A stretch of 64,000 bases of DNA from positions 91,282 through 155,281 of the forward strand of contig CAZRIY010000001.1 in assembly GCA_964600295.1 (NCBI GenBank), in the 5' to 3' direction. How positions within the stretch are numbered: the first letter of the stretch is position 1; each line of letters starts with the position of its first letter. Positions 1-64,000 of this stretch are shown in pieces. A model generated the notes under the pieces. That model did no database searches. It saw only the letters and a program-made list of their open reading frames with translations, and was not told where the DNA came from. The position numbers were made by a program, and so were the translations under genes. This stretch comes from an uncultured Candidatus Saccharibacteria bacterium (lineage in GTDB: Bacteria; Patescibacteriota; Saccharimonadia; CAZHVB01).

Positions 1-490
1 CGCCAAAGCGATTCCAGACCACTTGGAGGGTAACGTGGACTTTATCGGTTAGGTGACAGGCATAATCACCGGGGGTTAACAAGCCGACACCGACAAAGCC
101 AGCATTGGCACTAACGGTATACAAACCGCTGGCATCTGGAGTACCGCTGTTGGTTACCAGATCACCAGAAGCCAGTTGCCACTGCTCCGGGCTGCCTTGC
201 GAGCGCAGATGGAATTGGTCCAAATTATTACTGGTGTCGGTTTTTAGCCTGGCGCAGAAGCTTTGCCAGCTGGCAGCCTTGTTGCGCAGAGCCGTTAAAC
301 CCTCGGCTTGAGCCTGCAGTAATTGGATGGCTTGACTGCGTTCGCGGGCGCTGCGGCCAAGTTGAAAGGCCTTGCTGCCCAATGTATAGGCACTCAGCAA
401 CACCACTCCGATAATTACGGTGGCAATAATAACTTCTATCAAGGTATCCCCGCGTTGGTTTTGGAGTTTTTTGATCCTAGCTTCTCTCAT
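1..490 (-). CDS. Type IV pilin-like protein (minor pilin/pseudopilin), 3' end truncated by the window edge
   Basis: The minus-strand ORF starts with ATG at 488-490, overlapping the upstream gene's stop (ATGA). My translation begins MREARIKKLQNQRG|DTLIEVIIATVIIGVVLL: a class III signal with Gly at -1, Glu at +5 and a hydrophobic helix. It is absent from the ORF table because it runs off the window. Confidence 0.5.
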   Translation of the reverse strand, partial: MREARIKKLQNQRGDTLIEVIIATVIIGVVLLSAYTLGSKAFQLGRSARERSQAIQLLQAQAEGLTALRNKAASWQSFCARLKTDTSNNLDQFHLRSQGSPEQWQLASGDLVTNSGTPDASGLYTVSANAGFVGVGLLTPGDYACHLTDKVHVTLQVVWNRFG

Positions 491-1131
491 CAGCAAACAT
501 TATTATTGTAATCGAAACTGCGGCTGATTTCGCCAGTCGCAGCGTTGATGATTACCGCAGCGCAGAGGTTATCCGGACTTTTAAAAACCAGGTTAGTTAC
601 ACCCGCATCCGGGTCATCCGGGTTCGAACTGATCGCGTAGTCGATGGGGTTGTTGCTGACGGTATTCATCACATAAACGTTTAGTTGACCGCTGGCTGGA
701 TGACGCACAAAACTAACTACCCGATCGGCACCCGGACACGCGCAATATACCCCCCAGGGAATAGAAGCAGTCACTGGGGTCCCCTCGAGTAATATAAAGT
801 CCAATGAATCATCGGCGATACGTTTAGCAGTGAGAGTGGAAATGGTGTATACAGACAGGTTATTGTCGAATTGCACTGATTTCGCAAAAAAAATCCGCTC
901 ACCTAAAGTATCCGCTCCTCCAGTGGTACTAGTTGTATAGGCGCTATTAACCTCGGTCCGAATGCTCTCTAGACTACTAACCACCCGTTCAATAGCATCA
1001 GAAAAGCGAGTTCTGCGTTGGCTATTGCCAAAACTGCTCAGCAAGCCGATGGCCAGGGCCGATGAGATGGCCAAAACCATGATAACTTCAATTAGCGTAA
1101 ATCCCCGATTTTGGTATGTTTTCCACCTCAT
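490..1131 (-). CDS. Prepilin-type N-terminal cleavage/methylation domain protein (minor pilin)
   Basis: The N-terminus is MRWKTYQNRG|FTLIEVIMVLAISSALAIGLL, a canonical G/FTLIE prepilin motif. The gene sits in the pilus operon directly downstream of pilD. Confidence 0.7.
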   Translation of the reverse strand: MRWKTYQNRGFTLIEVIMVLAISSALAIGLLSSFGNSQRRTRFSDAIERVVSSLESIRTEVNSAYTTSTTGGADTLGERIFFAKSVQFDNNLSVYTISTLTAKRIADDSLDFILLEGTPVTASIPWGVYCACPGADRVVSFVRHPASGQLNVYVMNTVSNNPIDYAISSNPDDPDAGVTNLVFKSPDNLCAAVIINAATGEISRSFDYNNNVC

Positions 1132-1383
1132 ATCTAGGGGAAGTATATCATAAGCACTCTGCGTATTGCCCCCTGTCGCCTAGAGTCGGCTTTTTTACTT
1201 CTAAATCTATCAAAAAAACCCTTAATTATATAATTAGCGCCATAGCGCGCATAATCTATACAACTTCCTGTCTGATGGCAAAACTTCTCCTTTGGCGGGC
1301 TGAGCCTGGCGATTAAAGAGTAAACCCCGTTAGAGGCCGCCCTATCGAAGGCATGGCTACGACCGCTTTGGGAAGATCTGCTT

Positions 1384-2259
1384 CTAACGGGGTAAAAAGA
1401 GGTCGATATAGAGGTTGAATAACTGCTGACCGTGAAGCATGCCGATAATAGTGGCTGCAATCAGGAACGGCCCGAAGGGTATGACGTCCTTGCGGTTGAG
1501 CCGTTTGGCCGCAATCAGTACCAAGCTATAGGTCGCTGCGAGGTTAAAACCGACAAAAAAGGCCACCATACCTCTGTTAGTACCGAGAATCAACCCCATC
1601 AAGAGGGCCAGTTTGACATCGCCACCTCCCATCCAGCGACCGCGGCCCAACCAATGAAGAGCGAAGAAAAACAAACCGGCCAGTGTGGCTGCCAGTAGAT
1701 GGCTGCTGATAACCCCGACCGATCGGTTAATTACCGCACCGCTGATTAAACTTATGAGGGCAATCGCGAACATCGGCCACAAGATTCGATCTGGCAGGAT
1801 CATCCAGCGCAGATCATATAGCGCTAAGATTAATAACCCAGTTAAGAGTAGTAGCCAAAAGCCAAAGCTAAAATACGACCAAGCCCCGCCGAATTCCCAG
1901 AACAGATATGACCAGATAAATGAGCCGGCAGTTAGGGCTTCCACCAGAGGATATTGTTTAGAAATTGGTTTACCGCAGTAACGGCATTTGCCCCGCAGCT
2001 GCAGCCAGCTAAGCAACGGCACTAGATCCTTGACTGCAAGTTGATGCCGGCAATGGGGGCACATTGAGCGGCCAAATAGTAGACGGTAGTCAGCCTGCCT
2101 GCCGGTAGGCAAAGTAGACCGTAGTCGGCTCGTGGACGCAGGTGGTTTTTTTGTAGACTTATGTCTCCCGGCCACTGACTGCTGATGAAGTCGCCAAACC
2201 GCGGCATTGATAAAACTGCCAAAGGCCAAGCCTAAAAATCCCAGTAGAAAAATTATCAT
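1384..2259 (-). CDS. pilD: Prepilin peptidase PilD (A24 family)
   Basis: An N-terminal transmembrane helix is followed by zinc-binding CPHC...CRYC pairs and a multi-TM A24 peptidase core (e.g. GGGDVKL). Its start is coupled to the mazF stop by a 1-nt TAATG overlap. Confidence 0.88.
   Translation of the reverse strand: MIIFLLGFLGLAFGSFINAAVWRLHQQSVAGRHKSTKKPPASTSRLRSTLPTGRQADYRLLFGRSMCPHCRHQLAVKDLVPLLSWLQLRGKCRYCGKPISKQYPLVEALTAGSFIWSYLFWEFGGAWSYFSFGFWLLLLTGLLILALYDLRWMILPDRILWPMFAIALISLISGAVINRSVGVISSHLLAATLAGLFFFALHWLGRGRWMGGGDVKLALLMGLILGTNRGMVAFFVGFNLAATYSLVLIAAKRLNRKDVIPFGPFLIAATIIGMLHGQQLFNLYIDLFLPR
2092..2111. repeat. In-frame copy of the GCCTGCCTRCCGGYAGGCAGGC palindromic element, encoding PTGRQA inside the pilD cytoplasmic loop
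   Basis: The sequence AGCCTGCCTGCCGGTAGGCA is flanked by an imperfect direct repeat, AGTAGACGGTAGTCAGC / AGTAGACCGTAGTCGGC. Confidence 0.6.
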
Positions 2260-2591
2260 TAACCAGTAAACAGCTGCCGTATCGCAGCCAATATCTCCTG
2301 TTTCTTGGAGGCAGTAAGCTGGCCGATGGTGGTTTGAATAATCGAAGCCTCCACAGTAAACAGCTTATCGGGACGCGCAAAACTGCGGATTTGTAAACTT
2401 CCGTTTGAAAAATCTTTATCTGAAATGGGTATGGCAATCTTGCTTGTCAGTTTTTGAGAAGTAATTTGGCACAAACTTAGATTTTCAAATTCAGCTAAAC
2501 CAACCACTATTGCCGGGCGGTTTTTGAACCGCGAAAAATCGGCATAGGGAAAGGCCAACGATACAACGCTACCTACTGTAAATGTGCCCAC
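2259..2591 (-). CDS. mazF: Type II toxin, MazF/PemK family endoribonuclease
   Basis: The 110-aa product has the MazF-like pattern NRPAIVVG...CQITSQ...IPI. It overlaps the upstream AbrB-type antitoxin by 19 nt. Confidence 0.7.
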   Translation of the reverse strand: MGTFTVGSVVSLAFPYADFSRFKNRPAIVVGLAEFENLSLCQITSQKLTSKIAIPISDKDFSNGSLQIRSFARPDKLFTVEASIIQTTIGQLTASKKQEILAAIRQLFTG

Positions 2592-2818
2592 GCTTTATCT
2601 TCTTCCCGACGATTCCAATCATTTAGCGAGTTCAAACTCATGATGTATGTATCATTTAATTTGATCTGGTTTTTTCTGTTAGATTTAGCGGGCGTTATAC
2701 GAATTTCGCCAATACTTACTTCTAACTCCACGTCAGGACCAAGCCCACTAGTCTCCAGAAGCGGCTTAGGAATGCGTATACCTCGAGAATTACCGATAGT
2801 TACAACCTTGGTTCTCAT
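2573..2818 (-). CDS. mazE: Type II antitoxin, AbrB/MazE/SpoVT family
   Basis: The N-terminal VVTIGNSRGIRIPKPLLE swapped-hairpin motif is present, and the gene sits immediately upstream of, and overlapping, the MazF-like toxin. Confidence 0.65.
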   Translation of the reverse strand: MRTKVVTIGNSRGIRIPKPLLETSGLGPDVELEVSIGEIRITPAKSNRKNQIKLNDTYIMSLNSLNDWNRREEDKAWAHLQ

Positions 2819-3000
2819 AGTAATTACATTGTATATACATTAGCTTCAACTGGCAATTGATCTTAACTGAAGGGAATAAAGGTTAGATGTAAGAGACTCG
2901 GATGTTAAAGCTTTGCGACGATTTGTCCCTTAGCTTAGAAAAGAAATACCCCCGCGACAATCTTTCACGGAGGTAAAATCTACAAACGGTTGTCTAACTA

Positions 3001-3507
3001 CTACCGACTATCGATACAGGAACCTTGGCCGCGCTCCTGGTACGTTACAACCGCGAATTGGCGTGCGGTTCCTGGGGTCCGTGTAAATCCGGTTCCACAT
3101 ATCTGAGCCGGGAAGTAGTACATGGTGCCTGCTGTAGGCGCTGTGATTCCACTAAGCGTAGTGTTAACGTTATAGTTTGTGCCGGTGCCCGGGTCTGCCC
3201 AGGTGGCACCACCTGCCAGCATATACTGCGCACGGAAACCGGTCGCACTTGCATCGTTGTATTGGGCTGCAGTCGGGATATTACCGTTGTTATTGCTGGC
3301 AAATTGGTTAACTGCCGCCAGCGTGCGGCTGGCGTCATTCTTGCGCGCGGTATCGCGCCTCGAAGCCTGAGCAGCGCTAACGGCCACAAAGACGATAACG
3401 AAAATTAGCCCGGCAATGGCCAGGACAATCACGATTTCAATCAGGGTAAAGCCTTGATTGCCATCTTTCTTAAACAGCTTCTGGAACCATTCCTTGAGTT
3501 TTTGCAT
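3001..3507 (-). CDS. pilA: Type IV major pilin (PilA-like)
   Basis: An 18-aa leader precedes G|FTLIEIVIVLAIAGLIF. The protein is 168 aa with a Thr/Gly/Asn-rich C-terminus and two Cys, and it lies between pilC and mazE. Confidence 0.75.
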   Translation of the reverse strand: MQKLKEWFQKLFKKDGNQGFTLIEIVIVLAIAGLIFVIVFVAVSAAQASRRDTARKNDASRTLAAVNQFASNNNGNIPTAAQYNDASATGFRAQYMLAGGATWADPGTGTNYNVNTTLSGITAPTAGTMYYFPAQICGTGFTRTPGTARQFAVVTYQERGQGSCIDSR

Positions 3508-3582
3508 TTGATTCGGTCTCCTCCTAAATTCTATATTGCTTATGTTTAATAATATTAGCCTCTACCCCCAACGTCAACCCCG

Positions 3583-4827
3583 TTATTGAGGCGGCGGCGC
3601 GCCACCACCACTGGCTCCGCCGAGATCGAAGTTGATTAGGCCATAGACTGGCAGTAGGATAGCGGCCACAATGACACCGACAGTAACGCCCAAAAATACC
3701 ATCAATATCGGTTCTATAGTGGTAGACATGTTTTTGGTGGCGTTATCCAACTCCTCTTCATAAAACTGAGCGGTTTTGGACATCATAGCGTCGACAGTGC
3801 CGGACTGTTCACCGATTTTTAGCATTTGGGGTACTAGAGCCAGAAAGGTCGGCTCTACTTCCAGCGCGATCGATAGGGCCTTGCCACCCTTCACTTTGTC
3901 GGCTGCTCTTTGCATGGCTTCATCCAGATGAACATTGTTCATAGAACCCCCTACGATGCGCAGCATCTCCAGCATCGGCAGACCGCTGGCCAGTAACACG
4001 CTGCTGGTGCGGCAAAAACGAGCCATATAGAGCTTTTTGAACAGTTTGCCGAAGAGGGGCAATCGTAACTTTAGCCGATCGGCAATCCGTTTGCCGCCAA
4101 GAGTGCGGAAATAACGTATCAAGGCAATACCACCACCAATTAGGATAATCAGAATCAACCACCAAAAGCTCTTCACAAAGTTGGCCACGGCTAGCAGAAT
4201 GGCGGTCAGAAACGGTAAATCTTTGCCCAAATCCTGATAAAGCTGCGAGATTTGGGGCAGGACTGTGGTTAGCATGAATAGCAGTACCAATGTAATCACT
4301 ACCAAGACAATGACGGGGTAAATCATGGCCCCGCGGATTTTGGAAATTAGCGCGTGGTCTTTTTCCTGTTGATCGGCGATACGAGCTAGCGATTTATCCA
4401 AGCTACCCGAAGCCTCACCGGCGGCAATCAGATTAACATAGATGGTGTTGAAAACTTTGGGATGCTTACCTAAGGCATCGGCTAGCGCCGTGCCGCCTTC
4501 GATGTCGGTAATGACCTGATTAACGATCGTCAGCAGCATTTTATTATCAATTTGTTCGCGGACTGTGCGCAGGCTCTGGGCCAAGGGCAGGCCGGCGTTA
4601 ATCAGAGTGGATAACTGACGGCTGAACAGCACTAGTTGCTTGGCGCCGACCCGATTGGTAATAAAACCAAACATGGCACTACCCTTATCTTTAGGCTCTA
4701 TAGTGATTGGAAACAGATCCTGGCTAATTAAGAGCTTGGCGGCTGAGCTCTCGCTATCGGCTTGGACTTCGGCTTTAACCGTCTGACCATCAAGATTATT
4801 CTTGGCGGTGTAAACAAAGGTAATCAT
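3583..4827 (-). CDS. pilC: Type IV pilus assembly platform protein PilC (GspF family)
   Basis: The 414-aa product has two GspF-type repeats with three TM segments and the typical N-terminal MITFVYTAKN...GQTVKAEV. Confidence 0.9.
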   Translation of the reverse strand: MITFVYTAKNNLDGQTVKAEVQADSESSAAKLLISQDLFPITIEPKDKGSAMFGFITNRVGAKQLVLFSRQLSTLINAGLPLAQSLRTVREQIDNKMLLTIVNQVITDIEGGTALADALGKHPKVFNTIYVNLIAAGEASGSLDKSLARIADQQEKDHALISKIRGAMIYPVIVLVVITLVLLFMLTTVLPQISQLYQDLGKDLPFLTAILLAVANFVKSFWWLILIILIGGGIALIRYFRTLGGKRIADRLKLRLPLFGKLFKKLYMARFCRTSSVLLASGLPMLEMLRIVGGSMNNVHLDEAMQRAADKVKGGKALSIALEVEPTFLALVPQMLKIGEQSGTVDAMMSKTAQFYEEELDNATKNMSTTIEPILMVFLGVTVGVIVAAILLPVYGLINFDLGGASGGGAPPPQ

Positions 4828-4952
4828 TTGATTACCTTTTTAAGATACAAACTACAAGATACAAGTAACAAATTTCCCTTGAGCATGTGGGATGTGGGGT
4901 TTGGTGCCTGGTTGTATCCTTGTTTCTTAGTCATTGTTTCTTGCCCTTCGGG

Positions 4953-6026
4953 CTAGCCTCGCATCAGCCGTTCTAGCTCTTCTAGATCGAGCGCGTAATC
5001 TTTGGCTTCTTCGTAAGTAATAACTCCGCTATGGATGAGGGCCACCAAGGCTCGGTCCATTGATTGCATGCCTTTTTCGGCCCCGGTCTGGATTACCGCA
5101 TCCAGTTGATGAGTTTTGGCCTCGCGGATAATATTGCGCACGGCCGAGGTCACCACCAAAACTTCAGTGGCCGGTACTCGCCCGCCGCCGATCATCGGAA
5201 TCAAGCGCTGGGAGCAAACCCCCTGCAGAATAGAAGCCAATTGAACCCGGATTTGCTGCTGCTGGTGGGGCGGAAAGACATCTACCATGCGGTCGATCGA
5301 TTGGGCAGCCGAATTGGTGTGCAGAGTGGCCAGTACTAAGTGGCCAGTCTCAGCAATGGTAATGGCGGCGGCGATAGTTTCTAGATCACGCATCTCGCCA
5401 ATCAGCACTACGTCGGGGTCTTGGCGGAGGCTAGAACGCAGAGCCGAGGCAAAAGAGTAAGTGTCATAGTGGACTTCGCGCTGGACCACCATGGCTTTTT
5501 TGCTTTTATGGGTATATTCGATGGGATCCTCGATGGTAACAATATGAACGGCTTTTTGGTCATTGATCTTATCGATCATGGCGGCCAGCGTTGTGGATTT
5601 ACCGCTACCGGTAGGACCAGTCACCAGTACCAGACCGCGGGGGTACCCCGTAAAGGTTTCGATGACTTTTGGCAGCTTAAGATCTTCAAGGGTACGAATC
5701 TGGTTGGGAATTAGCCGTAGCGCCGCGGCTAGATTGCCACGTTCGTGGAAAGCGTTGACGCGGAAGCGGGCTTCATCACCAAAGGCAAAGGAAAAGTCGA
5801 ATTCTTTGTCCTTGAGCAGCATTTGTTTTTGCTCTTCGTCCAAAATTGAGAAAATTAGTTGTTCAGCAGTCTCCTCTGTTAGGGCAGGTGAATTCTCGAA
5901 CGGAATGAGCTTACCGTCGACCCGCAGGGTTGGCGGTAAACCGACTTGGAGATGAATATCCGAAGCCTTACGATTAACGACTTGTTCTAATAAAACTTCA
6001 ATCCTAGTTGGTCCGGCAGCTGCCAT
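4953..6026 (-). CDS. pilT: Twitching-motility retraction ATPase PilT
   Basis: The 357-aa product has a Walker A (GPTGSGKSTT), Asp and His boxes and a PilT-length C-terminus. Confidence 0.88.
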   Translation of the reverse strand: MAAAGPTRIEVLLEQVVNRKASDIHLQVGLPPTLRVDGKLIPFENSPALTEETAEQLIFSILDEEQKQMLLKDKEFDFSFAFGDEARFRVNAFHERGNLAAALRLIPNQIRTLEDLKLPKVIETFTGYPRGLVLVTGPTGSGKSTTLAAMIDKINDQKAVHIVTIEDPIEYTHKSKKAMVVQREVHYDTYSFASALRSSLRQDPDVVLIGEMRDLETIAAAITIAETGHLVLATLHTNSAAQSIDRMVDVFPPHQQQQIRVQLASILQGVCSQRLIPMIGGGRVPATEVLVVTSAVRNIIREAKTHQLDAVIQTGAEKGMQSMDRALVALIHSGVITYEEAKDYALDLEELERLMRG

Positions 6027-7798
6027 TACGTCCTCGCGTCCGCCGCTACCCGTTCGACTTCATCTAAGGTCGTAAAACCGGTTAGAGCCTTAAGATAACC
6101 GTCTTCTTGCATGGTTAGCATGCCTTCGGCACGGGCTTGAGCTTCCACCTGACCAGAGGTAGCATGTTGGGTTAATAGTTTTTCTAAGCTATCACTCATA
6201 TTAAAAACCTCGAAGACACCTACTCTGCCGCGGTATCCATTTGGGCATTCTTCACTGTCTTTACCCTTAAATAAAGTATAAGCGTTTTGATCGGACAAGG
6301 GCAAGTTACCGTAGCCATATTCTTTAGCCAGGCGGGGAACATCGGCCTGGTTCTTGGGCAGTAATCTACTAACTTTCTTCTTGATGGCTTGGGTTTGGGT
6401 GGGTGTGCTTTGGAGCGTTTCGTGATCTTTACAGATACGCCTAACCAGACGCTGGGCCATGATAGTATTAACGGTCGAAGCAATCAAAAAGGGTTCTATG
6501 CCCATGTCCAACAAGCGGGGCAAAACACCGGCCGCCGAATTGGTGTGCAAGGTTGAGAGTACCAAATGCCCGGTCAGGGCGGCTTGCACCGCCAAGGTGG
6601 CGGTTTCGTTATCGCGGATCTCACCGACAAGTACGATATCGGGGTCTTGGCGCAAGACCGAGCGCAAACCCGAAGCAAAGGTTAAACCCACCGGCGGATT
6701 AATCTGGATCTGGTTAACACCAGAGATTTTGCGTTCCACTGGATCCTCGAGGGTGACGATATTGATGGTTTCGTCTTTAATCATCTGCAAAATGGTATAG
6801 AGTGTGGATGATTTGCCCGAGCCGGTCGGCCCGGTGGACAGAATCATACCGTGAGGTCGTTTGGAGCCCTCTTGCACCAAGGACAGTGAATGACCGCGCA
6901 AGCCAAGGTCGGCTAGGCTCAGATCCTGATCCTCCTTACTGAGCAGCCGCATCACTACCTGCTCACCCCAGACTACTGGAGATATGGCTACCCTAATATC
7001 AATTTCCTTGCTGGCCGAGGAAATATGGAATTGGCCGTCTTGGGGAACTCGGTGTTCATCAATCTTCATTGCAGACAGAATTTTGACCCGCGATATCAGC
7101 GCCGGTTCGCTGCCTTTGGGTAAGGTCATAATTTCGCGCAACAGGCCGTCGACTCGGACTCGGATGCGAACTTCGTGCTCGGTGGGCTCGATGTGGACAT
7201 CTGAGGCACCGGCCTGGACGGCATAGTCCAAAATGGCCTTGAGCGCCCGGGTAATCGGCGAATCTTGCACCAAGTTGGCTACGGCTTGAGCACTAGTGGT
7301 ACTATCCAAGTCTTTGGGCGTTAAATCGATTCCGCTTATTACGCTGCGCATATCTCCGACATCGGGTTTATAGTGGGCCAGGATACGCTCAATACCGACC
7401 TGGGAGGCCATAAAGACCACAACCGGTCGGCCAATTTTACCGGAAATATAATCAATCGCCTGGATATTGGTAGGATCGAGCATTCCCACCGCCAGCTTGC
7501 CCTCCATATCACCCAATGGTACGGCCTTGTACTGTTGGGCCAAATCTATGGGTAGGGACTTCAAGATCTCCGGTTTGACTGAGGCCTTTTGGAGATTAAC
7601 GTAGGGCACGTTGGTGGCCCTAGCAATCAGCTTGGTTAGCTCCTCGGGATCTATCAGTTTTTTTTCGGTAACTAGGGTCAACAAGGACTTATCGGACTTG
7701 GCGGCCTCGACTTTTAGTTGCTCAAGCTGTGCCTTAGTAACGGCTTTCTTTTCAACCAACCAATCTTCGACTCGGCTCTGGCTCTCGACGGACAGCAC
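6026..7798 (-). CDS. pilB: Type IV pilus extension ATPase PilB (GspE family)
   Basis: The 590-aa product has an N-terminal GSPII_E_N-like domain, a Walker A (GPTGSGKSST) and a tetracysteine region. It uses a GTG start with a GGAGG RBS 9 nt upstream. Confidence 0.9.
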   Translation of the reverse strand: MLSVESQSRVEDWLVEKKAVTKAQLEQLKVEAAKSDKSLLTLVTEKKLIDPEELTKLIARATNVPYVNLQKASVKPEILKSLPIDLAQQYKAVPLGDMEGKLAVGMLDPTNIQAIDYISGKIGRPVVVFMASQVGIERILAHYKPDVGDMRSVISGIDLTPKDLDSTTSAQAVANLVQDSPITRALKAILDYAVQAGASDVHIEPTEHEVRIRVRVDGLLREIMTLPKGSEPALISRVKILSAMKIDEHRVPQDGQFHISSASKEIDIRVAISPVVWGEQVVMRLLSKEDQDLSLADLGLRGHSLSLVQEGSKRPHGMILSTGPTGSGKSSTLYTILQMIKDETINIVTLEDPVERKISGVNQIQINPPVGLTFASGLRSVLRQDPDIVLVGEIRDNETATLAVQAALTGHLVLSTLHTNSAAGVLPRLLDMGIEPFLIASTVNTIMAQRLVRRICKDHETLQSTPTQTQAIKKKVSRLLPKNQADVPRLAKEYGYGNLPLSDQNAYTLFKGKDSEECPNGYRGRVGVFEVFNMSDSLEKLLTQHATSGQVEAQARAEGMLTMQEDGYLKALTGFTTLDEVERVAADART

Positions 7799-7818
7799 CT
7801 AGTCCAAACCTCCAGTTT

Positions 7819-7890
<72 letters not shown>

Positions 7891-7897
7891 TTATGTC

Positions 7898-8164
7898 TTA
7901 TTCGGGGCGGAAAGGATTAGTATTGCCAAAACCCTGACTGAAATCAAAGCTCGGAGAGGAAAAACTGGCGGCTTGGAAACGGTTGTTCCGACCGAGCAGG
8001 ATCTGGCGGGCGGCATCATCAAAATTCGGGTCGATTGGCTGGACAACCTCAATGCTGGCCGTGCGGGCTTTGCCACCGCGGCCAAAACGGCTGACTAGGA
8101 AGGAGCCCAGCGCAACCAGCACAATGCCCAGCACCACTAGAGCCAAAATATCTTTAGTTTTCAT
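7898..8164 (-). CDS. Small membrane-anchored hypothetical protein in the pilus operon (position expected for PilP)
   Basis: The 88-aa product has one N-terminal TM segment (ILALVVLGIVLVALGSFLV). It overlaps the pilO-like stop by 11 nt and is therefore operonic. Confidence 0.4.
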   Translation of the reverse strand: MKTKDILALVVLGIVLVALGSFLVSRFGRGGKARTASIEVVQPIDPNFDDAARQILLGRNNRFQAASFSSPSFDFSQGFGNTNPFRPE

Positions 8165-8789
8165 TTATTTCCTCCGTTTGATCACCAATTTGGGTTAGCG
8201 GCTGCCAATAAGTAGTAAGGGTGACGGATAGGGTTAGCGATGGTTCGCTGCCGCTAAAAGTTAAGGTGTTAAGCCGGATCGGCCGCTTGGAATTCTCCAG
8301 GTTGGTCAGCAGTTGTTGCAACGAGACGTACGTACCGTTGGCGCTTAGCTGAAATACCACCTCTTGGGAGGTGGCTACGCCGCTAGCCATTGGCTGCTCG
8401 CCAGCAACAGCTACTTGAGGGGAGAGCGATTGTAGTTGGACGCCAACTAGCGTGGCGGCGGCTTCTAGTTCGGCTGTCAGCCCTGCGTAATCAGGCGAAT
8501 TCGGTAGCGCCCTAAAGATATCAAAGACCGGCGGACCATTGTCTTCCAGAAACTTAAAGTTCTCCTGAAGTTTGGGTATAGCAGCCACGTTTTCCTCCAG
8601 GGTGTTTTTGGCCGCGTTTTTGCGCGAAATCACCTTATTATTAAAGCCGATATCGCCCAGCCAAGTCTTGGACAGCACAATGCTAATAGCTACCACCAGG
8701 GTGGTCAGGCTCATCAGACCAGCAATTAATCGGTTATTAGTGAGGGTTACTTTGGGATGTAGCAAATGCATCTTCTTCAGCTTAGCCAT
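8154..8789 (-). CDS. pilO: PilO-like pilus assembly protein
   Basis: The 211-aa product has a single N-terminal TM segment followed by a coiled-coil. It sits in the pilM-pilN-pilO position, overlapping the pilN stop. Confidence 0.55.
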   Translation of the reverse strand: MAKLKKMHLLHPKVTLTNNRLIAGLMSLTTLVVAISIVLSKTWLGDIGFNNKVISRKNAAKNTLEENVAAIPKLQENFKFLEDNGPPVFDIFRALPNSPDYAGLTAELEAAATLVGVQLQSLSPQVAVAGEQPMASGVATSQEVVFQLSANGTYVSLQQLLTNLENSKRPIRLNTLTFSGSEPSLTLSVTLTTYWQPLTQIGDQTEEINEN

Positions 8790-9387
8790 TGGGTTCTCCG
8801 TCGATTAGCCTGGCATCAAAGCTGGCCTTGATGGTGAAGTTGACCTCGGAGCCAGACGGTCCACTGGCATTTTCCAGTACCACGCTGGTGAAATAGCCCC
8901 TGATTTGGGGATCATCTTCAACCCGATTGGGATCTTGCAAATCACCAGCAACTAGTAAGGCCCGATAAAGCCTGTCAACTCCGGCATAGCTGGGAGAAAC
9001 TCCGGATAGGGTTAGGCCGCCGCTGGTATCTATTTCGATGTTAGATAACCGGATCTCGGCGGGCAAAACGCTGGGCAAGAAGGCCATTAGCTCTGATACT
9101 ACTAGCCGCTGTTCATAGAGGGATGGCAAAGAGGATAAATGATCTTTAACCGTTAACATGGTGGTGATATTGGGGGTACTCTGCAGTGTGGCTTTGTGCT
9201 GATCAATCCGGTCCTGGGTGCGATTCAGCAATAAGGCTTGGCTGCCTTTGATGGCCAATAACAACACCGGAACGCCGATGGCCACAGCCATAATGATGCT
9301 AGAGATAACAATCGATAACTTGCGGGCGCGTTGGGCGCGCAGACGTACCTGTTTACTGTCTGGTAGCAAGTTTACTTGCTTAACCAT
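8782..9387 (-). CDS. pilN: PilN-like pilus assembly protein
   Basis: The product starts MVKQVNLLPD, the conserved PilN N-terminal motif, then has one TM segment. It lies downstream of pilM. Confidence 0.7.
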   Translation of the reverse strand: MVKQVNLLPDSKQVRLRAQRARKLSIVISSIIMAVAIGVPVLLLAIKGSQALLLNRTQDRIDQHKATLQSTPNITTMLTVKDHLSSLPSLYEQRLVVSELMAFLPSVLPAEIRLSNIEIDTSGGLTLSGVSPSYAGVDRLYRALLVAGDLQDPNRVEDDPQIRGYFTSVVLENASGPSGSEVNFTIKASFDARLIDGEPNG

Positions 9388-9573
9388 GTATCACCTCCCT
9401 GCGGTCGGTGCAATTTCTAATTTCTAAATGGTTCGGCAGGCTCTCCATCCTGAGCACAGGCGAAGGACAAGCACCAATTCCCAATAAACCAACCCCTAAA
9501 CAGTTTGAAATTTGGGATTTTATAAATTGGGATTTGTTTAGGATTTCGGATTTAGACATTAGAGTTTCCTTCA

Positions 9574-10629
9574 TCATTGTCGCTCCCTTAGCGCCAAGCC
9601 GCAAGCTACGGCAAACTGGTTGGACAACTCGGCCAGCTGCCCGGATATGCCGGATCGGCTGCCAATCTTAGCCCACGCATCCCCAATTTCCACCGGCAAA
9701 CCAACGCTGTTGGCCAAATGGGCTGGAAATTCCGGCATCATACCCGCCTTGCCGGTCAATATAATTTTGCTCACTTTGGTGCCTTTGTAATGACCTTCAA
9801 AAAACTTGGTGGATTTATCAATTTCCGACATCAGGGTATCAACGCTTCCCTTGATGGCTTTTCTAACTTGGCTCTCCATCTTTTGAGCTAGACCGAACTT
9901 ATAAACGAATTGGTAGGCCTGATCGGGTTCTAGATTCAGCCCTTGGGCGGCGGCCTTAACAAAATTATTACCGCCGACTGGGATGGAACGAATCATTTTG
10001 AGCGAATGGCCAGCCACTGTTACCAAATCGGTGGCGGTTTCGCCAACGTCCAGCACCGTCACAGCACCGGCTTCTTGGGGTTTAACCAGAGCGCGGGCCA
10101 AAGCGATGGCATCGGGTTCCAGCGCCAAGACCTCTAGATCGGCGGCTTCCAGCACAGCGAGTGTGCGCTCCGACAGACCAATTGGCACGGCTACAATTAG
10201 GACTTCTTGCTGTTTGCCATCTGCGGATTCACCGGCTAGCATCCAGTCCAATTTAACTTTATCTAGCGCCATCGGCACATGCTGTTCGGCTTGGTAGCGA
10301 ATGCCCTTTTCTAGCTCCGAGGGCGCCATTTTGGGTAGACTAATCAATGCCGAGAAAACCTTGGCCGAGGGCAGGCCGGAGACCACATTCTTGGTGGTTA
10401 CCCGGCTATCACTAATGAGTTTTTTGATAGCTTCGACCACCGATTGGCGATCTACTGGGGAATCGCTGGCCATGACTTTGGCTTCCATGGGTACCCAACC
10501 ATAGGTTACCAACTGAGCGCTAGCGCCACTCTTTCTGACTTGAACTAAACGAATACCTGAGGAACCAATATCTAAACCAATTATATTATTGTCGGTTTTA
10601 AACAACGCCATTATCTCCAAGTTTATCAT
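9574..10629 (-). CDS. pilM: Type IV pilus assembly protein PilM (actin-like ATPase fold)
   Basis: The 351-aa product contains IIGLDIGSSGIRLVQV and two actin-like subdomains. A GGAG RBS precedes the start. Confidence 0.85.
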   Translation of the reverse strand: MINLEIMALFKTDNNIIGLDIGSSGIRLVQVRKSGASAQLVTYGWVPMEAKVMASDSPVDRQSVVEAIKKLISDSRVTTKNVVSGLPSAKVFSALISLPKMAPSELEKGIRYQAEQHVPMALDKVKLDWMLAGESADGKQQEVLIVAVPIGLSERTLAVLEAADLEVLALEPDAIALARALVKPQEAGAVTVLDVGETATDLVTVAGHSLKMIRSIPVGGNNFVKAAAQGLNLEPDQAYQFVYKFGLAQKMESQVRKAIKGSVDTLMSEIDKSTKFFEGHYKGTKVSKIILTGKAGMMPEFPAHLANSVGLPVEIGDAWAKIGSRSGISGQLAELSNQFAVACGLALRERQ

Positions 10630-10873
10630 AAGGGCTTTATTAGAGGCTAGCGGTTAGAAATTAGAGCCTAGAGAATAGACATTAAAGGTTAGATGCAGAC
10701 TTTACTAGTAAAATCTTGCCAGCATTTTTGCTAGAGGCTAGAGGTTAGTAGCATTTATTGAGCTCGAGAAGATCGTTATAAACCATTCAATAATTTGTGC
10801 GGCTTGAGGCCTGGATTTGCTAATTTTTCAAAAATACATCCATCCATGAATTCTTACATTTAAATTTAATTCT

Positions 10874-11746
10874 TTATAGCGGCTCGCTGTCCAAGTTGGT
10901 CTTTTGCTCAGTTTCCGCCCCTTGGTAGCAATCATTCTGCAGCTGGCTCTCAAGAGAGCTGCATAACACGCGGGCCCTAGCAAGGTCATGCCCGGTATAA
11001 AACATAAGGCCCTCACCCATGGCCTGCAGACACATGCCAATTAAGCTTTGTTCTTGGGTATTTAAGATGCTTTCGCATACTCGAGGAAGCGAAGACTGCA
11101 AATCAGACAGGGATTGTCCAAGGTAATTGTTCATATTTTCCATGAAAACTCCGCCAAGACAGGTCTCCTGATGGAAATCGTCAGGCAACTGTCGGCACAA
11201 CCCTACCACTGACTCGAGTTGGCTGAGCTGGTGTCGCAATAGCCCATGACCGACACCGTGGATGCATTGACGGCGGCGCAGCCAATCCGTTCCAATTGAC
11301 GAACAAAGCTCCGGAACCTCACTAATAATTTGGTCAGTGCTCCTGGTTTCTGCATAGCTCTCCATAACCCCGTGGAAGCAACCTTCGATGCATCCAAGTG
11401 GACAGGTTACAAAGGCTTGGGCAGTATTGTTCCGATATTTTTCAAAATTGGTGTGGCCAACTTGGTGAGCAATCAGATGACAATCATCAACTATATGCTG
11501 TTTGCGAAACTGCTGAGCTTGGGTGATGGCAGCTTCGGCTGAATCCTGCATGGTTAGCTTGGAAAAATACGGCAAGAGGCAGGCTGAACGCTGATATGCT
11601 TGAGCCATTGCCAGGCAATCCGCCGGAATCTCTACTAAGTTATTGTTAGCTTCTTTTTTACCAGTAAAAACCATCCCTATAAGCAAAGTTAATAGTAAGA
11701 GTAATCCTATCCAGATATTCTGTTGCTTATAGAAAGGTCTAATCAT
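10874..11746 (-). CDS. Secreted or membrane-anchored Cys/His-rich protein, paralog A, function unknown
   Basis: An N-terminal TM or signal segment is present. The motifs are CHLIAHQVGH, CPLGCIEGCFHGV, QCIHGVGHGLL and CLGGVFMEN, with the same threefold C..C-[YF]HG repeat as the ORFs at 14892 and 16060. Confidence 0.6.
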   Translation of the reverse strand: MIRPFYKQQNIWIGLLLLLTLLIGMVFTGKKEANNNLVEIPADCLAMAQAYQRSACLLPYFSKLTMQDSAEAAITQAQQFRKQHIVDDCHLIAHQVGHTNFEKYRNNTAQAFVTCPLGCIEGCFHGVMESYAETRSTDQIISEVPELCSSIGTDWLRRRQCIHGVGHGLLRHQLSQLESVVGLCRQLPDDFHQETCLGGVFMENMNNYLGQSLSDLQSSLPRVCESILNTQEQSLIGMCLQAMGEGLMFYTGHDLARARVLCSSLESQLQNDCYQGAETEQKTNLDSEPL

Positions 11747-11775
11747 TTCTAAACCCTAGAAATAGCCTCTAATCC

Positions 11776-14700
11776 CTAGAACACCGGCGGGCGTTCAGAT
11801 TGAGAACGGATCTGGGTGGTAACGCTACCCAATCCAAGGGGTGGGCGCAACAGTAGTTGGGGTACGTAGTTAACGCACTCGGCTGCTTTGTTGCCCACTG
11901 GGCAATCCACGCCGTCAACTCCGGTGCGTACATCGCCAACCGTGCGGCGAAACTGAAAACTGCTGGCCACCAGGGCTCCTTGGACGGTCAAGGGTTGGCC
12001 GCAAGCGGCAGCACCCACGGCAGTGCCAATAGCTATGCCAGTCGGGTCTTGGCAGGTGTTGATAACGCCGCTGCTGCCCGTGCTGCCAGCATAATAAATA
12101 CCGTAGAGGTTTGTGACTATGGGCGAGATATTGATACCCCCGCGGGAAATTACGCCGAAAGAGGGAATGGTATCCCGCCTGAAAGGAAAGCTAGCTGAGA
12201 TATTGCCAACAATTTGTACCGTACCCCCCACTACGAACGTAGTTCTTTTTCCAACTGGTAGGATGCCGCCTAAAATCGTCAGATCACCGTTATATTTGAA
12301 GATACCATCAGGTAGACTGGGGTCGCTAAGATTAACTACACCTGGCGCTGCGAATGGACCTGGATAATCGGCTACAGTGCTGTCAGGAGCGAGGTAGCGG
12401 GCAGCCAGATCCAGTCGGCAGACGCGGCCATAGCCGCCGTGGGGCGAGCTGCGACTGCCAAATTTTAGGCTCAAATCAGTAGGTGAAGTTACAGAGCCGG
12501 CGGAACCAAAGTTATTGATATTGGCCCCGGCTGAAACTACAAAGCTGGCCCTGGAGCCGCGTAGGTCTTGGACACGGCCGCGGACGCTACCGCTACCGGG
12601 GACCAGGCAGGGTGCGCCAAAGTTGGCCCCGGCTTGGACGCTGCCACCCAGGGTGGATAGAACCGGTTTGCGAGAGATTACTACTTTTAGGCACCGAGGT
12701 GTAGGGTCTATGTATTCGGCATTGCTATCGCTATTAGGACTGGCAAAGGCCTGAAAGCAAATGGCCCCAATGTCATCGGAGTCTACAGCGCCATTGAAGT
12801 TGCTATCTAAATAGGTAGGGGCCGTAGGGCTGACGGTAAAGGTGAAAGACACATCTCTTCTACCGCCCGCGGGTAAGTCCGGATAGTGCCAGTGATAACA
12901 AGGGGCCCTGGGGCCACAATCTAGATTATAACCAAAGCTATCGGCCGGCGGCGAAGAAGTGTTGTTGGGTGTCAATGGTGCGGTGGTATACGCGCTGTTT
13001 TGATTCTGCACCCGTAAATACACCGGTAGAGAAGTTGATGCTCCTAAATTTTCTAGCCGTGCATTTATGGTGTAGGGGTTGCCCGGCTCCACCGTGGTAA
13101 AGATGGTTGAGCCATTGGGCGCCAGTCCTTCGGGCAATACATCGCCCTGATTATCAAACGGGGGTGGTAGGGGTGTGGGATAAGCATAGGGTGTGCCGTA
13201 GGCATAGGGTGTGCCGTAGGCATAGGGTGTGCCGTAGGGATAGGGTGTGCCGTAGGGATAGGGTGTGCCGTAGGCATAGGGTGTGCCGTAGACAATGGGT
13301 TCCAGAAAAATGCGGTCTTTGACATTAGGATCCCCATAATTCTCTGACTGGTAAGCACCAAAATAGCTAGAAAAATACGCACCCAGATCATCAATCGACC
13401 TGGTGCGACCGTTTTCGAGTGGTAGATTGCGATAAGCTATAGAATTAAAATTTGGCGCACCGATATCGAAATTCCAGGTAACAAAGCAGTTTAAGCCAGT
13501 GCCGCCGGCATTACCGGAAGGTTCTCCCACCTTAAACCAGTTTGCACTGCGATAGATAGCAGCACCATATTTGCCGCAGGGGTCCGTATTACCTGGAGGT
13601 GGCCCACCTTGATTCGGCGTAACCCAAAAATCATAGATCGCTGGATTTGGCCATACGCCGCTACCAACCCACGCGGTTACGGCCGCCATGGGGTGCTGCG
13701 TACAATGGTCGGGCCCGTGAGTAGCTTTAACTTTGGCTGGCAGCCAAAAGCTCTGCAGCTTGCTTGAGATCTGCTTGAAGATGCGGCTGGTTGTTCGCAG
13801 GGCCTGCCCAACTAATTCCTTGGCTGCCTTTTGTCGCTCTTGGACTAGATATTCCTTTATATAAATTTTGGTGGTCTTTTCCTTTTTGACTGATTCTAGA
13901 AAACCCCTCCAATCTGAATATTGTCCGGTTGTCTTTGCAAGTAACCGGTAAATGGCGTAATAGCCACCGTCGGAGCGAATTAACCCTGTGTGAGAACCAA
14001 TTTCTTGAAGCTGGGCCATTTTTTCCCATTCCTTCATATCCATTAAGTGCAGCGCGGCAGTCTTGGCATTCATACCGGTATCGCCTACCCTATCTACCAC
14101 AAACGAACTCGATTGAGGATCTTTTTGAATCTGCTCAATCTTGCGCGTTATTTCGTCTTGAGAGGCACCATTCTCAAATAGCGGCAGCAGGTCGGATTCC
14201 ACTTTTTGTTTGGCTACAGAATCCCATTCGTCATCGGGATGGGCATCGGAAGCACGCATATCCCATCGGACATAAACACCAAAAAGCGAGCGGCTATCGA
14301 TTAGCACGCTTTCTAACTTGACTCTGAATAGTTGGCTGCGCTCGATGCGCTTTATCAACGCGGCGTCCCAATTCCGACCACTCTGTAAATTAACCTTGGC
14401 CAGGAAAGCGGCTTCGTTGCCGTCGGCCTTGATTAATTCCTGGTAGCGTTGTTCAACTTCTTCGGTGCTAACCGCAATCCCATGTTTAGTGGCTTCATCC
14501 TCTAGAGCCTTTTCCATAATCAGGAAATCTAGAGCATGGAGGTTCAGGGCGAAGAATGGACCGGTATCCTGGTCGTCTTCGGTGCCGGCCAAAAAGCTAA
14601 GTTTAGGCTTGAAGGCTTCATATTCGGCCACGGTAATCTCTTTGCCTCGAACCTCGGCCGCGATCCCGGCTCTCAGTTTGGGGTTCGTAAAGAAATTGCT

Positions 14701-14832
14701 AAGACGAGGCAAAACTGTGTAAGTTGAAAAAATTAGAGCCGCTAATGCCAGGACAAAAATAGCTGCAATAATTCCCAGGCGTAATGGGTAGGCAAGCTTG
14801 CTAAATTTTACCCTTAGTTTTGAAGGCCGCAT
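11776..14832 (-). CDS. Large surface protein with a SurA/PpiD-like N-terminal chaperone-like region, a (YGTPY[AP])n repeat and Cys-containing beta-rich C-terminal domains
   Basis: The 1018-aa product has an N-terminal signal-anchor. Residues ~60-350 are alpha-helical and resemble the SurA N-terminus. The central and C-terminal parts are Gly/Asn/Ser/Thr-rich with paired Cys. Confidence 0.65.
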   Translation of the reverse strand: MRPSKLRVKFSKLAYPLRLGIIAAIFVLALAALIFSTYTVLPRLSNFFTNPKLRAGIAAEVRGKEITVAEYEAFKPKLSFLAGTEDDQDTGPFFALNLHALDFLIMEKALEDEATKHGIAVSTEEVEQRYQELIKADGNEAAFLAKVNLQSGRNWDAALIKRIERSQLFRVKLESVLIDSRSLFGVYVRWDMRASDAHPDDEWDSVAKQKVESDLLPLFENGASQDEITRKIEQIQKDPQSSSFVVDRVGDTGMNAKTAALHLMDMKEWEKMAQLQEIGSHTGLIRSDGGYYAIYRLLAKTTGQYSDWRGFLESVKKEKTTKIYIKEYLVQERQKAAKELVGQALRTTSRIFKQISSKLQSFWLPAKVKATHGPDHCTQHPMAAVTAWVGSGVWPNPAIYDFWVTPNQGGPPPGNTDPCGKYGAAIYRSANWFKVGEPSGNAGGTGLNCFVTWNFDIGAPNFNSIAYRNLPLENGRTRSIDDLGAYFSSYFGAYQSENYGDPNVKDRIFLEPIVYGTPYAYGTPYPYGTPYPYGTPYAYGTPYAYGTPYAYPTPLPPPFDNQGDVLPEGLAPNGSTIFTTVEPGNPYTINARLENLGASTSLPVYLRVQNQNSAYTTAPLTPNNTSSPPADSFGYNLDCGPRAPCYHWHYPDLPAGGRRDVSFTFTVSPTAPTYLDSNFNGAVDSDDIGAICFQAFASPNSDSNAEYIDPTPRCLKVVISRKPVLSTLGGSVQAGANFGAPCLVPGSGSVRGRVQDLRGSRASFVVSAGANINNFGSAGSVTSPTDLSLKFGSRSSPHGGYGRVCRLDLAARYLAPDSTVADYPGPFAAPGVVNLSDPSLPDGIFKYNGDLTILGGILPVGKRTTFVVGGTVQIVGNISASFPFRRDTIPSFGVISRGGINISPIVTNLYGIYYAGSTGSSGVINTCQDPTGIAIGTAVGAAACGQPLTVQGALVASSFQFRRTVGDVRTGVDGVDCPVGNKAAECVNYVPQLLLRPPLGLGSVTTQIRSQSERPPVF
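13184..13291. repeat. Near-perfect 18-bp tandem repeat (6 units) inside the surface-protein gene
   Basis: The unit GCATAGGGTGTGCCGTAG (variant GGATAGGGTGTGCCGTAG) is repeated six times and encodes YGTPYA/YGTPYP on the minus strand. Confidence 0.9.
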
Positions 14833-14891
14833 TTAAACTTACTATAGATGAGCCCTCTACCCCAGTCAAACCGCTTCGATTACCTCCACAA

Positions 14892-16046
14892 TCAGCCACC
14901 GAACCTTTTGCAAGGCTGGCGTTGGTTGGCATCAGCTTCATGAATGCGATCACAGGCTGCTTGCTGCTCTTCTTGGCTAGTTGTGTAAATCGAAATAACC
15001 GCGCTTAAGTGTTGATAACACTTCGACTTGTCTAAATCCGTAAGTTGAGCGCACATCTCATATGGCATTGATCGGTCACCCACCGAAAAGGCCGCTTTTA
15101 CGATAGTTATGTAACAAAAGACACGCCAATCCGCCGGTAGGTTATCGCACAGGCTAATGACTTTGGGTGTCTGGTTTTCTGTTAACGGGTGGATTTGGTT
15201 CGATAAACCATAAAAACAACTTTCTTTATCAACTTCAGGCGCAACTCCCAGACAGATCTGGCCAATTTTTACTAGATCACCGAAGTAACGTTGATATAAT
15301 ATTTGCGGCTGATTGTTCCAACAAGGCTTGGTGTATTCGGGTTTTAGACGCGTGTCATTGCAGGGATAGCTATCATCACCCGGTTTAACCCATCTGTCTG
15401 GTGAGGGCGCTCCGCTATGCAATCCCCAAACGTTTTCCATAAAGGCGCCGTCGAGACAGTTGTAGAGGGGAAAGCTGGGAATATTTGCACCCAATTTGTC
15501 GCATTGTTCAAGCCCCTTAGTTAGGTTGGCATAGCCAACAGCCGCCACATAACCGTGGCCAATACCGTGGGCACAGGAAAGCGGTACTCCCGGTCCTTCC
15601 TTTTGACAATGTTCGATAATTTTCTTGATATCAACCATGTCATTATCGGCTTCGCCGGAAATAACGTGCAGCAGCAGACCGTGGTAACAAGATTCCAAAA
15701 AATAAGTGCGGCAGAGCGTAATACCCTCCACGCCGTGTTTCTCATATATATAATCCCCGGCTGTATGATTTAACAGATGCGTTTCACCAGTAAAGGGCAA
15801 GCCGGAGCGAAATAGTTGCTCTTGGGCTTCAACCGGTCCTACGCGTTCTAAAAGTAGCCGGTAAAATTTTATCCGCTCCTGTTTGTTGTTGGTTGCCAAA
15901 ATATTTTGAATTTCCTGGCTGGTACCCTGTCCTGATTGTTCTGGCTGAAGCCTTACCCACATATTTAGACCGATAATTACAGCGATTAGCGCCAAGATAA
16001 CGCCTAATTGCCACCTATATTTAAGTGCCTGCTTTATGACGCCCAT
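14892..16046 (-). CDS. Secreted Cys/His-rich protein, paralog B, function unknown
   Basis: The motifs are HLLNHTAGDYIY, CRTYFLESCYHGL, SCAHGIGHGYV and NCLDGAFMENV. The ORF table starts it at 16085, overlapping the upstream gene. An ATG at 16044-16046 has a GGTGA RBS and leaves 13 nt after the upstream TAA, so 16046 is the preferred start. Confidence 0.55.
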   Translation of the reverse strand: MGVIKQALKYRWQLGVILALIAVIIGLNMWVRLQPEQSGQGTSQEIQNILATNNKQERIKFYRLLLERVGPVEAQEQLFRSGLPFTGETHLLNHTAGDYIYEKHGVEGITLCRTYFLESCYHGLLLHVISGEADNDMVDIKKIIEHCQKEGPGVPLSCAHGIGHGYVAAVGYANLTKGLEQCDKLGANIPSFPLYNCLDGAFMENVWGLHSGAPSPDRWVKPGDDSYPCNDTRLKPEYTKPCWNNQPQILYQRYFGDLVKIGQICLGVAPEVDKESCFYGLSNQIHPLTENQTPKVISLCDNLPADWRVFCYITIVKAAFSVGDRSMPYEMCAQLTDLDKSKCYQHLSAVISIYTTSQEEQQAACDRIHEADANQRQPCKRFGG

Positions 16047-16059
16047 TGTACTTTTCACC

Positions 16060-17568
16060 TTATCTACCCTCCCGGCTCTTAACAATATCGACTATTCGGA
16101 GGCATTCGATAACCTTGTCCTCTTGGTTGATTGCCCGGCATATCTTTTGTGCATTATCCCACCAACCATTATAGGCTTGGAAGACTATAGCATCCGCCGC
16201 CTCGGTTAAGCACCATTCGTTCCCCTGCTGGTACGGAGATGATTGGCATAAATTGATAATTGAATCGGTATTTTCTTTACTCGCCCCACCGGCTTGTGAA
16301 CCAGTGCCACGGAAGCAATGCTCTTCTAATATTGGAGCTGGAGCTTGAGAACAAAGCTTGATACTTTGGGTTAAATCGTGGCCGATGGATTGCAGCCTAA
16401 TGGGCTGCCAACGGCCGCAAGCCTCATGATAAATGGAGCTTAATTCCCGACAGAGTTTCCATGAGTCGTTGGCATCTACTGCGGTTGCGCCGAGCGACGT
16501 GGCTTGTTCCATAAATACCCCATCATAGCAATATTTTCGATGCTCTGGTTTCATCCGATCGCAGGCGACTAGCGCGGGTTTGAGCTCAAGGTTGTGTATA
16601 GTTAGTACCCCATGGCCAACACCGTGGTAACAGCTAGGTGCCTGGTCGGCTGGCAACGCTTTGGTACAAGCCTGTTCAATTTCCGTTACAGCTCTTTCGC
16701 CAAGACCGTTTATAGCCTCCTCTGATACGCCATGATAACAGCCATAGGCGAACTCTCTATCGCAAATTTCGACACCCGAGACACCTGATCTGCGGTAGGC
16801 GGCATTGCCAACTATGTGGGCAAGTTCGTGGCCATTTGCGATAGCTTGGTCCTCCACCAGAAAGGCTTTTTTTAGATACTCCCACGCTCCTCTTGGATTC
16901 TGTTGAGCGTATGTTTGCAGTAAATCGAGTTGTCCTTTATAGTCCAGGCTTCGAAATTCCTCGATCGGCGGGAGATTTTTTTTACCAATTTTTGGCAACC
17001 AATTTCCAAATGCTGACCATAACCTCCCAAACATTCCATGTTTGGTTCCGCCAACCTCTATGACCATGATGTGCCCTGGTGACAGGTGATCGTGCATTCC
17101 CCAGCTGCCGAGTTTCTCAAATTTAAAACTGTAGGTTTCGGCCGGTTTTAGATTGCGGCAAGCATCCAATTGGCTGCCTAAGCAGCCCTTCTCATCGGAA
17201 GGATAGACGGTGTGGGTGGGATGATTGTTAGAAGCTGGCCAGACCTCAGACTTTGATTGGTTAGTAAAGACCACGGTTTGCCCGGGTTTAATGGCCAGCC
17301 TGTTGGGTCTAAAGCCGTCGTCGGTCATAGCCACCGCTACTGAACCATCTGGCCGCAATGAATCTTGATGGGACCAGCCCACAATTAGCACTCCGCCCAA
17401 CATAATTAGACCAATGAGCAGCTTGAGTTTGGACAGTCGCCCCAACCGACTCTTTATTTTAACCCTCAATCTTGACCACACATAAGTAATTCTAAAGAAA
17501 GTGGTTAGTGACTTACAACCATCTACTGTTTGATACTGGTGAACTCCTTTGTTTTGTCGGCGCCCCAA
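16060..17568 (-). CDS. Membrane-anchored cupredoxin-like domain fused to a Cys/His-rich domain (paralog C, with HExxH)
   Basis: A TM segment spans residues ~47-65. Residues ~82-172 read IKPGQTVVFTN...HPTH...ETYSFKFEKLGSWGMHDHLSPGHIMVIEV, a cupredoxin-like pattern. The remaining motifs are GHELAHIVGNAAY, CDREFAYGCYHGV, SCYHGVGHGVL and YCYDGVFMEQ. Which Met is the true start is uncertain. Confidence 0.55.
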   Translation of the reverse strand: MGRRQNKGVHQYQTVDGCKSLTTFFRITYVWSRLRVKIKSRLGRLSKLKLLIGLIMLGGVLIVGWSHQDSLRPDGSVAVAMTDDGFRPNRLAIKPGQTVVFTNQSKSEVWPASNNHPTHTVYPSDEKGCLGSQLDACRNLKPAETYSFKFEKLGSWGMHDHLSPGHIMVIEVGGTKHGMFGRLWSAFGNWLPKIGKKNLPPIEEFRSLDYKGQLDLLQTYAQQNPRGAWEYLKKAFLVEDQAIANGHELAHIVGNAAYRRSGVSGVEICDREFAYGCYHGVSEEAINGLGERAVTEIEQACTKALPADQAPSCYHGVGHGVLTIHNLELKPALVACDRMKPEHRKYCYDGVFMEQATSLGATAVDANDSWKLCRELSSIYHEACGRWQPIRLQSIGHDLTQSIKLCSQAPAPILEEHCFRGTGSQAGGASKENTDSIINLCQSSPYQQGNEWCLTEAADAIVFQAYNGWWDNAQKICRAINQEDKVIECLRIVDIVKSREGR

Positions 17569-17976
17569 TCGTTAAGTATCATACCGAATTGGTCTTAAGA
17601 TGACTTTAAGTATTGGCGATTGGTATATTAGAAGAGTATAACTAACCAAATATGCTCCGCGCGACCAAACAGCTTTATAGCCTACTTAGACAAACCAGAA
17701 AACCATGGGTTATATTTGTACTGCTTCCGCTGATAATTATCGCTCTTATCATCCTCATCGCCAGCGCCTCACCAGTTCCAGTCTTTCTCTACCCGTTTGT
17801 ATGAGAAATTTCGTCAAATACTGCAACCGGCAGGTAGTGAAAATTCTGTTGGTTCTACTGTATGTCTGCTTTTTTGGTATTGCGCGATTAATACGAACTC
17901 TTGGTACTAAGTCTGTATCCAGCCCTAAATGGAGTGTGCCCAAGCAGACAAGTGATATTAGAACCAAAACCCCCTA

Positions 17977-19665
17977 TTGAGCATGAATATTCTAGGGATA
18001 TCGGCTTTTTTCCACGATAGTGCGGCGGCTTTGATAGTAGATGGCCGAGTGGTATGTGCCTTTGAGGAAGAACGCTTTAGCCGCATCAAACACGACAATC
18101 AATTCCCGGTATTAAGTATCCAGCACTGTCTCGATACTGGAGGCCTCTCAGTCAATGATATCGACAGCGTTGTCTATTATGAGAAACCTTTACTAAAGTT
18201 AGAACGCATTTTAGATACCTTTATTCAAACATTTCCTCGTTCGTTGCGCCCATTTGTGGCAAATATGCCCGAAATATTAATTCATAAACTCGACATCGCC
18301 TACACTTTACGCAAAACGATTGGGTTCAGAGGCCAGATATTCTATCTCCCGCACCACTTGTCTCACGCTGCGGCTGCTTTTCTAACATCATCATTTAAAG
18401 AGTCCGCGATATTGACAGTAGATGGTACGGGCGAGTACCAAACAACTGCTCTGTGGGCCGGCAACTCTAGGAGAATAACTGAGCTAGGGTCACTAAATTT
18501 TCCCCATTCTTTGGGTTTGTTCTACTCGACTTTCACTGCTTTTTTGGGCTTTCGGGTTAATGACGACGAGTATAAAGTTATGGGCCTGTCGGCTTACGGT
18601 AAGCCAAGTTTTGTATCCGATATGCGGAGGCTAATAGACATGGCGGCAGACGGTAGCCTGCGTCTCAATATGGACTACTTTGGATTCCAACACTCGGAGC
18701 AAATGTGGGCCCCGGCTTTTGAAAAACTGTTTGGTAGAGCCCGCGCGCGCGGCGACCCAATGACTAAACACCATAAAGATATAGCGGCTAGCGTTCAGGC
18801 TCTGTTTGAGGAGATATATTTTCGAATTCTTAACCATCTCCAGACCCTTACCAACAGCTCCGACCTCTGCCTGGGGGGTGGGGTGGCCTTAAATGCACTA
18901 GCCAATGGCAAAATCTATACTCATACAAAATTCAAACGTGTACACATATTCGGAGCAGCTGGCGATAGTGGTTCGGCGATTGGAGCGGCACTCTACATGT
19001 ATCACCAATTAAATCAGTCCGGCTGGCCGAAGCCAATTACTGGCATGGCGTTGGGGTCAAGTTACAAAGACGCCGAGATTGAAGACTGCTTAGGACAAAC
19101 CCAGCTTAAGTGGGAAAGGGTAGCTCCGAAAAAACTCATTGCCAAAACCGCACAACTCTTGGCGAACGGCAAGGTAGTAGGATGGTTTCAAGGCAAGATG
19201 GAGTTCGGGCCACGCGCACTTGGGTATCGCTCAATCCTGGCAGACCCGCGGCCAGCAGCCATGAAGTCAAAGATTAATAGGATTAAGGGCCGCGAAGCAT
19301 TCCGCCCATTCGGGGGATCCATTATAGATACTGCGACGAATTTATACCTCGAAGCTCCCGGGGGCCTAGTATCACCTTTTATGATTGAGTGTTTCAGAGT
19401 TCGAAGTGCAAAAAAAGATAGTCTGGCTGCGATCACACACTATGATGGCAGTTGCCGCATCCAAACCGTTACGCCCCAAAACGAACGATTTTATCAGTTA
19501 ATCAACGCGTTTAGAGATTTAACTGGTACACCTTGTTTGCTCAATACCAGCTTTAATGTTGCCGGGGAGCCGATGGTAGAACATCCCAGCCAAGCCCTGG
19601 AAGTCTTTGCAACTACGACTTTGGATTATCTCGTAATCGGAAATTTTATGGTGCGCAAGGAATAA
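17977..19665 (+). CDS. Carbamoyltransferase (NodU/CmcH family)
   Basis: The N-terminus is MSMNILGISAFFHDSAAALIVDGRVVCAFEEERFSRIKHDNQFP. The 562-aa product has a Kae1/TsaD-like N-domain and a carbamoyltransferase C-domain. Confidence 0.85.
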   Translation: MSMNILGISAFFHDSAAALIVDGRVVCAFEEERFSRIKHDNQFPVLSIQHCLDTGGLSVNDIDSVVYYEKPLLKLERILDTFIQTFPRSLRPFVANMPEILIHKLDIAYTLRKTIGFRGQIFYLPHHLSHAAAAFLTSSFKESAILTVDGTGEYQTTALWAGNSRRITELGSLNFPHSLGLFYSTFTAFLGFRVNDDEYKVMGLSAYGKPSFVSDMRRLIDMAADGSLRLNMDYFGFQHSEQMWAPAFEKLFGRARARGDPMTKHHKDIAASVQALFEEIYFRILNHLQTLTNSSDLCLGGGVALNALANGKIYTHTKFKRVHIFGAAGDSGSAIGAALYMYHQLNQSGWPKPITGMALGSSYKDAEIEDCLGQTQLKWERVAPKKLIAKTAQLLANGKVVGWFQGKMEFGPRALGYRSILADPRPAAMKSKINRIKGREAFRPFGGSIIDTATNLYLEAPGGLVSPFMIECFRVRSAKKDSLAAITHYDGSCRIQTVTPQNERFYQLINAFRDLTGTPCLLNTSFNVAGEPMVEHPSQALEVFATTTLDYLVIGNFMVRKE

Positions 19666-20563
19666 GCTTTTGGGCAATTAGGTAATCCGCCATTTCTCTG
19701 GCAATGATTTCGTGACCCCGAGTGTTTGGGTGGCCGTCACCCTGAATGATTCCTCCGGAATCATTCAGGCTATCCTGGGATAGTTCGTAATAATAGGTTT
19801 GCGAACGGCCGTCGGCAAAGCTCTTGGCATATTGCTCCAAATTAGAAGCGCGTATATCAAACATTACTAAAGGCTGATTAAAATACTGGCTGGCCGCATG
19901 GAGTGTTTGTGTCTGAAACTGAATATTATCTGCCATAGAATATATATGAGGAGTTTCTTCCGAATCGTCGTGTGATTCTTGGTGATCTTTAAACGGGCGT
20001 GATTGATGATCGCGATCAATTTCGGCTCTTGTCACGAAATCGCTGTCATTAACTTGCCATATGACTAAATCGGGCTTATATTTTTGGCCGCGAAGCCGGT
20101 AGCGTTCAGCGCTATAAGCGATGTCGTAGCCGGGTACACCAAGATTGATGACTTCATATTTAGTAGCGCCCCGACAGGTATAGTTCAACAACTCCGCCAG
20201 TCGTTCTGAATAATTCTCGTTAGCACCTACGTATAAGCCAAAGGTGATTGAATCCCCAAGGCTGATGATTCTGAAGGTGTTGGCTGGTTTCACAACCGTA
20301 TAATCCTGTTGGGCATGCAGACTATCGGCATTGATGCGATACCTAAGATCGCGAACCTCTTTTTGGCCTGTAGCTTGATCGCTATTCGCCTGCAACTCAT
20401 AAAAATTAGCGAACTGGGAACTAGATGCGCTGGCCACGCTAGTTCTGGATATCGGGCTAACGCTTATGTGGGTCTGAAAACTATAATAGGCGTGTATCAC
20501 CAGCAGGGCGACAACAATCACCTCGAGGATAAAAATGTATCCTGTCAGCTCCGGTTTGCGCAT
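19646..20563 (-). CDS. SGNH/GDSL hydrolase family protein with an N-terminal TM anchor
   Basis: Block I is ISLGDSITFG, block III is VNDSD, and block V is DGHPNTRGH. Confidence 0.75.
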   Translation of the reverse strand: MRKPELTGYIFILEVIVVALLVIHAYYSFQTHISVSPISRTSVASASSSQFANFYELQANSDQATGQKEVRDLRYRINADSLHAQQDYTVVKPANTFRIISLGDSITFGLYVGANENYSERLAELLNYTCRGATKYEVINLGVPGYDIAYSAERYRLRGQKYKPDLVIWQVNDSDFVTRAEIDRDHQSRPFKDHQESHDDSEETPHIYSMADNIQFQTQTLHAASQYFNQPLVMFDIRASNLEQYAKSFADGRSQTYYYELSQDSLNDSGGIIQGDGHPNTRGHEIIAREMADYLIAQKLIPCAP

Positions 20564-20621
20564 TACCTAAGATTATAAGTCAAGAAGAGTCCTATATGCT
20601 ACTTGGAAAATCGGCTTTAAA

Positions 20622-20641
20622 TTCAGCGATCGCTGAATTTA
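20622..20641. promoter_or_regulatory. 20-bp perfect palindrome AATTCAGCGATCGCTGAATT in the SGNH/ychF divergent intergenic region
   Basis: This is a perfect inverted repeat centred on GCGATCGC. It lies ~29 nt upstream of a TATAAT-like box (20670-20675) that is itself 10 nt before the ychF ATG. Confidence 0.5.
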
Positions 20642-20685
20642 TAACCAATACGAATGGCTATCCTTTATCTATATAATGATCGGGT

Positions 20686-21795
20686 ATGGGATTATCCGTA
20701 GGCATAGTTGGCTTGCCCAACGTTGGTAAATCGACGCTGTTCAACGCCCTAACCAATAATAAGGTGTTGGCGGCCAATTACCCCTTTGCCACCATTGAAC
20801 CAAATACCGGCGTGGTAGCAGTCCCAGATGAACGGCTGGGCAGGTTAGCCGGCCTTTATAAGCCAGAGAAAATTATCCCCGCCAGCGTGACTTTCGTTGA
20901 TATCGCCGGCTTGGTTAAGGGCGCACACCAGGGCGAAGGACTGGGCAATCAGTTCCTGGCCCATATTCGCGAGGTCAACGTTATCGTCCAAGTAGTTAGG
21001 GTGTTTGCCGATCCCAACGTTAGCCATGTAGCCAACCGAATTCATCCCCAAGATGATATCGAAGTACTCAATACCGAGCTGATTCTGGCCGACCTGCAAA
21101 CTATTGATAAAACGCTAGAGAGACTCAACCGCCAAGCCAAGGGCGAGCACAATCTAAAGGCTGATGTCGAGATACTAAATAAACTCAGAACCGAACTGGA
21201 TAAGGGGCGGCTGGCAATTGCTACCGATTATAGACCAGACGGATTGGAGGCAAATTTGCCCGCAACCTCGACTCTAAAAACTTTTTTGACCCAGTTGTTA
21301 ACTAATAAACCGATTATTTACCTTTTTAACGTCGATGAAGCTGCCCTCAAGGACTCAGCCAAACAACAGCAACTGATGGACAATGTAAATCCGGCACCAG
21401 CCCTCTATTTAGATGCCAAGCTGGAGGCCGAACTGGCCGAGCTAGATCCGGCCGAGGCCAAGGAACTGCTGCAGAGCGTTGGCCAGCAGGATTCAGGGCT
21501 GGAGCAGTTGATCCGGCTTGGTTACAGCACACTGGGTTTGATTACCTTCCTTACGGCCGGCCCTAAGGAAGTTCGAGCCTGGACCATCAAAAAGGGTGCC
21601 AAAGCACCAGAGGCCGCCGGTACGATTCATGGGGACTTTGCCCGCGGCTTCATCGCGGCTGAGGTTACCGGCTTTGATGACTTGATGGCGGCCGGTTCAG
21701 AGACCGCTGCCAAAGCGGCCGGCAAGTTGCGCAGCGAAGGCAAGAATTACCAAGTGGCTGACGGCGACGTTATCGAATTCCGCTTCAACCTCTAA
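20686..21795 (+). CDS. ychF: Ribosome-binding ATPase YchF (Obg-like GTPase family)
   Basis: The product starts MGLSVGIVGLPNVGKSTLFNALT and has a C-terminal TGS domain; it is 369 aa. Confidence 0.9.
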   Translation: MGLSVGIVGLPNVGKSTLFNALTNNKVLAANYPFATIEPNTGVVAVPDERLGRLAGLYKPEKIIPASVTFVDIAGLVKGAHQGEGLGNQFLAHIREVNVIVQVVRVFADPNVSHVANRIHPQDDIEVLNTELILADLQTIDKTLERLNRQAKGEHNLKADVEILNKLRTELDKGRLAIATDYRPDGLEANLPATSTLKTFLTQLLTNKPIIYLFNVDEAALKDSAKQQQLMDNVNPAPALYLDAKLEAELAELDPAEAKELLQSVGQQDSGLEQLIRLGYSTLGLITFLTAGPKEVRAWTIKKGAKAPEAAGTIHGDFARGFIAAEVTGFDDLMAAGSETAAKAAGKLRSEGKNYQVADGDVIEFRFNL

Positions 21796-21831
21796 AGTAC
21801 CGGGAAGTCGAAACGGAAAGTGGCTAAAACA

Positions 21832-21845
21832 TACGCGATCGCGTA
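21832..21845. promoter_or_regulatory. Palindrome TACGCGATCGCGTA immediately upstream of the PaaX-like gene
   Basis: This is a 14-bp perfect palindrome. It shares the 17-mer TACGCGATCGCGTAAAA with the copy at 22428 and lies 11 nt before the start codon. Confidence 0.45.
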
Positions 21846-21856
21846 AAATATAGCCA

Positions 21857-22420
21857 ATGGCGAAAGAAAGTTCAGCAATAATCGATGGGATTTTAAGACT
21901 ACTGGCCACTAGTGGCGCACTGTCGGTAGCTATCTTGCTACCCGGTATGGCACAGGTTTTAGAAAAACCAACACTTAAATTTCTTGACCGTTTAGATGAG
22001 CGCTCCCAAGAACGAGAGCTGCTACGAATATTGGTCTACATGAAGAAACAAAAGCTTGTTGATTCAGAAAGAGGCTACGACCATGGCATCGTGATTACTA
22101 CGCGTGGCCTTAAACGCCTACAGTCTTCTGGTCTAGGACAACTTAAGCTAGTTCAGCCCAAGAAATGGGATAAGAAATGGCGGCTGGTACTCTTCGACAT
22201 TCCAGAACGGCTCAAGAAAGGTCGCGATGCACTCACTCGCAAGTTAAAGACCCTTGGCTTTCACCAACTCCAACGCAGTGTTTGGATTCACCCCTACCCC
22301 TGCAAGGAAGAAATTGGCATTGTTTCGACTGCATATGATGTTGCCAGATACGTTAGCTATATTGAGACTGACCATATTGACCAGCAGCACAAGCTAGTCC
22401 AGAAATTCGGATTGAAATAG
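21857..22420 (+). CDS. PaaX-family-like transcriptional regulator (PaaX_C-type domain)
   Basis: KKWDKKWRLVLFDIPERLKKGRDALTRKLKTLGFHQLQRSVWIHP matches the PaaX C-domain pattern (W-D-G-x-W-h-h-h-F-x-h-P-E...R...L...L...G-F...x-x-W-I-x-P). The N-terminal ~100 aa could form a winged HTH. Confidence 0.5.
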   Translation: MAKESSAIIDGILRLLATSGALSVAILLPGMAQVLEKPTLKFLDRLDERSQERELLRILVYMKKQKLVDSERGYDHGIVITTRGLKRLQSSGLGQLKLVQPKKWDKKWRLVLFDIPERLKKGRDALTRKLKTLGFHQLQRSVWIHPYPCKEEIGIVSTAYDVARYVSYIETDHIDQQHKLVQKFGLK

Positions 22421-22427
22421 TCTAATA

Positions 22428-22445
22428 TTTACGCGATCGCGTAAA
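22428..22445. promoter_or_regulatory. 18-bp perfect palindrome TTTACGCGATCGCGTAAA between the convergent PaaX-like and tlyA genes
   Basis: This is a perfect inverted repeat centred on GCGATCGC, located 8 nt after the PaaX-like stop. Confidence 0.45.
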
Positions 22446-22478
22446 AAATGTCCACTTTGAGCTTAGATCGCTTTGGCA

Positions 22479-23201
22479 TTACTGTGTGGGTTTTAGGAGA
22501 TAGAAGCGTTCAATGTTGCCTTTGGTGCCAGCAATTTTAGAATCAGCTTTGGCGATAATTTGAAACTGGTCTTTGGCCCAAGCTTCAAAATCTTTGAGGA
22601 TCTGGCGGCGGATAGTATCGTTTTTTATAACGCCCTTATGCGTGACATTTGGCTCACCGGTTTCAAATTGGGGCTTAACCATTGCCAGGATCTGTCCATT
22701 CTTGGCCAAGAGCATGATTAAACCGGGCAAGATCAAACGCAGCGAAATAAAGGATACATCCACCACGGCCAGATCGACCGATTCAGGCAGGCTGGTAACC
22801 TGGCGAATATCGGTCTTCTCCATTGATACAACCCGAGAGTCTACTTTTAACTTGGCGGCCAGCTGTTTGGTACCAATATCCACCGCGTAGACCCTGGTGG
22901 CGCCTCGTTGCAGGGCAAAGTCCGTAAACCCGCCGGTCGAGGCGCCGACATCCAATACAACATTATGTTTAAAATCTAGACTCAGTTTGGGAGCTACCGA
23001 AGCCAACTTATAGGCAGCCCGCGATACATAGCGCTCCTTGGTTACTTCGATATCAACTTTCTGATCAATAAGTTGGCCCGGCTGAGTTGCTCGCCGACCG
23101 GAAACTTTAATTTTACCAAGCTTAATCAAAGCCGCTGCCTGAGATCGCGAACCCACCAAACCTCGAATAACCAGTAGTTGATCCAGCCGCAGTCTCAACA
23201 T
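22479..23201 (-). CDS. tlyA: TlyA family rRNA (cytidine-2'-O)-methyltransferase
   Basis: An N-terminal S4 domain (LRLDQLLVIRGLVGSRSQAAALIKLGKIKVSG) is followed by an FtsJ-like SAM-MTase domain (LDVGASTGGFTD). Confidence 0.85.
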   Translation of the reverse strand: MLRLRLDQLLVIRGLVGSRSQAAALIKLGKIKVSGRRATQPGQLIDQKVDIEVTKERYVSRAAYKLASVAPKLSLDFKHNVVLDVGASTGGFTDFALQRGATRVYAVDIGTKQLAAKLKVDSRVVSMEKTDIRQVTSLPESVDLAVVDVSFISLRLILPGLIMLLAKNGQILAMVKPQFETGEPNVTHKGVIKNDTIRRQILKDFEAWAKDQFQIIAKADSKIAGTKGNIERFYLLKPTQ

Positions 23202-23204
23202 TGG

Positions 23205-23759
23205 TCAGACCCGGCCGTCATAGCTACCGGTTCGGGTATCAACTTGGATTTTGTCGCCAGGCTTAATAAACAGGGGCACTTGCAGTTCGGCGCCGCTTTC
23301 CAAGACAGCGCTCTTGGTAGCTGTTCCTGTAGTATCGCCGCGGACGGCGGCATCAGCTTTTGCTACTTTCAGTGTTAATTTGGCGGGTAAGTCCAAACCG
23401 ACGATTCGCTGGTTAATCGTCAGGGCCACGACTTCGGCTCCCTCAACCAACCACTTAATTTGCTGATCATCACTGGAAACAAGACTGGTTTGTTCATAGC
23501 TTTTAAGATCCATTAGGTGGGCTTGGTTGCCAACCCGATATAGATATTGCATATCTACTTTCTCGAGTCTAGCTGGTTCAATCTTGTCATTACCTTTAAA
23601 GGTTTTGCTGACCAGTGAACCGGTGACTAGATTTTTGAGTTTGACTCGCACGATGGCGCCACCGCGACCCAGCTGGGTATGACGATAGTCAATTACCTGG
23701 TAGGGGGCACCATCCAGCTGGACAAAGGTCCCCTTTCTAAGATCGGTCAGGCTCAACAT
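23205..23759 (-). CDS. efp: Elongation factor P
   Basis: The product is 184 aa and contains KGTFVQLDGAPYQVIDYRHTQLGRGGAIVRVKLKNLVTG. Confidence 0.9.
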   Translation of the reverse strand: MLSLTDLRKGTFVQLDGAPYQVIDYRHTQLGRGGAIVRVKLKNLVTGSLVSKTFKGNDKIEPARLEKVDMQYLYRVGNQAHLMDLKSYEQTSLVSSDDQQIKWLVEGAEVVALTINQRIVGLDLPAKLTLKVAKADAAVRGDTTGTATKSAVLESGAELQVPLFIKPGDKIQVDTRTGSYDGRV

Positions 23760-23776
23760 GGAAGCAGCCGATCAAA

Positions 23777-23974
23777 CTATTTGACAACAAAGGGCAATAA
23801 GCCCAGATGTCGAGCCCGCTTAATGGCATGGGCCAATTGGCGCTGTTGACGTGATGATAGACCGGTACGGCGACGGGATTCAATCTGACCAAAGGCATTA
23901 ATATAACGACTAAGAGTTTTGACATCTTTGTAATCAAATTCGTCGGCATCCTTACTGCGTCTAGGTTCGGACAT
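23777..23974 (-). CDS. rpsR: 30S ribosomal protein S18
   Basis: The product is 65 aa and contains [48 protein letters not shown]. Confidence 0.9.
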
Positions 23975-23976
23975 AG

Positions 23977-24456
23977 CTAAAAGGGTATATCGCTCAGGTC
24001 AACATCTTCGCCCAGATCTTCGATTTCCACTTTATCTTGATCCTTTTTGGTTTTGGTGGTCTTCTTGCCGCCCTTAGCTGGGCTATCGGCCGGGGCATCG
24101 GCAGCAGTACCATTCCCCTCACTTGGCCGATCCAGAAAGTTTATGTCACTAGCTACTACCTCGGTGCGATAGTTTTTCTTTCCATCTTCGCCTTCCCAAG
24201 ATCGGGTTTGCAAACGGCCGACAATCATCACTCGACGCCCCTTGGTTAAATATTGAGAGGCTAGTTCAGCTAGTTTGGCCCAAGCCACTACATTATGGAA
24301 ATCGGCGGCTTGCTGTTGCTCTCCGTTTTGATCCTGCCAGACCCGGTTGGTGGCTACAGCGAATGAGGCTACCGATTGGCCAGATGGAATGGTTCTTAGT
24401 TCTGGATCTCGAGCCATATTTCCAACCAAAATTACCTGATTAAAACTACGCGCCAT
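23977..24456 (-). CDS. ssb: Single-stranded DNA-binding protein
   Basis: An OB-fold N-terminus ([16 protein letters not shown]) is followed by an acidic C-terminal tail ending DIPF. Confidence 0.9.
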
Positions 24457-24526
24457 CAGTCTTCGCTCCGCTCGACGGTAGTTAGTGGTTGGTAGTTAGT
24501 AGTTGGCGAACTCCAAGCTCCAAATC

Positions 24527-25084
24527 TCATTTGACTGACTCCTTAGCGATTTTAGTGTCGGCTTTTTTTATCGTTTTCGTCTGATCCCTATTATTTACTG
24601 TAGGAGCTTTGGCTGCAAGCTTTACGGGTTTAGCATTAGTCACGCCAGACTTTCGATTTACTGCCGAGTGTGTCGGTTTCAGATTAGCTTTTTTAACAGA
24701 TAGTGTGGCCGTGGATTTATTTCCTGGCTCGAGTGGTTTGGTGACGGCCTTGGCGGTCGGTGGTTTGGCCTTAGTTGGCCGTTCGGGTTTGATGGGTAAA
24801 GGCTTTACTAACAGATAACGCAAGACTTCGTTGGCCAGACCCAATCCCTCTTCCAACTCGGCAACCTTGGCTGGTTCCAACTCGATTTGATAAAAGTTGT
24901 AAATGCCAAATTCTTGTTTGGCGATTGGATAAGCCAACTTGTGTTTACCCCAGTCATCTTGGGAAGCAATCTTTCCTCCAAGTTGGGTAATTAGACCATC
25001 CAATTTGGTGCGCGTTGGCCCCAGATCAATTTCCAGATCTGGATGAATCAGCACCGCCAGTTCGTATTGTCTCATTGTCTCCAT
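24527..25084 (-). CDS. rpsF: 30S ribosomal protein S6 with a basic C-terminal extension
   Basis: The product contains MRQYELAVLIHPDL...GIYNFYQIE. It sits in the conserved rpsF-ssb-rpsR arrangement. Confidence 0.85.
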   Translation of the reverse strand: METMRQYELAVLIHPDLEIDLGPTRTKLDGLITQLGGKIASQDDWGKHKLAYPIAKQEFGIYNFYQIELEPAKVAELEEGLGLANEVLRYLLVKPLPIKPERPTKAKPPTAKAVTKPLEPGNKSTATLSVKKANLKPTHSAVNRKSGVTNAKPVKLAAKAPTVNNRDQTKTIKKADTKIAKESVK

Positions 25085-25124
25085 AGAAGTCAGTCTTAAA
25101 TTCTACAAGCTGACCCCATTACCG

Positions 25125-25823
25125 TCAATCTGGGGGGTCTACGAGACGAACCAGTACCGACCGCTCGATAGTTGAAGCTTGATTGCGGCTATTACTGGCC
25201 TCAACAGTGATTATATTTAAACCCTCAGCGAGTTCCAGCCGTGCAGTAAAGGCGCCATTTTCGTCAACATAGACCAATTGGCCATTAACTTTAACTTCGG
25301 CCCCCGCGGCAGTATGTCCCCTGACCTCTAGGGTACTGCCGGAAACTAATTGATTATCTGAAGGGTAACTAACACTTAATCTGGGCGGAGCGGTCAGTAT
25401 GACCAATTGCCAAATTAAATAGCCCGCAATCGCCGCTATCACCAATCCGGCAATTGCCCAAGTTAACAGGCGCGAGCCGACTAGTGTCCGGCCAATGCGG
25501 GTGCGGGGCATCCGGCCCGTAGATCTGGGGATGTCTCCCCGCTGCGCCAAATAAGCGACCGTCACCTCTTTCGAATCCAAACCCAACAATGTAGCGTAGT
25601 GGCGGACAAAACCCAGAGTATGAACGCCATGCTCGAGCCCTGAGTAGCTACCATTTTCAATGGACTGCAGTTGGGCTTTTTGGATGCGGGTCTCCGCCAC
25701 TACGTGCTCCAAAGTTAAACCCAATTCTATACGCCGCTGCCTGAGCCTGTAACCGAGGGTTTGGGGGGAAGTTGTTGAAGTAGTTTGGCCCAAGTTCCTA
25801 GGTTTCCGAGAAGTCATCAGCAC
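25125..25823 (-). CDS. HTH (XRE-like) domain membrane protein, RodZ-like
   Basis: An N-terminal HTH (LGYRLRQRRIELGLTLEHVVAETRIQKAQLQSIENG) is followed by one TM segment (LLTWAIAGLVIAAIAGYLIW) and a beta-rich C-terminus. Confidence 0.5.
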   Translation of the reverse strand: MLMTSRKPRNLGQTTSTTSPQTLGYRLRQRRIELGLTLEHVVAETRIQKAQLQSIENGSYSGLEHGVHTLGFVRHYATLLGLDSKEVTVAYLAQRGDIPRSTGRMPRTRIGRTLVGSRLLTWAIAGLVIAAIAGYLIWQLVILTAPPRLSVSYPSDNQLVSGSTLEVRGHTAAGAEVKVNGQLVYVDENGAFTARLELAEGLNIITVEASNSRNQASTIERSVLVRLVDPPD

Positions 25824-27915
25824 CCATTGCCTCGCTGAGACTGTCTACCAAAATCTCTCGCGGACGCGAACCATCGGGTGCTGAAACCACACCGCGTTCT
25901 TCTAACATGTCCAGTAATCGGGCGGCTCGAGCATAACCAATGCGGAGTCGGCGCTGCAGTAGCGAGGCCGAAGCTTTACGACTCTCAATTACCAAGCGGG
26001 CGGCTTCGTTTAGCAAACTATCATCGCCGCCCTCCCAATCTTCATTACTCAGGTGGCCGCGGCCAACTTTGACTTTCTGGGTTAGCACCTCTTGGTTGTA
26101 AGCCGGTTCCCGGGCCGCGCGGAGATAATTGGTGACAGCATTAATCTCTTTGTCATTGACGAAGACTCCCTGGATGCGGCGCGGCTTGATGAAATCTGGC
26201 GCCAAAAACAGCATATCGCCCCGACCCAGCAGTTTCTCGGCTCCACCTTGATCGATGATGGTCCGGGAATCGACTTGGCTAACTGTACTAAAGGCCAAGC
26301 GAGCGGGTATATTAGCCTTGATCAGTCCGGTAATAATATTGACGCTGGGCCGCTGCGTGGCAATAGCCAGATGAATACCCGTAGCCCGCGCTTTTTGAGC
26401 AATTCGGACAATCAGAGTTTCTACGTCTTGGGGCGATATCATCATTAAATCCGCCAACTCATCAATAATAATGATGATGTAGGGCATATGATCTTCGCGA
26501 GCCGCCGCATTGAACTCATCAATATTACGCTTGCCCAACTCGGCAAACAGCGAGTAGCGTCGCTCCATCTCGGCTACCGACCATTTTAGGGCCGAAATAC
26601 ATCTCTCCGGGTCAACAATTACCGGCGCCAGCAGGTGGGGAATATCCTCATAAAGCTTCAGTTCTACTCGTTTGGGATCGACCAGGATTAGTTTTAGCTC
26701 GGCCGGGCTGTGCCGATACAGCAAACTCATGAGCAGTGAGTTGATCATAATTGATTTGCCGGACCCGGTGGCACCCGCGATTAGCAGGTGGGGCATATTG
26801 GCCAGATCAGTCACTACCGCCGCCCCGGCAATGTCCTTACCCAGGCTAAAGGTCAGCGGCTGCTTGTTGCGGCGCCACTGCTCCGAAGTCAGGATTTCTT
26901 TGAGACGGACGATAGCAATTTTGCGATTAGGGACCTCGATACCGACTGCACTTTTACCGGGAATCGGGGCTTCGATACGGATGGGATGAGCGGCCAGATT
27001 AAGCTCCAGGTTGTTGGCCAGTTCGGTAATCTTAGACAGTTTAACGTTGGCTTCTGGACGAAAGGTATATTGGGTAACCGTCGGCCCGATATTGACTTCC
27101 TCCATGGCCACTTTGATACCGAAGTTGGCCAAGGTTTTAGCAATGATTTCGGCATTTTGCTCGGGGTTGCCGGCATCGGCCTCCCCACCCTTGTCCTCGA
27201 GTAAATCGAGGCTGGGGAAGGACCATTCGGGGTCAATTTTACTGGTTAAGACTTCGGGTTCTTCGCGAGGTGCGGTATCGACACCCGTTACTTCCGGGCT
27301 ATTTTGGCCGGTTACCAGCGGCACCTTGGCATTGATTTTGGGTCCCACAGCTCGGTTTTGCAGCTGCTCGCCAAGATCGTCATCGCGGCTGCGGCTCCGA
27401 TTAATTAGAGTTTTGATTAATTTGCTGAATTGGACGTTTAGCGCCAGTACCAAACCGATCAATAGCAGGGCCACCAAAATAATTATGACGGCCGGACGAC
27501 TCAGCAGCGCCAGTAGCAGGCGGCTCAATAAATAACCAAAAAAACCACCACCACGGCCATCTTGGGCAACTAGTAAACTGTTATCTTCGGCCACAAAGGC
27601 ATGTAATAGGCCCGCACCACTAAAAATAGTCAGTGCCAAGCCGCTCCAATTGGCCAGTCGATATTGCCTTTCGCCACTAAATAATTGCCAGGCTAGAAAT
27701 AGCAACAACAGCGGTAAAGTGTAGGCTACATAGCCCATAACTACTTGCAGTGCCTTTAATAAGCCGGCAGTTAAAGCCCCACCCGCCCCAGCAAAAGCAA
27801 TTACTAGTAATATAGCCACAGCCACCAGCGCAATAGCTACAACTTCGCGGCCGATCTCTGGTGAAATTTTCGTGTCTTGAGCCTTTTTGGGCTTCGAGCT
27901 TTTGCGCTTAGCCAT
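25798..27915 (-). CDS. ftsK: DNA translocase FtsK/SpoIIIE
   Basis: The product has N-terminal TM helices, a linker, a motor domain with Walker A (GATGSGKS) and a C-terminal gamma wHTH. Confidence 0.9.
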   Translation of the reverse strand: MAKRKSSKPKKAQDTKISPEIGREVVAIALVAVAILLVIAFAGAGGALTAGLLKALQVVMGYVAYTLPLLLLFLAWQLFSGERQYRLANWSGLALTIFSGAGLLHAFVAEDNSLLVAQDGRGGGFFGYLLSRLLLALLSRPAVIIILVALLLIGLVLALNVQFSKLIKTLINRSRSRDDDLGEQLQNRAVGPKINAKVPLVTGQNSPEVTGVDTAPREEPEVLTSKIDPEWSFPSLDLLEDKGGEADAGNPEQNAEIIAKTLANFGIKVAMEEVNIGPTVTQYTFRPEANVKLSKITELANNLELNLAAHPIRIEAPIPGKSAVGIEVPNRKIAIVRLKEILTSEQWRRNKQPLTFSLGKDIAGAAVVTDLANMPHLLIAGATGSGKSIMINSLLMSLLYRHSPAELKLILVDPKRVELKLYEDIPHLLAPVIVDPERCISALKWSVAEMERRYSLFAELGKRNIDEFNAAAREDHMPYIIIIIDELADLMMISPQDVETLIVRIAQKARATGIHLAIATQRPSVNIITGLIKANIPARLAFSTVSQVDSRTIIDQGGAEKLLGRGDMLFLAPDFIKPRRIQGVFVNDKEINAVTNYLRAAREPAYNQEVLTQKVKVGRGHLSNEDWEGGDDSLLNEAARLVIESRKASASLLQRRLRIGYARAARLLDMLEERGVVSAPDGSRPREILVDSLSEAMGADDFSET

Positions 27916-27964
27916 AGCATTAAGTATTCAGTATCGGCTATTAACTATCAAGTAAGGGGTGCGT

Positions 27965-29887
27965 TCAAGTCATCGGGTGGGAGTTGGGTGCCGAGTTGGC
28001 GGGCCGAGTTGGCGGGCCCTGGGCTTTACTACTACCCCCGACAGCATTAACAACCGGAATAATCAAAGGCGATCGCCCAGTATGGCTGAACAAAAAACCG
28101 TTGATTTCATCGCGCAGCTCTTGCTTGAAACGATTGATTTCGACTTTATTGAAGCGGCGCAGACTGAAACGGATTAATTGAGCACGTAAACTGTTCATCA
28201 GTTCCTCACTCTCTTTAACATAGATGAAACCTCGGGTAATGATGTCTGGCGAACTCAAGTTTTGACCACTGCGGCGGTCGATAGTCAGGACTATCACTAC
28301 AATACCGTCTTGGCTCATCAGCAGCCGATCTTTGATCACTAGACCGGGTACCATATCTCCAGTTTGATCTACTAGCTGGGTGCCGGCGGGTACCCGCCCG
28401 GTTTTGGCCGCGAAGCTCGTACCAATTTCAAAAACGTCACCGTTATCCAACACGAAGATATTGGGTTTAGGAATACCGTTCTCCGCCGCCAGCTCGGCAT
28501 GCCGGACCTGGAAGCGAAAGTCCCCATGGATCGGCATGAAATACTTTGGCCTGGTCAGCATGATCATCTCGGCTAGTTCGTCTCTGAGACCGTGCCCACC
28601 TACGTGCAAAATACCATGGGCATCGATTTCTCGCGTGCCTTGCTGATACACCCGCGTCCCTTCCCTCATTAGGCCATCAACAACTGTGGCTACCGCTTTT
28701 TCATTTCCCGGAATCGGACTAGCCGACAGGATGACTGTATCGGTTGGTTTGAGTTTAATAAATTTGTGCTCGCCTGAGGCCATACGCATCAGCACCGAGC
28801 CGAGTTCGCCCTGATGCCCGGTACTAATAATTGCCAGTTCGCGGTCACCAATACGAGCCACGTCCCGCATCGCCACGATTGTACCTTTGGGAATTTTGAT
28901 AAATCCATTACGGATCGCTAGCTCAATATTGGCCAGCATCGAGCGCCCATCAATAGCAATTTTGCGGCCGGTGCTAACAACGGCGTTGATGATCATCTGG
29001 ATGCGATTAATATTGGTTGATACCGCTGACACAATCAGGCGGCCATCAGCCCTCTTGAACAACTCTAGAAGCGTAGGCTCAATCACTTTTTCGGTTAATG
29101 AGCGGCCGGGAACTTCACAGCGAGTGCTATCACTCATCAGCAGTAAAACACCTTCATTGCCGATTTGCCTCAAGCGCTCCAAATCCGTAAGTCTGCCATC
29201 CAGTGGTGAAGGGTCGATACGGAAATCCCCAGTATGGACAATTTTGCCTAGCGGAGTTTCAATTACCGCCGCGCAGGAGTCGGGAATGGAATGGGTAACC
29301 CTGACTAATTCAATTTTAAAAGGTCCGATCACAACTTTTTCATGTAGTTCCGGATTGATGTAGCGTTTATCCAGATGCAAGTTGGGGTCGCGTTCTAGCA
29401 TCGGCCGCTCAAGCATATCCAGCGTAAAGCGAGAGCCATAACAGGGGGCTGGAGCTAGAGGGAAGAGATAGGGCATGGCACCGATATGATCTAGATGCCC
29501 GTGGGTAAAAACGTAGCCTCGAATCTTGTGTTTTATCTGCTCAAAGTAGGTAAAGTCGGGGATGGCGTAGTTGATCCCGGGCAGATCAATACCTAACCGA
29601 AAACCAGCATCGACTACAATGGCATCGTTACCATACTCAATAATGTTCATATTGCGGCCAACCTCGCCCAATCCACCTAGTGGCACAATTTTTAGCCGAG
29701 CTGCAGCGCCAAAGTGGCCGGCAGCTTGGTCTGGCTTAATCTGAGTGCCATAGGCCGAGCGGTTAATTGGCGCGCTGGTTTGCTCGGTAACCGCACGGCT
29801 GTGGGCTAGCTCTTGATTGCGCCGGCTAACGCGAGCAGCGGCCTTGCGAGAGGTATTAGAGGCGGTTTTTTTGTTGTCTTCGGGCAT
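27965..29887 (-). CDS. rnj: Ribonuclease J
   Basis: The product has a metallo-beta-lactamase HGHLDHIG motif, a beta-CASP region and an RNase J C-terminal domain; it is 640 aa. Confidence 0.85.
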   Translation of the reverse strand: MPEDNKKTASNTSRKAAARVSRRNQELAHSRAVTEQTSAPINRSAYGTQIKPDQAAGHFGAAARLKIVPLGGLGEVGRNMNIIEYGNDAIVVDAGFRLGIDLPGINYAIPDFTYFEQIKHKIRGYVFTHGHLDHIGAMPYLFPLAPAPCYGSRFTLDMLERPMLERDPNLHLDKRYINPELHEKVVIGPFKIELVRVTHSIPDSCAAVIETPLGKIVHTGDFRIDPSPLDGRLTDLERLRQIGNEGVLLLMSDSTRCEVPGRSLTEKVIEPTLLELFKRADGRLIVSAVSTNINRIQMIINAVVSTGRKIAIDGRSMLANIELAIRNGFIKIPKGTIVAMRDVARIGDRELAIISTGHQGELGSVLMRMASGEHKFIKLKPTDTVILSASPIPGNEKAVATVVDGLMREGTRVYQQGTREIDAHGILHVGGHGLRDELAEMIMLTRPKYFMPIHGDFRFQVRHAELAAENGIPKPNIFVLDNGDVFEIGTSFAAKTGRVPAGTQLVDQTGDMVPGLVIKDRLLMSQDGIVVIVLTIDRRSGQNLSSPDIITRGFIYVKESEELMNSLRAQLIRFSLRRFNKVEINRFKQELRDEINGFLFSHTGRSPLIIPVVNAVGGSSKAQGPPTRPANSAPNSHPMT

Positions 29888-29895
29888 GGTTCTCC

Positions 29896-30600
29896 TTAAC
29901 TTGGCTTGATAAGCTTCAAGATCTGGGGGATTTTGGCAAAATCCGCCGTCAAAGTTTCTTTTAGTGAATGCTGATAAAGGGCAGCGGCCGGATGGTACAG
30001 CGGCAAGTAAACTTGCCCGGCTTTGCGCTTGGGCTGGCCATGGTCTCGAGAGATAGCCAGGTCGGGCAAGAACAAGCTGGTGGCATGCCGCCCCAGAGTA
30101 ATGATTAGTTTTGGCCTAATTACCGCCAACTGCTGCTGCAAGTACGGCCAAAAGCTTTTAATCTCATCCGGCATCGGATCGCGATTGCCGGGGGGGCGGT
30201 ATTTAACAATATTAGAGATGTAGACATCCTCTCGGGTATACCCAATGCTGGCGAGCATTTCTACTAACAGGCGGCCGGCGGCCCCTACAAACGGGCGGCC
30301 TTGGAGGTCCTCGTCTCGGCCTGGAGCCTCACCAATAAAAACGATATCACTATCGGGATTGCCTTCGCCCGGCACCAGCTGAGTAGCTGTCTTGGCCAAC
30401 TCCGGACAGACCTGGTCATCAACCATGGCTTGAGCAATTGCCGCCAGCGCCTGGTGCTTAGTAGTGGTAGTTGTCAAAGTTGGATAATCTCCTGTTTTAA
30501 GACTACGGGTTATCCGGCCGTGGCGGTCGGGCGGTGGGAGGGTTGGGCGAGTCAGCGGCTTTCTTGCTGAGCTTGATTCGGCCGCGCTCATCAACCCCAA
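29896..30600 (-). CDS. Uracil-DNA glycosylase, family 4
   Basis: The motif GEGNPDSDIVFIGEAPGRDEDLQGRPFVGAAGRLL is present. The first ~98 nt of the ORF overlap the pnp 3' end, so the true start is probably an internal codon near 30423-30470. Confidence 0.75.
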   Translation of the reverse strand: MGLMSAAESSSARKPLTRPTLPPPDRHGRITRSLKTGDYPTLTTTTTKHQALAAIAQAMVDDQVCPELAKTATQLVPGEGNPDSDIVFIGEAPGRDEDLQGRPFVGAAGRLLVEMLASIGYTREDVYISNIVKYRPPGNRDPMPDEIKSFWPYLQQQLAVIRPKLIITLGRHATSLFLPDLAISRDHGQPKRKAGQVYLPLYHPAAALYQHSLKETLTADFAKIPQILKLIKPS

Positions 30601-32653
30601 TTAATTTAACCCTGATTTTATCACCTTCTTTAACTACGTCGTTAACAGCTTCCACGTGGTGGTCGGCCAATTCGGAGATGTGGACCAGGCCTTCTTTGCC
30701 GGGCAAAATCTCTACAAAAGCCCCGAAATCCAGAGTTTTGACTACGGTGCCATCGTATAATTTGCCAATTTCGGGATCTTCCACAATCGCCTCAATGGCG
30801 GCGATAGCCTTGGTTGAACCCTCGGCTTCTACCGAGCTAACAATTACCAAGCCGTCCTCACCAATATCAATTTCGGCGCCGGTATCGGCAATGATTCGGT
30901 TGATAGTCTCGCCACCCTTGCCAATCACTAGCCGAATTTTTTCCGGGTCAATCTTAATCTTGGTAATACGCGGAGCCGTATCGGCCAATTGGGCACGGGG
31001 AGCCGGTAGGATGCTCAGAATATGATCCATAATGAAGTTGCGGCCAGTCTTAGCTTGGTCGAGCGCCTGGGCCATAACAGCTGGCGTAATACCTTTAATT
31101 TTGATGTCCATTTGCAGAGCGGTGATGCCAGCTTCGGTGCCGGCCACCTTAAAATCCATATCTCCAGCAAAATCTTCATCCCCAGCAATATCGGACAGAA
31201 TAACCTGTTTATCTTCATTCTTAATTAACCCCATGGCAATACCGGTAACCGGTTTGGCTATAGGTACACCGGCATCCATCAGGCTAAGGGTAGTGGCACA
31301 GACGCTAGCCATCGAGGTCGAACCATTGGAAGTTACAACTTCTGAGACGCTGCGGATGGCGTAGGGAAATTCTTCTAGTTTCGGCAGAATGGGTTCGATA
31401 GCCCGCTCGGCCAAAGCCCCGTGACCAATTTCCCGGCGCCCCGGGGAACGCAAGGGTCTGATTTCACCAACGGAATAGGGCGGAAAATTATAGTGATGCA
31501 TAAAGCGCTTGGTGGTATCTTCCTCCATGGTATCGATAGTTTGGGCGTACTGGGGCGGGGCCAGAGTAGTGACGTTGATTACCTGGGTGGTGCCGCGAGT
31601 AAAAATTGAGGAACCGTGAGTTCTGGGCAACACGCCCACCTGGGAAGATAAGGGGCGAATTTGATCAAACTGGCGGTTATCCGGCCTCATGCCCTCTTCC
31701 AAAATGGCCCGTCGAACCTCGGATTTGAGAGCTTCATCAAAGGCAAAGTTAACGTCATTCTTGCCAAACTGGCTCTCTTGCTCGGCAAAGTGCGCCTGGG
31801 TTTCTTCGCGTAGGTTTTCGATGGCACGATGGCGTTGGTAATGATCTTCGTGGCGTACAGCCGGACCAAGTTTGGCCTGTAAAAAGGCGCTGATGCGTTC
31901 TTCTAGGTCTTGGTCGACTTTCTCAATCACATATTCTTTGGGGCTAACCCCGACTTTGGCCACCAACTCCTCCTGGAGTTTAATCACCGGCTGAATGGTT
32001 TGGTGGGCCAGCTCCAGCGCTTTGACCATGGTAGCTTCGTCTAATTCGCGGGCACCGGCTTCGACCATCATAATGGCTTCTTTGGTTCCGGCCACGGTCA
32101 AATCTAGCTTGCCGTCTTGTAACTCTATGTTGGTGGGCAAGGGAATCAGGCTACCGTTGGTCATACCGATTTTAACTCCGGCAATTGGTCCGGCAAATGG
32201 CGCCCCGCTTAGCACCATGGCCGAGGAAATCGCGATCATGGCGATAATCTCGGTTGGGTATATCAGGTCTGCCGAAAGTACGGTGGCAATACCTTGTACT
32301 TCGTGGCGATAACCCTTGGGAAACAGCGGCCTGATTGGTCGATCAATCAGGCGGGCGGCCAAAATGGCGCGATCACTGGCTCGCCCTTCGCGTTTAACAA
32401 AGCGGGAGCCGGAGATTTTGCCGGCGGCGTACATCCGCTCTTCGTAATCGATCATCATCGGAAAGTAGTCGGCTTCGGTGGGGGTGTTGGATACTGACAC
32501 CGTTCCCAGCACCACGGTATCACCGTAGCGAACGGTTACTGCACCATCGGCCAAAAAGGCTAATTGTCCCGTCTCAATAGTTAGCGGGCGGCCAGCAAAT
32601 TCGGTTGTGAGCGTTATTCTTTTACCACCAAAAGGGTGGATAATGTCTGCCAA
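30503..32653 (-). CDS. pnp: Polyribonucleotide nucleotidyltransferase (PNPase)
   Basis: The 716-aa product has two RNase PH domains followed by KH and S1 domains, and starts MADIIHPFGGKRITLTTEFAGRPL. Confidence 0.92.
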   Translation of the reverse strand: MADIIHPFGGKRITLTTEFAGRPLTIETGQLAFLADGAVTVRYGDTVVLGTVSVSNTPTEADYFPMMIDYEERMYAAGKISGSRFVKREGRASDRAILAARLIDRPIRPLFPKGYRHEVQGIATVLSADLIYPTEIIAMIAISSAMVLSGAPFAGPIAGVKIGMTNGSLIPLPTNIELQDGKLDLTVAGTKEAIMMVEAGARELDEATMVKALELAHQTIQPVIKLQEELVAKVGVSPKEYVIEKVDQDLEERISAFLQAKLGPAVRHEDHYQRHRAIENLREETQAHFAEQESQFGKNDVNFAFDEALKSEVRRAILEEGMRPDNRQFDQIRPLSSQVGVLPRTHGSSIFTRGTTQVINVTTLAPPQYAQTIDTMEEDTTKRFMHHYNFPPYSVGEIRPLRSPGRREIGHGALAERAIEPILPKLEEFPYAIRSVSEVVTSNGSTSMASVCATTLSLMDAGVPIAKPVTGIAMGLIKNEDKQVILSDIAGDEDFAGDMDFKVAGTEAGITALQMDIKIKGITPAVMAQALDQAKTGRNFIMDHILSILPAPRAQLADTAPRITKIKIDPEKIRLVIGKGGETINRIIADTGAEIDIGEDGLVIVSSVEAEGSTKAIAAIEAIVEDPEIGKLYDGTVVKTLDFGAFVEILPGKEGLVHISELADHHVEAVNDVVKEGDKIRVKLIGVDERGRIKLSKKAADSPNPPTARPPRPDNP

Positions 32654-32773
32654 TTCTTCAGTCTCTCCTTAGTTTGTGTATGTAGCAGGGTTAGAGATCT
32701 ATCGAGCCTAGATCTACGGCTCTGCTACCTACAGCTTATTAATGATCCGGGTGGGGGTCTGGATAGCCCACAA

Positions 32774-33040
32774 TCATCTCCTTAAGCCTAGTTTCTTAAT
32801 GACTTTCTGATAGTTAGTAAAGTCTCTTTTCCTCAGATAGTCAAGCAATCGGCGGCGTTTGCCAACCAGTTTTAATAGACCGTGGCGAGAGTGCTGATCC
32901 TTTTTGTGCAGTTTTAAGTGGTCAGCCAAAGCGGCAATCCGTTTAGTGAAAATGCCGATCTGTACCATGGCCGAACCAGTATCTTTGCCATGGTGCTGCA
33001 TGTCCTTGATTACTCCCTGTTTGTCAGTCTTAACTGCCAT
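32774..33040 (-). CDS. rpsO: 30S ribosomal protein S15
   Basis: The product is 88 aa and contains HGKDTGSAMVQIGIFTKRIAALADHLKLHKKDQHSRHGLLKLVGKRRRLLDYL. Confidence 0.92.
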   Translation of the reverse strand: MAVKTDKQGVIKDMQHHGKDTGSAMVQIGIFTKRIAALADHLKLHKKDQHSRHGLLKLVGKRRRLLDYLRKRDFTNYQKVIKKLGLRR

Positions 33041-33090
33041 AGTTTAATCATAGCAAGCCGGCCTGTCAGTGACAATCGAGCCAAAACAAC

Positions 33091-33756
33091 CTAAAACTTG
33101 ATTAGATGATCTCTTATCAGGGCGCGATTCAGGCCGGTCAAAGATAGGCTATCCGTTATATCGTAGTTACCAACTCGAGTGCGCCTCAGGCCGCTAAGGT
33201 AGGCCCCGGTGCCCAAGTTCTCGCCCAAATCTCGAGCCAGCGAACGAATGTAAGTGCCGCTACCCACCCGAGCCGAAATTTTAATCACTGGATACTGGTA
33301 AGCCAATAGCTCCAATTTATAAACTTTGACGCTGCGAAGTGGCATAGTGACTTCAGTTCCCTTGCGGGCTAGCTTATAGGCGCGTTGGCCACTAATTTTA
33401 ATGGCCGAGAAACGTGGTGGTGCTTGCTTTAGGGTGCCCACCAACTGACTCAGGGCCGTCTCTACCATCTGTTGGTCTGGTTGACGTGAGTTAATCGGAG
33501 TTAATTTACCTTCAGCATCGTCGGTGGCGCTGGTTGCCCCCAGCATAATCTCCGCTTGGTAGCTTTTATCCAGCTTGATAAACTTGGGGGTCAGTTTGGT
33601 GGCTCGGCCGATCAAAACCAGCAGCAAACCGGTAGCCAGGGGATCAAGCGTGCCGGCGTGGCCGATTTTTTTGACGCCAGTTATAGTCCTGAGCTTAGCG
33701 ATAACACCAAACGAACTTAGTCCCAAAGGTTTATCGATTAACAGTAAACCATCCAT
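33091..33756 (-). CDS. truB: tRNA pseudouridine(55) synthase TruB
   Basis: The N-terminus is LLLIDKPLGLSSFGVIAKLRTITGVKKIGHAGTLDPLATGLL. Confidence 0.9.
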   Translation of the reverse strand: MDGLLLIDKPLGLSSFGVIAKLRTITGVKKIGHAGTLDPLATGLLLVLIGRATKLTPKFIKLDKSYQAEIMLGATSATDDAEGKLTPINSRQPDQQMVETALSQLVGTLKQAPPRFSAIKISGQRAYKLARKGTEVTMPLRSVKVYKLELLAYQYPVIKISARVGSGTYIRSLARDLGENLGTGAYLSGLRRTRVGNYDITDSLSLTGLNRALIRDHLIKF

Positions 33757-33789
33757 TTAGAACAGGTTATAGAATCTTGGACCGTGGGT

Positions 33790-35103
33790 CTAGGTGCCTG
33801 TGGCTGTGGGGGGCGGCGGCACCACTGGAGGTATAGACGAACTCACCTGTTGGGTGGGCAACGAAGGCGGGGTGGGCATTTGTTGAGTGGCTTCCGCAAC
33901 CGCTCGGCGCGCTGCTTCAATATCCAAATGCGGAGTGGCCTGCCTACCGGTAGGCATGGTCGGTGGACCCGGTTGAACCGGCGGAGACGAAGGAGCGGGC
34001 AGTGGTTTAGTCTGAGCAGAGTCGAATGGTGGCTTGATCGCTTGCAGAGTAGGCTCGATGGGCGCTGGAGGAACGGGATCCGGCTCAGGTGGATTTGGAG
34101 CCGGAGCGGGTGGTTGAAACACCGGTTGCGGGGGTGGTACGGCTAGTGGCGTTGGTTTAGTAGGATGGTATTGGTTGGACTGGTCTGGCTTGGGTGATTG
34201 TTTGTCTGGCGCATCGTGTTTGCTATGATCAGATTTTTGTTTATGCTCGTGGTGCGCCAAGTCTTTCTCTACGGCTGGTGCCAGTTCGTTATCTGATTTG
34301 GGGGCGTGATCTTTAGTCTTATCTGGAATCTGGGCGTGAGACGGAGGCTCTTGACCTAGATTTTTGACAACAGTCGCCTGGTCGGCTCCAGCCGCCATTA
34401 GCTGAGCTGCCATAGTCATTACTTTGGGCGTCGTGCCTGGGCCCGTAAAGTGGTTGGTAGCGGCCACAATGCCGGTCAATAGCGAAGTGGCAATTTGGTT
34501 ATCAAGCAATCCTGGCTGCAACGCTTCGCTTAAACTCATTAACATCTCGCTGATTGAACTGGCCTGGGGTTCAATCCATGCCACTCTATCACTTCCACCG
34601 GCAGGATTTCCGTTGGTATTAATGGCAACCAAGCGAATCTTGGAAAGTAGTTGTCGTTGGTGGGCAATGGCTGGATCGAGATCTTGGGCCGATTCTGCCC
34701 CTACAGCTACCACGGCGTCACAATGAAAATCGCCGTAGGAATATCCCAAATCGTCTTTATTAAAATTACCGTTAAAGGGTGTGATAATAATTTTCAGCCG
34801 GCCTTCCTCGGGAATGTATTTAAGTTTATCGGCCTCGGCTTTACTAGTATCCAGCTCGATCACAAAATCGCGAACACCTTTGTATTCTTTGTGCAGCAGA
34901 TTGGTAGCCAAAAAATTGAGCTCGGCCGGTATAGCCGTGGAAATGATCGCTTCGACTCGTTTGCCCATTTTTTCTAGCATCTGGGTAAGAGCCAAGACCG
35001 CCGCAATTTCGTCCAAACCGGGTGATTTGGACGTTGTTACCACCAAGCTGTTGGCTTGGCGCAATATCTCGCTTACCTGCTGCTTTTGAGTTTGCTCATC
35101 CAT
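33790..35103 (-). CDS. DHH-family phosphoesterase-like protein (NrnA-like, motifs possibly degenerate) with a Pro-rich C-terminal tail
   Basis: The N-terminal ~300 aa has DHH/DHHA1-like topology and ends near GxGGH-like GPGTTPKV, but the canonical DHH triad is not evident. The C-terminal ~130 aa are Pro/Gln-rich and low complexity. Confidence 0.45.
   Translation of the reverse strand: MDEQTQKQQVSEILRQANSLVVTTSKSPGLDEIAAVLALTQMLEKMGKRVEAIISTAIPAELNFLATNLLHKEYKGVRDFVIELDTSKAEADKLKYIPEEGRLKIIITPFNGNFNKDDLGYSYGDFHCDAVVAVGAESAQDLDPAIAHQRQLLSKIRLVAINTNGNPAGGSDRVAWIEPQASSISEMLMSLSEALQPGLLDNQIATSLLTGIVAATNHFTGPGTTPKVMTMAAQLMAAGADQATVVKNLGQEPPSHAQIPDKTKDHAPKSDNELAPAVEKDLAHHEHKQKSDHSKHDAPDKQSPKPDQSNQYHPTKPTPLAVPPPQPVFQPPAPAPNPPEPDPVPPAPIEPTLQAIKPPFDSAQTKPLPAPSSPPVQPGPPTMPTGRQATPHLDIEAARRAVAEATQQMPTPPSLPTQQVSSSIPPVVPPPPTATGT
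33947..33969. repeat. In-frame copy of the palindromic element (TGCCTACCGGTAGGCA core), encoding MPTGRQAT in the DHH-like protein tail
   Basis: The sequence GGCCTGCCTACCGGTAGGCATGG contains a 16-bp perfect palindrome. Confidence 0.6.
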
Positions 35104-35213
35104 CTGGCAAAAATCCTTAAGTTAATTAAACTATACAGCATCTGCGGGGCGGGTCTCAATTGCGCCAAAAGATGCGATCGGCTATACTCACCGAGAGTAA
35201 ACTTGGGGTAGAT

Positions 35214-35591
35214 ATGCCTGTTACTAAATCGGCCGCTAAAGCCGCCCGCCAGAATTTGCGCCGTTATAAGCGCAATCTTAAGCTAAAAAACCGCGTCAAA
35301 GGCGAGGTTAAGGCTCTAATTGCCGCCATTGCAGCTAGTGATACCAAGGCCACCACCGAAAAGCTCAAAACCGCACAGTCAACGCTGGATAAAGCCGCTA
35401 AAACCGGTGTTATTCATGCCAATAAAGCCGCCCGCCAAAAATCTCGGTTGGCTAAGTTGGCTAGTGGCAAAACTAAAGCCGCCACAACCACATCCAAGGC
35501 ACAGGCCAAACCTATCTTGCCTACCGGCAGGCAGGCAACCAAAGCCACCCCTAAACCCGCACCCAAAACTGCTGCCAAGAAAGCTTCTTAG
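35214..35591 (+). CDS. rpsT: 30S ribosomal protein S20 with a Lys/Ala-rich C-terminal extension
   Basis: The product starts MPVTKSAAKAARQNLRRYKRNLKLKNRVK. The ORF table begins at 35160, but the S20 homology starts at the ATG at 35214. It is adjacent to holA, as in Firmicutes. Confidence 0.85.
   Translation: MPVTKSAAKAARQNLRRYKRNLKLKNRVKGEVKALIAAIAASDTKATTEKLKTAQSTLDKAAKTGVIHANKAARQKSRLAKLASGKTKAATTTSKAQAKPILPTGRQATKATPKPAPKTAAKKAS
35517..35540. repeat. In-frame copy of the palindromic element inside the rpsT tail, encoding LPTGRQAT
   Basis: The sequence is TTGCCTACCGGCAGGCAGGCAACC. Confidence 0.6.
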
Positions 35592-36538
35592 CTAACTTTA
35601 ACCGCGAACTGGCTGCTGATAGCTAGCAATAATTGCTCTAGAGCCACGTCTGGGTCTAAAGACGTAGTTTTTATGCGGTAATCGGCATCAATAATTAACC
35701 GGTGGGCTTGACCCAGAGCCTCTAGATCCAACTCTTTGACAGCGGTCCGAGCTTTATTGACCACAAACGGGTTCAAGCTGAAATCGCGGGCAATTTCCGC
35801 TGGCGTCTTATCCTCACCGGCTTTGGCAATGATTAAATTGCGCACCCCCCAACCCAACATTGACAGCACGTACAGCGGTTGGGCGCGGCTGGCCCGCAAC
35901 CGACGGTAAAATTCCAAGGCTTTTCCGGCTGCGCCGCGGTTCAAATTATCAATCAAATCAAAAATTGTTTGTTCAAATTGGGGTTCTACCAATTCTAGAA
36001 TTGAATCTTTGGAAATTTGAGGATCAAAGTTGATCAATTTGTGGACTTCGTGGAACAGCCGCCATTGACTAGACCCTACTCGCTCGGTCAAAAAACTGGC
36101 CGTAGCGTTATCAATTTGGCCACCTTGATCTTTAACTAGCTGTTTCAGCCAGCTGAGCAAGGCTGGGGCATTTAACTCCTCAAATTTGTGGGTTTTGGCT
36201 AACCTTTTGAGTTCTTTAAAAACTTTTGTCCGCTCATCTGGCGTGGATTCGTAAAAAACCACCACGTTATCTTTGGGGACCTGTTCCAGACTGCTAATGA
36301 CTGTTTCGGCTAGAGATTTGTTGGCAACCAAGTCTTCAATAATTACCAGTCGATGGGGTGATAGAAAGGGCACACTGCTAATAGCCGAGGCGACGGTTTG
36401 TGGCTCCAGCAATGTGTCGCTGGCATCAAACCGCTCCAAACCAAAATTATTACCACTGGTAGTTTTGAAGCGTTCTACCAATTCCACTAACTTCTGCCGC
36501 GAAGCAAAGGTATTTGGTCCGTAAAAGAAAAGAATCAT
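35588..36538 (-). CDS. holA: DNA polymerase III subunit delta
   Basis: The 316-aa product starts MILFFYGPNTFASRQKLVEL. Its length and position next to rpsT fit holA. Confidence 0.7.
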   Translation of the reverse strand: MILFFYGPNTFASRQKLVELVERFKTTSGNNFGLERFDASDTLLEPQTVASAISSVPFLSPHRLVIIEDLVANKSLAETVISSLEQVPKDNVVVFYESTPDERTKVFKELKRLAKTHKFEELNAPALLSWLKQLVKDQGGQIDNATASFLTERVGSSQWRLFHEVHKLINFDPQISKDSILELVEPQFEQTIFDLIDNLNRGAAGKALEFYRRLRASRAQPLYVLSMLGWGVRNLIIAKAGEDKTPAEIARDFSLNPFVVNKARTAVKELDLEALGQAHRLIIDADYRIKTTSLDPDVALEQLLLAISSQFAVKVS

Positions 36539-37092
36539 AGCTCTATTTTATGTTTTTTAATCAGGATGCGAGCCCGTGAAGCCAAGGCAAAAACCGGACT
36601 TTTAACAGCAACCTTTAATTCTTGTTTTAAAATCGGCAGGTAGCTAGGATTTTTGAGGGCGATATCGGCAATCGCTTGTAATGAAAACGCCATGACAATC
36701 CGGCTTTGGGTAGTTTTGAGATTACGCAGCATAATTTTGATGGCCTTAGCCTGCTCAGCTTGATTAAGATCAACTAGTGTCAGCATTTCTGCTAAATGCC
36801 AGCGCACTTCTGGCTGCTCAACCCTAGAAATCTTGTTCAAAAGTATGTCTTTATATGGTTCCAATAACCCGGGGTTATTGGTGCTTAGTTTTACAACCGC
36901 ATCGGCCGCCCGCATTCGCACCGCCGGGTTGGGCGATTTCATAGCTTCAAAAACTTGAGTAAATTTCTCGGGGTGACTCTTAACTATGTCTACCACCTGG
37001 TCTACTTTACCGGTGGTTCGCTTATCTCCAAATTCTAATAGTTTAGATATCGACTGCATGGCTATGTTTTTAGGTTCTGGCATTTGGGACAT
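36535..37092 (-). CDS. HEAT/ARM-like repeat protein (possibly a DNA alkylation repair AlkD-like fold)
   Basis: The 185-aa product is all-alpha and repetitive. It overlaps the mutM stop. Confidence 0.3.
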   Translation of the reverse strand: MSQMPEPKNIAMQSISKLLEFGDKRTTGKVDQVVDIVKSHPEKFTQVFEAMKSPNPAVRMRAADAVVKLSTNNPGLLEPYKDILLNKISRVEQPEVRWHLAEMLTLVDLNQAEQAKAIKIMLRNLKTTQSRIVMAFSLQAIADIALKNPSYLPILKQELKVAVKSPVFALASRARILIKKHKIEL

Positions 37093-37955
37093 ACGTGTGT
37101 ACCCCTCCCCGCAACTTTGATCTTTTGAATAATTGTACCGCAGACGGGGCAGGGTTTGCCTTCCCGACGGAAAGCTCGGGCGTATTTTAAATAATCGCCT
37201 TGGATGCCATCAACATTAACGTAGTTGGTAAAGCTGGTACCCCCATGCTCTAACCCTAGTTTCAGTATCTGAATGATCGAGTTATAAAGAGTTTCAATTT
37301 CTTTTTTACTCAGGCTACTGGCCTTGCGCAGGGGATGGATCTTAGCCAGATGCAGGGCTTCATCCACATAGATATTTCCTACCCCCGCCAGAGTGGATTG
37401 GTCCAAAATCACAGCTTTAATGGGAGCATTGCGCCGCTGGATAATTTGACGAAAATCGGTTAGTAAGAAACCCTCGCTCAAAGGTTCCGGACCCAGCCGG
37501 GCAATCAGTACGTTTTTATTTACCTCATCATTGGGTACCAATTTTATCCAGCCAAATTTGCGCTGATCATTAAAAAATAGATTGCTTCTGTTCTTAAACG
37601 TAAAGATAACTCTAGTCGAACTATCTGGCAGATCGGCCATCATACTTTTTGTCGGATGACCTCCAGCAAATCGTCGTTTTGTTTGTTTCTTGTTGCTTGT
37701 TTCTTGCACCTTCTCGTCGAAGACGAGTTGTCCTGTCATTTTAAGATGAATTAAAAGGGAATAATCGTTGGCTAGGCGGATAATCAAGACTTTGCCCCGT
37801 CGCTCGATGTCGGTGATCTCGTGATGGATTAGATTTTTTAAATCATCCGCCGGAAACGACTTTTGCCAATGGACATCGATTCTATCGACCTGCTGACCCA
37901 CCAGTTTTTGCAACAATCCACGACGAATCGTTTCAACTTCAGGAAGTTCGGGCAT
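37062..37955 (-). CDS. mutM: Formamidopyrimidine-DNA glycosylase (Fpg/MutM) with an internal ~35-aa insertion
   Basis: The catalytic N-terminus MPELPEVETIRRGL is present with an H2TH region and a C-terminal zinc finger (CPVCGTIIQ...CPKCQ). The insertion reads EKVQETSNKKQTKRRFAGGHPTKSMMADLPDSS. Confidence 0.85.
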   Translation of the reverse strand: MPELPEVETIRRGLLQKLVGQQVDRIDVHWQKSFPADDLKNLIHHEITDIERRGKVLIIRLANDYSLLIHLKMTGQLVFDEKVQETSNKKQTKRRFAGGHPTKSMMADLPDSSTRVIFTFKNRSNLFFNDQRKFGWIKLVPNDEVNKNVLIARLGPEPLSEGFLLTDFRQIIQRRNAPIKAVILDQSTLAGVGNIYVDEALHLAKIHPLRKASSLSKKEIETLYNSIIQILKLGLEHGGTSFTNYVNVDGIQGDYLKYARAFRREGKPCPVCGTIIQKIKVAGRGTHVCPKCQNLKT

Positions 37956-38439
37956 TATCTGTTCCTATTAGCGGATAGCGATCGGGATTAGCCTGAAAGT
38001 GTTCGACCCAAGAATTATCGGCCGCAATTTCGATAGTCTCCAAGTAAATACCGCCATCAAAACCACCGTGCTTTAGCCGCCTGTCTTCTTGGACAGTTCT
38101 TAAGCTAGCTCGACTTAACTCGATTTCTTTTAGTTTTGCCTCAATCAATCCTTGGTAATCGGCAGTCTCTTGATCGGGTTCTAATCTGGTAAAAGTGTCT
38201 ACAACTTCCTGCAGATCAGCCAGTTCGTCTACCAACTCATCCGGGTTATCGGTGTTTAGCTCTCGAGATTCTTCAACCAGTTTATTTCTTAGAGCTGTAA
38301 TTAACTCCACCCCCACTAAGCGCCGGTACTTTGGAGTTGAACCCTCCTCTAGCATGCGGTTGAGGATTTTATCACGGATCAGCTTATCGAATCTAAACGT
38401 TAGAGTTTCTGATGATTTAGTCTCGGGCGATGCGGGCAT
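37939..38439 (-). CDS. Hypothetical protein, possibly a MazG-like all-alpha NTP pyrophosphohydrolase fold
   Basis: The EELADLQEVVDT-like EExxD motif is the only recognisable feature. Confidence 0.3.
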   Translation of the reverse strand: MPASPETKSSETLTFRFDKLIRDKILNRMLEEGSTPKYRRLVGVELITALRNKLVEESRELNTDNPDELVDELADLQEVVDTFTRLEPDQETADYQGLIEAKLKEIELSRASLRTVQEDRRLKHGGFDGGIYLETIEIAADNSWVEHFQANPDRYPLIGTDNARTS

Positions 38440-38879
38440 TATCTAACCTTTTTTAGATAATCTTGAACGCCTTTGAGCCAACCGCCGTTGAAATATCTTT
38501 CAGGCTTGAAGGTTTTGATTTCAACCCATAAAAATCCGGTATGCTCACTGCTAAGCTCTATATTTCCATTAATGTATTCGGCCTCATAGCCGATTGCAAA
38601 AATTTTTACCTGGGGTTTGCCTTTTAAGGTTTGTTCTTGTCGTTGGTGCCTCATAAAAACCCTTGGCTCACCGAGTTTATAGATAACTTTTGACCCAACT
38701 TCTTCTTTAATCTCTCGAGCTACAACTTCCTCGAGCGGGGTATTGAATTCGCTTTCTCGCAAGCGACCTCCGGGCAAATCCCAATCACCATACTCATCCT
38801 TTAAAATCAGTAATTTTGAACCATGACTTAAGAAGATCTTGACCGCTACGTAGTAGAGCTGATTATCCTCACTGCTCAT
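38439..38879 (-). CDS. NUDIX hydrolase
   Basis: The Nudix box GGRLRESEFNTPLEEVVAREIKEEVG is present. Confidence 0.85.
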   Translation of the reverse strand: MSSEDNQLYYVAVKIFLSHGSKLLILKDEYGDWDLPGGRLRESEFNTPLEEVVAREIKEEVGSKVIYKLGEPRVFMRHQRQEQTLKGKPQVKIFAIGYEAEYINGNIELSSEHTGFLWVEIKTFKPERYFNGGWLKGVQDYLKKVR

Positions 38880-39169
38880 AGTTCACCTCGGTTGGATTTT
38901 TTCTGGCTATCATTATCTCGATATCTTAACTTGGCCATAACGATCAGACTAGCAAACACCAATATAAATACGTTGGTCAAACTAACTACCCAATCATCCC
39001 GGTATATTCCGTAGACTATCCATAAAGTTGCGGCTATTGCGATAAGTGAAAAAGTAACCAAAGATATGTCCCTCACCTGCTTAGTCCTATAGATTTTTAG
39101 CAATTGAGGCAAAAGCGTAATGATAGTCAAAATTGGCAGCGCAATGCTAATTGCGGTAATCCAGGTCAT
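38876..39169 (-). CDS. SemiSWEET / PQ-loop sugar transporter family protein
   Basis: The 97-aa product has three TM helices and the PQLLKIYRTKQ PQ-loop motif in TM1. Confidence 0.55.
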   Translation of the reverse strand: MTWITAISIALPILTIITLLPQLLKIYRTKQVRDISLVTFSLIAIAATLWIVYGIYRDDWVVSLTNVFILVFASLIVMAKLRYRDNDSQKKSNRGEL

Positions 39170-39173
39170 GAAT

Positions 39174-39548
39174 CTAACCAGACTTCTTTACAGGATCGCG
39201 TAATTCGAGACCACTGATCCCCTTAAAATCAGCTGTATTATGCGTCCAAAGTTCTAGATTATGCGCTAGAGCCGTAGCGGCGATCACGGCGTCTGGAGTT
39301 TTGATTTTATGGGTTTTGCGCAAGCGAATTGTTGCTTCTGCAATTGGCTCTGTTAGGGGGAGTAGTTCAATCAGTGCTAAAAATTGCCGAATACTTTGCC
39401 CTTCTTTGCGACCAATATCACGATAGGCAAGAGCTTCTATTTTAGTGATGATGGAAGCAGCTAACTCCTGGTCTTCAAGTTTAGATACTAGCAAACCGCT
39501 TGGATCTTGAACCGCATAAATAATGATGTTAGCGTCGAGTAAGATCAC
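39174..39548 (-). CDS. vapC: Type II toxin VapC (PIN domain)
   Basis: The PIN N-terminus is VILLDANIIIYAV. A probable GTG start at 39548 overlaps the vapB stop; the ORF-table ATG at 39629 would overlap vapB by 70 nt. Confidence 0.65.
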   Translation of the reverse strand: MILLDANIIIYAVQDPSGLLVSKLEDQELAASIITKIEALAYRDIGRKEGQSIRQFLALIELLPLTEPIAEATIRLRKTHKIKTPDAVIAATALAHNLELWTHNTADFKGISGLELRDPVKKSG

Positions 39549-39558
39549 GCTGTTTGCG

Positions 39559-39804
39559 CTACCGCGTATCCCATTCGGAGCGGAGCTTGCGCTGCCAAGC
39601 CACCGGATCTTTGATCTCAGCAAAAGCACCCATCTTGGCTAGCTCTCGTAAGACTGCAATAGCTTTCTTGGTATCTGGCCGGCTCTTCTTGATAGACACT
39701 TCTACGTCATCGCCAGTCATAATCCCAAGCCGATTCAAATAGGCTCCACTAAGTCTTACTCCCCGGGAATTTCCAATCTTAATTACCTTGGCCTTAACTG
39801 TCAT
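39559..39804 (-). CDS. vapB: Type II antitoxin VapB (AbrB/SpoVT-type)
   Basis: The product contains VIKIGNSRGVRLSGAYLNRLGIMTGDDVEVSI. Confidence 0.65.
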   Translation of the reverse strand: MTVKAKVIKIGNSRGVRLSGAYLNRLGIMTGDDVEVSIKKSRPDTKKAIAVLRELAKMGAFAEIKDPVAWQRKLRSEWDTR

Positions 39805-39911
39805 AGTAATTACTATTGTAATTACATATTAACCCTTAGTCAATTTCTATAAATCGCCCCAGTTGGTGCCGATCTTGACCCATTCGACTACGCTCAGGGT
39901 AAACTTCAACA

Positions 39912-42530
39912 CTACAACTCTCCCCAGTTCGAGCCTACTTTTACATCAACTTTGAGTTCGACGGGCATTTTATGGATACCTTCCATGATGGTTTTGAGCA
40001 ACTTGGCTGTTCGATCAGCCATGGTTTTGGGTACTTCTACCAAAATTGAGTCATGAATTTGCAGGGTCATGCGGCAATCCTTGTCCAATTTTTTGTCGAT
40101 CTCGATCATGGCCATCTTGGTTAGGTCCGCGGCGGTGCCCTGGATGGGCATATTCATCGCCGCGCGCTCTGCTGCAGCCCGCACCACCCAGTTGGAAGAG
40201 TGGACATCTGGCATGGGCCGGCGGCGGCCAAATAGCGTTTCGACATAACCTTTCTCATGGGCCTGTTTTTTAAGGCTCTCTAGATATTTCAGGAGTTTTT
40301 GACGGATTTTAAAGTAGCGGTCGATAAATTCCTTAGCTTTATCGCGGCTCATACCCGTAGCTACAGACAACCCATGGGCAGAAAGCCCATAGAGCACGCC
40401 AAAATTGACGGTTTTGGCGGCCCGGCGCATATCCGAGGTGATCATATCCAGTTCGACGTCGTACAGCTCGGCGGCCGTCATAGCATGAATATCTATACCT
40501 TTGTTAAAGGCGTGGATCATATTGGTATCATTGGCCAGCACGGCGGCCATGCGCAGTTCGTTCTGGGAGTAATCGGCCGAGATTAAGAGGTTGTCCGGCT
40601 CGGCAATAAAACCTTTACGGATTTGTTTGCCCACATCGCTGCGGATAGGAATGTTTTGCAGATTGGGCTTGTCAGAGGAAAGCCGACCAGTCTGGGCTAC
40701 GGTTTGGTTGAAAGTGGTGTGCAAACGGCTCTGCTTATCTACCTGTTTGGGCAAAGTATCGACATAGGTGCTTTTGAGCTTAGTCAGCTCCCTGTACTCA
40801 CTGATTAGGTTAATGATTGGGTGTAGACCCCGAAGTTTATCCAGTTCGGGGGCTGCAGTAGAATAGCCGGTTTTGGTTCGGGCAATACCCTTGGTGGGTA
40901 AGGCCAATTTATCAAACAGCACCATAGCCAGTTGGGCGGGTGAGCTGATATTGAACTCCTGCCCGGCTTCTTTAAAAATCAGTTTTTGAATTTCGTTAAT
41001 TCGCTGGGTTAGTTCAACCGACATTTTGTCCAAGTATTTGGTGTCGAGTTTGACACCAAAATGCTCGATACGCGCCAACACCGGGATGATTGGAAATTCA
41101 ATATCATTGGCCAGCCGGTGCAGGGTGGGCACTTTGGCCAGCTGCTTTTGGTACCTGTTGTACAGCCCCCATAGAGCTGCACCGATCTGCAGAGCTGTTT
41201 GGTCGCTAGTGGGCAAAGCTTGAGGATTGTCGTCAAAGTTGATCTCAAGCTCGTCCAAGGCCAGATCGGCTAGGTTTTGCAACCGCAGCAAAGGATTTAT
41301 AACGAAAGCCGCTACCATTACATCAAATACCGATTTGGGGGTGGGAGTACTCCAAGCTTTGAGGTCATTTTTTAGGTGATAGCCGATTAGTTCCTTGCTC
41401 TCCAGCAGTTTTGGGATCAGTCCGAATAGCTTGGGGTCTACTACACGGTAGACTTGGGCAGCAGTAGGAGCAATTATCAGTTCCTTGGGCTCTGGCAATT
41501 GACTGGCTGGGCTGACTTCAGTCAAGGTCAGTATTGCTTGTCGCGGGTTTTTGAGAGCCATCTCCAACTGAACTTTGGTTGTAATAGTCTCGACTTTGCC
41601 GCGTAGTTTGATTTGGCTGGTTTTGGTCAATAGCTCTGGGACGGCAAGCTTGCGCATCTGGGGTGGCAGGTCTTCGACCAACCGCCGAAATTCCAGTTTA
41701 CGGAATAAATCGGCGATTTCGGTCGGATTGGCTTCTGTCACATCGGCGGCTTTGAGATCGAGCTTTACTGGCGCATCGAATTTGATCTCCAAAAGTTTAT
41801 GCGACAGAAAGGCCATATCGCGATCGGTTTCTAGTTTAGCTCGCAGCTTTTCGGGGATTTTGGGCAATTTTTTATATACGCCCTCCAGCGTACCGAACTG
41901 TTTTATCAAGTCTTTGGCGGTTTTATCACCAATGCCGGCTACGCCGGGAACATTATCGCTGGAATCACCCTTAAGCGCCTTGTAGTCAATGAACTGTTCG
42001 GGGGTCATGCCGTATTCTTCGACAAACTTGTCTTTGGTATACATCACAATGTTGGTGAGACCGCGCTTGAGGGCGCAAACGTCGGTATCGTCATCTACAG
42101 CCTGGAGCACGTCCAAATCGCTGGTGACCAGTATTGTCTTGATTTTTTTACCACGAGCTTGCTTAGCCAAGGTTGCCATAATATCGTCGGCTTCATAATC
42201 ATCAAGTTCGAGCAGCGGCCAATTGAAACCTTCTAGCAGCTGGCGTAGGATAGGAATTTGCTCGCGTAGATCATCGGGCATTGGTTTACGATTGGCCTTG
42301 TACTGGGCATACAGCTTGCGACGCGAGCGAATATTGGTTTTGGATTTATCCCAAGCCACAATAACGTAGTCGGGATTGAGTTTTTTTAGTACTTGCAATG
42401 CTAATACCGCAAACCCGTAGACCCCACCGGTAGGTTGACCCTGGCCAGTGGCCAGGGTGGGCATGGCGTAGTAACCGCGATAAAATACCGATTTGCCATC
42501 AATTACGGCCAGTTTCTTAACCGAACCCAT
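39912..42530 (-). CDS. polA: DNA polymerase I
   Basis: The 872-aa product has a 5'-3' exonuclease domain (LAVIDGKSVFYRGYYA), a central domain and family A polymerase motifs (DYSQNELRMAA, QIHDSIL). Confidence 0.92.
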   Translation of the reverse strand: MGSVKKLAVIDGKSVFYRGYYAMPTLATGQGQPTGGVYGFAVLALQVLKKLNPDYVIVAWDKSKTNIRSRRKLYAQYKANRKPMPDDLREQIPILRQLLEGFNWPLLELDDYEADDIMATLAKQARGKKIKTILVTSDLDVLQAVDDDTDVCALKRGLTNIVMYTKDKFVEEYGMTPEQFIDYKALKGDSSDNVPGVAGIGDKTAKDLIKQFGTLEGVYKKLPKIPEKLRAKLETDRDMAFLSHKLLEIKFDAPVKLDLKAADVTEANPTEIADLFRKLEFRRLVEDLPPQMRKLAVPELLTKTSQIKLRGKVETITTKVQLEMALKNPRQAILTLTEVSPASQLPEPKELIIAPTAAQVYRVVDPKLFGLIPKLLESKELIGYHLKNDLKAWSTPTPKSVFDVMVAAFVINPLLRLQNLADLALDELEINFDDNPQALPTSDQTALQIGAALWGLYNRYQKQLAKVPTLHRLANDIEFPIIPVLARIEHFGVKLDTKYLDKMSVELTQRINEIQKLIFKEAGQEFNISSPAQLAMVLFDKLALPTKGIARTKTGYSTAAPELDKLRGLHPIINLISEYRELTKLKSTYVDTLPKQVDKQSRLHTTFNQTVAQTGRLSSDKPNLQNIPIRSDVGKQIRKGFIAEPDNLLISADYSQNELRMAAVLANDTNMIHAFNKGIDIHAMTAAELYDVELDMITSDMRRAAKTVNFGVLYGLSAHGLSVATGMSRDKAKEFIDRYFKIRQKLLKYLESLKKQAHEKGYVETLFGRRRPMPDVHSSNWVVRAAAERAAMNMPIQGTAADLTKMAMIEIDKKLDKDCRMTLQIHDSILVEVPKTMADRTAKLLKTIMEGIHKMPVELKVDVKVGSNWGEL

Positions 42531-42599
42531 ATTGTCTTAATTATAACGGATCGAGCGCAGACCCAACGGTCTCAACTTATGGGTAAGTATTATCTAAAG

Positions 42600-43631
42600 T
42601 TAATCTGGCCTAAATTTTTGCAAGAGATGGCCCGCTATTCCATCACGAAGTTTATCAAGTGCATTATTTCTAATTTGATTGGCCCTCTGGGGGCTAATCC
42701 CAATCCGCTCGCCTATTTTGTAGCTTCCTTGTGGTTCGCCATCTACAAGACCATAGCTTAGCCCCAGGATATATCGTTCACGCTCGGTAAGATTGGCCAA
42801 ACTGAGATGAATTGCCTCTGCTAAACCTTGGTTATCCACTTCTTTGATGGCCTCGGTCTCAGTATCATCAGCGCCAGCCACCAATTCTTTGAGGTAGCCT
42901 TCATCACCAGAATCCAGGCTAAGTGGTTGATCTAAAGAAATGATTGGCTGGACATATTTTTTAAATAAACTGACTTTTTCAAGTGGGATACCGGCCAACT
43001 CGGCATATTCTTGATCTGTAGGAGGCCGGTTAAACTCGGCTTCAAATCGCTGAGATTCTTTGGCGGCAGCTTTTTGCTTTTCTACCATATGAACTGGTAA
43101 ACGGATGGTTCTACCCGTATCGGCAATGGCGCGGGTGATATATTGGCGGATCCAATACGTTCCGTAGGTTGAGAATTTATAACCTCGGCGCCAGTCGAAT
43201 AGCTCTACACCGTGCATTAAACCCAGATTGCCTTCGTTGATTAAATCTCCCAGCAGTAAACCTTGGCCTGTATATTTTTTGGCAATCGAAATAACTAGCT
43301 TGAGGTTGTAGCCAATGAAGCGCTGTCTAGCGGCGGCCCCGTCCTCAATTAGCTGGTTAAGCTGGGCCCAACTTTTTGAAAACCGATGCGGCTGCAGTTC
43401 GGCTAATTGCTGCTCGGCTTCCTTGCCTTTTTCAATTTGCTGCGCCAGCTCGATTTCTTCTTGCTTGGTCAGAATCGGATGAGTACCGGCCTCATTTAGG
43501 TAGATTTTGACCGAATCTTCGGGAATATCTTCGATATCGCTGGGTTTTATCACTTCTTCGGTCGTCTGTTCGTAAACACTAGACTGGTTTACCTCCCCAA
43601 AAGCGCCGGGGTCATGCATAGTCTCGCTCAT
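42600..43631 (-). CDS. RNA polymerase sigma-70 family factor (second RpoD-like paralog)
   Basis: The product has regions 1.2 to 4 (YLNEAGTHPILTKQEEIELAQQI...). It is 343 aa and lies immediately downstream of rpoD. Confidence 0.8.
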   Translation of the reverse strand: MSETMHDPGAFGEVNQSSVYEQTTEEVIKPSDIEDIPEDSVKIYLNEAGTHPILTKQEEIELAQQIEKGKEAEQQLAELQPHRFSKSWAQLNQLIEDGAAARQRFIGYNLKLVISIAKKYTGQGLLLGDLINEGNLGLMHGVELFDWRRGYKFSTYGTYWIRQYITRAIADTGRTIRLPVHMVEKQKAAAKESQRFEAEFNRPPTDQEYAELAGIPLEKVSLFKKYVQPIISLDQPLSLDSGDEGYLKELVAGADDTETEAIKEVDNQGLAEAIHLSLANLTERERYILGLSYGLVDGEPQGSYKIGERIGISPQRANQIRNNALDKLRDGIAGHLLQKFRPD

Positions 43632-43676
43632 TACTTATATTATTGATCCTGAAAGGGTAAATAGACAATAAATAAT

Positions 43677-44798
43677 CTATTTGAGGTAATCGCGGAGGGA
43701 TTTGGAATCACGGTTTTTGCGTAGTTTGGCTAGGGCTTTGGCTTCAATCTGCCGAATGCGTTCACGGGTCACGCCGAACTCCTGACCAACTTCTTCCAGT
43801 GTATGGGTGCGGCCATCTTCTAGGCCAAAGCGCATGCGCAAAATTTTCTGTTCTCGCGGCGTCAAGATATCCAGCATCTGGCCGACGTGCTCCTTCAGTA
43901 GTTGATCGGTGGCCGATTCTTCGGGGCTTTTGGTATCTTCGTCCTCAATAAACTGAACTAGAGTTGAATCTTCTTCGTCATCGCGTACCGGAGCATCGAG
44001 AGAAGCAATATCTTGCTTAATTTTCATGATATGGTCGATCTTTTCGACCTCCATCTCCATGGCTTCGGCCAGTTCATCATTGGTCGGCTCACGTCCCAAT
44101 TCCTGAGTCAGTCGCCGCTGGTTACGCAGTAGTTTGTTGATGGTTTCTACCATATGAACTGGGATGCGGATTACCCGAGCTTGATCAGCAATTGCCCGGG
44201 TGATGGCCTGGCGGATCCACCAAGTAGCATAAGTCGAAAACTTAAAACCTTTATCTGGATCGAACTTTTCGACTGCTCGCAGCAGACCAGTATTACCTTC
44301 CTGGATTAAATCGAGTAGGTCTAGCCCGCGGCCGACGTAGCGCTTGGCAATCGAGACCACCAGGCGCATGTTGGCCTCGGCCATCTGATCTTTGGCCTTC
44401 TTTTCGCCCCTGCGGACTTTGTGCGCCAGGGTGATTTCTTCCGGGGGAGTTAACAGAGGAATTTTGCCAATTTCGCGTAGATACAGACGCACCGAATCAT
44501 CGGCAATATCGTCTAAATACTTGTCGTCATCCTCAGCCGCATCATCACCTTCATCGCTCTCCCATGGGCTGCCCTTTTGATTGATAATTTCAACGTTGGC
44601 ATCGAGGAGATCAGCGTGCAGCTGATCTAGCACATCCATGTTTTCTTCGGTCTCCGGGATGGCTTTAATAATTTCGTTGTAGTCAATATAGCCTTGGCGC
44701 TTGCCTTTCTTGAGCAAGGTTTGAGCTTTGGGCTGGGCAGCCGGAATCTCTTCAGGCTCTGGCGTTGCCGCAGCTACAGCCTTCTTAGCCAATCTCAC
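43677..44798 (-). CDS. rpoD: RNA polymerase primary sigma factor
   Basis: The product contains [32 protein letters not shown], has an acidic region 1 and follows dnaG. Confidence 0.85.
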
Positions 44799-44912
44799 CT
44801 CCTTTAATTAAATGTTCAATGTTCAGTTCTCAATTTTCATTGAATTCTCAATGTTACATTGATTCATTGGGCCTTGATTGAAAATTGTAAATTGGAGCTT
44901 GAAAATTTTTAT

Positions 44913-46643
44913 TTAGGTTTGGCGTGACAAATCCCGAAATTGGCGCAGCAGTTCTAATCGCCGTTTCTCATCACCAGCAGCTTCAGCGGCCTTCAAATCC
45001 TGATTAATTCTAGCTCTTTGTTTTTTGATTTTGATGTCACCCAGACGAGTAGCCAAACTAAAGGCTTCGATACGACGATCGAGAGGAGCCCACTCCTCAT
45101 AGCCTTCCTCGCCCTTTAACTGTAGTATCTTAACATAATCGGCGATATCAGCCAAGGGTTTGGGGAGTTCCTTGTTCAAGCCAGTTTGGTGATTGGCCTT
45201 CAGCCATTTGAATATCTGAACACGCTCCTGAGCATCGAAATGCTCTGGAGCCAGGTCTTGTAGGCTGGTACGAGTGTCAGCAAAGCTCACCGCCAGAGCT
45301 AACAGTTCCTCTTCGACTGCCCGGCTTTCGTCATGAAGCGGCTCTGCCACGTAGACTGCCCGGCGGTCTACGTGTTCTGCTTTGTCATCTGCCGGCTCTA
45401 GTTTTCGATTAATAGTTTCGGCTTTGACCCCAACAATGGCAGCAACTTTATCAATGTAATGTTCTTGCTCGACCGGATCGCTTAAGCGACTGAGACTAGC
45501 GCTTAACCGATCGGTTAAGCGTTTTTTACCCAAAGCCGTGGATAAATCATATTGGCGCGGTAGCTCCATCAATAACCAATCCATGACATAGGGGGCTTGA
45601 GTAATGGCGGTTCGCCACTGGCTGACTCCGCCAGAGCCCCTGATTAGTTCATCTGGATCTTTGGTGCGTCCCAGCCCGATAATATAGAGCGAAATACCCA
45701 AGTTTTGGGCTAGAGGAATGGCTCGCTCAGTGGCACTCAGGCCGGCGGCATCTTGATCAAAAGCCAATTTAACATTCTTGGTTAAACGACTAGCCAGCTT
45801 TAATTGGGAGGTAGTCAAAGCCGTACCGCCGCTGGCCACCACCTGCTTAACTCCAGCTTCGTGTGAGGTAACCGCATCCAAATGACCTTCGACAATCACT
45901 ATGTTGTCGGATTCTCGAATAGCTTCTTTGGCTAGATCGAGTCCGAATAGGTGGCGGCTTTTATCAAACAGTAGAGTTTGGGGAGTGTTGAGATATTTGG
46001 GCAGTCCATCATCGAGAACTCGGCCGGTAAAGCCGATTATCCGACCCATTTGATCGGCTAGGGGTATAATTAAGCGCGCCCGAAAGAGATCTTGTAAGTT
46101 TTGTCCGCTTTGGCGGGTTAGACCGGCGCGGGTCAAAATCTGATCCTTAACACCTTTATTTTTGAGCGCTTTGACTAGGTTGGCCCCGCCGCTGGGGGCA
46201 TAGCCTAGGCGAAAAGCACCAATGGTTTTAGCGGAAAAGCCGCGTTTTTTTAAATAAGCCTGAGCAGCTGGGGAGCGGGCCAAGACTGCTTGATAGTATT
46301 TAGTGGCCAGCTCGTTGGCTTGATAGGCCCTCTCTTTGATCTCGGAGGATGGACCTCGCTGTTTGTCTTCCAGGTTAACGCCAGCCCGCCGAGCTAGAGT
46401 TTCTAGTGCGCCCGTGAATTCCAGGCCGTCCATTTTCTGAACAAAACTGAAGATATCACCACCCTCACTACAGCCAAAACAATGCCAAATCCCCTTATCG
46501 TCGCTGACCATCAAGCTGGGGGTTTTTTCGTGATGGAAAGGACACAACGCTTTGTGGTTGCGCCCCGCCGGTTTCAGCTGAATATAGCTGCCGACGACTT
46601 CGCTAACGTCCAGCCGCCGCTTAATTTCCTCTACTGGATCCAT
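44913..46643 (-). CDS. dnaG: DNA primase
   Basis: A zinc ribbon (CPFHHEKTPSLMVSDDKGIWHCFGC) is followed by a TOPRIM domain; the product is 576 aa. Confidence 0.9.
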   Translation of the reverse strand: MDPVEEIKRRLDVSEVVGSYIQLKPAGRNHKALCPFHHEKTPSLMVSDDKGIWHCFGCSEGGDIFSFVQKMDGLEFTGALETLARRAGVNLEDKQRGPSSEIKERAYQANELATKYYQAVLARSPAAQAYLKKRGFSAKTIGAFRLGYAPSGGANLVKALKNKGVKDQILTRAGLTRQSGQNLQDLFRARLIIPLADQMGRIIGFTGRVLDDGLPKYLNTPQTLLFDKSRHLFGLDLAKEAIRESDNIVIVEGHLDAVTSHEAGVKQVVASGGTALTTSQLKLASRLTKNVKLAFDQDAAGLSATERAIPLAQNLGISLYIIGLGRTKDPDELIRGSGGVSQWRTAITQAPYVMDWLLMELPRQYDLSTALGKKRLTDRLSASLSRLSDPVEQEHYIDKVAAIVGVKAETINRKLEPADDKAEHVDRRAVYVAEPLHDESRAVEEELLALAVSFADTRTSLQDLAPEHFDAQERVQIFKWLKANHQTGLNKELPKPLADIADYVKILQLKGEEGYEEWAPLDRRIEAFSLATRLGDIKIKKQRARINQDLKAAEAAGDEKRRLELLRQFRDLSRQT

Positions 46644-46725
46644 TGCTCTTAAGTATGGAACAAGCCATAGAAATTAAAAAGCATAAGGGTTGCAGCTGCC
46701 GCTGCTATCACCGATACTAGAGGAT

Positions 46726-47247
46726 ATGAACAAGAAATTGCTGGTTAGCTTGGGAGTTGTCGGTATCTTGATAGTGCTGGGCTTAACCGTCAGCTTTATC
46801 ACCAAGGATAAGCTAAGACCAGAATTGACAGCCACCCTCGAAACCAATACAACTCTAGTCGAGATTGGTAATCTCGGTGTCCAACGGGCTACCAGATCCG
46901 AGACCCAGCAGATTGCCACCAATATCGCCATTGTCACCCTTAGCGATAACCGCACCCTAACTGAATATTGGCGCAAACGACACGGCAAGAAGCTGCCCCA
47001 GAATCAAAAAGTCTTTAAGGGCGAGCTAGCTAAAATCATCTCCGAACTTGAGGACATTTCGCATGGGCCTACCTTTGACAGCCATTACCTAGAATTGATA
47101 ACCCAGCAGCTGAGAACCAATACTGACCGCCTAAAATCAATCTATCAGCAAACCGATCAGGTCGAGCTTAGAACCATCGTCGAAGCTACACACAACCACC
47201 AGATCCAGCTATTAGAACAACTAGAGTCACCCGGCCGAGCCCAGTAA
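46726..47247 (+). CDS. Hypothetical membrane-anchored protein
   Basis: One N-terminal TM segment (LLVSLGVVGILIVLGLTVSF) is followed by an all-alpha region. The ORF-table start at 46690 is less likely than MNKKLL at 46726. Confidence 0.4.
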   Translation: MNKKLLVSLGVVGILIVLGLTVSFITKDKLRPELTATLETNTTLVEIGNLGVQRATRSETQQIATNIAIVTLSDNRTLTEYWRKRHGKKLPQNQKVFKGELAKIISELEDISHGPTFDSHYLELITQQLRTNTDRLKSIYQQTDQVELRTIVEATHNHQIQLLEQLESPGRAQ

Positions 47248-47264
47248 CCAGCTTTATACCCTTA

Positions 47265-47492
47265 TTGATTACTAGTAAGATCAAGTTAATGGATCGCTTA
47301 CGCAATCTGTGGGATAGCAAGTACTGGCGAGCCGGAGTGGTGGGTGGTATTACCTTTATGGCCGCCCGTTTACTGCTTTCGGCCTTGCCCGAGATACTTA
47401 GCATTGACCGGCTGCCGGCGCCTACTCTTCTATCTTTGTTGTTGGGTGGTTTAGCGGCCTATTTCGTCTTAAAACGCTACCGCTATTACTAA
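47265..47492 (+). CDS. Small hypothetical membrane protein
   Basis: The 75-aa product has two predicted TM segments. Confidence 0.3.
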   Translation: MITSKIKLMDRLRNLWDSKYWRAGVVGGITFMAARLLLSALPEILSIDRLPAPTLLSLLLGGLAAYFVLKRYRYY

Positions 47493-47923
47493 GCTGAACT
47501 AGCTAATTCTTTCTTAATTTTATTGATAAATTTCGATTTAAGCAGCTGCTGCCATGGCAAAAAAAGTGGGCTGGGCAACAGGTCGAAATTATACCAACCC
47601 ATCTCGACATAGCTATCTGGCTCGGTTATAGCCTCTTGCCCCCAGTCCCAATCGCTGAGCATCCAAACCGTTAAGTAATGTTTGTTTTCTTTTTCAAAAA
47701 CGTCGTTGGTAATAGCGCCAAACCGAATTTTTTTTATAATAATACCGGTTTCTTCTTTAACTTCCCGAGCTGCCGTCTGTTCCAAAGCTTCGCCCCATTC
47801 CAAATGCCCACCGGGCACAGACCAACTGCCTTCGCCATGGGCACCTTGGCGTTTGCCCATCAAGAAACTACCCCTTTTAAATACAAATACACCCACACCT
47901 ACGTTCGGTCTTTGCGTGCTCAT
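47489..47923 (-). CDS. NUDIX hydrolase
   Basis: The Nudix box GGHLEWGEALEQTAAREVKEETG is present. Confidence 0.85.
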   Translation of the reverse strand: MSTQRPNVGVGVFVFKRGSFLMGKRQGAHGEGSWSVPGGHLEWGEALEQTAAREVKEETGIIIKKIRFGAITNDVFEKENKHYLTVWMLSDWDWGQEAITEPDSYVEMGWYNFDLLPSPLFLPWQQLLKSKFINKIKKELASSA

Positions 47924-48576
47924 TTCGACTGGCCTCTTAAGTAATCTGGCAGGGGATAATGTTTGAACTCAGATAATAGGTTTTTGCCATGAATCAGGCG
48001 TCCCATGGCCTCAGTTTCCATCTTGGCACCGGTTAAGGCGTTATGCGGATCTGGTTCTAGGGGCATACCCAGCAATTCGTAAATCGCACCTGACCAGAGA
48101 CCAGAGAAACCGTATCTGAGCGGCACCATCACCCCGCGCCGTTTAAATTCGGTATAGGTCAATGAATGCAGATCGATATAACGCCGGCCGAAAGGCCAAA
48201 TTGTTTCGGTTGGGTCCTTTTTTAATTTGGCGGCGGCGGCCCGCAGAAAGCCTGCGTCAAAATAAGTATTATGCCCACCCAGAGTTTTATCGGCAATTGA
48301 TTCCGACCAGGTTAGGAAGCTACGCATAGCCTGCTTAAGGGTCGGTTTTTTACTATCATAAAGTTCTTCTTGAGTTAAACCATTAATTTGGAGCGCTGAA
48401 GGCTCAACTACGGATTCTTTAGTGATGCGGTTTTCGATATAGAATTGATTGTCTGGATTCTCAAACTCAATGGCACCGATGCTGACGATGGCATGGCTGC
48501 TAGGGTTGGTACCCGTGGTTTCAACATCAACTACGATCATCTGGCGTTTTCGATTTGAGGTGGGGATTGGCCACAA
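47920..48576 (-). CDS. DEDDh 3'-5' exonuclease (DnaQ-like)
   Basis: The Exo I motif is MIVVDVETTG, and the C-terminal Y..H motif is present. Confidence 0.75.
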   Translation of the reverse strand: MWPIPTSNRKRQMIVVDVETTGTNPSSHAIVSIGAIEFENPDNQFYIENRITKESVVEPSALQINGLTQEELYDSKKPTLKQAMRSFLTWSESIADKTLGGHNTYFDAGFLRAAAAKLKKDPTETIWPFGRRYIDLHSLTYTEFKRRGVMVPLRYGFSGLWSGAIYELLGMPLEPDPHNALTGAKMETEAMGRLIHGKNLLSEFKHYPLPDYLRGQSK

Positions 48577-49204
48577 TATAGTTTTTAAGAAAGCGCGACA
48601 GCAGGCTGGGCGTGTTGTGTTTTAAATAGTAGTAACCGGGAACAACTATCACTAGGGCACCAAGCGAGGCTACAATTAGATCCCACATCGTGTCATCCAA
48701 GCTGCGCTGGGCATCGGTACTCCAAATGCCATCGACCATAAATTCCAAAATTTCCCACACTGCCCCCAGAGCCAGGGCAAAACAAAAGCTTAAAAAAGCG
48801 ATGATGAAGGGCGTCGACATCAGCTTCTTTTGGTAATGGAGAGTGTATAAAAACAAAAAACTTCCAAAACCTAGCACAACGCCAGAGCTAGTATGCAGAA
48901 GGTCGTCCCACCACCAAATCCGGTCGTAATAACCCAAGAAAAAACCCAAAAAGATCGAAGCAAAGATAAAGATAACGGCGATTAGTTCAAACTCAATGGG
49001 AAAATTAACCCGGTAATGCCGCTCCAGTAAATTGGGGATAAACGAAAAAACATAAGCCAGGGCCGCAGTGATAAAACCCAGCCACTGGCCGGTAATTAAA
49101 GACAAAATGATCGCCCCTAACAAGAGGGTACGCATAATTATCACCGCCATAAATTGAATCCAGTCATCGAGCGAGGCCGGGGGTGTTAAGAATTTTAATT
49201 TCAT
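48527..49204 (-). CDS. Integral membrane protein, function unknown
   Basis: About six TM helices are predicted, with a WWDDLLH motif. Confidence 0.4.
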   Translation of the reverse strand: MKLKFLTPPASLDDWIQFMAVIIMRTLLLGAIILSLITGQWLGFITAALAYVFSFIPNLLERHYRVNFPIEFELIAVIFIFASIFLGFFLGYYDRIWWWDDLLHTSSGVVLGFGSFLFLYTLHYQKKLMSTPFIIAFLSFCFALALGAVWEILEFMVDGIWSTDAQRSLDDTMWDLIVASLGALVIVVPGYYYLKHNTPSLLSRFLKNYIVANPHLKSKTPDDRS

Positions 49205-49603
49205 TTAATCTTTCCTAGCTTCGGGCTTAAAATCTAGAGCGCAGGAGTTGATACAGTACCTCTGACCAGTGGGACTTGGGCCATCGTCAAATAGATGACC
49301 CAAGTGGCTGCCGCAGTTGATACAAACTACTTCAACCCGATGCATGCCTAGCGAGCTATCATCCTGCAAACGAACATTTTTTGAGTTCGCTACATCGTAG
49401 AAACTGGGCCACCCGGTGTCGGATTCAAATTTAGTGCTTGAACTGAACAATTGATTACCACAAGCCGCGCAAACATACATGCCATCGGTTTTATTCTTTA
49501 GCAAATGCCCGGTAAATGGCGTTTCGGTGCCCTTCTGCCGCAACACCCGATATTGCTCCGGAGTCAGCTTTTTCTGCCATTCTTTCTCTGTCTTTGCCTG
49601 CAT
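49205..49603 (-). CDS. msrB: Peptide-methionine (R)-S-oxide reductase
   Basis: The zinc-binding sites CAACGNQLF and [12 protein letters not shown] are present, along with the GWPSF motif. Confidence 0.9.
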
Positions 49604-49624
49604 ATTGATTCTTATTGTATGCTC

Positions 49625-50305
49625 TTATACCGCAGCCAGCATTGCTTGAAGTTTGGGAAATACCAAAGTCGGTGAGTCTGTGGGATTTAAGATAATGTCT
49701 GGTACTACATGCAGGCTAAATTCCCCATGTTCTTTTATCCAACGGTCCATCTCTTTAAAATAATCTTGGTAATTGGTCTTGCTGGCCTTAAGCCTAGCTT
49801 CAGCAATATCCCGAGGAACCTCAAAGCCAATAGTTAGCCTTTGATAATTATTTTGGGTGGCCCACTCTGAAATTTTCTGATATTTGCGATCGATACCTGA
49901 ATCTAGAATTAATAAGCCATTGGGAAATTGCGACAATTTATCCAAAGCGTAACTTTCGTAACTTTTTATTATGTCATTGCGTTCAATAATTGAGCTTCCG
50001 GGCATGAGACTGCCTAAAATATCCCTTACATCATCACTCTTAAATCGAGTGCCTTTAAATCGATCTTCTAGCAGAGTGGCTAGAGTAGTTTTGCCCGATC
50101 CGGGAATACCAGCGAAAGCCACCAAAATTTTGGGATGCGGTATTTCGGTATGGCGAAAATATTTAAGATTATTTTTCCAAATTTGCTCATGTGATATGGG
50201 TAACGGTTCCGGCATTTCCAAATCTTCTGGTTTACTGTTTCGCTCTTGAGGCTTCATATATCTTAATGTAACCTGCCACCGAGGTCTTGGCGACAGTTTT
50301 GCCAA
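49625..50305 (-). CDS. P-loop NTPase / predicted kinase
   Basis: A Walker A motif (AGIPGSGKTTL) is present. The real start is likely an internal Met near 50215, because the 5' end overlaps the upstream gene. Confidence 0.5.
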   Translation of the reverse strand: MAKLSPRPRWQVTLRYMKPQERNSKPEDLEMPEPLPISHEQIWKNNLKYFRHTEIPHPKILVAFAGIPGSGKTTLATLLEDRFKGTRFKSDDVRDILGSLMPGSSIIERNDIIKSYESYALDKLSQFPNGLLILDSGIDRKYQKISEWATQNNYQRLTIGFEVPRDIAEARLKASKTNYQDYFKEMDRWIKEHGEFSLHVVPDIILNPTDSPTLVFPKLQAMLAAV

Positions 50306-50681
50306 TTAAATCCAGCGGCAGGTCGGCAGCACGTTTGATGCGCACACAAGATTTACCCATATCTAGCTTCTTGCCAGATTTTTGGTACTCTTCCTTAAAC
50401 CATTTTTCTACTTCCGGGTTCCCGTAAACGTTCATTAAATAAAGACCAATATGGTTTTTTTGCGCCGCTAAAGCTACCAACCCTAGGGGCTGGCCGTTGT
50501 AAGTATTGGGGTAGCGCTCCAGCGGAATTTCGTAGGTAATCATGCCCCAATTCATTTTTTCTTCGTACCCTAAGGATAGATTTTTGAGGATCACCTCACG
50601 AATAGTCTCGATATCTTTACGCCGATCGGCCGGGAGGCTAGCCAGATAATCATCGACCGTAAGGTCACTACTTGAAACCAT
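50232..50681 (-). CDS. DUF1801 (YdhG-like) domain protein
   Basis: The product starts VDDYLASLPADRRKDIETIREVIL...KMNWGMITYEIP. Confidence 0.55.
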   Translation of the reverse strand: MVSSSDLTVDDYLASLPADRRKDIETIREVILKNLSLGYEEKMNWGMITYEIPLERYPNTYNGQPLGLVALAAQKNHIGLYLMNVYGNPEVEKWFKEEYQKSGKKLDMGKSCVRIKRAADLPLDLIGKTVAKTSVAGYIKIYEASRAKQ

Positions 50682-50685
50682 ATCT

Positions 50686-51237
50686 TTACTGTATCATTCC
50701 GAACTTTTTATTTTGCTTGGTCATTTTTAAAAAATAATTGAGCCGTTTTTGGAACTCCTGTGGCCGATTCCGCGCGCCTTTAATAAAACCAATGCGAATT
50801 CTCTTATACGGGTCTGGGAATTTGGTAAAATTCTGCCAAACTTCTTTATCCACTTTTATCAGTTTGAAGATGTCACCCGGAATTTTGAGCTCCTCCTCCA
50901 AGTATTCATGAGGAAACTTCGATAAGCCGGCTTCAGTCATTTTCTCGTCGGCTACCAGCCGGCGCATACGTTCTTTGTTCATCTCGGACCACTGGCTTAT
51001 GGGTTTACGGGGCGTAAAACGCTGGGCAAAGCTCTGCTCATCGATCTTTTTAACCGTGCTATCGATCCAGCCGAAGCAAAGAGCTTCCTCAACCGCGTCA
51101 TTATATTCAACACGAGGCTTACCGCTATCTTTTTTATAGTAAATCAGCCAAATTTCGGATTCGCTGTGATGATGCTTGGCCAACCAGCGGCGCCAAGTCT
51201 GCCGATTCTTAGCATATAGAATCTTGGTTATCTCCAT
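50686..51237 (-). CDS. YdeI/OmpD-associated family protein
   Basis: The product contains EALCFGWIDS and a KPRVEYNDAVEEAL pattern. Confidence 0.5.
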   Translation of the reverse strand: MEITKILYAKNRQTWRRWLAKHHHSESEIWLIYYKKDSGKPRVEYNDAVEEALCFGWIDSTVKKIDEQSFAQRFTPRKPISQWSEMNKERMRRLVADEKMTEAGLSKFPHEYLEEELKIPGDIFKLIKVDKEVWQNFTKFPDPYKRIRIGFIKGARNRPQEFQKRLNYFLKMTKQNKKFGMIQ

Positions 51238-51245
51238 ACTAGAGA

Positions 51246-51938
51246 TTAAATTTTAAATTTTACCATTATGGGAGAGTGGTCTGCGGGAAAATTGGTCAAG
51301 ACTTCGGCCATAGCTACTCTAAGATCTGGAGTAGCAAATACAAAATCAATCCGCCGTCGCCATCGCCCACCAGGGGTTCCATCGCGGCGTTTACGTTCCC
51401 AGCTGCCAAAGGTCCAAGTGGGAATAGAAAGATCTGGCCCACTATGGACCAGGCGACTTTTCTCTAGTAGTTCACGGATATAGCGGCTTTCCGGTTTGGC
51501 GTTAAAATCACCGGCTAGGATAAAGCCTTTTTTATGACTTTTTATAGATAGGATGAGTTGCTGCAGCTGTTGCCGTCGCTTGCGTGGACCAGCAAAGGGA
51601 GTGGACATGTGTACCAAACCGACAGCTAGATCTTTCTGTTTTGTCGGCTGAACTATGGCTTCCATATAGATTCGCAGATTACCTGAAATACCCAGCCGGC
51701 CAGCCAGTGGTTCATGGGCACGCCCAATAATCGGCAGCTTGCTGATGATAGCGCTGCCACCCGCCCGCAGCATATGTTCGCGATAATATAGATTGGCTTT
51801 GAGGATTTTTGCAATTTGGGTGGCAATATCAGGCTTCACCTCCTGTAGGAGGTAGATGTCGGCATCCAAGTCGGCGATTTTTTGCGGATGGGCCTGCTGG
51901 TGATAATTGTGGTTATAAGTGACCAGTTTAAGGATCAT
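51246..51938 (-). CDS. Endonuclease/exonuclease/phosphatase (EEP) family protein
   Basis: The product contains YNHNYHQ...DADIYLLQEV and C-terminal Asp/His motifs. Confidence 0.7.
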   Translation of the reverse strand: MILKLVTYNHNYHQQAHPQKIADLDADIYLLQEVKPDIATQIAKILKANLYYREHMLRAGGSAIISKLPIIGRAHEPLAGRLGISGNLRIYMEAIVQPTKQKDLAVGLVHMSTPFAGPRKRRQQLQQLILSIKSHKKGFILAGDFNAKPESRYIRELLEKSRLVHSGPDLSIPTWTFGSWERKRRDGTPGGRWRRRIDFVFATPDLRVAMAEVLTNFPADHSPIMVKFKI

Positions 51939-52019
51939 TACTATTCGATTCGTTCAAAGAGATAAATTAAAACCTCGCCCTTGTCGGTAGCTTTCTTAAC
52001 CACTGCATCAGAAACTGTG

Positions 52020-52301
52020 TTATCGGTTTTTGACACTTTCATCCTTCCAATTCCACCATTTTAACAGTTCTGGTTTAGGTTTTTTGTGGGTTGCATAATA
52101 GACAGCACAACGGAAGGTATACAGCATACAACGGTCGACGGGGTAGCCAACCTGGATGCACAGTTGTTCGTAGAGCTTTTCGGGATTTTTATTTCGCAAA
52201 TCAGTGATCTTAGTAATACCCAGCCTTACCAGATCCCTGGACACGGCTTTGCCCACCCCCGGTATTTGCTGAAGCTCGTTTGTAACCGTTTGTTTTGTCA
52301 T
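52020..52301 (-). CDS. Helix-hairpin-helix domain protein (Cdd1-like)
   Basis: The HhH motif LQQIPGVGKAVSRDLVRLGITKITDL is present. Confidence 0.55.
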   Translation of the reverse strand: MTKQTVTNELQQIPGVGKAVSRDLVRLGITKITDLRNKNPEKLYEQLCIQVGYPVDRCMLYTFRCAVYYATHKKPKPELLKWWNWKDESVKNR

Positions 52302-52338
52302 CAGCTAATTTATGGGGGGTAGGATACTTAGCTGATCC

Positions 52339-52560
52339 TTAATCCCGAAGAATTTCGTGTAAGCTTCCGTCCGACCGGTTAACTAAGACTTGGGTTTCTT
52401 CTGGTAACCTAGCGAGAAAAAGTCCTGTTCCCAGAGCATGCCTAATAGATTCCTCATATGAGGTGTCGAGTAGCACAGCCAGCTCGCCAATGGCTTTGAG
52501 TGCATCACCGGCTATTTCAAACCGTGCGCCCTCCAACTGTTCTATTGATTCCCCCGACAT
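52339..52560 (-). CDS. Possible small hypothetical protein (~73 aa)
   Basis: Only the MSGESIEQLEG... portion is kept. The remainder of the table ORF is antisense to the tRNA and is not credible. Confidence 0.2.
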   Translation of the reverse strand: MSGESIEQLEGARFEIAGDALKAIGELAVLLDTSYEESIRHALGTGLFLARLPEETQVLVNRSDGSLHEILRD

Positions 52561-52591
52561 AAGATAATTATACGTTAGAATAAGATTTACT

Positions 52592-52681
<90 letters not shown>

Positions 52682-52755
52682 TAGTGGTAATATTGATACC
52701 AATGAGGAAACAACAGTGATTGGTGCTGGTGACTACGTATTGCGGTTATTAGTAT

Positions 52756-53433
52756 ATGAACCTGATTAAGTTAGAAAAAGTTAATAAAAGTTTTGGCGGA
52801 GGAAAGGCCAAGACATCTGTATTGCGCAATATTAACTTGGAAATTAAAAACGGCGAGTTCGTAGCCATTGTGGGCCAGTCTGGTTCTGGCAAAACTACGT
52901 TGATGAATATAATCGGCTTACTGGATAAGCCAACGACCGGCCGCTATTTACTGAATGATGAAGATGTAGTTCCATTTCGCGATAAAGACCTGGCTATTAT
53001 CCGGCGCCTCAGCATTGGCTTTGTCTTCCAAAACTTTAATCTGCTGGGCCGGATGAGTGTTCGAGCCAACGTTATGCTACCGATGGTTTACAACCGTATC
53101 GCTAAAGTCCAGCGACGCGAACGCGCCGAGCGGTTGCTGCGCCTAGTGGGGCTGGGCAATCGGGCGGATTTTAAACCCAACCAACTCTCAGGCGGGCAAA
53201 TGCAGCGGGTGGCTATTGCCCGGGCGCTGGCCAACCAACCGACTTTGCTGCTGGCCGATGAGCCAACCGGTAATCTGGATAGTCGTACTGGTATGACAGT
53301 GATGAAAATTCTCAAACGCCTGCATCAGCGCGGCAACACCGTAATTGTGGTAACCCACAACGCCACGGTTGCCCGGCTGGCGACGCGGATTGTTCGGCTT
53401 AAAGACGGCCGCATTGTTGGTGGTAAGCTATGA
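52756..53433 (+). CDS. ABC transporter ATP-binding protein (FtsE/MacB/LolD-like)
   Basis: A Walker A (GQSGSGKTT), the [15 protein letters not shown] signature and a Walker B are present. Confidence 0.9.
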
Positions 53434-54659
53434 TTGGACAGAATCTGTTGATGGCTCTGGCCGCATTACGGGCCAGCAAGTTACGATCTTTTCTAACAAT
53501 GCTGGGCATTATCATTGGCGTTAGTTCGGTTGTTACGGTGCTGGCGACGGGTGAGGGGGTTAAGCGCGAAATTACCAAACAAGTTGCCAGCTTTGGCGTT
53601 GACTTAATCCAGGTTAACCCCGGTAGGCTTTTCTCCAGCAATGAGGAGGGAGAAGCCACTAGCTTTAACTTTGCCGGTGCGCTGGGAGCCTCGACGCTGA
53701 ATGAAAATGATGTAGAGTCCATTAGACAGATACCGGAGGTAGCCACGGCGGCGCCGGCTACGCTGATCTCGGGTATTCCCAGTGGTGAGGGTAAAACCGC
53801 CGACTCTGCGCTAATCCTAGCCAGTACCCCGGAGTTACAGATCATATTGGCAGCCAATCAAAAGCTCGAGCGGGGCCGCTTTTTGGCAGATGCGAGCAGT
53901 AACGAAACGGTATTGGGAGCCAAAGTAGCCGAAACGCTATTTGGCGCCAATCAGGACATTTTGGGTAAGGCTATTACAGTACGCGGCCGTCAATTAACTG
54001 TAGTGGGAGTGATGCAGGCCCCGCCATCCACGGCCCTAACCTTGGGACCCGATATTGGTAATGTCGTCTATATCCCTTTTGGGGTTGGCAAGGAGATGAA
54101 CAATGGTGTGGTTAATATCATTGAAATTGACGTCAAAGCCGCCGATCCCGAAAAAGTTGCTGTTGCCAAGACCAAAATTTGGCAGCAGCTACTGTCTAAC
54201 CATGGCGGAGAGGAAGATTTTACGGTTTCCACCCCCGATGAGCAATTAGCATTGTTCGACCAAATTTTGAATGTGATGACCAGTTTTGTCGCCGCCATTG
54301 CGGCCATTTCCTTAATTGTGGGTGGAGTGGGGGTAATGAACATTATGCTGGTGGCGGTTACCGAGCGCACTCGCGAAATTGGCGTGCGCAAGGCCATCGG
54401 TGCCACCAATCGTCAGATCCTTGGACAGTTTCTAATTGAAGCTATTGTAATCAGTCTGTTAGGCGGACTACTCGGGGTAGGACTGGCGTTGGTTTATGGA
54501 CGCGTAATCAAAGCCGCGGCCGATCTTACCCCGGTTTTCACGGCCGAAGCCTTCATGGTGGCAGTTATTGTATCTACTGTGGTGGGGGTAATCTTCGGCC
54601 TGGCACCGGCTATTAAAGCCGCCCGCAAAAGCCCCATCGAAGCTCTCCGCTACGAATAG
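53430..54659 (+). CDS. ABC transporter permease, FtsX-like (MacB-type)
   Basis: An N-terminal TM segment is followed by a large extracytoplasmic domain and C-terminal FtsX 3-TM helices. It overlaps the ATPase stop. Confidence 0.85.
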   Translation: MIGQNLLMALAALRASKLRSFLTMLGIIIGVSSVVTVLATGEGVKREITKQVASFGVDLIQVNPGRLFSSNEEGEATSFNFAGALGASTLNENDVESIRQIPEVATAAPATLISGIPSGEGKTADSALILASTPELQIILAANQKLERGRFLADASSNETVLGAKVAETLFGANQDILGKAITVRGRQLTVVGVMQAPPSTALTLGPDIGNVVYIPFGVGKEMNNGVVNIIEIDVKAADPEKVAVAKTKIWQQLLSNHGGEEDFTVSTPDEQLALFDQILNVMTSFVAAIAAISLIVGGVGVMNIMLVAVTERTREIGVRKAIGATNRQILGQFLIEAIVISLLGGLLGVGLALVYGRVIKAAADLTPVFTAEAFMVAVIVSTVVGVIFGLAPAIKAARKSPIEALRYE

Positions 54660-54763
54660 TTCGTAAGATATCTTACAAATTTTAGTACAGAAATTTGACA
54701 GTGGACGGTATAATTAACATAAGCTTATAAAATAAAGCCAAAACCTTTTAAAAGGAAACTAAA

Positions 54764-54982
54764 ATGGAAAAGACTAGGGTTAAAATTGAACACAAACATT
54801 ACCGTCGCAGAGATGACGATTATTCTGAAACGCCCAAACCTTCCTCTACTTCTGCTCCTGATGTTTTGGATGATATCGACAAAATCATAGAAGAATCCAA
54901 AGAAGCCCAATACGAGCACGAGACTATAATCTGGGATTTGGGTAAATTTGTGGTTAGTGAAAGAGAAAGGCTAAGCGCCTAA
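54764..54982 (+). CDS. Small acidic hypothetical protein with a Pup-like helix
   Basis: The 72-aa product has an AGGA RBS 9 nt upstream. DVLDDIDKIIEESKEAQYEH resembles the Pup motif LLDEIDDVLEENAEDFVRA, but it lacks the GGQ/GGE C-terminus. Confidence 0.35.
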   Translation: MEKTRVKIEHKHYRRRDDDYSETPKPSSTSAPDVLDDIDKIIEESKEAQYEHETIIWDLGKFVVSERERLSA

Positions 54983-56008
54983 CTCCTTCTTGAGTTTTTC
55001 CACTAGCTCAACAGGGGTAGGATTAACCCCGTTAAGTATTCCCAGATAAATACTGGTAAAGTCCCCCAGCAAGATTGTCCACAGTAATTGTTCGATTTGG
55101 CTTTTACCTTCGGCCCTAACTTCAATTGGCTTGGGCATTTTACCCGAAAGTAAACGGTTGGATATTTCGAATCGCTTCTGGATTTGGGGGTGATCCAGAT
55201 TCGAGGTCAATTCAATTACCGCGTAGGGTTTTTGTACCGGGTGCGACGTCCAGCCCACAAACTCGTTGTGGTTAAACTCGGGCAAGACGTTATAAAAAGC
55301 CAGGTTTTTGGCGTTTTCATTGATATCGATCTTCCACTTATAAGCGGCCGATGCCAGGGTCGGTCCGGCGTAGACTACAGCGGTCTTTCCAGCCAGTTGC
55401 TCGGCTATTTGCTTGGCCAGATTTAAATCGGTTGGCGTAGTGGCCACGAAGCGATCGACTTGGCCATCCAAAAAAGACTGGGTATCGGCCAATTCCTTAG
55501 CAGCACCCTTAACCAGCCCCAACTTTTCAAACAAAGTTGTTAATATCTTGATTCCAAACCAAGCTGCCATTCTAGGTTGGTAATCGGCTGGTAGCCCCAG
55601 CACTGGATAGTTGTCGGCTTTAGCGGTTTCGGCTAGTTTGCCGCCCGAGGTAACTACAACTACCGAGGCACCCTTGGTTTTGGCATCTTCAAGAGTCGAT
55701 AGTGTCTCTTCGGTATTGCCAGAGTAGGAAGAGGCGATAACCAATGTTTTAGCGTTAACAAATGCCGGCAACCTATAATCCTGGGTTATGACAAAGGGAA
55801 TTTTTAGCTGGTTATCCCACCAGTTACGGCAAATCATAGCCGCCAAACCCGAACCGCCCATACCGGTTAGCACCACCCGCTCAACTTGGGGTGCTGCTGG
55901 TAGTTTCAGATCGAAAGCGGAGTATCCCAGCTGTTTAACCTGCCCGGCCGCAATCGCCAGCGCGTTCTGGGAGTCAAACCGAGCAATGTAATCCTGATCA
56001 TCCAACAT
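54971..56008 (-). CDS. Bifunctional phosphoglucose/phosphomannose isomerase (SIS domain)
   Basis: SIS motifs VVLTGMGGSG and ASSYSGNTEE are present; the product is 345 aa. Confidence 0.8.
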   Translation of the reverse strand: MLDDQDYIARFDSQNALAIAAGQVKQLGYSAFDLKLPAAPQVERVVLTGMGGSGLAAMICRNWWDNQLKIPFVITQDYRLPAFVNAKTLVIASSYSGNTEETLSTLEDAKTKGASVVVVTSGGKLAETAKADNYPVLGLPADYQPRMAAWFGIKILTTLFEKLGLVKGAAKELADTQSFLDGQVDRFVATTPTDLNLAKQIAEQLAGKTAVVYAGPTLASAAYKWKIDINENAKNLAFYNVLPEFNHNEFVGWTSHPVQKPYAVIELTSNLDHPQIQKRFEISNRLLSGKMPKPIEVRAEGKSQIEQLLWTILLGDFTSIYLGILNGVNPTPVELVEKLKKELGA

Positions 56009-56127
56009 ATTTAGAGTATCAAGTAGAAAATATTACCTGGCAAGGAAAACAAACCGGTTTGACTCAAAACATCTAGGCTGGTTCGGTTCTGATTCTGGGT
56101 TTAGCGTGAGAGTAAGGAGGACAAAAC

Positions 56128-56553
56128 ATGACTCAAATTGCTATTCAAAAACCAGAAGTAATCTCTGTTGCTATGGAGTTAAAAAATACCCTAAAGCAAG
56201 TTGCCAGCGGAAAAAAGCGACTAAGTGAAGTCAGGCAAATTATTCAGACTTTGCCTACTGGTACCAGGTTCTTGGCCCATCCCAAAGGTATGTGCCCAAT
56301 CAAAATAATGGGCTGGCAAAATAACACACCCGGTAGTAAAATCAGCCACCGCGCTACCGTAATTGATCCCCCTCATACCTTTAGCGGTGTAGGCTTTATC
56401 ATCGATGCCGAAGGCTGTGTGGCGTTATCCGCGGGCAGCGAACCCCATCGCCCCTGGGCTAGATTGCCGTTTCGCAAGGCAGACGGCGTAGCCACCTTTG
56501 AGCTAGCGGTAGTACCACCAAGTACTGGCAGCCACCTGGCCGAATTTGTCTAA
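56128..56553 (+). CDS. Hypothetical protein
   Basis: The ORF has a strong RBS (AGGAGG) 8 nt upstream but no recognisable motifs. Confidence 0.4.
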   Translation: MTQIAIQKPEVISVAMELKNTLKQVASGKKRLSEVRQIIQTLPTGTRFLAHPKGMCPIKIMGWQNNTPGSKISHRATVIDPPHTFSGVGFIIDAEGCVALSAGSEPHRPWARLPFRKADGVATFELAVVPPSTGSHLAEFV

Positions 56554-56620
56554 CTATCTCTCGTTCTCCCAAAATGGTTTTGCTTGCATAGCTCCCAAAT
56601 TTACGAGCAGAATAAAAACT

Positions 56621-57088
56621 ATGAGCGAGTCAGTTTCGCGGTGGGAACCGTTGTCGCGTGATGTCCAAGAAGTAATTTTTGATACTACCCGCGAAGTCAT
56701 TCAAGAAAAATTGGTAGCCGTAGGTCTTGACCGCAAGGTCGAACAAGCTTTGGCCGATCTGAATTCTGACTTCAGAAGATTGCCAGAGGATTTACTAATC
56801 GTCGCTAGAGATCCACTATACGCCAAGTCCAATGAAGATATGGATCCGTTCAACACCGTGACTGGTTATGAAAGACTAATTGGCTTCGAAAGAAGAGCAC
56901 CCGGAAGCAAGGAATGGAGCTTGCTGTGCGTGGCTGAGAGCGCCCATGGAATAGGTACAGTTCCAACCATGGCCGAGTATTTTACCGAAGATGAATTAGA
57001 ACTAATCTTGACATCTATCCAAGAAATAGCTGAACTCCGCAGACGTGGCGTACTCAGTTACCTGGAAAAAGATCTAAAACGGTTTTGA
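56621..57088 (+). CDS. Hypothetical protein
   Basis: The product is about 155 aa counted from MSESVSRWEP; the table ORF starts earlier, at 56546. It is cotranscribed with the ORF at 56128. Confidence 0.35.
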   Translation: MSESVSRWEPLSRDVQEVIFDTTREVIQEKLVAVGLDRKVEQALADLNSDFRRLPEDLLIVARDPLYAKSNEDMDPFNTVTGYERLIGFERRAPGSKEWSLLCVAESAHGIGTVPTMAEYFTEDELELILTSIQEIAELRRRGVLSYLEKDLKRF

Positions 57089-57100
57089 TAGTAGCCGCAG

Positions 57101-59031
<1,931 letters not shown>

Positions 59032-59129
59032 TACACCTCCTTGCCCGCCAAAATTACTTGTAATTTCGGAGGGCTTATTAACTTCTGCGTATACCGCCAA
59101 AAATTTTAATACAAATTTGGGCGGGTAAA

Positions 59130-59156
59130 CTGGCACTCTAACCTCTCAAGTGCTAA
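59130..59156 (-). promoter_or_regulatory. CIRCE-like HrcA operator upstream of groES
   Basis: The minus strand reads TTAGCACTT-GAGAGGTTA-GAGTGCCAG against the consensus TTAGCACTC-N9-GAGTGCTAA, with arm matches of 8/9 and 7/9. It lies ~100 nt upstream of the groES start. Confidence 0.55.
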
Positions 59157-59194
59157 TTTCTCTCTTCAAAATATAGATAGGCTGAAGAAAAGTG

Positions 59195-59563
59195 TCAACC
59201 CCGCTTTTGCAACTCTGATTTAACGGCACTGTAAATATACTGAGCCCAGTCGTCCTCGCCTTCATAACCTTGGGCTTGCCAGTTTTGTCCCCTAACGGAG
59301 ATGATTATTTGTTGAGCCTGGGTATCCAGTTTCTTTAAACTAACATCGTCGACGGCTGATTTATCTGGGAGGCTTAGAGTTAGGCGATAATTCGGCTGCC
59401 CACTAACTTCATCGATTCCATCCTCTTCGGATGTAATGGTACAGAAACTGAGCTCGAGTTCCTGGTTAGAGAGGTTAAATATGGTTCTGGCAGTGCTTCT
59501 TAACATGTGAGTTCCAAAGTAGTGGATAACCTCATTCCCGTTATCTTCGTTGCCTTCAACCAT
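59195..59563 (-). CDS. Hypothetical acidic protein
   Basis: The 122-aa product has no motifs. It lies between the HAD hydrolase and groES. Confidence 0.35.
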   Translation of the reverse strand: MVEGNEDNGNEVIHYFGTHMLRSTARTIFNLSNQELELSFCTITSEEDGIDEVSGQPNYRLTLSLPDKSAVDDVSLKKLDTQAQQIIISVRGQNWQAQGYEGEDDWAQYIYSAVKSELQKRG

Positions 59564-59575
59564 ATCTTAACCCTA

Positions 59576-60364
59576 CTAACCTTCCTCTAGGGCTAGGAGC
59601 TCCTTGATTATTTTTTCGGTATCTCCTGGACCCTTAACCGCAATGACATCAAAGCCAGCATCTTTTACCACCTTGTCGTTGCCGCCAGGAGCTAGGGCGT
59701 CACCCACATAAATGATTTCTCTTTGTTCAACCCCTAGGACCTCTTTGATTTTGGTAATTTCGTTAGCCTTGTCTAGACCCGCTTGGGTTACGTCGACTGA
59801 AGTCGTACCGGCTGTGTGTACCGCATAATTTGGAAGTAATCTGGCAACTTCGTCTCGCAACCGCTTCCGCTTGGAACCATCGGGATCCCAGGCTTTTTTG
59901 GCTTCGATTGGGGCAGACTGACCAAGTCCAGAGAAAGTTACCTGGCTTTGGCGGTCCTCAATGATTTCGCCCCAGACTTTGGTTTCCCACAAACCCAACT
60001 TTCTAGCGGTTTGTTCCAAAATTTGGGCGATTTTCTTACGCTGTTGGGATGGGATTTCGTCAGAATAAATCTCTTTCCAGGTATTGGTATCTAGATCGTA
60101 ACGCAGATACCGAGTGCCGTTGGTGGGCAAAATGTGCAGATTGGCCAGTTCTGCCTCCGACGCCCCCAGCCGATCGATTAGCTGTTCCTTAAAACTATCA
60201 AAGTCGGCGCCAGAAATTACGCCGACCACCCGCTGCCTTAGTAGTTGCCGCAACAACTTAGCCATGTTCGGAGTGATGGGTAACTTACTGTCGGCTAAGG
60301 TGCCGTCCAAATCAAAGACAATTACCTGTTTACTCTTTAAGACATCCAAATTCATTGGCCTCAT
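59576..60364 (-). CDS. HAD-IIB family hydrolase (Cof/sugar-phosphatase-like)
   Basis: Motif I is VIVFDLDGTL, with a cap domain and the C-terminal GDALAPGGNDKVV (motif IV). Confidence 0.7.
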   Translation of the reverse strand: MRPMNLDVLKSKQVIVFDLDGTLADSKLPITPNMAKLLRQLLRQRVVGVISGADFDSFKEQLIDRLGASEAELANLHILPTNGTRYLRYDLDTNTWKEIYSDEIPSQQRKKIAQILEQTARKLGLWETKVWGEIIEDRQSQVTFSGLGQSAPIEAKKAWDPDGSKRKRLRDEVARLLPNYAVHTAGTTSVDVTQAGLDKANEITKIKEVLGVEQREIIYVGDALAPGGNDKVVKDAGFDVIAVKGPGDTEKIIKELLALEEG

Positions 60365-60394
60365 TGTAACACCGCTATTGGAGGTACTTGGTAG

Positions 60395-60973
60395 CTATAC
60401 CGATTGGTGGGAAAGCCGAAAACCCTTAACCAAATCTCGCCATCGCTGGGGCGTCAGCGTGCTATGAGCTGGTGTAACATGAGAACGTTTTCCGCGTGGC
60501 CAAAAGCGCTTGGCCGGTTTAGTAGTTTCATCAAGAATTTGGTCCAGTTGTTCTTGGTAAGGTTCTATGCCCTCAGAAGTAACGCTGACCTTATCGCTCT
60601 CACCGTTTTCGTTAATATATTCCAGCCAAATCATGGGTAAATCTGCCCTTACCATATCCGTGGGTTCTTCAAACGCCGGGAAATAGATGTATATTTGATC
60701 TTTTCTTTCTTCAAATTCTGGGGGTTCGCCATCGCGAGTTAATAAGATAGCCAGCGAATCTTCCAGAGCAGTGGCCAGGGGGTCATGAGTTATGTAAACC
60801 TCATCGCCATCAGAGTCAACTTCTAGCCTGAAAGCTTGTTCCAATAGGTTCCGCGAACGATCACGAATACTCTGCAGAGCTGCCTGCTCCATATCATCTG
60901 GAGGCATACTGCCAGTGCTGCCCTCGGGTTCATCGGGATTTGAGTAGTGGTTGGCTGTTTCAGTCATTTTCAA
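60395..60973 (-). CDS. Hypothetical acidic protein
   Basis: The 192-aa product is Asp/Glu-rich with no motifs. Confidence 0.35.
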   Translation of the reverse strand: MKMTETANHYSNPDEPEGSTGSMPPDDMEQAALQSIRDRSRNLLEQAFRLEVDSDGDEVYITHDPLATALEDSLAILLTRDGEPPEFEERKDQIYIYFPAFEEPTDMVRADLPMIWLEYINENGESDKVSVTSEGIEPYQEQLDQILDETTKPAKRFWPRGKRSHVTPAHSTLTPQRWRDLVKGFRLSHQSV

Positions 60974-61107
60974 CCTAAATTATATACTAAATAGTTAAGC
61001 TTGGAAACTATATGGACATTTTGTCAAATTTTGTGCTTGACTATTTATCAATAGCGTTTTAGGCTTTTATGTAGCCTGTCCTCTATCTGGAAGGAGGTGA
61101 TTGCCCA

Positions 61108-61458
61108 GTGCAAATTAAGCACTTGGGTAAAGCATCAATCAGCTTGATCGATACCGATCAAGCTGTTGTTCGGGTCGAACTAGAACATGACCTGAACATC
61201 CGCGGGCGCGACTTCGCTCGAGAGATCGGTCGCCGGACACGACACATCGAGGATGTGTCACATGTTCACGGCCACCTGATCTTGGAGATCAAAGACGCCC
61301 GAGACGATATCTCGCTCCGCCGTGTAACCAAGAACTACCTGAAGGCGCTACAGAAGGCCTTCGAGAAGGTCACCACGGAACAGATTCACGGATTCACAGA
61401 CTTCCCCAGTACCGACGGTGCAATGGCGGCCTACGGCCGACCGGATCAGCGCTGGTAG
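61108..61458 (+). CDS. Hypothetical protein
   Basis: A GTG start has a GGAGGTG RBS 8 nt upstream; the product is 116 aa. An inverted repeat, CCGGGTGACG...CGTCACCCGG (61472-61519), lies downstream. Confidence 0.4.
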   Translation: MQIKHLGKASISLIDTDQAVVRVELEHDLNIRGRDFAREIGRRTRHIEDVSHVHGHLILEIKDARDDISLRRVTKNYLKALQKAFEKVTTEQIHGFTDFPSTDGAMAAYGRPDQRW

Positions 61459-61584
61459 CAGGATAGGCCAAACCGGGTGACGGGGCTATCAAGTTCCAAA
61501 CTTCCCTCGTCACCCGGTGCGGCCCCGCGACTGTGCGCCACGGCGTACAATCATAATTTGCAATATCGCAAGCGGGGTCCTTTT

Positions 61585-62889
61585 CTATTGTTTGGACTTT
61601 TTAGCGGCTGCTTCTAAAATGTCACGGGCTACTTGGCGGTCATCCCAATCTTGTTTGGTCTCGCCAACTACCCGGTGTTTCTGGTGTCCCATACCGAGCA
61701 CCGCTACGGTGTCCCCGGGTTCGGCCATTTGAAAGGCTCTGGCCATCGCATCGTGGCGATCGCCAACTTCTAGTACTTCGGCTTGCCCGCCGCTGCCACG
61801 AGCTCCACTCAAGATTTCCTGGCGGATAGAGGCGGGGTCCTCGCTGTAGGTATCTTCGTCGGTCACAATCACCACATCGCACAGCTTAGAAGCAATTGCA
61901 CCCATTAATGGCCGTTTAGTTTTATCGCGATCACCGGTGGCCCCAAAAACCGCAATCAGTCGGCCGTCGGTTAGGGGTTTGAGGGTTTCAAATAGGTTGC
62001 GCTGGGCATCGGGAGAATGGGCATAGTCAACAATCACACTGAAGTCCTGGCCAGCTTTAACTGCTTCCATTCGTCCCGGTACCGCCCGTAAATTCTCCAG
62101 GCCCTGTTTTACCAATTGCGGATTCAGGTCGAGGGCGTGGCCAACCCCGGCGGCTGCCAGGGCGTTATAAACATTGAATTTGCCGGTTAGATTCAGCTCA
62201 ACCGCCACTTCTTCGCCGCCGTGTCCGTACTGCAGCATAATCTTAGCGCCGTGCGGTTTGAGGTTGGCTTTGGTCAGCCGGATATCGGCATCGGGGTGGG
62301 CGCCATAGCTAAACTTGCTTTGGGGGGAACGCTGCACGAAGAAGTTAAACCAATCATCATCGTGGTTAAGTACGGCATTAAATTTGGCCAGTTTAAACAA
62401 ACGAGCCTTGGCCGCAGCGTATTCTTCCATGGTGTGGTGGTAATCCAGGTGATCCTGAGTGAGGTTGGTGATGACGGCAGTGTGAATTGGTATACCCCAT
62501 ATCCGATGCTGGATAAGGGCATGTGATGTAACTTCTAGTACTACCCAATCAACTTTGGCTTCTTGCATGCGCTTCAACAGTGATTGCAGTTCAAAAGGAT
62601 TAGTAACCGTCATGTTCAGCTCGTTATCCCAAGTCTCTCTGCCAATTTGAAAACGAGCGGTGGTGGACAAACCAACTTTGTAACCAGCGGCTTCTAAGAC
62701 TTTGGTGATAAAGTGAGCGGTAGTAGTTTTACCGTTGGTACCAGTAACCGCCACAACTTTTAGATGTTTGGCCGGACGGCCAAATTTATAGTTGGCATAA
62801 ATGGCTCTACCCAAATGATAGGTAGGTAAAAATAGCGTTACCAAGCTGTGTGGTAGCAGCCGCTTAAGTAGCTTTTTGGCTCCCTGCAT
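61585..62889 (-). CDS. Mur ligase family protein (MurE-like UDP-MurNAc-tripeptide synthetase, short N-domain)
   Basis: The product contains VTGTNGKTTT, DYAHSPDA and the C-terminal GATGDRDKTKR...GMGHQ. Confidence 0.6.
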   Translation of the reverse strand: MQGAKKLLKRLLPHSLVTLFLPTYHLGRAIYANYKFGRPAKHLKVVAVTGTNGKTTTAHFITKVLEAAGYKVGLSTTARFQIGRETWDNELNMTVTNPFELQSLLKRMQEAKVDWVVLEVTSHALIQHRIWGIPIHTAVITNLTQDHLDYHHTMEEYAAAKARLFKLAKFNAVLNHDDDWFNFFVQRSPQSKFSYGAHPDADIRLTKANLKPHGAKIMLQYGHGGEEVAVELNLTGKFNVYNALAAAGVGHALDLNPQLVKQGLENLRAVPGRMEAVKAGQDFSVIVDYAHSPDAQRNLFETLKPLTDGRLIAVFGATGDRDKTKRPLMGAIASKLCDVVIVTDEDTYSEDPASIRQEILSGARGSGGQAEVLEVGDRHDAMARAFQMAEPGDTVAVLGMGHQKHRVVGETKQDWDDRQVARDILEAAAKKSKQ

Positions 62890-62935
62890 GTTTTTTATCT
62901 TACCGCGCGCGTCACTTGGTTTCTAGCCTGCCTGC

Positions 62936-62959
62936 CGGCAGGCAGGCTGGTTGCTTAGT
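62936..62959. promoter_or_regulatory. 24-bp perfect palindrome AGCCTGCCTGCCGGCAGGCAGGCT in the murE-like/tsaD divergent intergenic region
   Basis: This perfect inverted repeat is the full-length form of the element seen in-frame at 2092, 33947 and 35517. Confidence 0.6.
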
Positions 62960-62983
62960 AATAGACGGGTTACTCTATATTTA

Positions 62984-64000
62984 ATGAAGATTTTGGGGAT
63001 TGAAACCAGTTGTGATGAAACCGCCGCCGCCGTAGTAGAAGATGGGCACAAGATTTTATCAAACGTGGTGGCTTCACAAATTGATTTGCATGCTAGCTTT
63101 GGCGGTGTTGTACCCGAAGTGGCCGCCCGTAGCCACATCGAAGTGATTTTACCGGTCATTAGCCAAGCATTGGATGAGGCCAAGCTGGACTGGCCACAAA
63201 TTGATGGCATTGCCGTTACTAATGGCCCGGGCTTACCTGGTGCTTTGCTAGTCGGCGTAATGACCGCGCGCGCGCTGGCCTTGGCCAAGCAAAAACCGCT
63301 ATACGGGCTGAACCATGTTGAAGCCCACGCCTACGCCAATTGGTTTTTACCAACACCTCCACGCTTTCCGATGCTAGCTTTGATCGTTTCTGGTGGCCAC
63401 AGCCAGCTGGTACTTTTCCGGGGTCATTTTGACTACCAGCTACTGGGACAGACGGTGGATGATGCAGTCGGTGAAGCTTTTGATAAAGTAGCCAAAATGC
63501 TGGGGCTGGGCTTTCCTGGTGGACCAGCTATTGCGGCCGCGGCTGAGCAAGGCGACTCGAGTAAATATGTCCTCCCCAAGGCTAAGCTAGCTAAGCCCTA
63601 CGACTTTAGCTTTTCCGGTCTAAAAACGGCGGTGTTGCGGCATCTGCAAAAGCTGGTAAATCAAGATTATTCATTTGCATCACATCAACTGGCACCGCTA
63701 TTAACGGCCAGCCAAATCAACGATACGGCGGCGTCATTTCAAAAAGTGGCCGTTGAAACTCTGGTAGCCAAAACTAGATCTGCTTTTGAGCAATTTCCGC
63801 CCAGTAGCGTGGTGGTTGCCGGCGGGGTAGCTGCCAACCTTGAACTGCGGCGACAGCTCCAAGCTGCTTTGCCAATTGATATCAAATTTCCAGATCCGAA
63901 GTTATGTACCGATAACGCGGCCATGATTGCCGCATTGGGATATTTTAAAGCCAGATCACGAATGAAATCAGATCCAATGACGCTCGAATCTGCTCCCAGC
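62984..64000 (+). CDS. tsaD: tRNA N6-adenosine threonylcarbamoyltransferase TsaD (Kae1 family), 3' end truncated by the window
   Basis: The N-terminus is MKILGIETSCDETAAAVVEDGHKILSNVVASQ...VAVTNGPGLPGALLVGV. Confidence 0.85.
   Translation, partial: MKILGIETSCDETAAAVVEDGHKILSNVVASQIDLHASFGGVVPEVAARSHIEVILPVISQALDEAKLDWPQIDGIAVTNGPGLPGALLVGVMTARALALAKQKPLYGLNHVEAHAYANWFLPTPPRFPMLALIVSGGHSQLVLFRGHFDYQLLGQTVDDAVGEAFDKVAKMLGLGFPGGPAIAAAAEQGDSSKYVLPKAKLAKPYDFSFSGLKTAVLRHLQKLVNQDYSFASHQLAPLLTASQINDTAASFQKVAVETLVAKTRSAFEQFPPSSVVVAGGVAANLELRRQLQAALPIDIKFPDPKLCTDNAAMIAALGYFKARSRMKSDPMTLESAPS

Follow-up and report, generated by a model that had tools for sequence, protein, structure and literature searches.

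The DNA analysed is a 64-kb window, i.e., the whole stretch examined, from an uncultured Candidatus Saccharibacteria bacterium (GCA_964600295.1 CAZRIY010000001.1:91282-155281), and carries on its minus strand a two-module open reading frame (N-C ORF; 16060..17568) of 502 aa when counted from the first TTG. Two alternative starts, TTG 17445 and TTG 17469, give products of 461 and 469 aa, respectively, and the gene caller on an identical public Logan contig places the start at TTG 17445, yielding the 461-aa product. A promoter and terminator scan returned counts not above shuffled expectation and is uninformative on the start site of this gene. The real start is probably one of these two internal TTG codons, which leaves the cupredoxin domain unaffected. 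Residue numbers below refer to the 502-aa ORF unless profile numbering is indicated.

The N-C protein begins with an N-terminal hydrophobic helix, LKLLIGLIMLGGVLIVGW (17374..17427, minus strand), a membrane anchor or signal anchor recognized in the sequence, in the AF2 model, where a helix runs across trimmed residues 6-35, and in the homologues. The latter are proteins of 421-512 aa with the same architecture, and each of them opens with a short basic run that leads into a single hydrophobic helix or segment. According to the AF2 model, the anchor is followed by a beta domain of about 100 aa, a low-confidence linker, and a helical C-module of about 300 aa. The beta domain, hereafter the N-module, is a cupredoxin-fold domain of a WPAS-HPTH...HDH subfamily (17053..17337, minus strand; residues 78-172), and the C-module is an all-alpha, Cys/His-rich unit with seven Cys pairs (16063..16962, minus strand). 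The translation of 17053-17325 on the minus strand is TDDGFRPNRLAIKPGQTVVFTNQSKSEVWPASNNHPTHTVYPSDEKGCLGSQLDACRNLKPAETYSFKFEKLGSWGMHDHLSPGHIMVIEV, residues 82-172, in exact agreement with the residues quoted in the first-pass annotation of this DNA. Within the N-module, the H116-P-T-H119 motif (17212..17223, minus strand) stands between W110-P-A-S and Y122-P, a C129...D135-A-C137 hairpin (17158..17184, minus strand) carries a Cys pair together with D135, and H159-D160-H161 (17086..17094, minus strand) places D160 on the position of the type-1 Cys. Since an N-terminal transmembrane anchor coincides with paired cysteines, the N-C protein is likely extracytoplasmic and membrane-anchored.

The N-C gene is the first of a minus-strand series in which a 13-nt gap separates it from a downstream C-only paralog of 384 aa (14892..16046), followed by a surface-type protein of 1018 aa that is SurA_N-like at its N-terminus (11776..14832) and by a short C-only paralog of 290 aa (10874..11746), so that the 1018-aa protein is encoded between both C-only paralogs. 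This large protein contains seven copies of a YGTPY(A/P) repeat (13165-13290, minus strand), and its gene contains an 18-bp DNA tandem repeat (13184-13291). After the short C-only gene come pilM, pilN, pilO, pilB, pilT, pilC, a pilin gene, pilD, and a second pilin gene, and the closest relative of the locus keeps the same order of N-C, C-only ... pilM ... pilB. The rest of the window is occupied by housekeeping genes. Copper-homeostasis genes, which the first-pass annotation had named as a check on its reading, were not found among the approximately 50 ORFs scanned in the window, nor were other copper-handling or respiratory genes.

The N-module is a genuine cupredoxin fold, i.e., a Greek-key beta-sandwich, whose resemblance to known cupredoxins goes far beyond chance, and in this the first-pass annotation was right. 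A family profile built from 45 homologous domains (alignment A2) and searched against the PDB matches amicyanin end to end (E 5.2e-6), with further matches to 5FC9, to plastocyanins, and to cupredoxin domains in NirK-like proteins. For the isolated domain, the AF2 model has a pLDDT of 88.2 and a pTM of 0.80, with pLDDT values of 88-90 across models, and when it is compared with the PDB by Foldseek, the top matches are all cupredoxins, with a probability of 1.0, led by 5FC9 (E 3.6e-8, TM 0.73) and followed by plastocyanins, amicyanins, and 4HCF. The Pfam test proposed in the first-pass annotation came out divided, as PF13473 reaches only 18.5 bits against the window protein alone (E 0.0022), below its gathering cutoff of 27 bits, but matches 21 of the 51 full-length homologues, the best at 2.7e-7, and one relative (P0118) passes the cutoff with 29.3 bits. 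The plastocyanin model TIGR02656 gives a weak match to the window protein alone, PF00127 gives none at E<=1, hence does not reach its gathering cutoff, and four of the 51 full-length homologues match PF00127 weakly. The N-module descends from amicyanin/plastocyanin-like proteins, and the fold rules out a Cu,Zn-SOD or cupin identity for its HxH motif.

The type-1 copper site of these ancestors has been dismantled. A canonical membrane-anchored cupredoxin, with the motif ...TQH...YYCSPHPYMKG, is encoded directly upstream of the closest homologue of the window protein (51% identity; locus L001/L003 in a Saccharibacteria MAG), and it aligns with the family profile in the HMM alignment with zero gaps across 96 positions, which fixes the register of the ligands. 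Profile positions 33, 84, 87, and 90 fall on the N-terminal His, Cys, C-terminal His, and Met ligands of this cupredoxin. A type-1 site has a Cys thiolate in the beta7-beta8 loop, an N-terminal His after beta3, a C-terminal His 2-4 residues beyond the Cys, and then an axial Met (or Gln/Leu), whereas the window domain has Asp160 in place of the Cys, Val109 and Ser163 in place of the two His, and His166 in the axial position. Conservation was measured over 266 distinct domains, picked by the presence of H83 and H85 (profile numbering), in which the N-terminal ligand position is His in 55%, the Cys position carries Asp (95%) or Asn (5%), the C-terminal His position is variable (N/F/Y/S), and the Met position is variable as well (L/F/M/I). 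The amicyanin alignment agrees with that to the L001 cupredoxin, placing Asp160 on Cys92. Thus, the canonical Cys is absent, as had been noticed, but two details of the earlier description have to be corrected: the Cys is replaced by an Asp and not by a His/Met-rich loop, in which H166 is variable and Met168, at the plastocyanin spacing (profile position 92), is Met in 37% of relatives; and HPTH does not supply the N-terminal type-1 His, since that position is Val109. By its ligand positions, the type-1 blue-copper site is excluded for the whole family and, therefore, the N-module cannot be a blue-copper electron carrier.

In place of the lost ligands, a new constellation of His and Asp residues is conserved. 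Across the 266 domains, W34 (=W110) is present in 99%, P35 and A36 in 98% each, S37 in 94%, H40 (=H116) in 99%, P41 in 98%, H43 (=H119) in 99.6%, Y46 (=Y122) in 95%, D59 (=D135) in 99%, G78 in 99.6%, W80 in 91%, and P88 in 87%. H83 (=H159) and H85 (=H161) are fixed in this set by construction, because both were used to pick the domains; the alignments A1 and A2, made without this selection, independently show both to be invariant. Within the loop GMHDHLSPGHIM, only H159, D160, H161, and P164 are conserved. The pair formed by Cys53 and Cys61 (C129 and C137) occurs in 71% of the domains, the remainder having lost the hairpin by deletion, and is a probable disulfide. Among 324 domain instances in 200 proteins, 177 carry the full HH|HDH signature and six carry HH|HNH, whereas the rest belong to canonical tandem arrays with the Cys, which the profile catches as well; the full signature is kept by stand-alone and tandem domains alike. 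In these alignments, W110, H116, H119, Y122, D135, H159, D160, and H161 are essentially invariant from bacteria to archaea. Moreover, HMMER aligned HDH on the HCH of the multicopper oxidase (MCO)-type 9CCK (lhDhlsP over YHCHAFP), on residues 494-520 of ascorbate oxidase, and on a two-domain MCO.

The family is large and widely spread. Searched exhaustively with the profile, 1.84 billion representatives yielded 9475 matches at E<=1e-3, of which 3825 reach <=1e-10 and 180 reach <=1e-30; the 180 representative clusters include a few canonical cupredoxin arrays, and the top 150 matches are mostly of the HDH type. At least 530 loci were found in GTDB species genomes, and their hosts comprise Patescibacteria (Saccharibacteria, Paceibacterota, Microgenomates, and others), DPANN archaea (e.g., Aenigmatarchaeota CP066684), and Chloroflexota (Dehalococcoidia and Limnocylindrales). 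The 200 proteins examined show N-C (92), N alone (39), another module X followed by N (27), N-C-C (6), N-N (4), N-C-N-C (2), C-C-N-N (1), and C-N (1) architectures, with DUF5667 + Kazal, PEBP, and Fn3 x4 + PG_binding among the X modules. The N-terminal fusion of the cupredoxin domain to the Cys/His-rich module, already described in the first-pass annotation, is conserved in about 100 of these 200 proteins. No dedicated Pfam or NCBIfam model for the HDH domain and no literature specific to the HDH cupredoxin family were found.

The C-module is all-alpha in the AF2 model, its seven Cys pairs recur with a period of about 35 aa, and no solved or curated relative of it was found. Its invariant residues, H247, H251, H279, H315, H319, D349, M353, and E354, are conserved in 100% of 120 proteins of the C-only paralog family. 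A zincin metalloprotease reading of its HELAH motif was rejected, as the Glu is unconserved, varying in N-C proteins, where Q, T, G, and D also occur, and being Leu in 117 of the 120 C-only paralogs, and no Pfam peptidase matches the window protein or its homologues. One or more C-only genes are adjacent to the N-C gene in about half of 82 related loci, an N-C protein fused with a homologue of the 384-aa paralog exists (P0072), and split clusters of N-only and C-only genes are found among related loci. The recurrence of fusions, adjacent C-only genes, and split clusters indicates that the N- and C-modules are functionally linked, and each module, judging from its conserved residues, keeps its own invariant site independently. 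The first-pass annotation had derived a metal or redox function of the whole paralog family at the cell surface from the fusion to a cupredoxin domain: the extracytoplasmic location is likely, but a metal function of the paralogs does not rest on the fusion, because the paralogs without an N-module have an invariant His cluster of their own. Taken as a whole, that earlier interpretation is partly supported.

The explanation that we favor, with a probability of roughly 0.58, is a membrane-anchored surface protein in which the type-1 site has been replaced by a self-contained, non-blue metal site working together with the C-module. In MCOs and nitrite reductases, the His residues that flank the type-1 Cys are ligands of type-2/3 copper and face away from the type-1 copper, and in plastocyanin, Tyr83, which precedes the Cys, lies on the "remote" face among residues 42-45 and 59-61, which we take by alignment to be roughly the positions of H116/H119 and D135. 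H159 and H161 would flank the lost Cys as the H-C-H histidines do in MCOs and nitrite reductases, and H116, H119, and D135 would lie in the loop that surrounds residue 83 of plastocyanin on the remote face. H116, H119, H159, and H161, with D135 nearby, would most likely form one self-contained, type-2-like site with three to four His ligands for copper or another divalent ion. D160 would stand behind this site in a second-shell or auxiliary role. The occasional Asn at this position agrees with that; indeed, the Asn found in 5% of relatives argues against D160 being a direct ligand. From the alignment to plastocyanin, amicyanin, and MCO/nitrite reductase-type domains, together with the known structures of these proteins, we infer that H116, H119, H159, and H161 share one site on the face beside the lost Cys. 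Both AF2 models are least confident in the HPTH loop (block pLDDT about 61-78), and a mean-field DCA of the 266 domains was dominated by indel-coupled columns and gave no usable loop-loop contacts.

Several observations count against the favored explanation. Many of the host organisms are regarded as anaerobic fermenters, in which copper oxidase chemistry is not expected, and the 64-kb window has no copper-handling or respiratory gene. The canonical cupredoxin next to the closest homologue speaks in favor of the explanation, but such a neighbor is found in one of the 82 loci only and is not a recurrent companion of the family. The varied fusions of the domain (Kazal, PEBP, Fn3/PG-binding, DUF5667) would suit a binding module as well. 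A precedent for a Cys-less cupredoxin that binds Cu2+ is provided by FtrB, in which Cu2+ is bound through Asp/His and Fe2+ is oxidized (PMC11966278).

An alternative that we consider rather unlikely sees in the N-module a degenerate cupredoxin, recruited as an extracellular scaffold, that would serve structure, adhesion, or ligand binding without a metal; its invariant His, Asp, Tyr, and Trp residues would then hold a partner protein, a carbohydrate, or a peptide. The lost type-1 site fits this explanation, as do the shuffling of the domain among DUF5667 + Kazal, PEBP, Fn3 + PG_binding, and C-module architectures, the Tyr/Pro-rich repeat proteins encoded next door, and the type IV pilus cluster downstream; moreover, a surface patch rich in Trp, Tyr, and His is also typical of carbohydrate- and peptide-binding sites. 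However, four invariant His and two Asp that persist across more than 260 divergent bacterial and archaeal sequences usually mark a metal or catalytic center, the H-x-H stands exactly where related domains bind copper, and the Cys-less cupredoxins studied so far (FtrB) still bind Cu2+.

Similarly improbable is a non-redox domain for the capture or chaperoning of Zn, Ni, Cu, or Fe, which would serve surface metal scavenging or hand-over in a symbiont with a reduced genome, with the C-module as a second metal-binding unit. The His-rich invariant sets of both modules, the surface location, and the absence of redox partners from the 64-kb window would be expected of such a domain, but no transporter gene is consistently adjacent among the 82 loci, where the conserved neighbors are Tyr/Pro-rich repeat proteins and C-only paralogs instead of permeases.

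These repeat proteins are the strongest functional lead, and their position suggests that they are partners or substrates of the N-C and C-only proteins. A Tyr/Pro/Thr-repeat ORF of 800-1800 aa lies nearby in 30 of the 82 related loci, with YYTPP, YPTPSY, and SYGTP units and a composition of about 14% Tyr and 16% Pro. Most of these ORFs share the strand of an N-C or C-only gene and are separated from it by no more than 400 nt, in about 20 loci lying directly upstream of the N-C gene (gap of -19 to +153 nt); a few lie at a distance of 0.7-4.5 kb, and one is encoded on the opposite strand. The repeat is the element that they have in common, because their N-terminal parts differ. In the favored explanation, the N-module of the replaced-site protein would act at the cell surface with the C-module, and the neighboring repeat proteins would be candidate partners or substrates. 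A bolder proposal, which we regard as a long shot, is that N-C and C-only proteins constitute an unrecognized extracellular metallo-oxidase system of Patescibacteria, DPANN, and Chloroflexota that modifies or cross-links the adjacent Tyr/Pro-rich repeat proteins, e.g., through dityrosine or DOPA, by means of a self-contained His3-4 copper site at the type-2/3 position of MCOs and nitrite reductases. Were this true, multicopper protein evolution, for which a single-domain stage has long been postulated, would have in this family a surviving case, or a relic, of that stage.

An ordinary type-1 blue-copper carrier, shuttling electrons to NirK for example, could be suspected from the "plastocyanin" label that JGI gives to several homologues, from the "putative cupredoxins" invoked as electron donors to NirK in a study of CPR bacteria (PMC5581439), and from the fold and strand pattern shared with amicyanin and plastocyanin, but it is refuted at the sequence level and retains next to no probability, as the defining thiolate is missing in every family member, the C-terminal His and Met positions are unconserved, the N-terminal His is Val in the window protein, and neither nirK nor any respiratory gene lies within the 64-kb window. 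This outcome has practical consequences, since "plastocyanin" and "cupredoxin" labels are used to draw electron routes to NirK in CPR bacteria, and members of the HDH family cannot serve in them; the "putative cupredoxins" are those of the cited study, and our statement concerns HDH members alone. Moreover, the HDH family represents a large, natural Cys-to-Asp version of the cupredoxin domain with four new invariant His, for which there is neither a structure, nor biochemistry, nor a curated model. A recurrent gene set of the cell surface is made up of the HDH domain, the helical module with seven Cys pairs, and the Tyr/Pro-rich repeat proteins; in this Saccharibacteria-like genome it lies directly upstream of type IV pilus genes, and it offers a testable handle on the envelope chemistry of ultra-small symbionts, whose surface proteins are almost entirely unknown.

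Among known systems, amicyanin and plastocyanin (PF00127) have the fold in common with the window domain, but their Cys is Asp here, their C-terminal His and Met are unconserved, and their N-terminal His is Val; instead, the window domain has the invariant WPAS, HPTH, Y, D, and HDH elements and, unlike these proteins, is membrane-anchored and fused to a helical module of 300 aa. The purple cupredoxin Nmar_1307 (5FC9), a type-1 copper protein according to its PDB title, is 14-17% identical to the window domain, which does not have its Cys ligand. The PF13473 Cupredoxin_1 family, represented by the Bacillus anthracis protein 4HCF/4HCG, solved with Cu or Zn, was compared by score (18.5 versus 27 bits).

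FtrB (Cup-II, 8VUK) and EfeO's N-terminal domain (Cup-I, 7WGU) are Cys-less too, but they are 12-16% identical to the window domain, give no sequence-level match, and, in the case of FtrB, have a Cu site at D118/H121 and an Fe site at E84/E86/E93 (FtrB numbering), a motif that seems to differ from the HPTH...D...HDH arrangement found here. Genes for the Ftr/Efe iron transporters (FtrACD, EfeUB) are found neither in the window nor among the recurrent neighbors in the 82 loci. In MCOs and copper nitrite reductases, His residues flank the Cys position, and the HDH of the window domain is in register with the HCH of 9CCK, 1AOZ, and 3G5W. However, the Cys of their H-C-H (or H-C) motif, which links the type-1 to the type-2/3 copper, is absent from the window domain, and in these enzymes a partner cupredoxin domain or subunit contributes the other His ligands (HxHG, HxH), whereas the window protein contains one cupredoxin domain and is otherwise all-alpha, and a search of the 64-kb window found no further cupredoxin ORF. 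Presumably, the H-P-x-H of HPTH resembles the first four positions of the H-P-x-H-x-H motif of MCOs.

Three copies of the Cys/His-rich module are encoded in the window (16063-16962, 14892-16046, and 10874-11746), the first as the C-terminal part of the N-C gene (16060-17568, minus strand), behind its Cys-less cupredoxin-fold domain, and the other two as C-only paralogs. The module is all-alpha and consists of about seven repeats, each with one Cys pair, and its HxxxH...H...HxxxH...D..ME set is invariant, being fully retained (100%) in 120 C-only proteins. No relatives of the module were found in Pfam, NCBIfam, or the PDB, and it looks like an uncharacterised metal-binding or catalytic fold, independent of the N domain.

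The modules also occur joined in other ways. A Rosetta-stone fusion of 946 aa (P0072) combines an N-C protein with a homologue of the window C-only gene at 14892-16046, while further fusions follow the order N-C-N-C (P0061 and P0063) or C-C-N-N (P0062). Other extracellular proteins, namely, the X-N proteins P0114, P0122, P0125, P0144, and P0157, as well as P0118 and P0074, also carry the cupredoxin domain of the HDH family, with Asp at the type-1 Cys position, at their very C-terminal end. Among them are a PEBP-family protein, a protein with four Fn3 domains and PG_binding, and long coiled-coil proteins in which DUF5667 is accompanied by a Kazal-type inhibitor domain.

In 30 of the 82 related loci (L010, L015, L020-L024, L026, L027, L033, L040, L042, L043, L045, L046, L053, L056, and L069, among others), an ORF of 800-1800 aa with extreme Tyr/Pro/Thr repeats (units YYTPP, YPTPSY, and SYGTP; 50-110 motifs; Y ~14%, P ~16%) lies near an N-C or C-only gene. 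The majority of these ORFs, whose N-terminal parts vary, are on the same strand as that gene and within 400 nt of it, with about 20 immediately preceding an N-C gene. Their weaker counterpart in the window is a SurA_N-like protein of 1018 aa (11776-14832) with seven YGTPY(A/P) units (13165-13290), encoded by an 18-bp tandem repeat. Alternative-frame ORFs at 13065-13394 (minus) and 13107-13322 (plus), with repetitive products (PTAHPM... and HRVCRR...), overlap this repeat and are almost certainly frame artefacts of it, not genes.

Immediately downstream of the paralog cluster, and co-directional with it, is a full set of type IV pilus genes (490-10629, minus strand), comprising pilM, pilN, pilO, pilB, pilT, pilC, two N_methyl pilins, and the prepilin peptidase gene pilD; the closest relative (L001) has the same arrangement. 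On the other side, a NodU/CmcH-type carbamoyltransferase gene (Carbam_trans_N/C; 17977-19665, plus strand) is divergent from the N-C gene, an adjacency also present on the identical public contig (L083), and is followed on the opposite strand by a GDSL-like lipase/acylhydrolase gene (19646-20563, minus strand); both products are possibly envelope-modifying enzymes.

A canonical cupredoxin gene is absent from the window as a neighbour and takes that place in only one of the 82 loci, where a membrane-anchored type-1 cupredoxin of 151 aa (H...YYCSPHPYMKG; L001, 9518-9973; the same as L003) is encoded directly upstream of the N-C gene's closest homologue. Since this protein aligns without gaps to the profile of the Cys-less family, the comparison of sequences suggests an amicyanin-like origin of the HDH family.

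Follow-up and report, generated by a model that had tools for sequence, protein, structure and literature searches.

Palindromes flanking ychF and a small PaaX-like gene

In the 64 kb stretch of DNA that we analyzed (the window), a gene for a 187 aa PaaX-like protein, here called mini-PaaX, has ychF, tlyA, efp and a GDSL hydrolase gene as its neighbors. The features of the region are as follows.

19646-20563, minus strand: GDSL-family hydrolase gene, divergent from ychF
20613-20646 (about 20612-20647 as a 34-36 bp dyad), no strand: site 1, extended dyad GGCTTTAAATTCAGCGATCGCTGAATTTATAACC, repeat family D4
20618-20641: core of site 1, TAAATTCAGCGATCGCTGAATTTA, a 24-nt perfect palindrome
20672-20677, plus strand: TATAAT, promoter box of ychF, 8 nt before its ATG, leaderless-type with a predicted transcription start
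20686-21795, plus strand: ychF, ribosome-binding ATPase/GTPase (Pfam YchF-GTPase_C and MMR_HSR1)
21821-22453, plus strand: palindrome-gene-palindrome cassette, between ychF and tlyA
21821-21856, no strand: site 2, 36-bp dyad TGGCTA-AAACA-TACGCGATCGCGTA-AAATA-TAGCCA, predicted autoregulatory operator
21832-21845: core of site 2, TACGCGATCGCGTA, a perfect palindrome
21844-21849, plus strand: TAAAAT, -10-like box inside site 2 (right arm), 7 nt ahead of the ATG
21857-22420, plus strand: mini-PaaX gene, 187 aa, N-terminal winged helix and Cas2-like PaaX_M domain
22420-22453, no strand: site 3, downstream copy of the dyad, repeat family D4
22428-22445: core of site 3, TTTACGCGATCGCGTAAA, an 18-nt perfect palindrome
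22479-23201, minus strand: tlyA-type rRNA methyltransferase gene (Pfam FtsJ and S4), convergent with the cassette

A sequence-only reading of this DNA had reported three perfect palindromes centered on the 8-mer GCGATCGC, all of them intergenic, and we found exactly these three in the window. Its coordinates were right for sites 2 and 3; its first 20-mer really lies at 20620-20639, 2 nt away, and is part of the 24-nt palindrome. The claim that no other GCGATCGC exists in the 64 kb was wrong, as further copies are present at 28069 in an RNase J gene and at 61756 in a Mur-ligase gene, both with no palindromic extension. The window thus holds 5 copies against 1.1 expected, a number that none of 100 shuffles reached. 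With the copies in the three dyads left aside, 2 remain against the same 1.1, which is the chance level, and the two coding copies look like products of chance. Perfect palindromes of at least 18 nt number 4 (0.23 expected) and those of at least 22 nt number 3 (0.03 expected). The three intergenic palindromes are real and far above chance.

The similarity of the three sites extends beyond their cores. They have in common a longer dyad, GGCT-N9-GCGATCGC-N9-AGCC, of 34-41 bp, and a repeat finder independently placed them in one 41-nt family (D4). The 34-bp pattern, taken from site 2 (0 mismatches), is matched by site 1 with 1 mismatch and by site 3 with 3, where 0.31 matches are expected per window. 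Site 1 agrees with site 2 at 7 of 8 outer positions with equal spacing. Sites 2 and 3 lie 598 bp from each other and have the 17-mer TACGCGATCGCGTAAAA in common; the outer arms of site 3, where its mismatches lie, are poor for an operator.

As the earlier reading had noted, the second and third palindromes bracket the mini-PaaX gene. The core of site 2 ends 11 nt upstream of the ATG at 21857, and that of site 3 starts 7 nt past the stop codon, which ends at 22420, in the gap where the mini-PaaX gene and tlyA converge. Site 1 is a solo site in the 122-bp intergenic region between the divergent GDSL and ychF genes. It had been described as overlapping the -35 region of ychF: the 24-nt palindrome in fact stops 7 nt upstream of the hexamer position (20649-20654), whereas the extended dyad abuts it. 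The TATAAT box reported ahead of ychF is present, and a TATAAT of its own also precedes the ATG of the GDSL gene by 8 nt (20572-20577, minus strand). Since site 1 lies upstream of the core promoters, its position does not fix the direction of any effect on ychF. A dyad of at least 16 nt was found upstream of ychF in just 3 of 78 ychF loci; this ruled out site 1 as a conserved ychF operator, and its rarity there sits less well with an operator role. The 64 kb contains no second member of the mini-PaaX family, so site 1 does not flank a paralogue in the window. The half-site of site 1, AAATTCAGCGAT, recurs elsewhere: homologues L085 and L086 have it in their flanks, and L011 has it in a solo site.

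The mini-PaaX protein

Domain and structure comparisons predict that mini-PaaX is a PaaX-type DNA binder. Its residues 102-178 match the Pfam family PaaX_M (PF20803, E=2.8e-23), a Cas2-like dimerization domain, and the AF2 model (pLDDT 82) places a helix, a helix, a beta hairpin and a helix at residues about 37-91, the arrangement of a winged helix. The best Foldseek match was E. coli PaaX (8a39; 184 columns, E=3.7e-4, probability 1.00), and the next-best fold matches were Cas2 structures. In a PDB sequence search, the only matches were Cas2 3exc (E=0.003) and, weakly, TubR (E=0.09). The hydrophobic residues 13-33 align with the first helices of the PaaX winged helix, and a transmembrane anchor at this position was rejected.

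The protein ends at residue 187 with no Pfam match to the C-terminal domain of PaaX, and its TIGR02277 score (31.2 bits, cutoff 264.6) is below that of a full-length PaaX equivalog. The score for the Cas2 model TIGR01573 is also below threshold (18.9 bits, cutoff 24.5). We rejected a role as Cas2 adaptation nuclease on this score, on the lack of a CRISPR-like repeat array in the 64 kb window and on the extra winged helix, which is foreign to Cas2. The Cas2-like domain of PaaX is a dimerization module (PMC9493321).

The mini-PaaX family (~190 aa) is large, with 1157 clusters at 50% identity for E<=1e-30 and 3754 for E<=1e-10, and one genome may carry several mini-PaaX genes. A search of 2.9 million viral contigs returned one weak match, and a phage origin of the family was rejected.

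Flanking dyads follow the gene across CPR bacteria

To count a locus as flanked, we required the similarity between its upstream and downstream flanks to exceed that of all 40 control windows. One long dyad lies both upstream and downstream of the gene at 62 of 80 homologous loci in CPR bacteria; the other 18 have no significant shared flank. The dyads thereby travel with the regulator gene through unrelated neighborhoods, the comparative check that the sequence-only reading had proposed. Within 170 nt of family genes their density is 2.15 per kb, compared with 0.074 per kb elsewhere in the same loci, an enrichment of about 30-fold; in ychF loci it is 0.060 per kb. The median span is 34 bp, and the median gaps from dyad to start and from stop to dyad are about 13-14 nt. 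Some dyads are 44-60 bp long, which is long even for PaaX.

Homologues closest to the window protein (54-61% identity) occupy five unrelated neighborhoods, and each has dyads at both of its flanks. The dyads also co-vary with the protein. The core is conserved among proteins with more than about 70% identity, and the arms or the core differ in more distant ones. Frequent cores are GCGATCGC, GCTATAGC and CGGCCG, and GATC-free cores (TATA, GGCC, CATG) are common. Between L001 and L087, the 36-nt promoter dyad is identical at 36/37 positions, while the coding DNA corresponds to 76% amino-acid identity. The center is the most conserved and most symmetric portion of the dyad. It counts against an operator role that the conserved GCGATCGC lies at this center, where contacts with the bases would be unexpected for a winged-helix dimer of wide spacing.

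Asymmetric copies form direct repeats at 20 loci and inverted repeats at 10, and this lack of a fixed orientation is as expected for a two-fold symmetric binder. Half of the loci have the downstream copy between convergent genes, so this copy belongs to the regulator gene itself. At L038, L045, L055 and L063, the two copies are identical over 32-41 nt. The identity includes non-palindromic positions, which implies copying or gene conversion, and its length exceeds what protein contacts need. Solo look-alike palindromes occur at L009, L011, L019, L026, L032 and L082, and solo copies within 10 kb on either side of family genes are few. The putative operator upstream of L086 combines, as a natural hybrid, the site-1 half-site with the site-2 half-site.

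The upstream dyad covers a predicted leaderless-type promoter

The extended dyad of site 2 ends 1 nt before the ATG and spans positions -36 to -1, from a -35-like TGGCTA to the last nucleotide before the start codon. There is no Shine-Dalgarno motif at the start of the mini-PaaX gene. L001, L003, L005 and L087 also have a site-2-like layout. In these four, in L075 and in the window, the right arm contains a -10-like box whose distance to the ATG is 6-8 nt. Of the 22 homologues with a dyad end no more than 15 nt from the start codon, 19 have TAnnnT 5-9 nt before it, and in these the gene looks leaderless; a Shine-Dalgarno motif was found at just 1 of the 22. In L003 and L005, the upstream copy deviates from the perfect downstream palindrome precisely where TATAAT or TAAAAT arises. 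The proposal that the palindromes are operators gained from this comparison, both by the co-variation with the protein and by the overlap of the upstream copy with a leaderless-type promoter.

On this comparative evidence, the small PaaX-like regulator most likely binds the three GCGATCGC palindromes, two of which flank its gene. The recognition unit would be the ~34-36 bp dyad GGCT-N9-GCGATCGC-N9-AGCC, with a long span like that of the E. coli PaaX operator, which is TGATTC-N27-GAATCA, 39 bp (PMC9493321). Site 2 would span the entire core promoter, with TGGCTA as the -35-like element, TAAAAT as the -10 element and the ATG at about +1 of a leaderless mRNA. Because it covers the whole core promoter of the regulator, a dimer bound to site 2 would be expected to shut out RNA polymerase, and the gene would repress itself; E. 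coli PaaX represses its own gene by steric hindrance (PMC9493321). Site 3 may act together with site 2, either as its partner in a dimer-dimer loop that encloses the gene or as a roadblock that would shield the mini-PaaX gene against transcription arriving from tlyA. Site 1 probably puts ychF under mini-PaaX control, and possibly the divergent GDSL gene too. Operator, gene and operator would together make a compact autonomous unit that is occasionally relocated, here to the place between ychF and tlyA. The whole of this explanation, in which sites 1-3 are operators of a dimeric, autorepressing mini-PaaX within such a unit, seems to us probable, with appreciable room for doubt.

Insertion of the cassette between ychF and tlyA

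The order of ychF followed by convergent tlyA and efp is kept in 21 related loci. In 6 of these, ychF directly abuts tlyA with a gap of -4 to 30 nt, and a mini-PaaX family gene was found at none of 80 ychF loci. Since the relatives have ychF and tlyA side by side with no gene between them, the unit in the window was inserted as a cassette. Likewise, the homology between L001 and L087 is limited to 9964-10605, that is, from palindrome to palindrome. Both results support the cassette boundary that had been offered as a second possibility for the palindromes. The pairs L010/L011 and L020/L063, with 74-91% identity, remain syntenic on both sides, so movement is rare. The GC content of the mini-PaaX gene is 45.6% versus 48-52% in its neighbors, and its GC3 is 45% versus 51-58%; this base composition is suggestive at most.

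Other explanations for the palindromes

A small mobile cassette, moved by the PaaX/Cas2-like protein or by host recombination, might have the palindromes as its ends or as its recombination sites; solo palindromes such as site 1 would then be landing pads or scars. This reading is compatible with the operator model, and as the account of the palindromes we consider it unlikely. The empty site in relatives, the palindrome-to-palindrome homology of L001 and L087, the different contexts of the five closest homologues, the tight packaging, the identity of the copies into non-palindromic flanks and the solo look-alikes all speak for it, as does the random orientation of the gene (19 co-directional and 22 convergent downstream neighbors). 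Against it, we saw no identical multi-copy elements; paralogues within a genome are divergent and have different dyads. Synteny at 74-91% identity makes movement rare, no target-site duplication is visible adjoining sites 2 and 3, and the family is all but absent from viral contigs. The protein has no recognizable recombinase, HUH or transposase motif, and in PaaX the Cas2-like domain serves dimerization. The mixture of direct and inverted repeats argues against att-type and terminal-inverted-repeat-type ends alike. Integration by crossover at the core would give hybrid arms at both flanks; L086 has a hybrid upstream only, a pattern that speaks neither for nor against this reading.

Known mobile elements resemble the unit in part. 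REP/RAYT (tnpA-REP) elements and the ends of IS200/IS605 also have a single small gene between palindromic repeats and a few similar intergenic solo palindromes. Unlike them, the unit has no HUH/Y1 nuclease, only three copies in the 64 kb window instead of dozens, no fixed repeat orientation and an upstream repeat that is a predicted promoter; Pfam detected no transposase domain (HUH/Y1, DDE), and the unit does not qualify as a REP/RAYT or IS-type element. With pdif modules, XerC/D-dependent elements and integron cassettes it shares a small gene cassette, imperfect-palindrome bounds and varying contexts. The empty site and the cassette-limited homology are compatible with a site-specific recombination cassette; no integrase is linked to the cassette in the window. 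Here, however, the arms vary from genome to genome and follow the protein that the cassette itself encodes rather than a host recombinase, which argues against a single conserved host recombinase. It is quite unlikely, in our view, that the unit is a self-contained operator cassette of occasional mobility, whose Cas2-fold/winged-helix protein recognizes its own bounding palindromes and which moves between its own solo sites. Such movement, by the protein acting on the palindromes or by recombination between them, is to be rated just as low.

That the palindromes act as RNA hairpins, either intrinsic (bidirectional) terminators or stem-loops that stabilize or process the 5' and 3' ends of the mRNA, is highly improbable. 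Site 1 does fold, at -13.7 kcal/mol on one strand and -19.3 kcal/mol on the other (z about -5), and so does the site 2 region, at -13.8 kcal/mol (z = -3.9), downstream copies lie directly past the stop codon, L005, L043 and L084 have terminator polarity (A-tract, GC core, T-tract), and a terminator consensus scan flags site 2 on the minus strand. Yet the polarity in the window is wrong, with a T-run 5' and an A-run 3' of the GC core on both strands, and it was on this T/A tract polarity that we rejected the terminator reading. Site 3 folds weakly (-7.3 kcal/mol, z = -1.7), has no terminator call and lacks a U-tract: the letters after it are AAAAAA (plus strand) and TATTAG (minus strand). A terminator would not need identity with the gene's own promoter sequence, and the upstream copy, which contains the -10 box, would be mostly untranscribed. 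Mismatches in the arms lack a G-U bias (40 G/T versus 31 A/C, plus many transversions), and the would-be loop is the best conserved and most symmetric part. Rfam gave no family match, and there are no known RNA families or tRNAs at the three sites.

It is very unlikely that the sites belong to another factor or process, such as a second DNA-binding protein, Dam or restriction-modification targeting or genome-wide over-representation of an 8-mer as with HIP1, with the PaaX-like gene nearby by accident. The over-representation of GCGATCGC in the window would fit such a factor, and a core common to many distant members with differing arms could mean that a conserved host factor reads the center. 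This excess vanishes once the three dyads are set aside, and the dyads follow the gene at 62 of the 80 loci and change with the protein. The idea that Dam methylation modulates the sites finds no support in the GATC-free cores of homologues or in the GATC frequency in the window, which is as expected (observed/expected 1.13). The 8-mer is identical to HIP1 of cyanobacteria, as had been pointed out, but the analogy goes no further. HIP1 occurs about once per kb in cyanobacteria, far above the one copy per 12.8 kb (5 per 64 kb) of the window, where the copies of interest lie within 34-bp dyads tied to one gene family in a CPR-related, non-cyanobacterial lineage.

Relation to PaaX and looping repressors

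We compared the operator model with PaaX of E. coli and Pseudomonas (COG3327, TIGR02277; PDB 8a39, 3l09), a phenylacetyl-CoA-responsive repressor. In both proteins a Cas2-like dimerization domain comes after the N-terminal winged helix, and both have a long dyad operator of about 34-39 bp over the regulator's own promoter, predicted here from sequence alone. Unlike PaaX, mini-PaaX is 187 aa rather than about 305-316 aa and lacks the C-terminal PaaX domain. It has no paa genes nearby, its homologues lie in unrelated housekeeping contexts, and no CoA-ester effector can be predicted. Its dyad has a conserved GC-rich center and is repeated after the stop codon, the mRNA looks leaderless, and the hosts are CPR bacteria. 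LacI (O1/O2/O3), GalR (OE/OI), DeoR and lambda CI (OL/OR) also use operator copies hundreds of bp apart, one of them at the promoter, and these looping repressors provide a working model for sites 2 and 3, in which looping or tetramerization is conjectural. A difference is that, as a rule throughout the mini-PaaX family, the regulator's own gene has the second operator copy at its 3' end.

In the library of papers that we searched, none combines PaaX with Patescibacteria or PaaX with Cas2-like. As far as we could find, an operator that brackets its own gene, a promoter inside the dyad for a leaderless mRNA and cassette-like relocation are undescribed. We take the unit to be an undescribed variant of PaaX-type regulation, with predicted binding.

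The ultrasmall CPR bacteria (Patescibacteria) have tiny genomes, and little has been learned of their gene regulation. Members of the mini-PaaX family appear to mark their own predicted binding site twice, at the two ends of their own gene. If this is true, operator motifs could be read from sequence for hundreds of regulators, solo sites and hence regulons could be searched for in each genome, and orthogonal protein-operator pairs could be tested. If the mobile operator cassette is true, the unit would be a minimal element, selfish or domesticated, of a new kind and might point to an evolutionary link between Cas2-like proteins and palindromic repeats. In the window, ychF is the candidate solo target, which offers a testable regulator-target pair in these organisms.

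Palindromes around ychF and the mini-PaaX gene

The genes of the region and its perfect, intergenic palindromes, all centred on GCGATCGC, are as follows.

19646-20563, minus strand, GDSL hydrolase gene, divergent from ychF
20618-20641, site 1 palindrome, TAAATTCAGCGATCGCTGAATTTA, 24 nt
20686-21795, plus strand, ychF
21832-21845, site 2 palindrome, TACGCGATCGCGTA
21857-22420, plus strand, 187-aa mini-PaaX gene
22428-22445, site 3 palindrome, TTTACGCGATCGCGTAAA
22479-23201, minus strand, tlyA, convergent with the mini-PaaX gene; efp is next in order

The sequence-only reading had reported three such palindromes, and we recovered all of them; the first is real as part of a 24-nt palindrome, but had been placed 2 nt off (the 20-mer reported earlier lies at 20620-20639). 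The claim that the window holds no other GCGATCGC was wrong, because two further copies are found within an RNase J gene (28069) and a Mur-ligase gene (61756), neither with any palindromic extension. The three dyads are conspicuous all the same. GCGATCGC occurs 5 times against 1.1 expected, a count reached by 0/100 shuffles, and the window contains four perfect palindromes of at least 18 nt (0.23 expected) and three of at least 22 nt (0.03 expected). The sites are alike outside the 8-mer too, since a repeat finder placed them in one 41-nt family (D4). The pattern GGCT-N9-GCGATCGC-N9-AGCC, with 0.31 matches expected per window, fits site 2 without mismatch, site 1 with one and site 3 with three.

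Prediction of a two-domain PaaX-like regulator

The only domain matched by the 187-aa protein is PaaX_M, the Cas2-like central domain of PaaX (E=2.8e-23); its scores fall short of the full-length PaaX model (31 bits vs 264) and the Cas2 model (18.9 bits vs 24.5). An AlphaFold2 model (62 homologues, pLDDT 82) has a winged helix followed by a ferredoxin-like domain, and its best match among solved structures was E. coli PaaX (8a39, E=3.7e-4, 184 aligned columns), followed by Rv0674 and then Cas2 proteins. Taken together, the domain, score and fold results point to a two-domain "mini-PaaX" without the C-terminal domain. At E<=1e-30 the family comprises 1157 clusters at 50% identity, nearly all of about 180-200 aa; no second member was found in the 64-kb window.

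Flanking dyads accompany the family

We examined close homologues (49-61% identity) from long contigs. Their neighbourhoods are unrelated (ndk and a tRNA gene; gap; an RNase H-like gene; parAB; recA-recX), and every one of these homologues has its own palindrome on both sides. The dyads thus travel with the regulator gene, a point that had been raised for checking.

Flanking palindromes of mini-PaaX homologues (L numbers denote loci)
L001, L087: TTTACGCGGCCGCGTAAA
L003: AAATAGATTAGACGGCCGTCTAATCTATTT
L085: TAAATTCTGCGATCGCTTAAAT
L086: AAATTCAGCGATCGCGTA upstream, AAACTACGCGATCGCGTAGTTT downstream

A family scan with one genome per species, covering more than 596 relatives, kept 80 loci from Saccharibacteria, Parcubacteria, Doudna-, Giovannoni-, Gottesman-, Uhr- and Azambacteria and others, and several paralogues per genome were common. 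For each gene we then aligned the 150 nt on its upstream side, without gaps, with the 150 nt on its downstream side and compared the best match with 40 control windows from the same locus. The flank match beat all 40 controls in 62 of the 80 testable loci, with scores typically of 15-39 against a control mean of about 8. Up to 170 nt from a family gene, long dyads have a density of 2.15 per kb, compared with 0.074 per kb elsewhere in those loci and 0.060 per kb in ychF loci without a family gene (0.55 Mb). The median dyad spans 34 bp, with 13 nt from dyad to start and 14 nt from stop to dyad.

Central octamers of the 91 dyads scoring at least 7
GCGATCGC: 18
GCTATAGC: 10
GCGATAGC or GCTATCGC: 16
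ACGATCGT: 6
CGGCCG types: about 10
Others (CCATGG, CATATG, CAATTG, ...): remainder

The central hexamer of these dyads nearly always has the form C-NNNN-G, and the arms vary from locus to locus. Proteins above ~70% identity have one core in common (L001/L087, L010/L011, L023/L028/L043, L044/L065, L067/L084, L020/L063). L001 and L087 share 76% protein identity and have diverged at synonymous sites, but their 36-nt promoter dyads match at 36/37 positions, so strong selection must act on the dyad sequence itself. GATC is at 1.13 times expectation in the window, and many homologues have cores without it; control by Dam methylation does not appear to be a family feature.

Site 2 overlaps a putative leaderless-type promoter

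The full dyad of site 2 is 36 bp long, TGGCTA-AAACA-TACGCGATCGCGTA-AAATA-TAGCCA (21821-21856), and ends 1 base before the ATG. Its right arm holds TAAAAT, 7 nt before the ATG of the mini-PaaX gene, and the TGGCTA at its left end lies 17 nt upstream of this box; no Shine-Dalgarno motif precedes this ATG. The same layout is repeated in L001, L087, L003, L005 and L075. L003 and L005 each have a perfect palindrome downstream, and their upstream copy deviates from it exactly where the change gives rise to TATAAT or TAAAAT. Where the dyad ends no more than 15 nt from the start codon (22 loci), TAnnnT stands 5-9 nt before the start in 19 and a Shine-Dalgarno-like motif in only 1. Leaderless-looking genes number 47/82 across the family vs 15/60 in the window overall.

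Among the window's gene starts, TAnnnT lies 5-9 nt upstream without a Shine-Dalgarno motif in 15/60, and a Shine-Dalgarno-like motif is present in 20/60. The leaderless-type starts include 20564-20577, 20672-20685, 21844-21856 and 12 others, an indication that this organism often uses leaderless mRNAs.

A dimer bound at the site 2 dyad would occupy -35 to +1. PaaX of E. coli acts on its own promoter as a repressor, through steric hindrance, and its operator, TGATTC-N27-GAATCA, is a long-span dyad (PMC9493321); a geometry of this kind would account for the length of the palindromes described here. We compare the mini-PaaX system with autoregulated repressors of the PaaX type, from which it differs in unusual features such as bracketing by two putative operators. 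On balance we favour the palindromes being operators for mini-PaaX, a prediction we hold with some reserve.

The downstream copy and alternative explanations

We considered whether the downstream copy could be the promoter of the next gene and rejected this, as that gene is convergent in 22 loci (tlyA in the window) and co-directional in 19. A role of the palindromes as RNA hairpins or terminators is highly improbable. At site 3, a T-run lies 5' and an A-run 3' of the core on both strands, the wrong polarity for an intrinsic terminator; the hairpin folds weakly (-7.3 kcal/mol, z = -1.7), and a terminator scan of the window did not call it. In the family dyads, arm mismatches lack the G-U bias of a selected hairpin (40 G/T vs 31 A/C), and both conservation and symmetry peak at the dyad centre. 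Another factor or a genome-wide motif is also very unlikely to lie behind the palindromes. The resemblance to HIP1 holds for the 8-mer, which is identical, but not for its behaviour, with only 5 copies per 64 kb here and relatives that are CPR bacteria.

That the palindromes are primarily the ends of a mobile cassette seems unlikely, though less so. No mini-PaaX family gene occurs in 80 metagenome ychF loci (YchF 53-60% identical to that of the window). In 21 of them ychF is still followed by convergent tlyA and efp, and in 6 of these 21 ychF and tlyA abut (gap -4 to 30 nt), whereas the window has a gap of 683 nt occupied by the palindrome-gene-palindrome unit. L001/L087 homology is confined to the palindrome-to-palindrome interval. 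Against cassette ends, synteny holds to the left and right of the gene for L010/L011 (91% identity) and L020/L063 (74% identity), paralogues inside one genome are divergent, the family is nearly absent from viral contigs, and nothing points to the protein being a recombinase. Where the dyad copies are asymmetric, 20 loci have them in direct and 10 in inverted orientation; such a mixture is consistent with a binder of two-fold symmetry and speaks against ends of the att or terminal-inverted-repeat type. The unit thus relocates, but rarely, and this is compatible with the palindromes being operators.

As an operator, the downstream copy would be a second site for the same protein, acting via looping or roadblock. 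In L038, L045, L055 and L063, long identities between upstream and downstream copies extend to non-palindromic positions, a sign that copying between them also keeps the two alike.

Neither the mini-PaaX family nor its bracketing palindromes turned up in our literature search, which paired PaaX with Patescibacteria, Saccharibacteria, Cas2-like or winged helix. Three features are unusual and apparently undescribed: a gene that as a rule has a copy of its own ~34-bp putative operator at either end, a putative leaderless promoter built into the dyad, and occasional cassette-like relocation.

Site 1 as a candidate solo operator

Site 1 lies in the 122-bp divergent GDSL/ychF intergenic region, where each gene has a separate TATAAT 8 nt before its own ATG. 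Its 34-36 bp dyad covers about -74 to -39 from the ychF ATG and abuts the -35 position. Site 1 is not a conserved ychF feature; a dyad >=16 nt upstream of ychF was seen in only 3/78 ychF loci. With site 2 it has 7/8 outer positions in common at identical spacing. Its half-site AAATTCAGCGAT is also employed at the flanks of L085 and L086, and the upstream putative operator of L086 is a hybrid of site-1 and site-2 half-sites. The genome with paralogue L005 (TACGCGATCGCGTA flanks) also bears a solo AAAATTCAGCGATCGCTGGATTTT near L011, and palindromes resembling the local flank dyad also stand alone in L009, L019, L026, L032 and L082. Besides the window, ychF is directly beside a family gene in 4/80 family loci (L026, L073, L075, L081); ychF of L075 begins 64 nt after the downstream dyad. 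We estimate this adjacency to be far above chance for a single-copy gene; the link is confined to certain lineages, because the reverse sample of ychF loci held no family gene. Considering the shared outer positions, half-site reuse, solo look-alikes and ychF adjacency, site 1 is best read as a candidate solo operator of mini-PaaX, with ychF as the likeliest target.

The solo palindromes of L032 (4072-4109 and 11444-11487) are perfect, 38-44 nt long, and have the core TTGACACGATCGTGTCAA of the local mini-PaaX flanks; a 2103-aa gene on the minus strand (4181-10492) sits between them, and their distance from the regulator gene is 1.2-8.6 kb. In the ychF locus L153, GGCCGCGATCGCGGCC (85-100) lies 112 nt upstream of ychF on a high-GC contig unlike CPR DNA, and is probably coincidental.

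Other repeats in the window

A second palindrome family, TGCCT(G/A)CCGG(C/T)AGGCA, has window copies at 2092-2111, 33937-33956, 35514-35533 and 62925-62948, the last of which is perfect over 24 nt and separates the divergent Mur-ligase and tsaD-like genes. The identical 20-mer CCTGCCTGCCGGCAGGCAGG is also present outside the window, at L037:7487-7506 and L038:3149-3168, in one Gottesmanbacteria locus and one other Saccharibacteria locus with unrelated contexts. This family could be the operator of another conserved factor. At 45478-45527, the 22-nt perfect palindrome CGCTTAACCGATCGGTTAAGCG, with TCGCTTAAGCGA before and TTTTTT after, lies on the antisense strand within the dnaG (primase) coding region and looks like an intrinsic terminator facing into dnaG. 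Finally, a tandem array of about 9 copies of the 18-nt unit GGGTGTGCCGTAGGCATA (13153-13318) sits in a 1018-aa ORF (11776-14832, minus strand) and encodes a six-residue protein repeat.
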